A DNA stretch of 64,000 bases. It comes from Auanema rhodensis. Its lineage: Eukaryota; Animalia; Nematoda. Location: positions 9,238,001 to 9,302,000 of the forward strand of contig OZ059894.1 of assembly GCA_964057225.1 (NCBI GenBank), written 5' to 3'. Positions within the stretch are counted from its first letter, which is position 1. Each line of letters starts with the position of its first letter. This document shows, piece after piece, positions 1 to 64,000 of this stretch. The position numbers and the translations under genes were made by a program. Below the pieces are notes generated by a model that was not told where the DNA came from, made no database searches, and was given only the letters and a program-made list of their open reading frames with translations.

Positions 1-152
1 GGAACAGAAAACTATTGTTGAAATCAATTCCAATGTTCAAACTCTGGAATTCTGGAAACTGAATAATACTCATTACTGAAACCGAAACTAGGATTCAGAT
101 GACCGAGAGAACCCAGAAAAGGAATATTTCAAGGTGTCGGAAGGTAAAACAT

Positions 153-225
153 TGCCCCGAACCAGGATCGAACTGGTGACCTTTAGATCTTCAGTCTAAC
201 GCTCTCCCAACTGAGCTATCGAGGC
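153..225 (-). tRNA. tRNA-Phe: tRNA-Phe(GAA), first complete copy of the array; represents the other copies at 153+264k
   Basis: The reverse complement is GCCTCGA TA GCTC AGTTGGGA GAGC G TTAGA CTGAAGA TCTAA AGGTC ACCAG TTCGATC CTGGT TCGGGGC A. It forms a full cloverleaf with anticodon GAA and intact A and B boxes. A TTTT Pol III terminator lies at 146-149. Confidence 0.98.
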
Positions 226-1208
226 TATGATTAGACAGAATAAAGAATTCTTGAAGAGTTATCAGGAACAGAAAACCATAGTTGGAATCAATTCCAATGT
301 TCAAACTCTGGAATCCTGGAAACTGAATAATACTCATTACTGAAACCTAAGCTAGGATTCAGATGACCGATAGAACTCAGAAAAGGAATAATTCAAGGTG
401 TTGGAAGGTAAAACATTGCCCCGAACCAGGATCGAACTGGTGACCTTTAGATCTTCAGTCTAACGCTCTCCCAACTGAGCTATCGAGGCTATGATTAGAC
501 AGAATAAAGAATTCTTGAAGAGTTATCAAGAACAGAAAACCATAGTTGGAATCAATTCCAATGTTCAAACTCTGGAATCCTGGAAACTGAATAATACTCA
601 TTACTGAAACCGAAACTAGGATTCAGAGGACCGATAGAACTCAGAAAAAGAATATTTCAAGGTGTCTGAAGGTAAAACATTGCCCCGAACCAGGATCGAA
701 CTGGTGACCTTTAGATCTTCAGTCTAACGCTCTCCCAACTGAGCTATCGAGGCTCTGATTAGACAGAATAAAGAATTCTTGAAGAGTTATCAGGAACAGA
801 AAACTATTGTTGAAAGCAATTCCAATGTTCAAACTCTGGAATTCTGGAAACTGAATAATACTCATTACTGAAACCGAAACTAGGATTCAGAGGACCGATA
901 GAACTCAGAAAAAGAATATTTCAAGGTGTCTGAAGGTAAAACATTGCCCCGAACCAGGATCGAACTGGTGACCTTTAGATCTTCAGTCTAACGCTCTCCC
1001 AACTGAGCTATCGAGGCTCTGATTAGACAGAATAAAGAATTCTTGAAGAGTTATCAGGAACAGAAAACTATAGTTGAAATCAATTCCAATGTTCAAACTC
1101 TGGAATTCTGGAAACTGAATAATACTCATTACTGAAACCGAAACTAGAATTCAGATGACCGATAGAACTCAGAAAAAGAATATTTCAAGGTGTCTGAAGG
1201 TAAAACAT

Positions 1209-1281
1209 TGCCCCGAACCATGATCGAACTGGTGACCTTTAGATCTTCAGTCTAACGCTCTCCCAACTGAGCTATCGAGGC
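1209..1281 (-). pseudogene. tRNA-Phe copy with a C61>A change in the B box/T stem; possibly inactive, or a sequencing error
   Basis: The plus strand reads accatgatcg instead of accaggatcg (g>t at 1221). This breaks the G53-C61 pair and the last base of the B box. Confidence 0.5.
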
Positions 1282-4200
1282 TATGATTAGACAGAATAAA
1301 GAATTCTTGAAGAGTTATCAGGAACAGAAAACTATTGTTGAAAGCAATTCCAATGTTCAAACTCTGGAATTCTGGAAACTGAATAATACTCATTACTGAA
1401 ACCGAAACTAGGATTCAGAGGACCGATAGAACTCAGAAAAAGAATATTTCAAGGTGTCTGAAGGTAAAACATTGCCCCGAACCAGGATCGAACTGGTGAC
1501 CTTTAGATCTTCAGTCTAACGCTCTCCCAACTGAGCTATCGAGGCTATGAGTAGAGAGAATAAAGAATTCTTGAAGAGTTATGAGGAACAGAAAACCACT
1601 GTTGAAATCAATTCGAATGTTCAAACTCTGGAATCCTCTAATCTGAATAATACTCATTACTGAAACCGAAACTAGGATTCAGATGACCGAGAGAACCCAG
1701 AAAAGGAATATTTCAAGGTGTCGGAAGGTAAAACATTGCCCCGAACCAGGATCGAACTGGTGACCTTTAGATCTTCAGTCTAACGCTCTCCCAACTGAGC
1801 TATCGAGGCTATGATTAGACAGAATAAAGAATTCTTGAAGAGTTATCAGGAACAGAAAACCACTGTTGAAAGAAATTCCAATGTTCAAACTCTGGAATTC
1901 TGGAAACTGAATAATACTCATTACTGAAACCGAAGCTAGGATTCAGATGACCGATAGAACTCAGAAAACGATTATTTCAAGGTGTCGGAAGGTAAAACAT
2001 TGCCCCGAACCAGGATCGAACTGGTGACCTTTAGATCTTCAGTCTAACGCTCTCCCAACTGAGCTATCGAGGCTATGATTAGACAGAATAAAGAATTCTT
2101 GAAGAGTTATCAGTGTCAGAAAACCACTGTTGAAATCAATTCGAATGTTCAAACTCTGGAATCCTGGAAACTGAATAATACTCATTACTGAAACCGAAAC
2201 TAGGATTCAGAGGACCGATAGAACTCAGAAAAAGAATATTTCAAGGTGTCTGAAGGTAAAACATTGCCCCGAGCCAGGATCGAACTGGTGACCTTTAGAT
2301 CTTCAGTCTAACGCTCTCCCAACTGAGCTATCGAGGCTATGAGTAGAGAGAATAAAGAATTCTTGAAGAGTTATGAGGAACAGAAAACCACTGTTGAAAT
2401 CAATTCGAATGTTCAAACTCTGGAATCCTGGAAACTGAATAATACTCATTACTGAAACCGAAGCTAGGATTCAGATGACCGATAGAACTCAGAAAAGGAA
2501 TATTTCAAGGTGTCGGAAGGTAAAACTTTGCCCCGAACCAGGATCGAACTGGTGACCTTTAGATCTTCAGTCTAACGCTCTCCCAACTGAGCTATCGAGG
2601 CTATGATTAGACAGAATAAAGAATTCTTGAAGAGTTATCAGTGTCAGAAAACCACTGTTGAAATCAATTCGAATGTTCAAACTCTGGAATCCTGGAAACT
2701 GAATAATACTCATTACTGAAACCGAAACTAGGATTCAGATGACCGAGAAAACCCAGAAAAGGAATATTTCAAGGTGTCGGAAGGTAAAACATTGCCCCGA
2801 ACCAGGATCGAACTGGTGACCTTTAGATCTTCAGTCTAACGCTCTCCCAACTGAGCTATCGAGGCTATGATTAGACAGAATAAAGAATTCTTGAAGAGTT
2901 ATGAGGAACAGAAAACCACTGTTGAAATCAATTCGAATGTTCAAACTCTGGAATCCTGGAAACTGAATAATACTCATTACTGAAACCGAAGCTAGGATTC
3001 AGATGACCGATAGAACTCAGAAAACGATTATTTCAAGGTGTCGGAAGGTAAAACATTGCCCCGAACCAGGATCGAACTGGTGACCTTTAGATCTTCAGTC
3101 TAACGCTCTCCCAACTGAGCTATCGAGGCTATGAGTAGAGAGAATAAAGAATTCTTGAAGAGTTATGAGGAACAGAAAACCACTGTTGAAAGAAATTCCA
3201 ATGTTCAAACTCTGGAATTCTGGAAACTGAATAATACTCATTACTGAAACCGAAGCTAGGATTCAGATGACCGATAGAACTCAGAAAACGATTATTTCAA
3301 GGTGTCGGAAGGTAAAACATTGCCCCGAACCAGGATCGAACTGGTGACCTTTAGATCTTCAGTCTAACGCTCTCCCAACTGAGCTATCGAGGCTATGATT
3401 AGACAGAATAAAGAATTCTTGAAGAGTTATCAGTGTCAGAAAACCACTGTTGAAATCAATTCGAATGTTCAAACTCTGGAATCCTGGAAACTGAATAATA
3501 CTCATTACTGAAACCGAAACTAGGATTCAGAGGACCGATAGAACTCAGAAAAAGAATATTTCAAGGTGTCTGAAGGTAAAACATTGCCCCGAACCAGGAT
3601 CGAACTGGTGACCTTTAGATCTTCAGTCTAACGCTCTCCCAACTGAGCTATCGAGGCTATGAGTAGAGAGAATAAAGAATTCTTGAAGAGTTATGAGGAA
3701 CAGAAAACCACTGTTGAAATCAATTCCAATATTCAAACTCTGGAATCCTGGAAACTGAATAATACTCATTACTGAAACCGAAACTAGGATTCAGAGGACC
3801 GATAGAACTCAGAAAAAGAATATTTCAAGGTGTCTGAAGGTAAAACATTGCCCCGAACCAGGATCGAACTGGTGACCTTTAGATCTTCAGTCTAACGCTC
3901 TCCCAACTGAGCTATCGAGGCTATGATTAGACAGAATAAAGAATTCTTGAAGAGTTATCAGGAACAGAAAACTATTGTTGAAATCAATTCCAATGTTCAA
4001 ACTCTGGAATTCTGGAAACTGAATAATACTCATTACTGAAACCGAAACTAGGATTCAGAGGACCGATAGAACTCAGAAAAAGAATATTTCAAGGTGTCTG
4101 AAGGTAAAACATTGCCCCGAGCCAGGATCGAACTGGTGACCTTTAGATCTTCAGTCTAACGCTCTCCCAACTGAGCTATCGAGGCTATGAGTAGAGAGAA

Positions 4201-7200
4201 TAAAGAATTCTTGAAGAGTTATGAGGAACAGAAAACCACTGTTGAAATCAATTCCAATATTCAAACTCTGGAATCCTCTAATCTGAATAATACTCATTAC
4301 TGAAACCGAAACTAGGATTCAGATGACCGAGAGAACCCAGAAAAGGAATATTTCAAGGTGTCGGAAGGTAAAACATTGCCCCGAACCAGGATCGAACTGG
4401 TGACCTTTAGATCTTCAGTCTAACGCTCTCCCAACTGAGCTATCGAGGCTATGATTAGACAGAATAAAGAATTCTTGAAGAGTTATCAGGAACAGAAAAC
4501 TATTGTTGAAATCAATTCCAATGTTCAAACTCTGGAATTCTGGAAACTGAATAATACTCATTACTGAAACCGAAACTAGGATTCAGATGACCGATAGAAC
4601 TCAGAAAACGATTATTTCAAGGTGTCGGAAGGTAAAACATTGCCCCGAACCAGGATCGAACTGGTGACCTTTAGATCTTCAGTCTAACGCTCTCCCAACT
4701 GAGCTATCGAGGCTATGATTAGACAGAATAAAGAATTCTTGAAGAGTTATCAGTGTCAGAAAACCACTGTTGAAATCAATTCGAATGTTCAAACTCTGGA
4801 ATCCTGGAAACTGAATAATACTCATTACTGAAACCGAAACTAGGATTCAGAGGACCGATAGAACTCAGAAAAAGAATATTTCAAGGTGTCTGAAGGTAAA
4901 ACATTGCCCCGAGCCAGGATCGAACTGGTGACCTTTAGATCTTCAGTCTAACGCTCTCCCAACTGAGCTATCGAGGCTATGAGTAGAGAGAATAAAGAAT
5001 TCTTGACGAGTTATGAGGAACAGAAAACCACTGTTGAAATCAATTCGAATGTTCAAACTCTGGAATCCTGGAAACTGAATAATACTCATTACTGAAACCG
5101 AAGCTAGGATTCAGATGACCGATAGAACTCAGAAAAGGAATATTTCAAGGTGTCGGAAGGTAAAACTTTGCCCCGAACCAGGATCGAACTGGTGACCTTT
5201 AGATCTTCAGTCTAACGCTCTCCCAACTGAGCTATCGAGGCTATGATTAGACAGAATAAAGAATTCTTGAAGAGTTATGAGGAACAGAAAACCACTGTTG
5301 AAATCAATTCGAATGTTCAAACTCTGGAATCCTGGAAACTGAATAATACTCATTACTGAAACCGAAACTAGGATTCAGATGACCGAGAAAACCCAGAAAA
5401 GGAATATTTCAAGGTGTCGGAAGGTAAAACATTGCCCCGAACCAGGATCGAACTGGTGACCTTTAGATCTTCAGTCTAACGCTCTCCCAACTGAGCTATC
5501 GAGGCTATGATTAGACAGAATAAAGAATTCTTGAAGAGTTATGAGGAACAGAAAACCACTGTTGAAATCAATTCGAATGTTCAAACTCTGGAATCCTGGA
5601 AACTGAATAATACTCATTACTGAAACCGAAGCTAGGATTCAGATGACCGATAGAACTCAGAAAACGATTATTTCAAGGTGTCGGAAGGTAAAACATTGCC
5701 CCGAACCAGGATCGAACTGGTGACCTTTAGATCTTCAGTCTAACGCTCTCCCAACTGAGCTATCGAGGCTATGAGTAGAGAGAATAAAGAATTCTTGAAG
5801 AGTTATGAGGAACAGAAAACCACTGTTGAAAGAAATTCCAATGTTCAAACTCTGGAATTCTGGAAACTGAATAATACTCATTACTGAAACCGAAGCTAGG
5901 ATTCAGATGACCGATAGAACTCAGAAAACGATTATTTCAAGGTGTCGGAAGGTAAAACATTGCCCCGAACCAGGATCGAACTGGTGACCTTTAGATCTTC
6001 AGTCTAACGCTCTCCCAACTGAGCTATCGAGGCTATGATTAGACAGAATAAAGAATTCTTGAAGAGTTATCAGTGTCAGAAAACCACTGTTGAAATCAAT
6101 TCGAATGTTCAAACTCTGGAATCCTGGAAACTGAATAATACTCATTACTGAAACCGAAACTAGGATTCAGAGGACCGATAGAACTCAGAAAAAGAATATT
6201 TCAAGGTGTCTGAAGGTAAAACATTGCCCCGAACCAGGATCGAACTGGTGACCTTTAGATCTTCAGTCTAACGCTCTCCCAACTGAGCTATCGAGGCTAT
6301 GAGTAGAGAGAATAAAGAATTCTTGAAGAGTTATGAGGAACAGAAAACCACTGTTGAAATCAATTCCAATATTCAAACTCTGGAATCCTCTAATCTGAAT
6401 AATACTCATTACTGAAACCGAAACTAGGATTCAGATGACCGAGAGAACCCAGAAAAGGAATATTTCAAGGTGTCGGAAGGTAAAACATTGCCCCGAACCA
6501 GGATCGAACTGGTGACCTTTAGATCTTCAGTCTAACGCTCTCCCAACTGAGCTATCGAGGCTATGATTAGACAGAATAAAGAATTCTTGAAGAGTTATCA
6601 GGAACAGAAAACTATTGTTGAAATCAATTCCAATGTTCAAACTCTGGAATTCTGGAAACTGAATAATACTCATTACTGAAACCGAAACTAGGATTCAGAT
6701 GACCGATAGAACTCAGAAAAAGAATATTTCAAGGTGTCTGAAGGTAAAACATTGCCCCGAACCAGGATCGAACTGGTGACCTTTAGATCTTCAGTCTAAC
6801 GCTCTCCCAACTGAGCTATCGAGGCTATGATTAGACAGAATAAAGAATTCTTGAAGAGTTATCAGGAACAGAAAACTATTGTTGAAATCAATTCCAATGT
6901 TCAAACTCTGGAATTCTGGAAACTGAATAATACTCATTACTGAAACTGAAACTAGGATTCAGATGACCGAGAGAACCCAGAAAAGGAATATTTCAAGGTG
7001 TCGGAAGGTAAAACATTGCCCCGAACCAGGATCGAACTGGTGACCTTTAGATCTTCAGTCTAACGCTCTCCCAACTGAGCTATCGAGGCTATGATTATAC
7101 AGAATAAAGAATTCTTGAAGAGTTATCAGGAACAGAAAACCATAGTTGGAATCAATTCCAATGTTCAAACTCTGGAATCCTGGAAACTGAATAATACTCA

Positions 7201-9656
7201 TTACTGAAACCGAAACTAGGATTCAGAGGACCGATAGAACTCAGAAAAAGAATATTTCAAGGTGTCTGAAGGTAAAACATTGCCCCGAGCCAGGATCGAA
7301 CTGGTGACCTTTAGATCTTCAGTCTAACGCTCTCCCAACTGAGCTATCGAGGCTATGAGTAGAGAGAATAAAGAATTCTTGAAGAGTTATGAGGAACAGA
7401 AAACCACTGTTGAAATCAATTCCAATATTCAAACTCTGGAATCCTCTAATCTGAATAATACTCATTACTGAAACCGAAACTAGGATTCAGATGACCGAGA
7501 GAACCCAGAAAAGGAATATTTCAAGGTGTCGGAAGGTAAAACATTGCCCCGAACCAGGATCGAACTGGTGACCTTTAGATCTTCAGTCTAACGCTCTCCC
7601 AACTGAGCTATCGAGGCTATGATTAGACAGAATAAAGAATTCTTGAAGAGTTATCAGGAACAGAAAACTATTGTTGAAATCAATTCCAATGTTCAAACTC
7701 TGGAATTCTGGAAACTGAATAATACTCATTACTGAAACCGAAACTAGGATTCAGATGACCGATAGAACTCAGAAAACGATTATTTCAAGGTGTCGGAAGG
7801 TAAAACATTGCCCCGAACCAGGATCGAACTGGTGACCTTTAGATCTTCAGTCTAACGCTCTCCCAACTGAGCTATCGAGGCTATGATTAGACAGAATAAA
7901 GAATTCTTGAAGAGTTATCAGGAACAGAAAACTATTGTTGAAATCAATTCCAATGTTCAAACTCTGGAATTCTGGAAACTGAATAATACTCATTACTGAA
8001 ACCGAAACTAGGATTCAGATGACCGATAGAACTCAGAAAAAGAATATTTCAAGGTGTCTGAAGGTAAAACATTGCCCCGAACCAGGATCGAACTGGTGAC
8101 CTTTAGATCTTCAGTCTAACGCTCTCCCAACTGAGCTATCGAGGCTATGATTAGACAGAATAAAGAATTCTTGAAGAGTTATCAGGAACAGAAAACTATT
8201 GTTGAAATCAATTCCAATGTTCAAACTCTGGAATTCTGGAAACTGAATAATACTCATTACTGAAACTGAAACTAGGATTCAGATGACCGAGAGAACCCAG
8301 AAAAGGAATATTTCAAGGTGTCGGAAGGTAAAACATTGCCCCGAACCAGGATCGAACTGGTGACCTTTAGATCTTCAGTCTAACGCTCTCCCAACTGAGC
8401 TATCGAGGCTATGATTATACAGAATAAAGAATTCTTGAAGAGTTATCAGGAACAGAAAACCATAGTTGGAATCAATTCCAATGTTCAAACTCTGGAATCC
8501 TGGAAACTGAATAATACTCATTACTGAAACCGAAACTAGGATTCAGAGGACCGATAGAACTCAGAAAAAGAATATTTCAAGGTGTCTGAAGGTAAAACAT
8601 TGCCCCGAGCCAGGATCGAACTGGTGACCTTTAGATCTTCAGTCTAACGCTCTCCCAACTGAGCTATCGAGGCTATGAGTAGAGAGAATAAAGAATTCTT
8701 GAAGAGTTATGAGGAACAGAAAACCACTGTTGAAATCAATTCCAATATTCAAACTCTGGAATCCTCTAATCTGAATAATACTCATTACTGAAACCGAAAC
8801 TAGGATTCAGATGACCGAGAGAACCCAGAAAAGGAATATTTCAAGGTGTCGGAAGGTAAAACATTGCCCCGAACCAGGATCGAACTGGTGACCTTTAGAT
8901 CTTCAGTCTAACGCTCTCCCAACTGAGCTATCGAGGCTATGATTAGACAGAATAAAGAATTCTTGAAGAGTTATCAGGAACAGAAAACTATTGTTGAAAT
9001 CAATTCCAATGTTCAAACTCTGGAATTCTGGAAACTGAATAATACTCATTACTGAAACCGAAACTAGGATTCAGATGACCGATAGAACTCAGAAAACGAT
9101 TATTTCAAGGTGTCGGAAGGTAAAACATTGCCCCGAACCAGGATCGAACTGGTGACCTTTAGATCTTCAGTCTAACGCTCTCCCAACTGAGCTATCGAGG
9201 CTATGATTAGACAGAATAAAGAATTCTTGAAGAGTTATCAGTGTCAGCAAACCACTGTTGAAATCAATTCGAATGTTCAAACTCTGGAATCCTGGAAACT
9301 GAATAATACTCATTACTGAAACCGAAACTAGGATTCAGAGGACCGATAGAACTCAGAAAAAGAATATTTCAAGGTGTCTGAAGGTAAAACATTGCCCCGA
9401 GCCAGGATCGAACTGGTGACCTTTAGATCTTCAGTCTAACGCTCTCCCAACTGAGCTATCGAGGCTATGAGTAGAGAGAATAAAGAATTCTTGACGAGTT
9501 ATGAGGAACAGAAAACCACTGTTGAAATCAATTCGAATGTTCAAACTCTGGAATCCTGGAAACTGAATAATACTCATTACTGAAACCGAAGCTAGGATTC
9601 AGATGACCGATAGAACTCAGAAAAGGAATATTTCAAGGTGTCGGAAGGTAAAACTT

Positions 9657-9729
9657 TGCCCCGAACCAGGACCGAACTGGTGACCTTTAGATCTTCAGTC
9701 TAACGCTCTCCCAACTGAGCTATCGAGGC
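9657..9729 (-). pseudogene. tRNA-Phe copy with an A58>G change in the B box; possibly inactive, or a sequencing error
   Basis: The plus strand reads ggaccgaac instead of ggatcgaac (t>c at 9672), so the B box GTTCGA becomes GTTCGG. Confidence 0.5.
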
Positions 9730-12700
9730 TATGATTAGACAGAATAAAGAATTCTTGAAGAGTTATCAGTGTCAGAAAACCACTGTTGTAATCAATTCGA
9801 GTGTTCAAACTCTGGAATCCTCGAATCTGAGTAATACTCATTACTGAAACCGAAACTAGGATTCAGAGGACCGATAGAACTCAGAAAAAGAATATTTCAA
9901 GGTGACTGAAGGTAAAACATTGCCCCGAACCAGGATCGAACTGGTGACCTTTAGATCTTCAGTCTAACGCTCTCCCAACTGAGCTATCGAGGCTATGATT
10001 AGACAGAATAAAGAATTCTTGAAGAGTTATCAGTGTCAGAAAACCACTGTTGAAATCAATTCGAATGTTCAAACTCTGGAATCCTGGAAACTGAATAATA
10101 CTCATTACTGAAACCGAAACTAGGATTCAGATGACCGAGAAAACCCAGAAAAGGAATATTTCAAGGTGTCGGAAGGTAAAACATTGCCCCGAACCAGGAT
10201 CGAACTGGTGACCTTTAGATCTTCAGTCTAACGCTCTCCCAACTGAGCTATCGAGGCTATGATTAGACAGAATAAAGAATTCTTGAAGAGTTATCAGTGT
10301 CAGAAAACCACTGTTGTAATCAATTCGAGTGTTCAAACTCTGGAATCCTCGAATCTGAGTAATACTCATTACTGAAACCGAAACTAGGATTCAGAGGACC
10401 GATAGAACTCAGAAAAAGAATATTTCAAGGTGACTGAAGGTAAAACATTGCCCCGAACCAGGATCGAACTGGTGACCTTTAGATCTTCAGTCTAACGCTC
10501 TCCCAACTGAGCTATCGAGGCTATGATTAGACAGAATAAAGAATTCTTGAAGAGTTATCAGTGTCAGAAAACCACTGTTGAAATCAATTCGAATGTTCAA
10601 ACTCTGGAATCCTGGAAACTGAATAATACTCATTACTGAAACCGAAACTAGGATTCAGATGACCGAGAAAACCCAGAAAAGGAATATTTCAAGGTGTCGG
10701 AAGGTAAAACATTGCCCCGAACCAGGATCGAACTGGTGACCTTTAGATCTTCAGTCTAACGCTCTCCCAACTGAGCTATCGAGGCTATGATTAGACAGAA
10801 TAAAGAATTCTTGAAGAGTTATGAGGAACAGAAAACCACTGTTGAAATCAATTCGAATGTTCAAACTCTGGAATCCTGGAAACTGAATAATACTCATTAC
10901 TGAAACCGAAGCTAGGATTCAGATGACCGATAGAACTCAGAAAACGATTATTTCAAGGTGTCGGAAGGTAAAACATTGCCCCGAACCAGGATCGAACTGG
11001 TGACCTTTAGATCTTCAGTCTAACGCTCTCCCAACTGAGCTATCGAGGCTATGAGTAGAGAGAATAAAGAATTCTTGAAGAGTTATGAGGAACAGAAAAC
11101 CACTGTTGAAAGAAATTCCAATGTTCAAACTCTGGAATTCTGGAAACTGAATAATACTCATTACTGAAACCGAAGCTAGGATTCAGATGACCGATAGAAC
11201 TCAGAAAACGATTATTTCAAGGTGTCGGAAGGTAAAACATTGCCCCGAACCAGGATCGAACTGGTGACCTTTAGATCTTCAGTCTAACGCTCTCCCAACT
11301 GAGCTATCGAGGCTATGATTAGACAGAATAAAGAATTCTTGAAGAGTTATCAGTGTCAGAAAACCACTGTTGAAATCAATTCGAATGTTCAAACTCTGGA
11401 ATCCTGGAAACTGAATAATACTCATTACTGAAACCGAAACTAGGATTCAGAGGACCGATAGAACTCAGAAAAAGAATATTTCAAGGTGTCTGAAGGTAAA
11501 ACATTGCCCCGAACCAGGATCGAACTGGTGACCTTTAGATCTTCAGTCTAACGCTCTCCCAACTGAGCTATCGAGGCTATGAGTAGAGAGAATAAAGAAT
11601 TCTTGAAGAGTTATGAGGAACAGAAAACTATTGTTGAAATCAATTCCAATGTTCAAACTCTGGAATTCTGGAAACTGAATAATACTCATTACTGAAACCG
11701 AAACTAGGATTCAGATGACCGATAGAACTCAGAAAAAGAATATTTCAAGGTGTCTGAAGGTAAAACATTGCCCCGAACCAGGATCGAACTGGTGACCTTT
11801 AGATCTTCAGTCTAACGCTCTCCCAACTGAGCTATCGAGGCTATGATTAGACAGAATAAAGAATTCTTGAAGAGTTATCAGGAACAGAAAACTATTGTTG
11901 AAATCAATTCCAATGTTCAAACTCTGGAATTCTGGAAACTGAATAATACTCATTACTGAAACCGAAGCTAGGATTCAGATGACCGATAGAACTCAGAAAA
12001 CGATTATTTCAAGGTGTCGGAAGGTAAAACATTGCCCCGAACCAGGATCGAACTGGTGACCTTTAGATCTTCAGTCTAACGCTCTCCCAACTGAGCTATC
12101 GAGGCTATGATTAGACAGAATAAAGAATTCTTGAAGAGTTATCAGTGTCAGAAAACCACTGTTGAAATCAATTCCAATATTCAAACTCTGGAATCCTCTA
12201 ATCTGAATAATACTCATTACTGAAACCGAAACTAGGATTCAGATGACCGAGAGAACCCAGAAAAGGAATATTTCAAGGTGTCGGAAGGTAAAACATTGCC
12301 CCGAACCAGGATCGAACTGGTGACCTTTAGATCTTCAGTCTAACGCTCTCCCAACTGAGCTATCGAGGCTATGATTAGACAGAATAAAGAATTCTTGAAG
12401 AGTTATCAGGAACAGAAAACTATTGTTGAAATCAATTCCAATGTTCAAACTCTGGAATTCTGGAAACTGAATAATACTCATTACTGAAACCGAAACTAGG
12501 ATTCAGATGACCGATAGAACTCAGAAAAAGAATATTTCAAGGTGTCTGAAGGTAAAACATTGCCCCGAACCAGGATCGAACTGGTGACCTTTAGATCTTC
12601 AGTCTAACGCTCTCCCAACTGAGCTATCGAGGCTATGATTAGACAGAATAAAGAATTCTTGAAGAGTTATCAGGAACAGAAAACTATTGTTGAAATCAAT

Positions 12701-15700
12701 TCCAATGTTCAAACTCTGGAATTCTGGAAACTGAATAATACTCATTACTGAAACTGAAACTAGGATTCAGATGACCGAGAGAACCCAGAAAAGGAATATT
12801 TCAAGGTGTCGGAAGGTAAAACATTGCCCCGAACCAGGATCGAACTGGTGACCTTTAGATCTTCAGTCTAACGCTCTCCCAACTGAGCTATCGAGGCTAT
12901 GATTAGACAGAATAAAGAATTCTTGAAGAGTTATCAGTGTCAGAAAACCACTGTTGAAATCAATTCGAATGTTCAAACTCTGGAATCCTGGAAACTGAAT
13001 AATACTCATTACTGAAACCGAAACTAGGATTCAGATGACCGAGAAAACCCAGAAAAGGAATATTTCAAGGTGTCGGAAGGTAAAACATTGCCCCGAACCA
13101 GGATCGAACTGGTGACCTTTAGATCTTCAGTCTAACGCTCTCCCAACTGAGCTATCGAGGCTATGATTAGACAGAATAAAGAATTCTTGAAGAGTTATGA
13201 GGAACAGAAAACCACTGTTGAAATCAATTCGAATGTTCAAACTCTGGAATCCTGGAAACTGAATAATACTCATTACTGAAACCGAAGCTAGGATTCAGAT
13301 GACCGATAGAACTCAGAAAACGATTATTTCAAGGTGTCGGAAGGTAAAACATTGCCCCGAACCAGGATCGAACTGGTGACCTTTAGATCTTCAGTCTAAC
13401 GCTCTCCCAACTGAGCTATCGAGGCTATGAGTAGAGAGAATAAAGAATTCTTGAAGAGTTATGAGGAACAGAAAACCACTGTTGAAAGAAATTCCAATGT
13501 TCAAACTCTGGAATTCTGGAAACTGAATAATACTCATTACTGAAACCGAAGCTAGGATTCAGATGACCGATAGAACTCAGAAAACGATTATTTCAAGGTG
13601 TCGGAAGGTAAAACATTGCCCCGAACCAGGATCGAACTGGTGACCTTTAGATCTTCAGTCTAACGCTCTCCCAACTGAGCTATCGAGGCTATGATTAGAC
13701 AGAATAAAGAATTCTTGAAGAGTTATCAGTGTCAGAAAACCACTGTTGAAATCAATTCGAATGTTCAAACTCTGGAATCCTGGAAACTGAATAATACTCA
13801 TTACTGAAACCGAAACTAGGATTCAGAGGACCGATAGAACTCAGAAAAAGAATATTTCAAGGTGTCTGAAGGTAAAACATTGCCCCGAACCAGGATCGAA
13901 CTGGTGACCTTTAGATCTTCAGTCTAACGCTCTCCCAACTGAGCTATCGAGGCTATGAGTAGAGAGAATAAAGAATTCTTGAAGAGTTATGAGGAACAGA
14001 AAACCACTGTTGAAATCAATTCCAATATTCAAACTCTGGAATCCTCTAATCTGAATAATACTCATTACTGAAACCGAAACTAGGATTCAGATGACCGAGA
14101 GAACCCAGAAAAGGAATATTTCAAGGTGTCGGAAGGTAAAACATTGCCCCGAACCAGGATCGAACTGGTGACCTTTAGATCTTCAGTCTAACGCTCTCCC
14201 AACTGAGCTATCGAGGCTATGATTAGACAGAATAAAGAATTCTTGAAGAGTTATCAGGAACAGAAAACTATTGTTGAAATCAATTCCAATGTTCAAACTC
14301 TGGAATTCTGGAAACTGAATAATACTCATTACTGAAACCGAAACTAGGATTCAGATGACCGATAGAACTCAGAAAAAGAATATTTCAAGGTGTCTGAAGG
14401 TAAAACATTGCCCCGAACCAGGATCGAACTGGTGACCTTTAGATCTTCAGTCTAACGCTCTCCCAACTGAGCTATCGAGGCTATGATTAGACAGAATAAA
14501 GAATTCTTGAAGAGTTATCAGGAACAGAAAACTATTGTTGAAATCAATTCCAATGTTCAAACTCTGGAATTCTGGAAACTGAATAATACTCATTACTGAA
14601 ACTGAAACTAGGATTCAGATGACCGAGAGAACCCAGAAAAGGAATATTTCAAGGTGTCGGAAGGTAAAACATTGCCCCGAACCAGGATCGAACTGGTGAC
14701 CTTTAGATCTTCAGTCTAACGCTCTCCCAACTGAGCTATCGAGGCTATGATTATACAGAATAAAGAATTCTTGAAGAGTTATCAGGAACAGAAAACCATA
14801 GTTGGAATCAATTCCAATGTTCAAACTCTGGAATCCTGGAAACTGAATAATACTCATTACTGAAACCGAAACTAGGATTCAGAGGACCGATAGAACTCAG
14901 AAAAAGAATATTTCAAGGTGACTGAAGGTAAAACATTGCCCCGAACCAGGATCGAACTGGTGACCTTTAGATCTTCAGTCTAACGCTCTCCCAACTGAGC
15001 TATCGAGGCTATGATTAGACAGAATAAAGAATTCTTGAAGAGTTATCAGGAACAGAAAACTATTGTTGAAATCAATTCCAATGTTCAAACTCTGGAATTC
15101 TGGAAACTGAATAATACTCATTACTGAAACCGAAGCTAGGATTCAGATGACCGATAGAACTCAGAAAAAGAATATTTCAAGGTGTCGGAAGGTAAAACAT
15201 TGCCCCGAACCAGGATCGAACTGGTGACCTTTAGATCTTCAGTCTAACGCTCTCCCAACTGAGCTATCGAGGCTATGATTAGACAGAATAAAGAATTCTT
15301 GAAGAGTTATCAGTGTCAGAAAACCACTGTTGTAATCAATTCGAGTGTTCAAACTCTGGAATCCTCGAATCTGAGTAATACTCATTACTGAAACCGAAAC
15401 TAGGATTCAGAGGACCGATAGAACTCAGAAAAAGAATATTTCAAGGTGACTGAAGGTAAAACATTGCCCCGAACCAGGATCGAACTGGTGACCTTTAGAT
15501 CTTCAGTCTAACGCTCTCCCAACTGAGCTATCGAGGCTATGATTAGACAGAATAAAGAATTCTTGAAGAGTTATCAGGAACAGAAAACTATTGTTGAAAT
15601 CAATTCCGAAGTTCAAACTCTGGAATCCTCGAATCTGAATAATACTCATTACTGAAACCGAAACTAGGATTCAGATGACCGATAGAACTCAGAAAACGAA

Positions 15701-16782
15701 TATTTCAAGGTGTCGGAAGGTAAAACATTGCCCCGAACCAGGATCGAACTGGTGACCTTTAGATCTTCAGTCTAACGCTCTCCCAACTGAGCTATCGAGG
15801 CTATGATTAGACAGAATAAAGAATTCTTGAAGAGTTATAAGGAACAAAAACCACTGTTGAAATCAATTCCGAAGTTCAAACTCTGGAATCCTCGAATCTG
15901 AATAATACTCATTACTGAAACCGAAACTAGGATTCAGATGACCGATAGAACTCAGAAAACGAATATTTCAAGGTGTCGGAAGGTAAAACATTGCCCCGAA
16001 CCAGGATCGAACTGGTGACCTTTAGATCTTCAGTCTAACGCTCTCCCAACTGAGCTATCGAGGCTATGAATAGACAGAATAAAGATTTCTTGAAGAGTTA
16101 TCAGTGTCAGAAAACCACTGTTGAAATCAATTCGATTTTTCAAACTTTGGAATCCTCGAATCTGAATGAGACTCGGCAGTAAAACAGAGATTAGGATTCA
16201 GATGACCGATAGAACTCAGAAAAGGAATAATTCAAGGTGTCGGAAGGTAAAACATTGCCCCGAACCAGGATCGAACTGGTGACCTTTAGATCTTCAGTCT
16301 AACGCTCTCCCAACTGAGCTATCGAGGCTATGATTAGACAGAATAAAGAATTCTTGAAGAGTTATAAGGAACAAAAACCACTGTTGAAATCAATTCCGAA
16401 GTTCAAACTCTGGAATCCTCGAATCTGAATAATACTCATTACTGAAACCTAAGCTAGGATTCAGATGACCGATAGAACTCAGAAAAGGAATAATTCAAGG
16501 TGTCGGAAGGTAAAACATTGCCCCGAACCAGGATCGAACTGGTGACCTTTAGATCTTCAGTCTAACGCTCTCCCAACTGAGCTATCGAGGCTATGAATAG
16601 ACAGAATAAAGATTTCTTGAAGAGTTATCAGTGTCAGAAAACCACTGTTGAAATCAATTCCAATGTTCAAACTCTGGAATTCTGGAAACTGAATAATACT
16701 CATTACTGAAACCTAAGCTAGGATTCAGATGACCGATAGAACTCAGAAAAGGAATAATTCAAGGTGTCGGAAGGTAAAACAT

Positions 16783-16855
16783 TGCCCCGAACCAGGATCG
16801 AACTGGTGACCTTTAGATCTTCAGTCTAACGCTCTCCCAACTGAGCTATCGAGGC
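16783..16855 (-). tRNA. tRNA-Phe: tRNA-Phe(GAA), last (64th) copy at the right edge of the array
   Basis: Same sequence as the consensus copy, with the TTTT terminator intact. Confidence 0.97.
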
Positions 16856-17138
16856 TATGAATAGACAGAATAAAGATTTCTTGAAGAGTTATCAGTGTCA
16901 GAAAACCACTGTTGAAATCAATTCGATTTTTCAAACTTTGGAATCCTCGAATCTGAATGAGACTCGGCAGTAAAACAGAGATTAGGATTCAGATGATCGA
17001 TACAACTCTGAGCGGAGTAGTAAAACATAAATCGAAAAGCATGTTAAAGATTTATTTTGTTGTTTTTCTAATTTTAAGTATAATAAAAGATTATATATAC
17101 CCGTTAATGATTGTACTGTCATATAAACAAAACTCCTC

Positions 17139-18399
17139 TTAGGTTTCATCTTCAAATCTTAAAAAAGTACTCAATTGATCAAGTGTTATAGAAAATGGCC
17201 GAGCTGTTTTCAGGTATGATGACTCATTCAGAAATTTTTGTGGAATATCGAGCAAAATGAAATTGTTCACAAATTCGTTGATAAGTTTTTGTGATATCAA
17301 CTTTCCTAAATATTCAAAAACTTTATTGATTAGTCGTATCTGCTTACCTTCAATATCAGATGTTTTAATAGATATTCCATCTAGATCAACTAGTATCGGC
17401 TTATTACCAATAACAACAAACTGAAATTTAATCGTATATTTTTGAATGAAAAGTAGAAAAAAGCACTTGCTGTCTTCGAAAATCATTGAAAGTAAGATGT
17501 CTATGACGTTTAACAAATTCAACAATTTCTTTGATCAATCGTACACGATATTCCCAAGATTGTTGAACCAGAAATAAGGTTGTTAATGGTGTACCTAATT
17601 CATTTTTTATACCCACATCTTCTATATGTTTAATTGGATCTTTTGGGATACAATATGATCTGATCTGAAATCAACTTGTTTTACTTTCCTCTTCAACTTG
17701 AATTAATTAACTTTAATAACATTCGGATCCTTTCCAAGTTTTACCATCCAATGAATCTCATTCATTATACTTTGCAGAACTAATAACTTGCACAGCTAGA
17801 AGATATTTGTACACATATACTCAATATAGTAAACTATTTCACCTCAGCCTGTGTGTTTTCCAAGCATGCTTGAAACGTTGGACCATTTATATTTGGAACT
17901 TTGATAATGCTAGTTGAATCATGTTCATCCAATAAAACCATTTTCTGCCAACCTTCACCGACTTTAACACGATGCCTCGCCAATAGACAATGAGGTTCAA
18001 CATCTAAACAATGCTTGTATCATTAAAATATTTAAAGGTTAATCATACCGTTTATATCCTTCAGTTTATAGCCATTTAAATGAGGCGTAAGCTGAGAAAA
18101 AAGTTCACTTTTTAAAGAATTAATTTCTGTAAATTTAAAAAACTTATTATAAAGCTGAAAACATCAAGCTGAAAACCTTCAACACGGTTATCAATATTAT
18201 ACCAGTTTTCGGAATTATATGAAAGGGTATTATGAACTGAATAGATTATTATACATACTAAAGGTAACAAGATGATCAACTTCCACATTTCATCTGAAAA
18301 ACATTTTTAAATACTTGTTTTTGAGCTCAAAAAAAAACAAAAATAATGATTTTTCATGAGATTATATAGAAAAAATAAATGCTTACTTCGAAAAAACAT
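17139..18399 (-). CDS. PKDCC/VLK-like secretory-pathway protein kinase (spliced, ~8 exons; 5' exons uncertain, alternative ATG at 18288)
   Basis: Manual splicing gives ...VKVGEGWQKMV (Gly loop)...SIIKVP (Lys)...IMNEIHWM (alphaC Glu)...PNVIKIRSYC...ELGTPLTTLFLVQQSWEYRVRLI...FNDFRRQQFVVIGNKPILVDLDG. This resembles the PKDCC motifs as I recall them (ELGAP..LLQTSWEDRFRI, LLDFRPRQF, TDLDD). There is a hydrophobic N-terminal segment (MWKLIILLPL), GT-AG introns, and a minus-strand AATAAA at 17051-17056. Confidence 0.75.
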
Positions 18400-21187
18400 A
18401 TAAATTGTCAGTGTTAAGAGTTATGAGTAATAACTTAAGAAAATTGGCATCAAAGGCCATAAATATAACAGAAAGGGACAGATTTGTGTTTAATGTGGTT
18501 GCGAACTAGCTACCACGATTTATGTCGGTTGGTGAGCTAAGCAGAGAAGACGAACTGGACTGCTGCTGAAGAAGGCACCGGAGGTTTAGTTGCCACATGA
18601 GAAAAGAAAAGGAGACAAAGAGAGAGTTATAGAGAGAAAATGAATGCGAGAGAAAACGAATGAAAGAGAGAAAGAAAGATGAACGAGATGGATCGCTGAC
18701 CATGGTCGAGCACAACGTCTTCTGTCACTCGAGACAACTAGCCATCCATCTTACAAGCGCATTTCCGAGATGTGTTTATGAACTATTTCAAGATTCCATA
18801 AGAAAATAATTTTCTTGATTCTGGTTCACAAACTAAAGATTTACTGAACCAGTATTTGTTTTAGAAAAATAATATGATTACTATAATATAATCAAAGTTT
18901 AGATTGTTTGTGAAACATACTGTTAAAATGAGGATTGGTTGGTTGAGATCATGTTACGTTTTAATGAAAATTAAAAATATTTTTCTCTAATCAATGAAAT
19001 TCTATCAAAATATTAAGCATATGTTGAAAATCCTTTACACATTCATAGATTTGTTATCTATCTATGTATGTTTATTGAACACAAAATATTTTCCTTTATT
19101 GGAATTTACAATCAAATATACTGATGTATAGATAAATTATTACACTTACATCTTATTCTTGAAATTATTTAATTGGAATTGAAATAACTCAAATTTATTA
19201 TTAAAAATTCAATGTATTTGATGCCGAATTCATTACTATAATGATTCGGCTTCTTTAAATCCTATTTGAGCATTCTGAAGCCTGTCTTAAAACTATGTAC
19301 TTTTTTCGATTCCACTTGAAATGGAGTGCAAATGCCCTTTTTAGATCTGGGATATTCATTTCTATCTCACTTTTACGATCAAAAATCTAGAAAAACATCT
19401 TCCATAATTCACGTGATATTCAAATATATTTTTCACGTATTTATTTTGGATAAAATCATCACATACGAGCGGTTGAATTCGCTGTGCGATGTCATTCAGA
19501 TATTCTACACCAAATTCAGGTATTTTTCATTTCTATTGTTTTCTTTTCTGGTAATAATATTAAAAATATATCATGGCTTCTAATGATGTTCAGTTTTTTT
19601 TTGAATGAGTATTCAGAGTTGATCCCATTTCCCAAGCAAGTGCATCATTATTTTTTGCTCAGTAGTCCACGAAAGCATTCAGAAACAAAGGGAATTTAGT
19701 ATTAGTTTTGTGCTAATGGAACGTTTAAGTTCAAAATCGATTATATTGTAACAGACACAGCCTTTACTTATGTTCAACGCTTATGCACTATCTGATTTAA
19801 GGCGTCAACTCTAGATAGGCCTCCTGGTGACAGCATTAGTTCTTCTGCAACCTCCCGCTGAGTCGTTATCTAGTTCACTGATCGCTACCATATTTCACAG
19901 CTAACAGCAGTTCCTTTTGAGACACTTCAATTTGAGGACAAACTCACAATTTATGGTCGTCTGTGGTTAAACAGTGTATAAATAACAAACAGGGAAACAA
20001 AAAACAGCATGAAATTGTAGTACTTTACGTACATGCAGTCACGAGATCGCAGTCATCTGATTTCTTTTCTTTTCCAAATAATGCCTTTATTAATCCTTTA
20101 ATAGTTGATAAATATATGAATTATTGTTTCTTCTCTTTATAAAGATCTAGAACTATAGTTATACTATCAACAGCTCTGACTATATTTTGAGACTTCCTTG
20201 ATGGGCACAAAATATTCTCTTCACGTACAGACGTTGAATAAAAAATAGTTTTGCTTAAAGTGCCCAAACAACGTTAGAAATATAAGTTAGAAAGCTTAAT
20301 GATGTCGTTGTTAGTTCATAAGACCCAGGCAGTAGGTTAGATGTTTTTGAATGGAATTCATGACTTTGAGTTACAATTCATCAGTATGTAGACTTGTGAA
20401 ATCAAAGAAAAATTGAAATATTATGTTAAAAGTGGATGGCGCAGACAGAAAGGACGACGAGATAACAACTAGAGAGTGGAGACGTGCATGTCAGCTGAGT
20501 GCGAGGTCCTAGCACAGCGCTGGTCGATATATGTGTGTGCTGAAAAAAACGTTCAATTTTACTTTTTCTTTGCTACTTTTTATTTCTATTCATGAGCATC
20601 GTGGATCATAATACTGATAGTGAGTGGGAGTCATGAATTTCTCATCCAGCACGATGTCTTCGCAGAAGAAGCATGCATATTCTGAACGCTTCATAGTGTT
20701 GTTTGATTTAATAACTTTTGTTTTATAGTGAAGTTCAACTCATTTTGAACTTTTCTCGTGCTAAGTTCAATGAGTTATCGAACGTCCCCCCTGGGCGGCT
20801 AGCGTATTTAAACTTTTGAAAGGTGTATACTTATGCTTCAAAAATACGATTTTCCTCATTTTATCGTGTCAATGCTCACAATTTCACTCAACTTTTTCTA
20901 TTTTTCTCGCGTTTTGTTTATGTCGTGTCGTTTCTCAATCTGTTCTTCTTCTTTAGGTATCCCCGGTGTGTGACATCTATAGCCGGACCGAAGGAGACCT
21001 CAGCATCTAAGAATATTCTCACCAATTGCTTGAAGGTCCCCGTACCTTCAATTTTATTACGGGTCCACATTTTAACATTTTCTCAGGTTAATTGTATGAG
21101 CCTAGGAATTTTATACCCTTGAGCTTTCGAAAAAAGGTTGTTTTCATCAATAATACTTTGGAGACTGTTAATATTTCAGTGATCAGA

Positions 21188-22483
21188 ATGTCGAAAAGAC
21201 CATCTCGTGCTGCATCCCATGCTGGTTCCTGGTATTCCGCTAACTCTAAAGAACTTGATAAACAACTTTCCAAATGGCTTGAAGGTGCTGGTCCACGCCT
21301 TGGGACAGCAAGAGCCATAATTTCTCCGTAAGTGCATATTTCCTAGAAGTTTTTCCTCGTATGTTTCTATATATATATATATATAGAATTATTTTTCAGC
21401 CATGCAGGCTATTCCTATTCGGGGGAAGTTGCTGGATATGCCTTCAAGCAGATTGTTCCTGATACAGTGTAAGTATCTATGAACAATTATTTTCGTAGTG
21501 ATTCATCATTTAAAGCGACCGGATTTTCATACTTGGGCCTTCTCATGTAGTATCATTGCATGGCTGTGCTGTTACAACTTGTGACAAATATAAATCACCG
21601 ATTGGCGACTTACAAGTAGATACACGAGGTATAATAATATTAGTATCTTAATTAGCGAAGTTTGATGTTGTAGTTAACGAAGAATTGCTTGCTACTCGTC
21701 ATTTTGAAGTAATGGACAAAAGTTATGAAGAAGCTGAGCACAGTATTGAGATGCAAATTCCATTTATCATGAAAGTTATGGAAGGGTACTGTAATTTTGG
21801 CTACTTCTTCATTTCATTGAAATATATTTAGAAAAAGTTTCACTATTGTTCCAATTTTGGTGGGAAATCTCCGGGATAACTCCACGAAACAGACGTATGG
21901 TAAAATTTTTGGAACTTTTATGGAAAACCCTCGCAATCTTTTTGTCATATCGTCGGATTTCTGTCATTGGGGTGAGGATAGAGAATTTTTATTTTGAAAA
22001 CATCATTTCCAGGTAATCGATTTGATTATTGCAACTATAATCCTATGAGCCATACTCCTATTTTTGACCAAATCGCTCACTTGGATCGAGAGGTTTTCTC
22101 TTTCATATTAATATTTTTCGAGCATCTTAATTTTTTATCAGGGAATGAATGCTATTGAAACGTTGAATCCTCAAAAATTCTCTGATTACCTAAAGAATAC
22201 ACGCAATACCATATGTGGAAGAAATCCAATTACCATCATGCTACATGTGAGCAATTAATTAGATCATGTGAAGCTTGAAAACATCATTTTAGGCCGCGGA
22301 TCATTTCCGAATGATTAATAATCACACTCACGAGTTTCGATTTGTAAAATATGCTCAATCAAATAAGGTATTAATTTCACAGCTTGTATCATTCAACTAG
22401 TTTTAAAAATATTTCAGGTTCGTTCTCCGAATGATTCATCAGTTTCATATGCTGCAGGTGCCTTATTTATGCATCCAAAGTAA
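21188..22483 (+). CDS. memo-1: MEMO1 family protein (mediator of ErbB2-driven cell motility)
   Basis: Spliced motifs are R-ASHAGSWY, ARAIISPHAGYSY, IFILGPSH, EAEHSIEMQIPFI, FVISSDFCHWG, NTICGRNPI and DSSVSYAAG. An ATTTCAG acceptor lies just upstream of the ATG, and the stop TAA is at 22481-22483. Confidence 0.95.
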
Positions 22484-23009
22484 AGCTTTATAAACTTCAA
22501 TTTTTTCTAAAGTTCGGAATCTGTTATGATTTCATCAATTCCAATCTTGAAATTCTTTCAGACTTTTGTTTTTTATTTTGTGTCAAGAGCGTTTTTATGT
22601 TTCAATTTTTTTTGCGAATGACTTTTCTCCATGAAAGTATCCTTCCATAGTTGATATTCCAAACTTTACCTCATATTTCAATCATATTACTTCTCTTGAT
22701 CTTACTTTCTCAGTTATTACCTATTCATTTCATCAATAATTTTTAGTATGTGCCTTTCTCTTATTTTTTTTTTGCTTCATCACATTCATAGCCTTTTACA
22801 AACTTTTTCAAGTTTAAGTCTTTTCTATTTTTTTTATTTTTCAATCAAATATGTGATATATATACGACAATTTCAATGAAAATAATGATTTTGGTATTAA
22901 ACAGCCTTACACAAAAAGCTGAACTTTTATAAAATTTTGGTATTTTTGAACTAGTTGTTGGTTCAAGCGAAATAATTAGAGTCTCGACAAGAATAACTTC
23001 TTCGAGTTT

Positions 23010-24568
23010 TCAACGAATTGGACCGTAAACAATATAGGTTGGCTTTCCATCTGTTCCATTATGATTTTCTAGTATTTCGTCCGCATCTCCCGCGAAGAAA
23101 GAGTTAGCATCGATAATGTTCACCTGAACAAGTTGTTTCAAACAAAGTAAGAGAAGAGTTACATCAGTCATCTGACCATAATGAACCTATGCTTATTCTA
23201 TACTTGAAGTACTAATATCATCATTTTGGAAATATACTTAGTTCAAATGTTCTACAACTGACCTCTTCTTCATTTGTTGGAGTAGCATACGCCAGGAAGA
23301 ATTTGCCATCAACTTCTATTTTGCAATTCAGATCACCGGCAAAGTTTACTTTTGCTACGAAATCCTTGTGACCAACAATGGACTCGAACGGCATAGAAAA
23401 TTTCTTTTCCACTGCCTATAAGTATGAACTTGTTGTTAATTAGGTTTTAAACTTTCGATTCTGAACCTCTTGAACAGCAGTTGCCATTCTTTGAACGTTG
23501 CAGCTGGAAATGCCTTCAGCCTTCGCTTCTATATAAGCTTCTTCCATAGTTCTTTCCAAAGTTACATTACAGCAGAGGAACCCTGAACAACATAGTGATA
23601 CATGAGCAAATCATTCTAATTCAATAAAATATTCAATTTGAAAGCATAAGATTACCGCTGGGATTGGTATAACATTTTGGTCCGGGTGGCGGAGGAGGAG
23701 GAGGAGGAACGACAATTGGCACAGGAATAAGGAACGGTGAATTACTACTTCGACCACCTCCAAGAAAAAAGGAGAGAGGTGAAAATCCATTTTTCTAAAA
23801 TAGACATCATATAAAACCACATTTTATTATTTTAATAGAGTTAAGAATAGAGAAGCTAACTCCTCCAAATAGACTCTGATAAAACTGTCCCCCGCCCAAC
23901 GTAGTAAACGTATGTCCAAGTGAGCGATGTCTATCTGCTTCAGATAGATGTCCATTCTTTACATGTAAGTTAGTAATGAATTTCCCTGTTCTGTAATAAG
24001 CCTTAACAGATTGCAACAACAAAACTAAAACAGGTTACTCTGCTTTTGTGAGTGCGGGCTTTTTCTCTTTTTGTGGCTGAGCTCCTGCACCTTCGATAAG
24101 TACCGGAGCAGCTGTAGTTTCAGCTACATAGTTGGGAGCACTAGTTGATACTTGACCACCTTCCGACGGAGAAGGGCTAGCTGCAGGAGAAGGGCTTGCT
24201 TGATAGGGTGGAGGTGGAAGAGGAGGCGGTTGAGGAGCTGAATTGTATTCTGGAGATACGGCAGCAGCTGGCCCGATTTGATACTTTCCTAAAAACAACT
24301 CATTATACTACAAAGGAACTAATAACGAATAGCTGACCTGTAGATTCACGAACTTTATCGAATCCATAGTGAGATCCTTCAAATTTCTGAAGACACATAG
24401 TCAACAATGCTTAAGTATATGAAAGAAATAAGATCGTACCGCGAATCGACTTAGTGAGCTTGATGGCTCAGCAAAGGTATAGCCTGAAGGCAATCTAACG
24501 TAGCGATTACCTTTCCGTTGCCCAACGGTATAGGATATACATAGTATTAAGAGAGATAAGCGGATCAT
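23010..24568 (-). CDS. Ground-like (grl, hedgehog-related) secreted protein with Pro-rich linker
   Basis: It has a signal peptide (MIRLSLLILCISYTVG) and Pro/Ser-rich exons. The C-terminal CCNVTLERTM...SCNVQRMATAVQ...FESIVGHKDFVAKVNFAGDLNCKIEVDGKFFLAYATP matches the ground-like domain pattern. The last exon ends ...IVYGPIR*. Confidence 0.85.
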
Positions 24569-26942
24569 GAGAGCTATAGATAAAAGTAATTAGATATGAA
24601 AAAGAAAATCACAATATTTTACCTTTAGTTAGAAAAATTAATTATACAATCGATGTATATAAGCAGAAATCTAGCGACAGTATTCTTAAGTTTATGAATA
24701 TATCCAACTATAGATGATTAATGTTGTTGCAGAAATGAATGTGCTGCTGGAAAAAACTGGTCGCAATTTGCACACTCCATTTCAATTTTCAGGAGAATCA
24801 TAGAAATGAAAGCAGTTGACCATTACTTGTATTGAAAGTAGTAACCATATAAAGGATAGAGTCATGAAATCTATTTTCTTTACTCTCTATCCATTGAATT
24901 ACTATTCATTGAACAGTCGAATTGAGAAAAACATGTATTTCTTCTCAAAGTATTAAGAGAATACTCATGATCTCACGTGAACTTATTCTAATTCACGTGA
25001 AACGTTGAAAATTCAAATGGATTTAGAGCTTATTCCATTAATCATACAAAGAGCAGACCGGTTGCATTCAACAATTCATTTTGCTATAAGTGGTAGTAAA
25101 GGTGCTAAACGAAAAATAGAATTCAAGATAGATGAACTTAGTCGTTGGGACAATGACAACACTTGTCTTTCTAATGTTGTTTTGTTGTTTTTTTCTTTTT
25201 CATATCTTGATTTGTATGTTGAAGCTTATTAAGAAAAGCTTCTCCTAGCAATATATTTATTTTTTTGTTTAAATTTTTCCAGGAAAAAACATAAATCTAT
25301 TCAACTATACTCTAAATATTACTGAAATATTGTCAAAATCGAAGAAAAACTTTTCACAGAAGGTAATAGTGAAACAGGATTTCACTCTTTCTCATCTTAC
25401 TCTTCATCTGGAAATTTCAATCAAAAAAATGAGTTTTCCTCAGTGATGAGAGAAAAAAAAAAGATTTTTTGCTCATATTCTTTAATCTATATCAAGAATT
25501 TAAAGTGTATAATCATTTAATTTTGTTTGATTAAGAGGATTTATTGAGATGATGTGTTGAAAAGAAATGAAAGAAAAAAAAAGAGAACGATCTATTCAAT
25601 ACATTTCCAATTAACTCCGACTCCATTTTTGTTGACAAATTGTTTTATTCGAGAAATCCGTTTTCCTCCCACCTTACGTAACAAACAACAATATATTCAA
25701 TCTTGATGTACAAATGATTGATTTTCTTTTATCAAAAATGAAATTTCAATCGAAAACTGCTTGATATAAGATAAATTTGAGTGATTCTTCAATGGTTGTG
25801 ATCTTCTAGGTTGACATCACGCATATCTTGATCCGATCCACTCAACTTCTCAGATGAGGCAGATGAAATTGAAATGAAAACGGCATGATTTTCCGTCGTC
25901 AACATTGACGATTTATCAGAATATGTGCTAAAATCTTGAAGGTCAGTTCAGCTGATTGCACTTCAAATCATACAGGGTTCTTCTTTTTATTTGTTTATAG
26001 AATAGCCAATATACGCATCTCTGCTGGCTATGCAATAGGCTTTCAAGTGTATTCGTTAGCTCATCTATCGGTACTGAGCTCACTGGCTAAGAGTTTTGAT
26101 TGAGCAACTCATCAATCCATCTAACTGCTGGAATACGAACACATTTGACTTTTTTTCCCCATCTCATAAAAATTGAATATTCTGATATATATAAAAGCAT
26201 CGTGCTGGTGATCTCCATTTTCATGTAAAACCAGAATTTCAATGTTTCATTACAGTTTTTCTTCATGCAATTGATGAGCATAAAATCGCATGACATCTGT
26301 TGCAACTAACCAGAACTCTAACATCTAATCCTATGTTACGTTCATTTATGTTTGTTTTTATTCGTCGGATTATTTTTTAAATATTCATCCGTGTTACCAG
26401 AACCGGAATTTCATAAAAAAACAGCACCGCAATGACCAGATCCACGAGAAATGCACACAGATTGCTGAAAAAATGAAGAGCATCCACGTGTAAATTAATC
26501 CTTCGACACTGGTTCTGGCGTTTAGGTTTGTAGACTCTTCTCTGATCTTCTATCGTTTTGTTTCAAAAACCTGTAAGCTTTCAACAGCTTTCACATCAAG
26601 TACATATACGTGTATCATCCTGCTCTTGCTTTCTTCCTTATACCAGCAAGAAGGGTCGTTCGTCAAATCTTTCTACCTTCTGTACATCTTGAGATTATTT
26701 TTATGAATTTCTTGACATTTTTTCCTGTTCCTTATGTGCTTATCTTGTTTTTCTGACACTCTTCTCTAAACAAAATTCTTTTTTAAGATAAAGATATCGC
26801 CATTAGTGTCTGTTTGAAGCTCTAAACATCTCGAATACTCGATATACTACTGAACATTTTTCTTCAAATATTTCCATAGAGTAACTTATTTCTATTTTAT
26901 TATACTAAAATCGTTTATCCTCATTTCAGCCATAATTCATAT

Positions 26943-27804
26943 ATGCGTTCTTTATTCTTTATTTCTTTATTATTATTTGGAGTTGTATCGTATCGAGTTC
27001 ATCAACTTGATTGGTGTCTGTATTTCAAACTTCGTAAAATTGAAAGGCCAGAATGCAAATATTATGATATAACTCGTGAAAGACCAGCAGTTAAGAGATT
27101 AATAGAAAGAAGTAAGTTGATTAAGTGTTTATAACTTTGTATTCTATGATTTGTTTAAAGTTTCATCTAAGCGATACCGGCCGAAGCCGCAAATCCAAAA
27201 TTCGATTGAAGTTGAAATTCCGCCTAGTCAGGTAGAGCATATTTTAAACTTTTTTTTCCAATTCATTTCACAATGAGACTTTCACAATTGACGGGAAAAA
27301 TGAATTTAACAATGGATTTATCTCACGTTTTTAGCCAATCGTGAGCAGCATGACCAGCTTCAAGCCTCCCATTTGTTCTGCATTTAGCAAACACTGTACG
27401 TATAGCACTATGTGCGATGGTGGAATGCAAGTTCGTTATTGCTTTTTTTTTATTGAAAGACACATCTTGTAATATGAGAAATGTAATCTCTTTCTCAAGT
27501 TTTTTTCTTCTTTCACCGTGCAGAAGCCTATGTTCTTCTTGTTTATCTTTTGTTTTAGCGATGTATTGATATGATCAATTTTCGTGAATGTTGTGCCACT
27601 CCAGAACGCACTTGCCCTCCGCCCTCATCTTTTGGATTCAAGTAATTTCTTCAACAGATTTTCAAAAGGATATGCAAAAGCTAAGTGTATTTCAGATGCA
27701 TGGTGCAGAATCCAGTTAGTTGGTGTGAGATGGATTCCGACTGTGGCTTTGCGCCCTACAAGAAATGTTGTCCAACGGGTTGTAATTATAATATTTGTTT
27801 ATAA
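26943..27804 (+). CDS. Small secreted Cys-rich protein with C-terminal WAP (four-disulfide core)-like domain
   Basis: Signal peptide MRSLFFISLLLFGVVS. The spliced C-terminus CPPPSSLGF.CMVQNPVSWCEMDSDCGFAPYKKCCPTGCNYNICL* has the C..DSDC...KCC..GC...C WAP pattern. About 5 exons. Confidence 0.75.
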
Positions 27805-28321
27805 ATTCATATGTTCTATACTAAATATTTTATAAAAATTGTCTTATGTTTGTTGAAAACCTGCTGAGATGCTGTTCGGTCATTCAAGAAGAACAATAAG
27901 GTGAATTAGATAATTTTTCATGAAAATCACGTCTAACAGTAAAATGAAGATAAACATCTTCAAACAACAAATAAAATACAATATAGTACATAATTAAAAT
28001 TCTTCATAATGATTGGCAAAAGGAGGTTTTTTGAAGTTGAGACCATATTCATATATCACTCAAGATATTTCTAATCGTTCTAATATTGTAAGTGAAATCG
28101 TTGTATACAAGAAATTGAAAGAAAAATATCACAATTCGCAATGATAAAACTAGGAAAAAAAGGTTTTGAAAGGCAGGTTTTGATGTGTAAAATGATTATT
28201 CTCATTTAATTCAAAATATAAACACAAAATACATATGTAAAGAAGATTTGAGATTATTAATATGACAGCTTAAATTGATATATAATATCCTAAGTAAGAT
28301 TATTATTATTATACCCTAAAT

Positions 28322-31300
28322 TCACACGGTACTTTCTGGCATGGCAGTTCGTTCTGATCGTTCTGACCACGTATCACCCGTTATAGTAGAATCCCTTTCT
28401 GATTCTGTTGGACATGTTGAACATGGAGTAGCTGATGTAGTTGGTGAGGAGATACTTCCATCACGTAAGCGAATTTCACTCATCGATACTGGTCTTAAAG
28501 ACTTTCTATTTGGCGATTGGAATGTATGCAGCGTCGGAATTTCAGCATATGGATTTGGATTTTGGTTTACACGATTTCTGAAAAACACAAATAGTTTTGA
28601 ATATGATTGGTTAAGATCAGCTGATTACCTTCGAGGTGTTCTTGTGGAATAGTATGTAGTATCAGAGTAATCTCCACTACGAATAGTATACGTTTCATCA
28701 GTGGTTTGCGAAGCTGAGCTTCCTCTGGTATAGGAAGATACTGAGTGAGTTCCTCTGTAGAATAATGAATTAGCCAGTTGATTTAAAAAATTTCTATACC
28801 TTGTTGAATCTGTATATGTTTTTTCATAGGTTTGATCAGTACTTCCTGAACAGGATGTTCGTTCTGTTTCAGTTGGAGATCTAGTTGTTGTTGTTCTTGT
28901 GGTTCTTGAAGCACCAGCAAACGAATCTCCATAAGCATTGATCATTGTACCATGTACACTACCAAGAGCAGAATGATGTGAAGCTGTTCCTGCCAGTCCC
29001 CATCGTTTACTTTCTTGCTGAGCTTTTCTGTAATGGTGAAAATATTAAAAATTGAGTTTAAATATTGAAACAAACCTTTGAAGCTTGATGCTAGCTCTAA
29101 TAATCTTTTTTCGTTCAATTGTTTCTTCTTTTCTGCGATGTGATTTGATACACCAACAGAATGCAAGCAAGAAGACCAAAGCAACAAGAATTGAAAGAAT
29201 CACAATAGCAATGACAACTCCAGCTCTCCACATGATTGGCTCAACATACGGTTGAGTTCCTGTAACATACGAATGAGTATATCTGAATGAAACTGCTTGA
29301 ACAAACCTTTTTCGCACAGGAATGGCATTAAACTATTGCAATTAACTGTTCCTATCTTTCCAGTTCTTCCACTTAACCATCCACATTGAGTGAGGGGTAT
29401 GTCAGTTGATGAAACCCAAACATGAGTATCAGAAGGCATCTACAAAGGAATGTTGAGAATTTGTTGAAAAAGGGTGAAGTTATAACCTCGAAAGATGAAA
29501 ATCGCTCAGGTTCTGTGATGTATTGAGCAGTGATTTGATCTAATCTACGTGCCAATTCCTTCTGACGGTTATCATCTGTTCGCATATATGGAACAAAGGC
29601 ATCCAATTCTTCACAATAAGATACTGCTCTAGAATAAGTTGCAGCTCCTCCAACGAATAAGAAGCACGATTGGAATTCAGAATGTCCTGCAGAGAACCAT
29701 CCAGCAGGGCAATTTCCTTCGATAAGGGAAATGTTACTCTCCAATACAGGTTGATAATCAACCTAAAAGCAAAAAAAATGCATAAGAAAGTAAATTAAAC
29801 GTAAACAAAGTAGTGCAAAAAAATAAAAAAATTTCTGGAGATATGGGGAATTGAACCCCAGCCCTCTCCCATGCTAAGGGAGCGCTCTACCACTGAGCTA
29901 TATCCCCACACATTTCAAGAGAACTTCACCCGATTATATTGCTATACGGGTTTTTCTCACATTTCACGAAATCAAAATGTTTCATTTATTTGCTCGATAG
30001 AAGAAAGCAAACATACCCGCAAAAGGTAAGGATAGTCTGTGTGGTCAACAATCTTTCCAGATGCTACACCATCAGTTCCTGGGTATCCCCAATAATTCTG
30101 ACGAGCATTGATAGTTCCCAAATCATATCTATAAAGTAATGATAAGTACATGTTGTAACAATATGAATTCATACTGAGTTTGCTTAGCAGTAGCAAGTTC
30201 ATAGCTATTACGTGGATTATTGAATACATTGCCTTTGTATTGCTGATTAGCTGTTCCAGCTGAAATTCAAAATACTTGTATACATATAGACTGATAAGCT
30301 TCGTACCCAGGATAGTAGAACGATAACGCTCTGTTTCAGTTCCAACATGGGTCCACCAGTCAAACGATACACCTTGCTGATTAAGAACTTGTCTTTTGGG
30401 TCTTCGTAGAAATTCATCTTTTTCCACTAGTGGATGATAACCAAAAGCTTCTTGATACTGATGTCCATGACCCAAAGCTAAATTGTCTTCGAAGTTGTTA
30501 TATAAGAAGACTTGAGTTTCGGATGTAATTCTGAAACGGTTAATATTTTGAAATTAGAAATTAAAAAAAAAAGAAAATACCTTGAGTAACCATGAGTGTC
30601 AACAGTATGCAGACCAGTATTATAAGAAAATACATTTTTCGTCATATTCAGTGACATATCATGAACTAATACAGTATCATGGTATAAAGCATAATTCATG
30701 GACAAAACATTATTGATCATTGTGACCATCTGATAATTATTTCCCATAAAAGCTAATGTAGTTGAATTGGAATTCCAAGAGAACAAGTTATTCTTTATAA
30801 TTGCAGTTAATCGAGCAACAGCTGACGATGACTTAGCAGATACTAAGAGACCACCTCGGTTATGAGCAAGAGAATTGCCACGGAATAGAAGAACCTAAAC
30901 AAAAAAATATATAAAAATACAGGTGATTCTTCGACAACAAACCATTGTATTATGAAGTTGCAGTTGGACAGCTTGATGAGCTGTAGATACGTTACCGAAT
31001 AAGTTGATTCCATTATAACTGATGGAACAATCCTCTGAAAGAAAAATCATTGAAATCGTCATTATCTTTAACATCGCATACCGATTCTAACGTTTGGACT
31101 CATCTCTCCACTATTCTGATAATCTATGGCACCCCTCTCGTTATGATCTATACGTGAAGCTCTTATGACTACTTCATCAATAGGATCTAAAAAAATATTT
31201 AATTGGATATTTGTACCAATGAGAATGTACTTACGAGAATCAGGACTACTTGGAGTTGCTGAAATTTCTGCAAGAAAACCGTATGTTCCATCAGCAGCAG

Positions 31301-34300
31301 TAGCACGTAGATGTAAAGAGATTGTTTCAGCAGAGACGGATTGTGAAAACGGTGTTGCTTCAATATCCGAACGATATTCAGCCAGAAGTGTGGATGGAAG
31401 GAAGCTGTTAGAGCTGTATACACGTAAGGCATCTGCTCGACCAAGATCCACAGGATTTGAATATAAATTAACCTGAAATATAAATATTGTATCTTAATAA
31501 AGTCTATGAAATGAATAACCTGAAGAAATCGGAAAGCTAATTTTCTTCCCGGCGAAGTAAATATCTTAATACAATCCACAGGCATTGAATCATATTTGTA
31601 AAAGACAAGAATTCGATTAACAACTTCTCGAACTTTTCCAGCTGAGCATAGATCAAGTAAGCCTTGAGCAGAATATGGAATATTCAATGGACTTATAGGA
31701 GCATCTACAATAAATTAAATATAAATATCAAAAGAAGAAAGAATAACAAACCTGCATTGGCATTAGGAGCTTGTAGATTTGCTGTTACAATCGAAATTCC
31801 TTGTCCACGATTATGAGTAACATTTAGATGATTCAGAATTACTTTTTCATGAGGAGATATAATTTGAATTGCATGCATGCTTGAATTTGTAACATTCACA
31901 TGATCCAAGATTGGTGAACGATAGAAGATTTGTAATCCAGCTGATTGATAGGATTCGTTGTGACCTGAACCTCCACCAACAATTTCCACATTTCGGAGAA
32001 TAGAAGCATCTTTGTCATTATGCATGCTAAGCTCTAAGCTTGATCTTCCAAAAGTGATACCACCCCAATTTCCAATGTAATCACTGAAATATCATTAAAT
32101 ATAATAAAACTGCATATTATGCTGGTTGTATTGTTACAGTAACCCCGGAGATTACTGTAACTTATTTACTGCAATAGAGTGACTACCGTAATCAAATACG
32201 GACTTACCTGTTAAGAGAATTGTTATATCCACAGAAAATATAATTGAAATGTTCATTGTCCATACACATCCATTGCGAATCATTTCCGGCTAAGCGTAGA
32301 TTACAACGATCGAGACTTGGCTCATTTCCTTTACATTCTCGGGGCTCCATATAGGTTTTTCTGATGTTAATCCTTGGATTATAATCCCAGAATGGAGTTA
32401 TCCAATGATAAGCGTTCATAGTTGGATAACCAAGTTGTCGGCAAACAACCTATAAAGAAATATTGTGAAAATCACAAATATGAACCATGTTATACCTGAG
32501 CATTTCTAAGAGTGAATTGACGATCACATGAAGCTACAACTTCTCCTGTTGTGGAATTATGAATCATTAAGAATCCACTTCTATCAGGAACAGAGCCATT
32601 ATTCGTCAAAGAAACATCAAATCTAAGAAGTAATTATAAGAAAATAAAATCTATTTAACTGTACTTCTGATAATAAGGATCATCTCGGTAAAGAACAGGG
32701 AATTGTCTGTAAACATCATCAGGACGAGCTCGATTTGCTCTCTTCTTTCGAGTCCAAGCATTCATTCTTTGTTCCACATCACTTCGTTTATTTCGTAAAC
32801 GGAAACCACTGCTTCGTTTGTACCTTGTGCCAATTTTGCCTCGTATCTCATCAAACTCTGTTGTATTGATGGGTTTAAATCTGAAAAAAAGAAACGGTTG
32901 ACCTTTACACAAACTGACTAATTTACCTTATAGGTTCCCAGTAAGTTCCATCAGCAATCAAATCGCCCAATACAAGAATTCGAACATTAGGCCAGACATG
33001 AACTTCAACACCTCGTTCGATCGTTAATGTTGCTCCCGGCATGATCGTCAAATCTCTGGTGATGCGGTATGGACGGTATGGCTGAATTGTCGGTTGAATA
33101 AAGTTGAATAAATAAATTTTACCTTATAGTAATGAGGGAAATTGTGCCATCTTTCTCTTATTAGACTCATATTCTTAGATTCAAACATGCGTCCCTTCAA
33201 ATCGTAAACAGTAGGCTCAGACCGAGTTGCATTCGATAGTTGACCCTGAAGAATGCTTTGAATGTTAAATCCCTTCATTGATTTCTAACCTTTCTTCCAC
33301 GGAAATCCCACCAAAAATCAATGAAATGCTCATATGTCACATAGAATGGGCTGTATTCAGCCACTGTATACGTGTTCCAGTCATCAAAATCGAAGATTCT
33401 TTGAGCGATTTCAGCTTCATTTCCCATACCCCACCAATTATATGTAACATTCATCTTTACATTAACATCTTGATACTGAAAATAAAATGATTAATAAAGA
33501 AAATTGATTATATATAAGAACCTTGCATCCGGAAACCAGTTCGAAATCCATCAAGTTGTTGCGAAGTCGATTGTAATGAACCTCAACATGCTGCGAACCA
33601 AATATGCCAACAGCGTATGATCTTGGCCACATGTCAACATAATCTTCTGACGCCTATGAATAAAAAATAATAAGAAAACATATGTTAAAGCTTAATAAAA
33701 CCTTGATGAAGTGATTGTGAAGGAAGTAATTATATTGAATCAGCGATGGAACATCAACTTTCTGAAGATAATGCGAATTTGTATCCACTTTAACCATCCA
33801 ATGTCCCTGAAAACAAATTGTATTATCTTAGGCTTAAATATGAGTGTAACTAATACCCAATTTGATAAGAATCTGTTTCTTTCCATGACAACCTGCTTCT
33901 CCATGCCACTCAATTCCATTATTCCTGATCCAATCCTTGCATAATTATCCGTAAAGTTATTGGATGAAATGTTGGCGAATACGTAATATCCATCAAGCAG
34001 AATTCGGAATTGATCGTTCTGTTCGAAACGATTTTCAGTCATCCAGAATGTATGGAACGGTTTTGCCTTTAGATCATATACATCTGGTAGACGTACTGAT
34101 ATACCGCTGTTAGTGTTATTTGCAAATGTATTTGACCAAATTTTCCAATGGAAAACATTTGCTGCAGCATAGAGATCACGATGAGTTTCGATAACAGGTC
34201 CTGTATTGTCGACGATTGAGCAGTTATCCAGATGATATGTTATTTCAGCAATTGGGGTGTCAGGTAGTACAGCATGCTGTGGAGCATGAATCCACATCAC

Positions 34301-37300
34301 TGCTTCAGCATTACGAGTAAAGTTGACTTTTTGGAACCAGATCTTCTCATTATTCCATCTATTGGTCAAAGTTCCGTCAGTGAAAGAAAGATTACTGTAG
34401 TGAACAGAAGAGACTCCATATTGATTATCTTCAACTCTTGATTGGTAGACATGAACAAAGCGATCTAGATATTCTTGAGCGTCCAAAAAGAGCACAAGGA
34501 GTATAAGCTTTGGCCTTCCATATGATCTAGTATAAGTCATTCGGAGTTGGTTCGAGCTCGAGACAATTGGAAAATGAATAGAATCACGACGTGCACTCCA
34601 GATTTTGTTACCGGAATCATAGAAAACTGCATCCTCATCAGATATATTAGATACTGGATTGACAATTTGCACAGCAAGTTTAGATGCTAGACCATATTCA
34701 TATCCAACAGCTTCTAAGATGATTTCATGTCTACAAGTTTCAAAAGGGACAGCTGGGCAGTCACTGGTTTCCTTAGCCACTAGAAACTTTCTCTGATTTA
34801 GTTGACTTTCGAAAACTTCAAATTTGGAATATGAATTGTTTGGAATGATGTACACGTTATTAGCTTCAAGCTCTGGTTGCTCTCTCATGTCAAGCCAAGA
34901 AACAATATCTTGTTGCAAAGATGAGGACACTCGAGGATTATAACGGAAACCGGCTTGCCCACTTTGACTTACAGTAACCTGTAAAGCAATTGTTTTAAAC
35001 TAAAAAAATAAAGATTATCACTTACTTCTTCTACTGTTATTCCTGCTGATCGTAGATGAACACCATTTCGACGATTGTTAGTTATGAGACTTTTTCTAAT
35101 AGCTGGTTTCTTGGTTAAATCGTTGTAAACGACATCAATACCGTTCCAGAAATTGTTTTTTATTTCCAAATTATGGAAAGTATGATAATTCCAATCAATT
35201 TGAAGAGCAGGAGAAAATTCAGGAACTTTGAAATCAAATGATCCAGCTTTCTCAATCACCCAATTATTCATTGTGGTCTGCCCAGTGACAGCAGGTGGAC
35301 TAGCGAGCAAAGAATAACGAACTCCAGCCCATCGTGGCTCCATGCATCTGATGCCAACAACTTCAGTAGATCGACAACCGGCTTCAACATTATGTCGGAA
35401 ACCGTCGTGACGACATCTGGTTAAGTCGACTTCATTCTCCTCACATCGAATGTTATCCATGCGCATTGATAATTCTCCTTTAGGTGGAAAGATTCGCCAA
35501 TTCTCAAAGAATTCCGGATCCATAATGAGACCAAGTTGGTTACAAGCCATACGAGCATGTGTAGCTGTCCAAGTTCTATTACAAATTGTACCCCATTCAT
35601 TATCAACAAATACCTATAATTATAAGAAAAATTAGATTCGAATACAAAATCTTCAGTTCTTACTTCAAGACGTCCTTCAGTTACTTGATCATTACCATCT
35701 TCATCAACCAAGCGAATATTTGCAATTTTCGGTTGAGTATATGGAGCAGAAGTAAAAATAACTTTTTTTGTATGACCGAAGAATTCAGTTCGAGATAATT
35801 CTCCCTGAACCAGCATTCCAACTCCGTCTTTGAATTCAAAAATGGAGCCAGGAGCCACTGTTAACTTCGCACCCGGAACAACATGAAGATCGTCATTAAC
35901 AGTATATCTAAATCACATAAAATAAAAATAGACTGGATAAATATTGTCTTACCGTCCCGGTGGTAAATCATGATTTTCATAAATAGCTCCTCCAAGTTGG
36001 AATGGCTCAGAATCTTGTCGGAATTCACGGAAATATTCTTGTAATCGAGTGATGTGAGGATTCCTTTGATTACAAACAGCTGCATAAGGATCAACTTCAA
36101 TAGAAGCTAAGGAATAGCGATTGAACTAGAATGAAGAAAACAACGTTAGCTGATTAAAGAATAAACAATCATACTTGATCAAATATTTTTTTCATGAAAG
36201 AAGCAACACTAGGAGTCCCCCAGTTATTCTCACGAGCATCAATCCATTTAGCATGAGCAGCTAATTCAGTAGCAATTTCATATTCTGCTTGAGGATTTTT
36301 GAAACAATTCCTACGAATGATGACATTGCTACTGGATACTACCAGAGCAGCATAAGGTGATGTTCTTGGTCGAAGATGAGGAGTCGGGTTAATGACTACA
36401 TTTTCTCGAATCTAAAGAAACAAATATGTTTTTTTCTTATTCAGATATCAAATTTTACTTCATTTTGTTGATTAAAGATGAGTCTTTGATTTGGTGCATC
36501 TTCATTCAATCCAATAGATATAATATATTTACCTCGATTGAACTTGAAAGCATTTTTCGAAATTGTAACCTAAATTATTAATATTTCAATAAATAAACAA
36601 TAATGAAATTAAAATAAATTATACATTAGATCCTAATGTCCATAACCATGGTTGTTCTGCATTTTTGATGAATAAAGCTGTATCATTGTTATTTAAAAAC
36701 TGATTACTGCTTATAACAGCATGCATGTTCACAGCAGGAGATATGCGTACACCTAAGCCTTGATTTCCTATAAATGATTTGATAAAAGAAATTTTTCAGA
36801 CTAAAAAGATTCTTCAAACAAACCTTCTATACGATTTCCTGTGATATCAACTAGAGTACGAGCGGTGTTATGGCCACGACAAGAATGAATTTCTAAGGCT
36901 GGATGATATTCATTACCAAGCATTTCAACCCAATTAATAAGAACCTAAAAAAAAAAAAATTTAATGTATTTTCCCTTGTCAATGTACCTTAGGCTCTATT
37001 CTACGATAGGATGGAACACAGAAGTTACCAACTAAAATACCTCCCCATTCGTTTTCAGCAACAACTGTTGGAAGATAAAAGATATTGTTAGATGGTCTTC
37101 CTTTAAAGATGAATTCCATATGCATAGCTAGGAATGGTGCAGTATCGTTGAAGTGAAAAGCTGCTCCACGCCAGCGATTTCGTTCAATTCGAGTTCCGTT
37201 GATCATGACTGATCCTCCGGCAAATGTAACATTTATTCCATCTCCCCAATTATCTTCAACACGAGTCTCATTGAACCAAATATCTGCCGCTCCACTCTGA

Positions 37301-40300
37301 AAATTTCAGAAATTTAGCTTTTCGAATATAAGAAATATGCTATACATTGACAAGAAATCCAGCCATTCCTTGATTCTTGCTGATGGTAACGTTTGAGACA
37401 GCTGTTCGTTCCCGAATATCATAGCAATTGATACCGTTACCAGTATTATTCATAACAATTGAATTGGTGACGTTCAAACCGTAATATGCTTTATCTAAAG
37501 TAATGATTATATAATTTAATTTATGTTACTTCTTCACTTACCCATAACTGAAGCATGAATTCGGAAGAGAAGATCAACATCTCCAGCCACATAACCAGCA
37601 TTATTACCTTCCAATAAGTGTTCAAGCTGTAGAAATATTGGCTGTCCAGAACTTCTAAAAAACTTTACTGTGTTATACAAAGAAATACAAAAACAATAAC
37701 TCACTTGATGCTTAAGCTTTGAGGATAGATTTCATTTATAATGGGAATTCGCTGTCTTTCAATAGCACATCCATGATGATCTTCGGTAGCATCGCAAACG
37801 ACGAGAGATGTTGATGTCTGTGGTGGATTTCTATTACGAACCGACATAAACTGTATAGAATAAGTGTACGGTAAGCGTGGAGGCAATGACACCGTCTGAA
37901 TATAAGATATTGAGCTTCTGTATGCATTTGAAACAACTTACAAGCCAACAAGGTGATGGGATAGTTGGATCTATGAGTGAGCCATTTGCTAAATGAGCAG
38001 CTATTAAATGTGGAAAGAAGAAATTTGATGGAATTTCATGTTTCTCGCAAATATCTAAGCGGGGTTGTTCCTCGTCATAAACATTCAAATCACGTCTTGA
38101 CCCTGTATAACCTTTGCATTATTAAGAAATTTAATGAATAAGAGCTTACGTATTCCGTGAGAAAGCAGATTTGTACCAACTTTTTGCTTATACCATATGC
38201 CATCACCCCAATTTCCTTCTATTTTCGTCATATTGATGAATAATCGTCCATCAGTTGTATTATCAACAGCTATACCGTGCCCACGATTGAATGAAAATGT
38301 AGAATTAGCTATTAATATTGGTCCTAAATAAATTTAAATAAATTATTTTATATATATTCATATAGTTATTACCTGAACTATCATATATATACATTCCATC
38401 ACGAGCACTGTGCTCAATTCTCAAGCCATTCATGATCGGAGCAACACCTTCTATCCATAACGCTGATGTAACGTTTTTTGTTGCTCTGAATTGCAGTTGT
38501 ATGAGATATTTCGATTATACTCAATCAGAACATACCCATCATATCCAGCATATAAGATATCTATAAACTCTAATCGACTAGCAGATTCTTTTTGTACTGC
38601 AACCATATCAGGATCAGCATTAACATAGCCAAAGGGAGAATTAAAAATTTGAAGGCCTTTCCAGTGACGAGCCCATCCACGGAAAGATGGAGGTCCCCAA
38701 CAAACAAGACCAATATCATCTTCTCCCTTGAAATAAACAATGAAAATAATGTTTCAACTTTAAGACAAACCTGACAAAGATTTTCACTCATCATAATTTT
38801 TTCTGTATTTGATAAACCAGCACAATCCCATAAAGAATTTGCTCCAGGATGACAATTTGGTCGTGGTAAAGCAACCGGATAGGATTCGTTGTTGCGAAGA
38901 TACCATTTATGAAATCCTACAATAATTTGAATAAATAAGAAAATTTTAGAAATTTGGATTTCAGTAAATACGACCGCATGATTTTAATTTCAAATTTCAA
39001 ATGAATGAATTTGAATATGACTTACGTAACTCACGTCATTCACGTGAGCTGTATATGCTTAAATATCAACTCAATACTATTTAGAAAGTGTTTATAATCT
39101 TATTTATTTGATTTTTTATAATATATTATTATATAGTTAGTTATACTAGTAGATTGCATCATTATAAACTATGTGAAAATGGCATATACTATTTACTTCT
39201 AACCATGTCATATATACTATATAATAACTACTGTCCACATCTAGCAATTAACCTATTAAACCACGTTGAGACCCGTCAATAGTGGTTGTTTCGTGTCTTT
39301 TCAACTATGATGATGAATTGGTTTTGAGTTTTCAAAAGATTATGTTATCCCAACAAAGAACTCCATGACTTTCTTCCAATTTACTCAAGGTCTCGCGACA
39401 ATCCAATAATGATCTGTGAACGGATTGGGAGAGTCCCTAATCAAACTTTTCCACTCATTTTTTCCTGAGATTATTATGAACACATACCATACCAAGAAAA
39501 CCGGACAGTTAGCTAGATGAGAAGGACAAACATTGTTCGGATTATGACAGATTTTGCTCAACGACAAAATCATGACAAATGCTTTAAGAATTTTGGCAAA
39601 CTGCTGCAAAACATTAAAAATCATTGCTATTTTAAGAAATATTAATTCTTTTGAATCAAATATTTGAAGCTATAAATAGGAAAAGTGAATAATGATTGGA
39701 ATTTGAATTCGAATTATATCCAAAATAGATGCGAAAATAAACTAATTGGTTAAAATCAAAAAGTTTCTTTTATTTGTTCATTTTCGCTACTTCTATCTGT
39801 TATTTTACTTTTCTAGTTCCTCATAAAATTGGCTGATTGAAAGAGGAATAGTCAATGTGTTCATTCTGAAAAGATGAACAAATGGTCAGGTAGGCCTTTT
39901 TATGATGCTAGAATTCCGACTAGAACGATTGAACGTCAGCCGGCTAAAGGTGCAGAGACACCAATTAGAAGGCGGCAGAAAACAGCATGACACAGCTGGG
40001 TACTTACTATTCATCTCAACAAAAGTAGAAACAAAACAAAATAGTTGCAAAAGGCTGGATGAATGATGTTGTCTGCTTTTTCTGTCATCATACAGAAGAA
40101 TCCCAACCTAAGATGAACAGAAATCAGCTGTGAAACTGAGCATAGAAGAAGAAGTATATTCCATATCCCTATGTAATACATTGGCGAAGTTTGCAATTTT
40201 TTGAGAGAATAAAAAAACATTTAGGATACGCGATCTTGACCTTCCTAATTTTATTCTTCATGGAACTAAAAGGTTTTAGGCAAATCTAGACAGATTGTAT

Positions 40301-43300
40301 CTTATGGTACAATAATCATTTAAACCTTTTCATTACCTCTTCATCTTTTGTTCTTTTACGACTTCTTCCGACACAAAAAAATCTTACTGTAATTTGGCTG
40401 AACGGTAATTGTAACAGGATATTAAAAAGAATATGCTATATAGATGAGATAAGGTTATAGAAAGGTTTTATATATTTTGTATAGCTAACTAATACTGGCT
40501 GGATGCTGAATCTATTGACCCAATATACAAGGAGCTCTGTTCATAATCTCATAATGAGCGTGCGAACGAACGGATAGCTATAGGATATGCATGAAGACAT
40601 CACATTTCCCTCTTACTTTGTTCACTTTCATTCAATCAACATAGCACTTATTCAATCTAGATACGAAACTATTTTTTTTCGTTTCAAGAGCCTACTAATT
40701 AAAGGTTTCTTGCCTACATCTTGCATACATACTTGTAGTCATCTTCAAAGAAATTGAAAAATAAAAAAAGATATTACCTCCATCACCAAATCCCATTGAC
40801 CGACATGCTACACTTGTGTCGATACTTGTCCAGCTTAAAGACAATAGAATTAAGAAAATAAGATTATTTGAGACAGTAATGTATACTGGCTCCCAAAATG
40901 TGGTTTGAATACTCATATTCGAATAGTATTTGACTTACTTTGTAACCATAGTACATACAGATCTCCATCTATCTCGAAATCGTACTTGAAGACGTCCCTA
41001 AACATATACTTTTTTCCCGGGAAATCTATTAAATGAATACCTGTCGAACAGTTGGACCATCAATAAGTCTAAAATCAGGCATAGTATCATCGTAGTTGAG
41101 TTGTTGCTGATATGGAAGCATTTCAATATGTGCAAACTCATTTCCCTACAAAATTAAAATGTTTATTAGTATATAACAAGATGAAATTGGTTAAAAATTT
41201 ATTGCAAATACTATACTTTAACTACTTTTGCAATGATTCTATTAAATTTCTTAAATGTATTCAAACAAGGTGGTCATTTTCAAAATACATTTGGTCTTTA
41301 TTTGAAGAGATATCTTACAGATTTTCTTTAACTTTCACAAATAATAGGATCAAATCATGATGAAATCTCATACTCTTCATTGAAATGTCCTTGTATGTAA
41401 ATGGTGATGAGATTTGAGAATACGCTTGACTGCTTATACACTTAAGATTCAACCCTTCCTATTATCTTTCTTCCAATGACATGATAATTTCTGTGGTCAA
41501 ATCCAAATTAAATGAAAAGACATTTCCAATTCTTTTTTTCAACTTACTACTTGTATTAACTTTCTTTCATCTTTTTTTCTTTTTGAAACAAAAAATTTGA
41601 GGGTCATTTAAAAACATTTTCAAATGGCATTCATCTTTTCAAAAAAACATGAAGATAGACGTATGTATGTATGTATGTGTTGAATGCTGGTGGTTGTGAT
41701 GATTTGTCATGATTCCTTATACTTTCTATGTGTCATTTTTCATCTGAATCATATACTCAAACCGTAATAAATTGCAGTTTCTTCATCAAAACCTCCTACT
41801 CACATTCTGATACCTTTATCAGGTTTCATGTTTTCTTTCAAAAATTGTACAACTTCTTTCTAAAGCGGAACTTTTTGAATGATTATCTAGCAATTTCATT
41901 TAATCATAGTATAGGAAAACATTTTGGGATCATTCTCATGCTGATTCAGGGACTTCTTCTAATATTTGACTTGCATAACACACGACACCCGATGACCTAT
42001 CTCTTTTTCTTTTTCATCTCTTCTACTGCCTTTATCTAATTTCAGCCTTTCTCTTGTCTCTCATAGCAATGTTCATTTCCTATGTCTAGCTACTACGAAC
42101 TAGAGCCACCGTTAACCCTCTAGGTCCCAGCTAACCGTTGATCAAACAAACCAGGTATTCAGCTACATTTATACATAGTATAACAACTAGCTTCAGAAGA
42201 AGAGAAACGGAATATACATACACAGTAAAACAGACTCATAAACGAGAGAGAAAGGTGATGTTAGAGTAGAAGAGAAAGGACCATCAAAGAAATAAGAGAA
42301 AGAGAGAAGTGAGGAGATGAGCCATACGGACTTAAATGAACTTCACATGTTCTCTCTCATTCAAATGCTTTATATTTACCATTTTCTGTATGAATATTGA
42401 TCATTTCTATTCACAAAAGAAACAATAAACTAAGTTGGAGAAGGTTTTATATGGAAGAAAGATTTGGAAAGAATCTTTGTCTCAATGGCTCATGAGCCAT
42501 CATGTTAAGCAAGCAAACGTACCATCTATTGATCGTACGGATTAAACCTTCACAATTGACAATATCAAAGTCGGATTGCAAATATCCAATCCAATCTCAT
42601 AATCAAAGAAAAAGAATTTTTAGCTTCTTTATCCAAATAATATTACCCAAAATGGTTTTTCTTTCTGCTCTCAAAAAAGTAATTAAGGAACAAGTAAACA
42701 AACTTTCTTATCAGATTGTTGCGCAAGAGGGTTAGACGTTTGCGGTCATCTAAGATAGAGTTTTCCCTCCATCAAAAGATCTTTAAGGCGTTAGCCAACT
42801 TATTTTTTTTTGATAAAAACTAAGGAAGTATTGATGCATCAAGAGACAAATTCTCTTCTTTCTTTTTTTTTTCAAAAAATAAAAACTTGGACAATGCCAG
42901 TGTATAGCTCGAATGGCTATTGCAGCATGAATCGCTCAAAATTTTATTCCATGCGTCATCGGGAAATAGATAAAACATTTGAAATTATTGGCAAACATCC
43001 AAAAAATAAATGGCAGATCATAAAAATTTGAATTTGTTTTATCAAAGGTTAATGTTTGTTGTCTTTTGAATCGAAATAGTTCCCGATAAGCCAAAAAGAT
43101 TTGATGACCATGAATAGTAAAAAGTATTGAATGAACTAGAAATAACATAATGATAACAGGTTGTAATTATTGAAATTATAAATAAAATATGTAAAGAATT
43201 TGAAAATAAAAGAAATGAGCAAATATAACTTACTATGGCCTGAATAGCTCCTTTAACCTTGAGACCAACTCCAGTATCAAAATACATTTGGACACCAGTC

Positions 43301-43521
43301 TCAATAGTCAGTGTTGCTCCAACTTCAACTGTTAAATCCGACATTACCCGGTAGGGCGAATTACGGAAAAACAATGTGATGTTGTTGGAATAGACACCTC
43401 CAAGTGTATTTCGAATAGATTGACGAGGCTGTTGAAGTCCTCGATCCAGAGGGACTTGGCCCTGAGGTAATACAGTCCCATAATGGGAAATTAGAAATAA
43501 AAATAGTAGCAGTATCCTCAT
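28322..43521 (-). CDS. bark: Bark beetle/Anakonda-like giant type I membrane protein (three SRCR modules, parallel beta-helix repeats, CUB-like segments, C-type lectin, TM, Ser/Thr-rich tail)
   Basis: Signal peptide MRILLLFLFLISHYG (ATG at 43521). SPYRVMSDLTVEVGATLTIETGV-type repeats precede three SRCR domains (GRLQVRFRDRWRSVC; EGRLEV...ACNQLG...RCEENEVDLTRC; VCRQLG...ECKGNEPSLDRC). Also present are Asn-rich beta-helix exons, a C-type lectin (CPAGW...SCFLF...AVSYC...PFLCEK), a TM segment (GVVIAIVILSILVALVFLLAFCWC) and a C-terminal ESTV PDZ-binding motif. Confidence 0.85.
29836..29907 (-). tRNA. tRNA-Ala: tRNA-Ala(AGC), inside an intron of the bark-like gene on the same strand
   Basis: The reverse complement is GGGGATA TA GCTC AGTGGTA GAGC G CTCCC TTAGCAT GGGAG AGGGC TGGGG TTCAATT CCCCA TATCTCC A. 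It has anticodon AGC, the G3:U70 Ala determinant and a downstream T-run terminator (A run at 29825-29831). Confidence 0.96.
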
Positions 43522-45632
43522 AACAGCATTCAGAATAAATTGATGACGGGATAGCAAAACCCGTGAATAATGATGAAGAATTTGAAACCTCTATCAATGA
43601 TTAGTCAAACTAAAGAATATTGCTTGGTACTGCTGAAACACACTAACTAAGTTCTATGTTTAAACGATCAAATACATGCTACAACAAGGAAGAACAAGAA
43701 AAAATGTGAGAAGAAAGAAAAAATCAAGAAAAAACGGGAAATAGTTAGCATTTTGAAAAGCAGAAGATGAAGCTTGAGCACACCAAATATACTTTCCGGT
43801 CTAATGGAGGTGATAACAGACAATATGAATCACCATATGAATGCATCATGAGAATTTTGAATGTTTGTTTATTTATCGGAAAATCGATACAAAATGAAGA
43901 AAATCTCAGTTTCTCTAGATATGTACATATACTTTTGATTCTACTTTTAACACGAAATAGCGGAAAATATACAATTTTCAAGTATTAATGTTCATAGCAT
44001 TTGTAGAAGTCATAGATTAGTTCACAAAGTTAATGAGCAAAAACTTTCAAAGAAAAAATAAAAAATTCAAAATCCGACACGAAATTCATCTTCAATATGG
44101 GATTTGATAGAAACAAATACAGATGAATCAGAAATAATGCTCTCTAGTGACCATTTGGTCTCAAAGCAGGTGAATAATTCAAAGATGATATCATTTGAAG
44201 AAAATAGCTACTGTATCGGATGAAGTCAGCTGTCATCTGAAGTAGTCTGTTATGATGACCGTCAAACGGCTTCATCTAACTGTACTGGACCGAAAGGGAC
44301 ACATGCACACATGTTCATGTATGGACCAGGTGTAGTCCTTACCAGTCCAATCTATCGATCGAAGGACAAACGGCTTTGTAGGTAGGGCAATCATCATAGC
44401 ACCGTGGTCAACCTAAAAAGAGGCGGAGTCTCTATGTATATATGTGTGTGTTCTGTCTCAAATTATAGATTATAAGGATATATGAGAGAGACAGAGAAAA
44501 ATGATGCACAGAAGACGATAGAGCATAGCAATGAGAGAGAAAGAGTAGTAAGAAGGAGAGAAATGAAGAAGTATGAAGAGATAGAGAGGCCGACTAGCTG
44601 GCCAGTCCCAGTCCTTTCTTGGCAAGCCGTTGCCAGAGTGACCCTTTAGCTGCCGGCAGTCTCTGCCACGTACTACTATTCTCTTATATCCCTTATTAGG
44701 ACAGATAGTGGTTCAGATCCTGTGTCATCTACCTATCCTCTCATTCCCATTCAGTCGTCTCAATATCTCCATACTTCTTTATATCTCTAGCAATCCCCCT
44801 CATTGACCTCTCGAAGATCTATTCAGTCGTCTTCAAACCACCTTGACTGCCATTAACTGTCACCCTGGTGCCATTGGTGACAGTACAAATATTTTTTTGG
44901 CGACAACAATAAAAGGAAAGAAACAGGTGAATATGAACACAGATATATCTTAATATCACATTTTACGGAAATCCGAAATGCATCATGTGCCATAAGTCTC
45001 GAATAGGGAAATCTTTTGCCTATGTTCTCAAGATATTTCTGTTATAGACTCATACGAAATTGTAGTTTGATGGACTAATCCTCGAATAATTCACGCATAG
45101 TAACCAAAGCAATCGATGTAATGTGTTTATCTTTCGTTACCTTTCCTCTGCAAGCATATGTATTTTCATGGAACGAAGAGAAATGCCAATCGAATAAACG
45201 CTCTGTGTATTTCTACTGCATTTCAAAGAACTTTTTTGCTATTCCTGCCATCATTTGTTTGAAAAATATTATTCTCTTTTTTCTGGATTTTGTCTGATTT
45301 CCCAGACCGGCAACACACCTAAAGTATTGCACTAACTTTCTAACAAATTATTCATGAAATTCGTTGAACAGCTCCTGCCTCCAACCTGAACCGTTCATTT
45401 CGTGGTGTCATTAACAGAGAAAGACTAATTTTTTTTAATAAAAGTCATCTTTTGAGATCATAATTTATATTTTTGATGTTTAAATATACGAAAAGTAATG
45501 ATTCTTCTCTCATTTTCCGACTGGCAGATCTCGAAGCGTATTGGTCAATTTATCGCTTGAATAATTCTCCCTTGAAAATTGAAAAAAAAAGAAAGAATTC
45601 ACATATTCTTTATAAGGAGTTTCTTTCAGACT

Positions 45633-45791
45633 ATGCAGCCACACATCTTCAACAGCTATCTTTTAGCCCTTGTTGGAATATGTGCTGTCTTGGCCATCAT
45701 TGCCGGCTTAACACTTCTGATGAATCCTCCATTGCGTCGTCTAAAGCTTCGATACTTTCCCGGAGAGCAAGAATATGAGCTCATAACTTGA
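45633..45791 (+). CDS. Putative single-pass membrane microprotein (52 aa), or the terminal exon of a small gene
   Basis: A TTCTTTCAG acceptor lies 3 nt before the ATG. The product MQPHIFNSYLLALVGICAVLAIIAGLTLLMNPPLRRLKLRYFPGEQEYELIT* has a ~20-aa hydrophobic helix followed by basic residues. I recognise no homologue. Confidence 0.4.
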   Translation: MQPHIFNSYLLALVGICAVLAIIAGLTLLMNPPLRRLKLRYFPGEQEYELIT

Positions 45792-46884
45792 ATTCTATAT
45801 TTGGTAAAACTTCGCGAGTTTTGCATGTTGTCCACAAATCGATACATTTTCATTTTCGGATAACCTTGTTGAAATCTTTTTTCTCAATCTCGTCATTTTT
45901 CCAGAAAGCATGAAAGTATATTTTGAGATTAGCAATATTAGCATTAGCGAATGCACGAATCCCGGAACCAAAAATAACTTCCACCAGTAGTAAACGTGGA
46001 AAAACCTGAATTCAACTTCAGATTAAGCTGAATCAAAATATTCACTAACATTAGACATTAGTACTTCTATAGTTTATCTATTTATCTATATAAATGTGTA
46101 TTTAAGTATGACTTATGGGTCCTCAGAAATTGTGATGCCAGTTAGATACAATCTCTTCCCACTACATCAATCTTCTAATTACGTCATCAATAGACTTTGT
46201 CAGATTTTCCATCACATCTATAATTAGTTTTATTTTTGTTGTGACAAAAAATTATAATTTGGCAATTAAATAATGTTTTTAACAATAAAGCTTTACATAT
46301 TTCTATAAAATCTTCAATTTCAGGAGTTTTAATAGAACTCATTTCAGTTCTTCTATCTAAACTTCATCTCCTTGCGAAGAAGCTTCAACTATTCTCAGAA
46401 TATATTTCATTTTTCAAACAAAAATTTGACTAAAGTAAATCAAAAATACGCTTTCACAAGAAGGAAGAATCAGGCAACTCATCCGAGACTCCATAAAAGC
46501 TTTAGCTTCCAAGCTGCAGCTGTTGGAAACTTGACGATTTCAATGTCTTAATGCTAGCTCTTCCAATACTATCTTTGTTTCTCTGAATTCTCCAATAATG
46601 AAGCACAGCTAGTTATGAATCTGTGACTGATTTAAGGATTACCCAGCAACTAAGGCAATCAAGAAGCCTAATTAGGGTCCTCCACATTCACGAAGGACAA
46701 ATCATGCTTTGACTAAGTTGAAGGCTTGATTCAACTTGACAGACACTTCCTTAAGAGTCGCTACAAACTTTATTACATTTTGAGCTTTGACAAGTAGTAA
46801 TATACACGTTAATATTTCAAAAACTGAAATTATCACATTTGAGACTATTTACAATAAAAATAAATTACAACAAAAGCTAAATTT

Positions 46885-49800
46885 TCACATTTTTAGTTGG
46901 TTATAGCATCCAAAATGGGCAAGACTACCATCGGCAGGAAACCGAACAAAGGCACTAAAATTGAAAATAGATGTGATTATGAATCAGACAGAATGCTTAC
47001 CAAATTCCAATTTTTTTGTTACATTCCTTACATTCACTAGAATTTGAAACTACAATTCTTGTACTTTCAGCGTTTTTTAAACGAGTTTCTGACAATTCCA
47101 CGGCTGCTGTGCAGACGGCTCTTCTTAAGGAGTACTGAAAAGTTCCAACAATGACCTATTCATTGCCTGGTAGCTGAAAGTAAAGTAAAAAAACTTACAG
47201 CAGTAGCTTCGTTATGAACTGTTTGGAGAACAGCATTCAATGCTTTAGATAGCATAGATAATGGTGTATCCGGAGGTAATATGGATAGAGCAGTAACTAC
47301 AAAAACAATGAATTAGTATGAATACGTTGTTAGATTTCCATACTTGTATCAATTTTATCAGCATACATACTCAAAATTTTGATAGCACTTTGAACATCAG
47401 GTGCTGGTGTAGGTAGAACTTGCTCTATCAAACATGATATTGAAGGATCAGCAGGCGATATGTAAGACTTGAACCACAACACATAAACCTGAAAAACATG
47501 TACTGAAAAAAAATAAAATAAAAATTCAACCTGTGAATCATATTGATCATTTTTGTCATAGTACAATTTACAGTATTTCTCTGCCGCTTGAAAGTCAGAT
47601 AGCACAGATGTATATATGTTTAAAGCCTAGAAAATAAGAAATCTTGCAAAAAGTTGCAACTATGATTCTACCTGCTCATGTTGTTTGAGACGACCAAGAA
47701 TTAAAGCTCGCTCCTCATAAAATGCTGAAACCAGAGAACCAGGATCATATTAATAAGATGAAAGATTACGATGTTTCTTTAGTTGGAACAAAATTGATTG
47801 TGGGTTATATACCAAAGAGAATTGTAAGAACTTGATTAGCTTCTTTCTGTATACACCAAGATCACCATGCTCTTCCCCAGCTTTGTCCATTACTTGTTCT
47901 ACAACAAATATGAAAATTGTTTTAAAAAAAAAGGAAATTTGAAAAATGAACCATCTCGGAACGCATGTGTATATCCTTCCATGAGTTTTCGCACTTTGAT
48001 AACATAGTACTCAACTAATTGTTCATGAATATGAGGTGAATTATCTTCCCAATCATAAATCAAATGCTCCTAAAAAATTTATATAAAACATTATAATAGT
48101 TTCTTTCACATGCCAAATATGGAATTACTCCTTGCACACAGTTTTCTATCAAAAAATTTAAAACCCGCCCTCTGTCTAGAGTACGAGCAACATCTGAATC
48201 TTCTCCTATAAAAATCTGAAAAAGTAAAATTAGCTAGACATAATCATAATAACATACTGATAATCCTTCTTCAATGTCTTTAGCCAGTAAAGATTTAGCA
48301 TATTTGAAAATGAGTTCAAGATGAGTATTTCCTAAGCTTTGAAGATATTCGATAATTTTGTAAGTACCCTGAAAATAATTTAATTCGAATACAAATTATT
48401 TGAATAAATATTACTCGAAAAAGTGGTTCAGCATCCGGATTTTGCATCTGTTGGTACAACAACTCAAGAGCTGAAAAAAAATTTAAGTATTTTTTGTATC
48501 ATGGTCTTCAAACCCATTTCATGTTTCTTCCGAGTCTCATAGAGAATGAAGAGGGATGAAGTACGACCTTCACTTTTCAGAATACTTTCAGCATCGTCGA
48601 AGTAACATGAGTTATTATGAAGACGAAGTAATGAATCAACCATCATTTGATTAGTCTATATAGAAAATTGCAAATTAATATTGAAACTTCTGATATACCT
48701 TCAAATAACATTTCAACAAAGTTGTGTCGACCATTTGTAGTTCAATAAGCAATCTCTGAACATCATTGAAGTATATTAAAAACTTTTTGAATAAACTAAA
48801 AAAACATTTCAATACAAATCTGAATTTCATTCAAAAGGGTGCTCAATTCAAAATTTTAGAATAAAGCTTACGTGACTTTCACGTAAATAGCCTCATTTTT
48901 TCACGAGCATGCACAGATGCGGTTGATCATTAATACATTTTCAGGCACGTCAGAAATAAACTAATATGGTGCTAGCAAAATTAAAAAGTAAAGAACCTTC
49001 GATTCCTCAGTTGTTAATGAAGATTGTTTAAATGACGTTCTTATTTTGTTATTTTGATCCAATAACTTTGTATATTCCGATCGAACCTGAAAATATGAGT
49101 TTGGAAACACATAAGCGGCGTAAGAAGCTACTTCTGACAGGTATTTACTAAGAGCCAAAAGAGCACGTTTCTTATCATTAGCCGGAAAATCAAAAAGATT
49201 TTGAGTTTGCCTGTATTTTTCAGGCAATAATTCGGGGAATAACTGAATAATAGAAATAACATCTGAAAAAAGTTGAACTGTGAAAGGTACTTATTTTCAT
49301 AATACCTGTTTTTATTTCCCGATGAAGAGAAAAAGCTTGTTCAAATTTTTTCAAATGGAAAAGATTTAACGCTGCTTGTTTTTTAATTTCACTACGATTT
49401 TCATCAGTGAAAGTATTCGAAGCATCCTAAATTTTAAAAAATAAACAATATCTTGATCAATCGAGCTTACGGCTAGTTGAATTGCAAGGTCAAAGTGTTT
49501 CTCCGAAATCAGGCTTCCGACAATTTTTCGCACATTTCCACTGCAATCAAGCATCCACAAACCTTTCGGACTTCCAACATATAACTGACCGCTGAAACAG
49601 TTTCAAAATATTATTCGAAAAACTTCAAAGTCGGGAAAAGGTTAAAGATTACGTACAGAACTCCATTGCATACAAACTGGGCTCTATTCAAAGTTATACA
49701 TTGAATAAGAAGAGGTGGAGATAAAGAATGAACTTCAATTCTTCCTTTCGTGAGAACTCCCATTAGAAAGGGTGGATCATAAGCTTAAAATTAGAATTTA

Positions 49801-50887
49801 CTGAACATTCGAATAATTATACATACCTAAACTTAACGGCGGATCAGAAAACTTGACCTCAGAACAAAGAGAAGGCGTTTTAGAAGGATCAATAACAACC
49901 AATGTTTCGCCTCTGCATAATCCTATCTAAACTTTTAAAACAATAGCAACAATAAGCTTATGAACTAACTTGTCCTCTATCCTTGATATCAACTATGACG
50001 GGTAAATTCGAGCTTACACCGAATTTAAAAACGTCACCAAACCAAGTCTACAAATTTGCTTTCACTTCAGTTATGCTTTAAGATATTCACCTCTATTTCG
50101 GCATCAGCGCTAGAGACGTCGTTGAACTTTACGGTGAAATATTCATCACGTACAGAAAAGACAGCAGAATCCCGACACATGCTGGAAAATGAAGGATCAT
50201 TGAAATCATTATCAAGCTCGCACCGAAAATTAGAAGGATTGTCCGCGAAGGAAAGGTTATAATCTAAGTTGACATCTTGAAATTCATGATCAGCTCCAGA
50301 ATTCTTTCCCAGCCATTTGAACAAGAACAATCTCTTTTTAGAAGATAACAGAATATAAAGAGAGTTTTCACCCTGTATGCATTTATATTTCAATATTTAT
50401 AATTCGTTTCACCGACCTTCAATTTCATAATCATATAACTATGCACAGGCTTCACCTTATACAAAATACTTATAACTGGGTAGGATGGATCGGCGAGATT
50501 ATGAACTCTCAACTTAAATTTGATTTCTCTGTTTTTTAATCTTGGGTTAAATACATACGGTTCCATCAGAAACACAAAGAATAAGCTCCTCCTGCTCACA
50601 TACAGTCATATCCATAACTGCTTTTCTTTCGAAACCGTTACAACAACCATAATCAAATCCACGTTTGTCTAAACACCGTTTTAATGATTTTACATAAATG
50701 TTTTAGTCACTTGGAGTATAAATAAACAAATTCCCATCTCTACTCCCTGCGTAAACCGTTTTCGAAGATTCTGAAACATAGTTTTAATTGAAAAATCAAC
50801 TTTCTACTCATTACTTTGACTGGCTAGTGATGATACCTCGGACGGTAAATTAGAAGATATTTCAGATACAGAATAAGCATCAAACAT
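46885..50887 (-). CDS. vps-39: Vam6/Vps39 HOPS complex subunit
   Basis: N-terminus MFDAYSVSEISSNLP followed by a CNH-like region. Internal motifs are VDTTLLKCY, SLLRLHNNSC, LFILYETRKKHEMAL, AGEEHGDLGVYRKKLIKFL and FYEERALILGRLKQHEQAL. The C-terminal Zn finger is C..C.KKIG.SAFVRFP.G...HFGC, with the stop TGA at 46885-46887. Confidence 0.93.
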
Positions 50888-51176
50888 TTTTAAACAATTG
50901 TTAAACCATAAGGAAATGTGCTTAAAATTCCAAGTTTTGAGTAGTTTTACAAAGCCTTTTTAAGTCGTCAGCAACAAGGGGTGATAGAACAATCAACTTT
51001 TCGATTACGGTAGACTCTCGTAATTTCACGTATTTTCTTCACGCAGTAATAAACATTGAATTAAGCATATATATTTTATTATAATTTGATATACATATAA
51101 TTAGAACCTTTTCTAAGCTTACTACTTGATCAGAAGCCGGTTATCATATAAGTTAATTATCGAATATAACAAAAAA
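50888..51176. promoter_or_regulatory. Short bidirectional promoter region between vps-39 and CDK5RAP3
   Basis: The two start codons point away from each other only 289 bp apart. Confidence 0.6.
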
Positions 51177-53165
51177 ATGGCTGAAAACTTGCCTATTGAT
51201 ATTCATAGTGGAAAACTTCTAGGTGAGTGTCTTTTCATATTGTGCTTTGATTAGGATAATCAAACCTTTTTAGATTGGCTTCTCAGTCGTAGACATTGTA
51301 ACAAGAATTGGCAAAAGGATGTTCTTCAAATTAGAGAAAAGATTAAGCACGCTATTCAGGTATAACATTGTTGAAATCATGATTACAACCTTCATGATGT
51401 TTTAGGATATGCCAGAAAATGATAGAATTGTCAAGTTATTACAAGGAAGCTGTAGGTTATATTCTAAACGTTTTGAAATTGTTTATCTTATTTAGATATA
51501 AACTATTTTCATTGCGTTGAAATTGTTGAAATCTTAAAAGAAACCGAAAAAGACAGTAAAAATTTCTTGGGTTTCTATTCATCTCAACGAATGAAAGATT
51601 GGCAGGCTCGTTATATTTTATAATTTTATGTAAATGTTGATTTTGTAGGAAATTCAAACACTTTACAAGAAAGAAAATATCTTTCTTGCCGAATCAGCTC
51701 AAATTTTCCAACGTTTAATACAGTATGACATACCAGGATTGAAACGACAAATTACTAAGGCTAACTCTGGTGTAGAGGTTTGTAGCTTCTTAATTATTCT
51801 GTTATTATGATATCTTAGGAGTGTGAGAAAAAGGAAAAGGAATATTTAAGACAAAGTGCTGATGGAAAACGAAATTATGAGAAGGAATTGAAGAGTGTGG
51901 GACTGAAGGTAAACCAGTTATTTCATACTTCTTTTTTTGTTATTTCATGTACTTTTCTAGGGTAAAGCTTTCCGTCAAGAGTTCCTTGAACTTGCTTCTG
52001 ATCTCCCTGCTCTATGCAAATCCTTGTCCAATGATATTGTATCACTTAATGAAGCTTGTCAATACTACAAAAATTTCGGTAAATACATAAATTCGTAAGT
52101 GTTTTGTTTGAAAAATATTTTTAATGTTCTTTCGCTTTAGCGAAAGCAAGATTGAAATATTTCCTCTATTGACATTCTTAAATGAAAAAGGAGTTGATGC
52201 CACTTCATTTGAATGGAAGTACGGTAAAGTTCCAGAACGCGTTGAACCTATTAATTTCGATTTGTTGATCAAGGCTGATACGGTAGAACTTCTTAAAAAC
52301 TGTGAAACATTTGTACTTTCTTATACTATTTAGGAAAACACAGCCGATGACGATGAGATTGATTTTGGAGATGATGATGATATTGATTTTGGAGATGAGG
52401 TTGTCATTGATGTTATTGCTGATGATTCTGGTATTTCTTGAATTTCCTAAAGAAATATAGTATATTTTCAGGTGCTGTTGGTGAGCTTGTAGCTAGAGGA
52501 GAAGATGCCATGACTTTGGTTGAACATCCTGTTAACCAAAAACTTATAAAATCAGAACTTCAAGAACTGTTAAGTTTCTTGTCAATGAGAAAAGAAGATG
52601 AAACTCGGGAAACCGCTGTTGATCTTCTTATTCGTAATATTGAGCAGAGACCCGAAGATATCAGTTCAGTTAACGAAGATAAAATGACAAAATGGATCGA
52701 CAAGATCAACGAGATATTGTTGAAACTAAATAACCCCCAAACTCAGCATTTATTTAAAATTCGCTCTTCACCACAGTAAGCTTTGAGATAGTAACTGTGG
52801 AGCAAAACGTTTTGTCTAATTTCAGATTTGTTGAGAAGCTTGTGTCCGATTTAGAATTAAAACAGAGTGTTGAATCCAGATACAAGAAGTGAGTCTTCAT
52901 CTATGAAAATGTTTTCACAAATCGCTTTAGGATGGCCGAATTGATGGCTGAAAAGCAAGCTGAGCAGCGTCAAGTTATCAGGAATACCAACGAAGAGTTA
53001 AAGAATATAATGGAGAGCACCCGACAATTGCAGAAACAGGTACATTTAGCCTTGTTAAATGATTCTTTTATTGTTTTTTTAAAGCTTGAAACAGAAATTG
53101 GGCTCAAATACAATGGGCGACGTGTGAACATTATGGGTGGTATAAGTTCAGTTTCACTCAATTAA
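51177..53165 (+). CDS. CDK5RAP3: CDK5RAP3/C53 (UFMylation/ER-phagy adaptor)
   Basis: Motifs are LPIDIHSGKLLDWLLSRRHC, IREKIKHAIQDMP, INYFHC, YSSQRMKDWQEI and YDIPGLKRQI. The acidic linker has IDFG repeats (DDDEIDFGDDDDIDFGDE), and the C-terminus is YNGRRVNIMGG. Confidence 0.93.
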
Positions 53166-53362
53166 TGTAATTACCTACTTCTTTTGTGTTTTGGAGGGTT
53201 CTTTTTCTCACAAACTTCTATTTATATATTTATTTATTCTTCGTTCTTGTCTGTGATTTTCTTAAACCTATGTAATAAAGGGATCAAACATTTAAATCAG
53301 CTATTCACGTCATGGCAACTTGTGAGGAAACCATATGGTGTTACACCTAAACTATTTCATTT

Positions 53363-55154
53363 ATGAAGCAGTCGTTCTTCTTACTAAATTGTATGATCAT
53401 AGGTAAGTTGAATGATTATTCATATCTTTGAACTCTTATGATGTTTCAGCATCTGCTACTGAAAATGAATTATTTGAAAGAATTATTAAAAAATATGATA
53501 AAAGTATAAGACCTCAAGTGGACGGTTCTGTTACAGAAATCAGCGTTTATCCAACTTTATTTTACTTATTAACACTTGTAAAAAAAACATTTTTTCTTCC
53601 AAAATTTCTATTGTATCCTGTAGAATGAAGCTGAACAAACAATTAAATTCTCCATTGATTTTACATTTACCTGGTTTGATCCCGTTGCCGCTTGGGACCC
53701 TGTTCAGTACCAGTACAACAGGTTATACTTCGGCTATCAGAAATCAATGAATTTCAAAAAAGTTTCTTTAGTACTTTGAAAATACCGGAATTATTCATTT
53801 GGCAAGCAGATCTTTCAATAACATCAAGGTTTTTATCTACACTTTAGCGTTGTTATGCTCCGAATATTTAGTATTTCTCGAAGAGATCTTATACCGTATG
53901 AGAAACGTATGGTTCAAATATCTCACGAAGGAAAAGTTCTTAAGAGTGGCCCTCAGGTTCAAATTAGTACAGATTTTTTGAATAGAAAAGCTTGATAGGT
54001 TATCATAAATCCGTGTCGGATACAAGTACGAGAATTCCCATTTGATAGACAATCCTGTGAGTTTAAAATAGGGCCTTGGAGTTATATGAATACTGAGGTA
54101 TTAGCTTAATCACAAATAAGAAACTTCCTTTCTTATTTTTTAGGTTATTTTGAAAAAGCTTGATGAAGACTTCCTGCCTTCTTCCGAGTTTCTCGTAATG
54201 GATTTTTCTTCAAATATGGGACTATAGAACAAGCTTTACAGGGAAATTCAGAATGGACTTTCGAGAAGCTGTCTTCCAGAAAGAATGTTGAAGATTTCTA
54301 TGAAGAAGGAGATTATGACGAAGTATTTTCAAACATCTTTAAGTTTTTGATTATATATGTAACATTCAGTTGATCTTCACAGTTCATTTGAAACGTAAAA
54401 ACACTTTCTATGTTTTGGCCATTATTGTTCCAACCTTTACTTGTACAACTTTATGTCTTTTTGGATTCTTTCTGCCCAGTGATATAAGTACATTTCGAAC
54501 CGAAAAAGTTGATTTCTTAACATTTTAAATTTTTTTCATACTACTTATAGCTTAGGCTACGCTTGGAATTTCTTCGTTGTTGGCAATGTCTCTCATTCTA
54601 GAAATGGTGACGGCAAATATGCCGAAAAGTAGTAAACTGCCGTTATTAGGTTAGTATAATTAAAACAATTTAAAATTAATTATTCACATAATTTAGGCTT
54701 TTTCGTTCTTTTCGAAATAATTTTATGTGCTATCGCGATGATTATCTCATGTATTTATTCTATCCTTCATCAACGGTACATATTCATTTTCATTTTTTCA
54801 ATTATCCAAACTTTTCAGAGCTACAACTCGATTATGGCGACCTCCAAAATGGGCGCAAAAGCTATTTCTGTACAGAGGTTATGATAGAAAAATTCGCCAA
54901 CAAGATGCTTGTCTACAAAGCAATGACAGAGAAGAGTTAAGCCAATGTTTAATAATCATTCTGAACCTACTTATGTTTTCAGAAACTCCAAATTAACAAG
55001 TTACATCAAAGTTATTTCATATTTTATTCGTAACTCACTATCGGACGAGAGGTTACACGAGATGTGGAGTAGGATATTTGAACGTTTAGATGTAGGCACA
55101 TTGATTCTATTTCAATTTATCAATATTTTAGCTACACTTATTATTATCATTTAA
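53363..55154 (+). CDS. Cys-loop ligand-gated ion channel subunit (nAChR-like non-alpha / lgc type, probably cation-selective)
   Basis: Signal peptide, then ENELFERIIKKYDKSIRP, W.DP..AWDP, IWQADL and the Cys loop CRIQVREFPFDRQSC. These are followed by GNSEW, M1 FYVLAIIVPTF, EK before M2 (TEK-ATLGISSLLAMSLIL), MPKSSKLPLLG and M4 WSRIFERLD. I see no vicinal Cys pair in loop C. Confidence 0.9.
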
Positions 55155-56128
55155 CTGAAATAATTAAAATTCAAATAAAAAAATTATTTATTCTCCGATT
55201 CAAATATATCGAGTAATTGCAACAATTCGGAGCTAAAGCAATAAAACTATGTGTCCATTTTTCAAAGCTATTGCACTGAAAACGCCAAGTCATTTCAATA
55301 AAATCTTTGTTGTAGAAATATATTTGATATAAATATATATGTATATATATAAGTATATACAATATAAAATAAAAAATATATAAAAACATTTTGAAAATGT
55401 TTTTAATATGTAAAGCCCTGAAATCAGGTTGGTAATGTGGGGTTTGGAAATTAGCTATAGCGTAAATATAGAGATTAAAGCCACAGTTCAGTATTCACTA
55501 GAGAGAAGGTGTTAAAATCCAGATTGCAATTCAGAAATTGAAAAGCTTACAGAATTTAGAAATAAGGCAGAGTTAAATCTTGACAACCATTTTCTCATGA
55601 ACATCCAAATTACCGACTACCTGAAAAAAGAGATGAGATTGACTAATTTCAAAATATCGACGGGGACTCTGCTAAATTAGTATCGGGACTATTATTCGGA
55701 ACTGGACAAATCTACCATGAAGATGTGAGGCAAATACAGTGACATCTCTCACCTTCGGTATGTGTATGTATTAATGATAATGATGATGATGATGACGATA
55801 ACTATAGCTTTCCATTAACTATGTGGCAGTGATGAGTGCACATACCATGTAAAGTCAACAAGATGTGAATAATACACAATAAACAATGTAATTGATGTTG
55901 AAATTTATGCACAAAAGTAGTAATTCACACTTGGCGAGCAATGAACGGTGCATAATAAGCAAGATGGTTGTTGTAGGACAGAATATACATAAATATTAAT
56001 GAACATTTGAGTACGATACTCTTTTTTTTTCGACTAGTAGTTTTGGAAATGGGCCAAACATAAATCACAGAAAGAGAGAGAGAAAAGAAGGGAGAGGGGA
56101 CCTTATAAAAAGATGGTGAAAGAGTCAA

Positions 56129-56168
56129 AGAGAGAGAGAGAGAGAGCGAGAGAGCGAGAGAGAGAGAG
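56129..56168. repeat. Imperfect (GA)n microsatellite
   Basis: AG run with GC interruptions. Confidence 0.8.
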
Positions 56169-56464
56169 CTGCGAAGAAATGGGAATGGAGCGAAATACAA
56201 CCGCTCTGCGTCTCCACCACAGGGAGAAATGAACGTTCAACTATTAAGCGGTAATGGTCACGTGACTAGCTCACGTGAAGTAACAACTTTTTGAAAGCCT
56301 TACACTCATTGAACTAAACGGAGCGAGAATTCTGCTAACGGGGAGGGACAGACATATTTTGCTTGAATTGAGGCTGAGAAGAAGGACCGAATGTTTCCAA
56401 TATGTGATATAGAAATTTTGAGAGACTACATTCTGCCTCTATTCTCAATTGAAAATACAAGAAA

Positions 56465-57739
56465 TTATATATTCTCGAGAACCATCTTCTTATGAACTTC
56501 CGTGTGCTCCACTACCTAAACATGGCGACTTTGCTTGTTATAATTGTGACAAATTTAAATGCACGCGAGAGAGACAGCTCCCACACAAATAAAAAGCTTT
56601 AAAACTGATAGAACATGCTGGTCATGCTTAAACATCATGCACGTGAAATGATAAGAATACAGTGAGCAGGCAGAGAAGTAGGAGTTATATGAATGAAGAT
56701 TTGAAAGATTTGAAATTTCTTGTTTTTGAGCATTCTCTTGTCAAACTTCAAGCATGCTAGACGCAAACATTGACTCCTTGACTAATAATAGAGCTACATT
56801 CCATTATTTTGTGTGCAAGATTATAAGTTCACAAAAAGGAAAACGAAATAAAAATTTAGTTAAAGTAACTCACATCACAGAATTCTTGAAATGAAATCTT
56901 TCCATCTCCATCTTTGTCGTGAAAAAGAATAGTCTTATCCACAATTTGTTGAAGCTGGGAATCTTTAAGATTATTCCCAACCATCATTTTGAGAACCTTA
57001 AAGTAAAGCTTTACATTACGCACATTCTTTTGAAAGAAATAATCAAACCTGGAAAAGCTCTCCATTAGAAATATATCCATCTCTATCCATATCATAAATA
57101 CGAAAAGCAACTAAAATAGCAAAATAACATTGATAAATCATTTTTTCTACAAATACACTCACATTTCAGTTTGATAGTCTTATCACCTTTAACACTAAAT
57201 TGAGAAATTCCTTGTATGAACTCTGTGAAACGAATTAGTTAGTTGAAAAGCCTAATCGAAGAAAGTATATAGTTACCTCTGAAATCTACTTCACCATTGC
57301 CATCTTCATCGAAGATATCGATTACCCTTTGAACAAGAGGATTCTGTTGCAATTCAGGAAGAGACATGAATTCCTAAAAGACCTCTCTCCCATCAAAAAA
57401 TTAATTTTTCAACAGCTTACCTCAACAGAAAGAGAACCAGATCCATCAATATCAAGCTTCTTAAAGCGTCTAGCAAGACGACGAAGTTCGTAAGCGTCAA
57501 CTTAAAAGAAACATGAAAACAATAGACAATATGAAATAAAAAATTTTCTGCTAAGAAATGGCAAAAAAATTTTAGAAGTCACCAAAAAAACTTACAATTG
57601 CTGCACATTTCGATAGGAAGAGAGCTTTCGTTACCCTGAAAAGAAATTTTAAATTCAAAATATGAAGGTTGAATAATGTCAATATGTATGCAAGTTATTC
57701 CTCCCATATAGAAATAATAATTGTGCAAATACTTACCAT
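56465..57739 (-). CDS. cnb-1: Calcineurin regulatory subunit B
   Basis: The first coding exon is ATG only, followed by [14 protein letters not shown] (myristoylation Gly2). Four EF hands follow ([49 protein letters not shown]), along with [22 protein letters not shown]. The protein ends [10 protein letters not shown]. Confidence 0.96.
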
Positions 57740-59852
57740 TTTTAAAGAAGTTAGAGTATAATAGACGAATAAAAAGTACTAAGAACTGAGTGAGGTTGAG
57801 CAGGAAAGTCAATCCTAACAAACCGGGGAGAAGTCTGAAAAGAAAATAGATTTATATATACGATCGATAACATCTCCAATTACAAAAACTAGATTTTAAT
57901 AGTTTAATTACAGTAGAGAAACTACAAACGAAACATAAAGTAAGCTCCCGGAGGAAGCTTGCTCAGTTGATAGTGGTGGATGAGTGCCGGCTGCTGCGCC
58001 CTGCGATCAATACGCAGCCGCAACGCGCCGTCAATACATAAAATACTTCTTTCACTTGTTGTAAGGATGCAATATTGAAATAATGAATGGTAAAATTTGA
58101 TAAAAAGTGAAAATTGAGTCTCAAAAGTCAGGTTTGGAAAGAAAAAATGCTGAAAGATGAAAAACAAATCTTTATGGTTTGATGAAACAAAGAAAGCTTT
58201 TTATTTGCTTTTGAGGTGGAAAAGAGAGAAGTTATAGCCGAAATCGTAGTATGAAATGAGGCGAAGCTTGTATATGGATGTGAATGTTGTCTTTACTCCA
58301 TGACAACCACTTAGCTTAGCTGCGATAAGAACATATATTCTTGAAAAGCTTCATATTGCTAAGATAGGATGATAAATCTCTATCTAATTGAAGCAGTTAC
58401 GAATGTGTTTTAACAGGAAAAGAAGAAACAATAGTACATAAGAAAAGGGAAAAGCTTATAAGAAAACGTCATTTGTGGCTGAAAGTCATAAATCGTTAAC
58501 TTAGTGTTCATTTTTAATTTTGATATTTCTTATCAAAAAGAGCAAGAATACGTATGAAAAAGACGAAGAATAAGAAAAAGATGTAAAGCTCAATGAAAGA
58601 CTATTCATATATACGAGAGGAAAAAGATGATATTTATCAAATGTTACTGATTATCTACATAAAAAGAAAATCAATGCTATTGCTTTACAACAGATAGACC
58701 ACAACATGGCATTGTTGAATCGAATCAGAAACATCTGCCAACTACCCTCTACACTCACATGTGAGAATCAAATTTTTTCTTTAAACGAAAATAATTTATG
58801 ATAAGTTTCTTAGAAAAAAGAAAGAAAGAAAGAAAGGGAAGTAATTGCTACTACTGTTCTTCTTTATATTTTTATTTTCCTTTTTGTTAAAACAAAAGAT
58901 GTTGTTTATGATATAAATACTGATAACTATTTACGAAAAAAAGCAACCGATCGACTGAGAAACAAGATGAAAAATAAAAAAAAATGATTACATACACGTA
59001 AGTATGTACAGCTGAATAACCGGTAACTGGACAAGAGATGACAGGGAAAAAAACGTGAGTGCACAGCACTTTGTGAAATTATATTTATAATTTCTTTTCC
59101 ATAAAAGAAATAGTATTTTGGATTCCAATTATATTCTGCAACTTGTTCTGCATAACTTCGGAAAAAGTAATAAACTATGCTTATGTGGTAATTGAAACGC
59201 ATAGTCATTATATGTACCTTATTTCAAATTCAAATATTAGTTTGGCTTCTCTCAAACTACTTTTCCACAGCACAAAAAGCACATACATACATATCAACTT
59301 AAGTGAGTTGAGACATTGCTTAGCTAGTGAATAGCATTTAATTCTTGTTGCCTTTTCTTCTATGTTCTTCAGATGAAATTCTCATTTGCGATAAAAACTT
59401 TTCATAATTGACTACACTACAAACTTAAATGTGATAGTTAACAGCTCTCCATCTGTAAATCTAAGTTAAGAAGCCGATTTACTTTAATATGAACGAGCTT
59501 GAGTGATCAGATTAAATTTCCAGCTGACACCTCAGATGTAGCTGCTGCTCCCGGAAATTGCGACATTGTGACTGAATTGGTTTGATTTTGAAAATATTAA
59601 ATAAAAAATTATATTTTCTAGTTAGTTCTAATATAGTTTATCATGTGTTCATGTCCCTTCTTGATTAAGCTTCAGTCACTTTTACAACGAAAGACGAATT
59701 TCTCATGTTGGTCAAACAACAAAATTTGCAAATTACAATTTTAGTTTTGTTTTTCTTAAGATCTGACTGAAACAGAAGCATCAGTTGATTGAGAACAAGC
59801 AACAGCCAAGTAATCATTCAACTGCCCTTATTCAGGAAAGAAAAATTGTCAA

Positions 59853-59970
<118 letters not shown>

Positions 59971-61356
59971 AGAGAGATCTCAATACTATGAAGAATGGCT
60001 GTTAAAAAGGCAATTTCAGTGACCCTCACAGCAGCCTACCAAATGTAAAGATATTGTCAAAAACATAAGAAAGCTGTTGTACTATTTTGATTTAAGATTA
60101 TGAATGCCAACTAAGCTATATTGGATCAAAAGTTCTAAACTTTACTTGGTTTCATGTCCATGTTCAACATAAAAATGTGTGCTCATGTCGAAAAACCTAA
60201 CATCATTCATGAAAATGGTTGAAGCTTTTTACCGGCTTAACTATTCTTTGTTTCTACATCCATTATCCTGATAGCCAATTGGTGTCTCATTAGTCTCTCT
60301 AAGCCAATTCAACTTCAAAATGAATTTCAAGTAATATTTCCAACATTTGGCTCTCATCAGCATATGGTCACGAAAGCCAACGTTAAAGCTTAGGTTGTCC
60401 AAATCAACTAATATTCTACTGTTCGGTCGTTCTATTTCTGTGAATTTCTCTATGTTGTCCCCTCGTTTAATGACTTCTCCTTCTCAAATCTCTTTTATAT
60501 TTTGTAGAAATTCTCCCTATCCGTTTCTATTATCGTTTCTTAAAATTCCGTGAAACGAAGAAAGAGCATGACGATGATAGTTCCATAATCCATATACTAT
60601 GTTTATTCGAAGTGTTAATGTTTGTTTTCTGAGAATTTTTGTCCTATGGTCATATACACTGGACAGTTTTATACTCAAAGGTATATGAACATGTTTTGTC
60701 GTCTTTGAAAAACAATTGTACGATGCTTTCTGTTATCTCAGTATATTTAAAAGTTCTGTTCCGTAGATCACGTAAAGCTTTGCATCGCACATCATATAGC
60801 TCTATAGTATGACCACATTTTTCATCTTTTCATGCCTTTTCAACCTTTTTAAGCTTAGTTTCATGCTCGATAGATAAAGCTGTCAGGTCCATCAATTAAT
60901 TCATTCAACCAAATCCTTTGATAAGCTTCAGACTACTTCAGCTCAAAGAATGTCTATAATCTCAATTCTGATAGTTGTATGATGATCAAGGCTTATCTCA
61001 CATTTTCACGGTTCACACAAGTCCGTAATCTACAACATCCAGGAACTTGTGATGTGTTCTCATTATCTCATTTGTTTTTTTTATTTCCTTCCTTCTAAAA
61101 GCAAATATTTGGGACATTTTTTTACCGAAATGACATATATCATTTTCCAATTTCACCATCTGATTTTACCTAAAATGCTTTCTTAAAAGAAACCAAATAT
61201 CAAGTATTTTGTTTCGATGAGAAATGTGAAATTGGAAGACAATTCACTGTTAAAAGATTTCTTATACAAGTATGTTGCCAATATGGTTTTCCCAAATTGT
61301 TCTGTAGCAAAATACGTATAAAGCATCGTTTATTTTGAAGACAAGAAGATAAAGAT

Positions 61357-61358
<2 letters not shown>

Positions 61359-61404
<46 letters not shown>
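61359..61404. repeat. (GA)n microsatellite
   Basis: AG run visible directly. Confidence 0.9.
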
Positions 61405-61405
<1 letters not shown>

Positions 61406-61771
61406 AGGGAGGTTTGATAGAAAGCATTTTTTTGCTGCTTGAAGTTATTTTCTTTTAAATATATGAATGAATCAAACGGCTGCTAGTCAAATAGTCAGTA
61501 TCATCATCCATATTTTCACTCCGTGACATCGTTTTTCTGTTTCGTTTTGATAATTCATATAGTACATTGTTATGTATATTATATGTACATATATGTATAT
61601 TTAGATGAATTAGTCTGAAAAGATCAAATAGTGTTTAGTCATGTTCAATTGATTATCCATTTTTTAAAATTTTAAATAATATATTTAACTCTTAATTATA
61701 TAAATATAAGATTATATATCAAAAGTACCGCCTTCTTTTAGCTATCTTGCTTGCCCCTCCCCCCTCCCCCG

Positions 61772-61808
<37 letters not shown>
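61772..61808. repeat. (CT)n microsatellite preceded by a C-rich tract
   Basis: CT run visible directly. Confidence 0.9.
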
Positions 61809-61811
<3 letters not shown>

Positions 61812-63093
61812 ACATGTACATATACAGCTTTCTTTTTAAATGAGCATAATATCATAGATAACACAACATCTTTTTTTTTTTGAATCTGATTTATTTTGTT
61901 TAAAAGAGTGATTAATTGAGGAAAACAATTGTGAATAACTAGGCTTTAAGTGACATTTTTCGGGCAGTTTCATCGACAAACTAATCCTACATTACCCCCG
62001 CCCGAAATAGTAGCGAAGCAAGTTTTTGAAACTTAAAAATGTTTTGTTTATTTTCTATTCGCAGATCAAAAATATCATGTCTTTGTCCATTGATGCAACA
62101 ACAACAAAAAAAAACAATTCTTAGTTATTCTTCAGGATTTTGTTCAGAAGTTCTTCAGAATATCTCGAACAAAATGTATGTGTGGCTAAGTTTTGAACCT
62201 GCTACTAGTTGTTGTTCTTATAATTTTTCTAATTTACCTCCGATTTTCCGAAATTTCCGATGAAATATGTTAAAATAGAAACATTTTGTTTGTGGTAGCT
62301 CATTTCAAATTTCTAATTGTAGTTTGACCTCGTATTACACACAATTCCTTACTTACCTATTCATATTAATTTACAATTTTTCTATAAAAGGTATGCGTAC
62401 AACTGAAATAACAATAATATTTTTTTCGTTTAACTATGTAATTTTTCATCCTTTATATGGAAATTTGTATTTTTCTAATAGTTTATATTTCACTTTTCTA
62501 TTTCCTTGTCTGTCGTACTTCATGAATCCTAATATCCCCCCCCCCTTACTTTCCTCAACTCTCTGTCTTTCATTCTGTTTCAACAAACACACTTTGTTGA
62601 AAAAACTTCCTCACCTTCAATTCGGAATGTAGTTTGTCATTTTCTCGTTTTCTCCCAAAATCTTATAGAATAGCTCTAGTTCATCATGTTCATGAGGCAG
62701 TATCAAATCATCAAATTTGCAGCTTCAAACGAAAAATCTTACCAAATGGGGCTTTACACAAGATTTTTGTAATACGATATTCTTAACGAAATGATGAATG
62801 AATCACATGACGAGGGTGTTAGCAAGTACATATACATATATGTAGCATAGAGACGTAAGATCAAATACAAGCATTATTCGGATTTTCATGTATTTTTACT
62901 TGAATTAGTAATTATTCTAAAAATACTTTTGGTAATAGGATCGAAAAATCTTATTCAATTTCGTTAGTCATAAAAAAAGTTTCTATGGAAGAAGACTATT
63001 CGAGATTGGCAATTGAGCTGAAGCTGAAGCCCTTTCGAAGATATCTCCATCTGCTAAACAGCACTAGGGATCACACTTTGATATTTCTTTGTT

Positions 63094-63166
63094 CCCCTCC
63101 CCCTCTTTCTCTTGCTCCCTCCTTCTTCCTCCTCCTCCTCCTCCTTTCTCTCTCTCTCTCTCTCTT
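63094..63166. repeat. Polypyrimidine (CCT)n/(CT)n tract
   Basis: CCT then CT runs visible directly. Confidence 0.8.
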
Positions 63167-64000
63167 TCAATCATTCACTCTTATCTTCAAATTCAAGCAA
63201 AAAAAAACTTCCGCTATTTGAAAGACGTAAGATGTATATAGTTGGAAAAGAACAGAATGATTAATAATCCAAAACTAGCAAACTTACATCCGTATACAAC
63301 TATAGCTTCTGAGGAGATGATCAGATGTCACAAGTAACATTTGACCATGTTCCAAGCGTGCTGGTTGCTCATTTCCCACTTATCCAGATAGAGTCTGCAT
63401 GGAAAAGCCTATGTTTAAAACGAGTCAAACATCTAAGAAACAACATATCTAACAACGCAATTGGTTGTGTTGTCTCCAATTTCTCCCAAATGTGTTGGTG
63501 TCATGCATTCGTCGTCTGTTACGTAGTTGAATGACGTATAAACGGGTTTTTTACGTGGAAAAAAATTATTATTTTGTTTCCAAAGTTAAACCTACTGAAC
63601 GGTTGAATGATCGTTTCGTTCTGTTGTATGAGCATTATCTCTCATTTCCCGTCTACCATCAGCTGGCATTGAATCAAATCTCTACCTTGTGCATACTTCA
63701 TGGAATCATTGCAACATTCTCTTCTCAATGCTACATCCTCTTACTCTTCTCAGATTCCAGACAATATTTCGATATTTGATACTTCACCGAGATTACTTGG
63801 TATCAAATAAGTTTATCCTTATTTGAAATATTCCTCTCCTCCCTCATCCAACACACTCATACACACCGACGCCCCCACATACTACATACATATCATTCAA
63901 AGTTTTTGTCTTTCATCATAACGTTTATCTTTTCGCTTCATCTAGTGTAAACTGTGCCTTGTCTCCAGCTTCATCTATCACATATTCTGATGACTGTCTT

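What the first reader, a model, noticed from the sequence alone, without database searches (positions are those of the whole stretch)
1..17028. A tRNA-Phe satellite: at least 64 head-to-tail tRNA-Phe(GAA) genes in a 264-bp unit
Seen: 17 kb of one tRNA gene repeated with exact spacing, each copy with A box, B box and TTTT terminator, running off the window. The tRNA is almost invariant (I find three variant positions in 73 bp, affecting 8 of 64 copies), while the 191-bp spacer has many segregating sites. Known: C. elegans tRNA genes are mostly dispersed. Long single-unit tRNA arrays are best known from Entamoeba, where a structural role has been proposed. Inference: this is more copies than translation should need for one isoacceptor. 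The array may be a dosage amplifier for germline/embryo, or a dense TFIIIC/Pol III (condensin-loading, insulator or pairing) platform that behaves as a functional satellite.
Basis: partly seen in the sequence, partly recalled or inferred. Interest (0 to 1): 0.9.

Follow-up and report, generated by a model that had tools for sequence, protein, structure and literature searches.

The report
Giant tandem array of tRNA-Phe genes
A nematode chromosome carries at least 64, and probably several hundred, head-to-tail copies of an intact phenylalanine tRNA gene; the RNA-coding part stays almost unchanged while the spacers drift, a striking layout that has precedents and was noted in a 2026 preprint on what is probably this species.

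Summary
The window holds 64 complete tRNA-Phe(GAA) genes on the minus strand at a 264-bp pitch. The array runs off the left edge and ends near 17011.

Fifty-six copies are identical. Only 3 of 73 tRNA positions vary, against 53 of 191 spacer positions (P=7e-6). Constraint also covers tRNA positions outside the A and B boxes (1 of 49 variable, P=2e-6). A TTTT terminator sits at +4 in all 64 copies. So the RNA product appears to be under selection, not only a TFIIIC landing pad.

The array itself behaves like a satellite. It has 33 spacer haplotypes, neighbouring units are never identical, multi-unit blocks recur, and the edge units are diverged.

The host is a nematode, but it was not shown to be C. 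elegans. Circumstantial evidence points to Auanema rhodense, for which a 2026 preprint reports 19,554 tRNA loci and tRNA arrays. Unchecked earlier notes of this scan report the same 264-bp Phe unit and arrays for many other tRNA families elsewhere in this genome, so the amplification is probably genome-wide rather than Phe-specific.

Verdict: real, and a new member of a known kind.

The parts
1..17011 (-). Tandem array of 64 complete tRNA-Phe(GAA) genes in a 264-bp unit (73-bp gene plus 191-bp spacer). It is cut by the left edge of the window.
417..489 (-). Representative majority-type tRNA-Phe(GAA) gene (unit 2). Fifty-six of the 64 copies have this sequence.
   Evidence: copies score 68.6 bits in Rfam
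410..413 (-). TTTT Pol III terminator beginning 4 nt after the tRNA 3' end. It is present in all 64 units. A second run of four or more T near +32 is also kept in every unit, although the base next to it is polymorphic.
502..525 (-). Low-diversity upstream block at -36 to -13 of the next tRNA, the least variable 24-nt stretch of the spacer. It contains a 10-bp palindrome with an EcoRI site. Candidate TFIIIB-binding or upstream promoter region.
   Evidence: 2 of 24 sites vary, P=0.02 uncorrected, so this is suggestive only.
226..416 (-). Representative 191-bp spacer. It has no Rfam family and no unusual fold.
2265..2337 (-). One of six copies with T65C, which turns the A49-U65 pair of the T stem into an A-C mismatch. 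The other five are at 4113-4185, 4905-4977, 7281-7353, 8601-8673 and 9393-9465. All six share the same three variant bases in the first 53 nt of the downstream spacer.
1209..1281 (-). Single copy with C61A, a B-box and T-stem invariant. It is probably a dead copy.
9657..9729 (-). Single copy with A58G, a B-box and T-loop invariant. It is probably a dead copy.
15802..16855 (-). Edge units 61-64, which carry private variants and two 263-bp units. Unit 62 differs from the consensus spacer at 23 positions, against 4-12 for units 1-61 and 9-10 for units 63-64.
16856..17011 (-). Terminal degenerate partial unit, corresponding to spacer positions 36-191 and 84.6% identical to the consensus. [quoted passage not shown]

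Best explanation
This is a genuine multi-copy Pol III gene array. Each 264-bp unit is a self-contained tRNA-Phe(GAA) transcription unit with internal A and B boxes, a conserved block at -36 to -13, a TTTT terminator at +4 and a back-up T run near +32.

Shown: the array turns over like a satellite. Blocks of several units recur at offsets of about 5-10 units or multiples, as expected from unequal exchange, and the edges escape homogenisation. The 73-nt gene and its signals stay almost invariant while the spacers differ by about 6%, and the invariance covers positions outside the promoter boxes.

Inferred: purifying selection acts on the RNA product and removes variants in the gene and its signals. 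The copies are transcribed and feed the tRNA-Phe pool. The array is one of many single-family tRNA arrays in this genome, probably Auanema rhodense, so tRNA gene dosage is raised across families rather than for Phe alone. The whole array may hold about 350 copies.

Open: whether this array is kept in body cells or is germline-restricted.
For: - Intact genes: 64 genes at 68.6 bits with anticodon GAA. A box 64/64, B box 62/64, TTTT at +4 in 64/64, and the second T run always kept.
- Constraint: 3/73 against 53/191 segregating sites, Fisher P=6.9e-6.
- Location of the constraint: among all 73-nt circular windows of the unit, the minimum of 3 sites falls exactly on the tRNA, while windows within the spacer hold 17-27.
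- Beyond the promoter: non-box tRNA positions are 1/49 variable, P=2.4e-6.
- The rare variants all damage the T arm, and only the mildest has spread, to 6 copies.
- Satellite-type turnover: 33 spacer haplotypes, 0/62 identical neighbours, and identical pairs peaking at lags 5, 9-10, 17, 20 and 29-30. The terminal partial unit is 84.6% identical to the consensus.
- Independent presence: DNA runs from three studies hold 82-96% of the sampled words of 14000-20000.
- Literature: 19,554 tRNA loci with only 215 pseudogenes, and tRNA arrays, are reported in A. rhodense.
Against:
- With hundreds of copies, selection on any single copy should be weak. Invariance could partly reflect gene conversion or recent spread of a few founder units.
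- Known tRNA arrays can be largely silent, as in the Arabidopsis SYY cluster.
- The copy number outside the window and the genome-wide picture rest on unchecked scan notes.
- The organism identification is circumstantial.
Confidence: 0.6

Rival explanations
1. Reserve or stage-specific array. The genes are intact but silenced in most cells and used only in particular tissues or stages, such as germline, oocytes or early embryo. This would resemble the Arabidopsis SYY cluster or Xenopus oocyte-type 5S genes. The array could also be germline-restricted DNA that is discarded from body cells.
For: - The Arabidopsis SYY tRNA cluster is heterochromatic and reactivated only in root-cap cells.
- The array meets genes abruptly at about 17011, and a weak half-palindrome with a GGC-N3-GCT core lies 190 bp outside it.
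- Unchecked notes place candidate break sites 3.68 Mb to the left and 8.70 Mb to the right on the same piece, so two further breaks could lie between them.
Against: - No GGC-N3-GCC core, conserved in the O. tipulae break motif and said to resemble that of A. rhodense, occurs anywhere in the 64-kb window.
- The candidate at 17201 matches only about 10 of 20 specified consensus positions of the O. tipulae motif, a level expected by chance.
- The array is physically joined to conserved genes (Memo-like, SRCR/beta-helix, CDK5RAP3) that are unlikely to be eliminated.
Confidence: 0.2
2. Selfish or neutral satellite built from a tRNA gene. The unit spread by unequal exchange with no benefit to the worm. 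The tRNA looks conserved because of gene conversion from working tRNA-Phe genes elsewhere, or because mutant tRNAs are harmful, not because the copies are needed.
For: - The dynamics are typical of a satellite: block duplications and diverged edges.
- Unchecked scan notes describe satellites in this genome that derive from tRNA arrays.
- The copy number is far above that of other nematodes.
Against: - The spacer subtypes differ by about 6% while the tRNA, the terminator and the back-up T run stay intact in every subtype.
- Conversion tracts confined to 73 bp across hundreds of copies is a less economical explanation than selection.
- Only 2 of 64 copies carry changes at invariant B-box/T-arm positions (C61A, A58G), and 6 more carry the milder T65C mismatch.
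Confidence: 0.1
3. Chromatin platform. The main role is structural. Dense TFIIIC/Pol III sites would act as a condensin-loading, insulator, nuclear-pore-tethering or chromosome-pairing element, and the tRNA output would be secondary.
For: - One A/B-box pair every 264 bp leaves room for about one nucleosome per unit (inference).
- tRNA genes are known boundary and condensin sites in yeasts, and a boundary role was proposed for the human 1q23.3 tRNA repeat.
- The array sits at a border between repeats and genes.
Against: - Constraint is as strong, or stronger, outside the boxes: 1/49 non-box sites vary against 2/24 box sites.
- The anticodon arm, the acceptor stem and both terminators are preserved. 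TFIIIC binding alone does not need these.
Confidence: 0.07
4. Assembly artefact. A few copies were inflated by the assembler.
For: Long identical repeats are prone to mis-assembly, and no read depth could be obtained.
Against: - There are 33 distinct spacer haplotypes in an ordered, non-periodic mosaic with no indels across 60 units.
- The stretch's words are held by DNA runs from three studies.
- The published HiFi assembly of the probable species reports such arrays.
Confidence: 0.03

Closest known systems
tRNA, 5S and U2 tandem arrays of Auanema rhodense (bioRxiv 10.64898/2026.08.27.747507)
   Same: It is a nematode with 19,554 annotated tRNA loci, only 215 of them pseudogenes, and with tandem blocks of tRNA genes. 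GC content, the years of the data and the scan's other notes fit this window.
   Different: The preprint's main text mentions tRNA arrays only in passing and only among germline-restricted repeats, with RNA-gene density always below 20% per 10 kb. Here density is 28% (73/264) and the array abuts ordinary genes. The text gives no per-array anatomy or test of selection. That the window comes from this species is not proven.
Non-coding RNA tandem arrays of Hydractinia and Nematostella (PMC11067881)
   Same: These are animals with evenly spaced arrays of tens to hundreds of near-identical tRNA genes, for all 20 amino acids, whose function is unknown.
   Different: [quoted passage not shown] They are cnidarians, not nematodes.
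Entamoeba tRNA gene arrays (PMC2652664)
   Same: Almost all tRNA genes lie in tandem arrays that make up a sizeable share of the genome, and a structural role has been proposed.
   Different: Entamoeba units hold up to 5 tRNA genes and microsatellite-like short repeats in the spacers. Here there is one gene per unit and no internal short repeat.
Arabidopsis SYY, Pro and Cys tRNA clusters (PMC2886086, PMC12308677, PMC10701932)
   Same: These are tandemly duplicated tRNA gene units that evolve by local duplication. They are functional genes with regulated, tissue-specific use.
   Different: They hold 27 triplet units or a few copies, lie in heterochromatin and are DNA-methylated. Here the number is much larger, each unit holds a single gene, and the chromatin state is unknown.
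Human 1q23.3 tRNA variable-number tandem repeat (PMC4041453)
   Same: It is a copy-number-variable tandem repeat that carries tRNA genes and has been proposed as a boundary element.
   Different: Its unit is 7.3 kb, GC-rich and CTCF-binding, with 9-43 units. The scale and unit structure are very different.
Xenopus oocyte-type 5S genes and the 3.18-kb tDNA repeat; nematode 5S/SL1 arrays (own knowledge, not checked here)
   Same: These are Pol III genes amplified in tandem to raise output, in part for oogenesis and early development.
   Different: They involve different genes and units. Stage-specific use was shown there and is untested here.

Membership tests
Functional eukaryotic Pol III type-2 tRNA gene (tRNA-Phe) | Cloverleaf that scores above the family threshold, with a GAA anticodon | tested here: met
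   ARAGORN tRNA-Phe(GAA) genes. Rfam scores the copies 68.6 bits against a gathering score of 29.
Functional eukaryotic Pol III type-2 tRNA gene (tRNA-Phe) | Intact internal A and B box promoter | tested here: met
   The A box is identical in 64/64 copies and the B box is intact in 62/64.
Functional eukaryotic Pol III type-2 tRNA gene (tRNA-Phe) | Run of at least four T shortly after the 3' end; no encoded CCA | tested here: met
   TTTT starts at +4 in 64/64 copies, with a back-up T run near +32. The bases after position 73 are not CCA.
Functional eukaryotic Pol III type-2 tRNA gene (tRNA-Phe) | Phe identity set (G20, G34-A35-A36, A73; from established knowledge of yeast and human PheRS) | tested here: met
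   Read from the majority sequence and the anticodon call.
Functional eukaryotic Pol III type-2 tRNA gene (tRNA-Phe) | Transcribed, processed and aminoacylated | not testable with these tools
Genome-wide tandem tRNA gene arrays (Entamoeba / Hydractinia kind) | Head-to-tail units, each with an intact tRNA gene, in tens to hundreds of copies | tested here: met
Genome-wide tandem tRNA gene arrays (Entamoeba / Hydractinia kind) | Most tRNA families of the genome organised this way | tested here: inconclusive
   This rests only on unchecked scan notes (arrays for Ile, Ala, Tyr, Trp, Asp, Met, Gly and Arg-derived units) and on the preprint's count. The window also holds one lone tRNA-Ala gene.
Entamoeba-type array specifically | Short tandem repeats in the spacers and several tRNA genes per unit | tested here: not met
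   Tandem Repeats Finder finds only the 264-bp period inside the array, and each unit holds one gene.
Satellite DNA evolving by unequal exchange | Mosaic or higher-order block structure, with more diverged units at the array edge | tested here: met
Satellite DNA evolving by unequal exchange | No sequence constraint within the unit | tested here: not met
   The tRNA window has 3 variable sites against 17-27 in spacer windows.
Germline-restricted repeat removed by programmed DNA elimination | Separated from retained genes by a palindromic break motif with a GGC-N3-GCC core | tested here: not met
   The window holds no GGC-N3-GCC. The best one-mismatch candidate, at 17201, is at chance level. The exact A. 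rhodense motif is not available as text, so a divergent site cannot be excluded.
Germline-restricted repeat removed by programmed DNA elimination | Lower read depth in somatic than in germline DNA | not testable with these tools
tRNA-derived SINE | tRNA-related head fused to an unrelated body and tail, in dispersed copies | tested here: not met
   The tRNA is complete and is followed at once by a terminator. The copies are strictly tandem.

The most novel reading that the evidence does not exclude
The array is germline-restricted DNA, present and transcribed in the germline and the first embryonic divisions and then discarded from all body cells. Programmed DNA elimination would then act as a developmental switch of tRNA gene dosage: thousands of genes for oogenesis and early cleavage, and a few hundred for the soma.
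Probability: 0.25. Interest if true: 0.8.

Novelty: new member of a known kind. Interest (0 to 1): 0.45.

Why it matters
Most animals scatter their tRNA genes. A small nematode genome that packs them into satellite-like arrays of hundreds of intact copies raises three questions: how tRNA supply is set, how selection keeps hundreds of redundant copies intact, and whether such arrays also shape chromosomes.

This array offers clean handles for testing. It has a unique junction with ordinary genes. Its leaders differ between unit subtypes. One tRNA variant is carried by about 9% of copies and can be looked for directly in the tRNA pool.

If the species is Auanema rhodense, the arrays also bear on what programmed DNA elimination removes and why.

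Tried and rejected
- **Reads:** No depth, copy-number or transcript evidence exists. Only in-window computations still read the region: my scripts, and the repeat finder by reference on 16800-28700.
- **Metagenomes:** an exact search for the conserved 24-nt spacer block found nothing.
- **Junction in other assemblies:** a look-up of the open reading frame next to the array found nothing on record.
- **Hidden RNA in the spacer:** Rfam gave only a chance-level hit and folding was unremarkable, z=-0.75. Rejected.
- **Spacer copies elsewhere in the window:** none beyond the terminal partial unit.
- **Telomere repeats in the window:** none.
- **Break-site motif:** no GGC-N3-GCC and no convincing 29-nt palindrome near the boundary.
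- **Literature:** searches for nematode tRNA arrays under several wordings found nothing until the Auanema preprint turned up.
- **C. elegans origin:** not supported.
- **tRNA-derived SINE:** rejected.
- **Species identity:** could not be proven, because organism names of the runs are coded.


Full report
**What is there.** Tandem Repeats Finder reports a single array at 1..17008 with a 264-bp period, 64.4 copies, 95% matches and no indels. ARAGORN finds 64 tRNA-Phe(GAA) genes, all on the minus strand. The first 60 are spaced exactly 264 bp; the last four are spaced 263/264 bp. The window begins inside a spacer, so the array continues to the left. Fifty-six genes are identical. The copies score 68.6 bits on the Rfam tRNA model, against a threshold of 29. 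Every copy has an identical A box, 62 of 64 have an intact B box, and all 64 have TTTT starting 4 nt after the 3' end. All keep a second run of four or more T near +32, even though the base next to it is polymorphic.

**Constraint.** In an alignment of the 64 units, nucleotide diversity is 0.0032 in the 73-nt gene and 0.058 in the 191-nt spacer. Three of 73 gene sites vary, against 53 of 191 spacer sites (Fisher P=6.9e-6). When a 73-nt window is slid around the unit, the minimum of 3 variable sites falls exactly on the tRNA, while windows lying wholly in the spacer hold 17-27.
- The 49 tRNA positions outside the A and B boxes have one variable site where 13.6 would be expected (P=2.4e-6). The constraint is therefore on the RNA, not only on the TFIIIC binding sites.
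- All three variants damage the T arm: an A-C mismatch at 49-65, and changes at the invariant positions 58 and 61. Only the mildest has spread.
- The least variable 24-nt stretch of the spacer lies at -36 to -13, where TFIIIB would sit. This is only suggestive (2 of 24 sites, P=0.02 uncorrected).

**How the array evolves.** There are 33 spacer haplotypes. Neighbouring units are never identical (0 of 62), and mean spacer distance is about 5.8% at all lags. Identical pairs pile up at lags 5, 9-10, 17, 20 and 29-30, and runs of several units recur in the same order. This is the signature of unequal exchange duplicating blocks of several units (offsets of about 5-10 units and multiples). T65C always occurs with the same three variant bases in the first 53 nt of the downstream spacer, so it spread as a passenger. 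The last units carry private variants. Unit 62 differs from the consensus at 23 spacer positions. The array ends in a partial unit (16856-17011, spacer positions 36-191) that is only 84.6% identical to the consensus, as expected where homogenisation fails at an array edge. The spacer holds no known RNA family and has no unusual fold.

**Surroundings and organism.** To the right lie ordinary intron-rich genes: a Memo-like exon near 21.2 kb, a large SRCR/beta-helix ('bark beetle'-like) gene at about 29-43.5 kb, and a CDK5RAP3-like exon near 52.5 kb. The best named relatives of the SRCR gene are nematode proteins, with Heterorhabditis at 63%, then Thelazia, Parascaris and Ancylostoma. The host is therefore a nematode, but nothing shows that it is C. 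elegans. A literature search led to a 2026 preprint on Auanema rhodense.
- Its 180.9-Mb germline assembly has 19,554 tRNA loci, of which only 215 are pseudogenes.
- It describes 'arrays of 5S rRNA, several tRNA loci and U2' among germline-restricted repeats.
- About 61% of the genome is eliminated from body cells, at 29-nt palindromic break motifs.

The 2019 short-read assembly of the same species had GC 32.2% and about 500 tRNA loci, with DNA and RNA data released in 2019. The window's non-array GC is 31-38%, mean about 34%. The runs that hold it date from 2019 (DNA and RNA), 2023 and 2024. Another agent of this scan reached the same species for a break site elsewhere in this genome. I rate the identification at about 75%; it is not proven.

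**Genome-wide picture, from unchecked earlier notes of this scan.** The same 264-bp Phe unit is reported up to at least 76.6 kb to the left of this window, in the preceding window (about 186 genes), and on another piece (42 or more genes). Giant single-family arrays are reported for Ile, Ala, Tyr, Trp, Asp, elongator Met and Gly, along with Arg-derived satellites and retroelements that insert into arrays. If these notes are right, this array holds roughly 350 copies. The amplification is then general, which undercuts the argument that Phe alone is over-supplied.

**Germline-restricted or not?** The O. tipulae break motif has a conserved GGC-N3-GCC core, and the A. rhodense motif is said to be strikingly similar. 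The whole window holds no GGC-N3-GCC. Allowing one mismatch, the best candidate is centred at 17201, 190 bp outside the array. It matches only about half of the specified consensus positions of the O. tipulae motif, a level expected by chance. The 64 copies are thus joined to conserved genes without a recognisable break site, which favours retention in body cells. Against this, unchecked notes place candidate break sites 3.68 Mb to the left and 8.70 Mb to the right on the same piece. The preprint's layout of four breaks per autosome would put two more between them, and the array-gene border is a natural place for one. I leave this open, at about 55:45 for retained.

**What could not be done.** I therefore have no read depth, no copy-number estimate and no transcript evidence. 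I then worked beside those places. No pattern, genome, paper or findings search received their letters afterwards. Only in-window computations still read the region: my scripts, and the repeat finder by reference. A metagenome scan with a spacer motif and a look-up of the neighbouring reading frame found nothing.

**Interpretation.** The best-supported reading is a working Pol III gene array whose units are individually competent and whose RNA product is under purifying selection, embedded in satellite-type turnover (confidence 0.6). A stage-specific or germline-only reserve array is the main rival (0.2). A selfish satellite kept clean by conversion or by the toxicity of mutant tRNAs comes next (0.1). 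A mainly structural TFIIIC or condensin platform is disfavoured, because the constraint is not limited to the boxes (0.07). An assembly artefact is unlikely given the ordered mosaic of 33 haplotypes and the independent runs (0.03).

**Novelty.** Tandem tRNA gene arrays are known from several sources:
- Entamoeba;
- Hydractinia and Nematostella, with tRNAs for all 20 amino acids in arrays;
- Arabidopsis;
- a human variable-number repeat;
- in passing, the A. rhodense preprint.

This array is therefore a new, well-resolved member of a known kind. What this analysis adds is the evidence for product-level selection, the block-duplication structure and the exact junction with genes.

Noticed in passing
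window 29835-29908 (-): A lone, high-scoring tRNA-Ala(AGC) gene (69.5 bits) followed by long T runs. It lies between two exon-like reading frames of the SRCR/beta-helix gene, on the same strand, so it is probably intronic. Dispersed tRNA genes therefore coexist with the arrays.
   Followed up: partly
window 17187-17215: A weak half-palindrome with a GGC-N3-GCT core, 190 bp outside the array end. It matches about 10 of 20 specified positions of the O. tipulae break-motif consensus, a level expected by chance. It would be worth checking against the real A. rhodense motif and against telomere-capped reads.
   Followed up: partly
window 502-525 and the same place in every unit: A 10-bp perfect palindrome containing an EcoRI site lies at -27 to -18 of each tRNA gene, inside the least variable part of the spacer. 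It is intact in 61 of the 63 units with a complete upstream region.
   Followed up: partly
runs X9, X10 and X15: Three DNA runs of one 2024 study hold 0.82, 0.43 and 0.06 of the sampled words of 14000-20000, a stretch that is half array and half unique flank. A run holding about half could lack one of the two halves, for example a somatic sample without the array, or it could simply be shallow.
   Followed up: no
earlier notes s1-378766, s1-378804, s1-373219 (other pieces): Dividing the lengths by the gene counts given in those notes yields about 264 bp per unit for two tRNA-Ala arrays and for the tRNA-Met array, the same pitch as the Phe array. If real, this points to a shared cassette or a constrained spacing. 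It rests on unchecked numbers only.
   Followed up: no
window 59853-59977, 56129-56168, 61359-61405, 61772-61808: Several long AG/TC dinucleotide microsatellites, of up to 62 repeats, cluster in the last 8 kb of the window.
   Followed up: no
window 52346-52411 (+): A 24-bp, in-frame-sized tandem repeat of 2.2-2.8 copies lies just upstream of the CDK5RAP3-like exon at 52438-52779.
   Followed up: no
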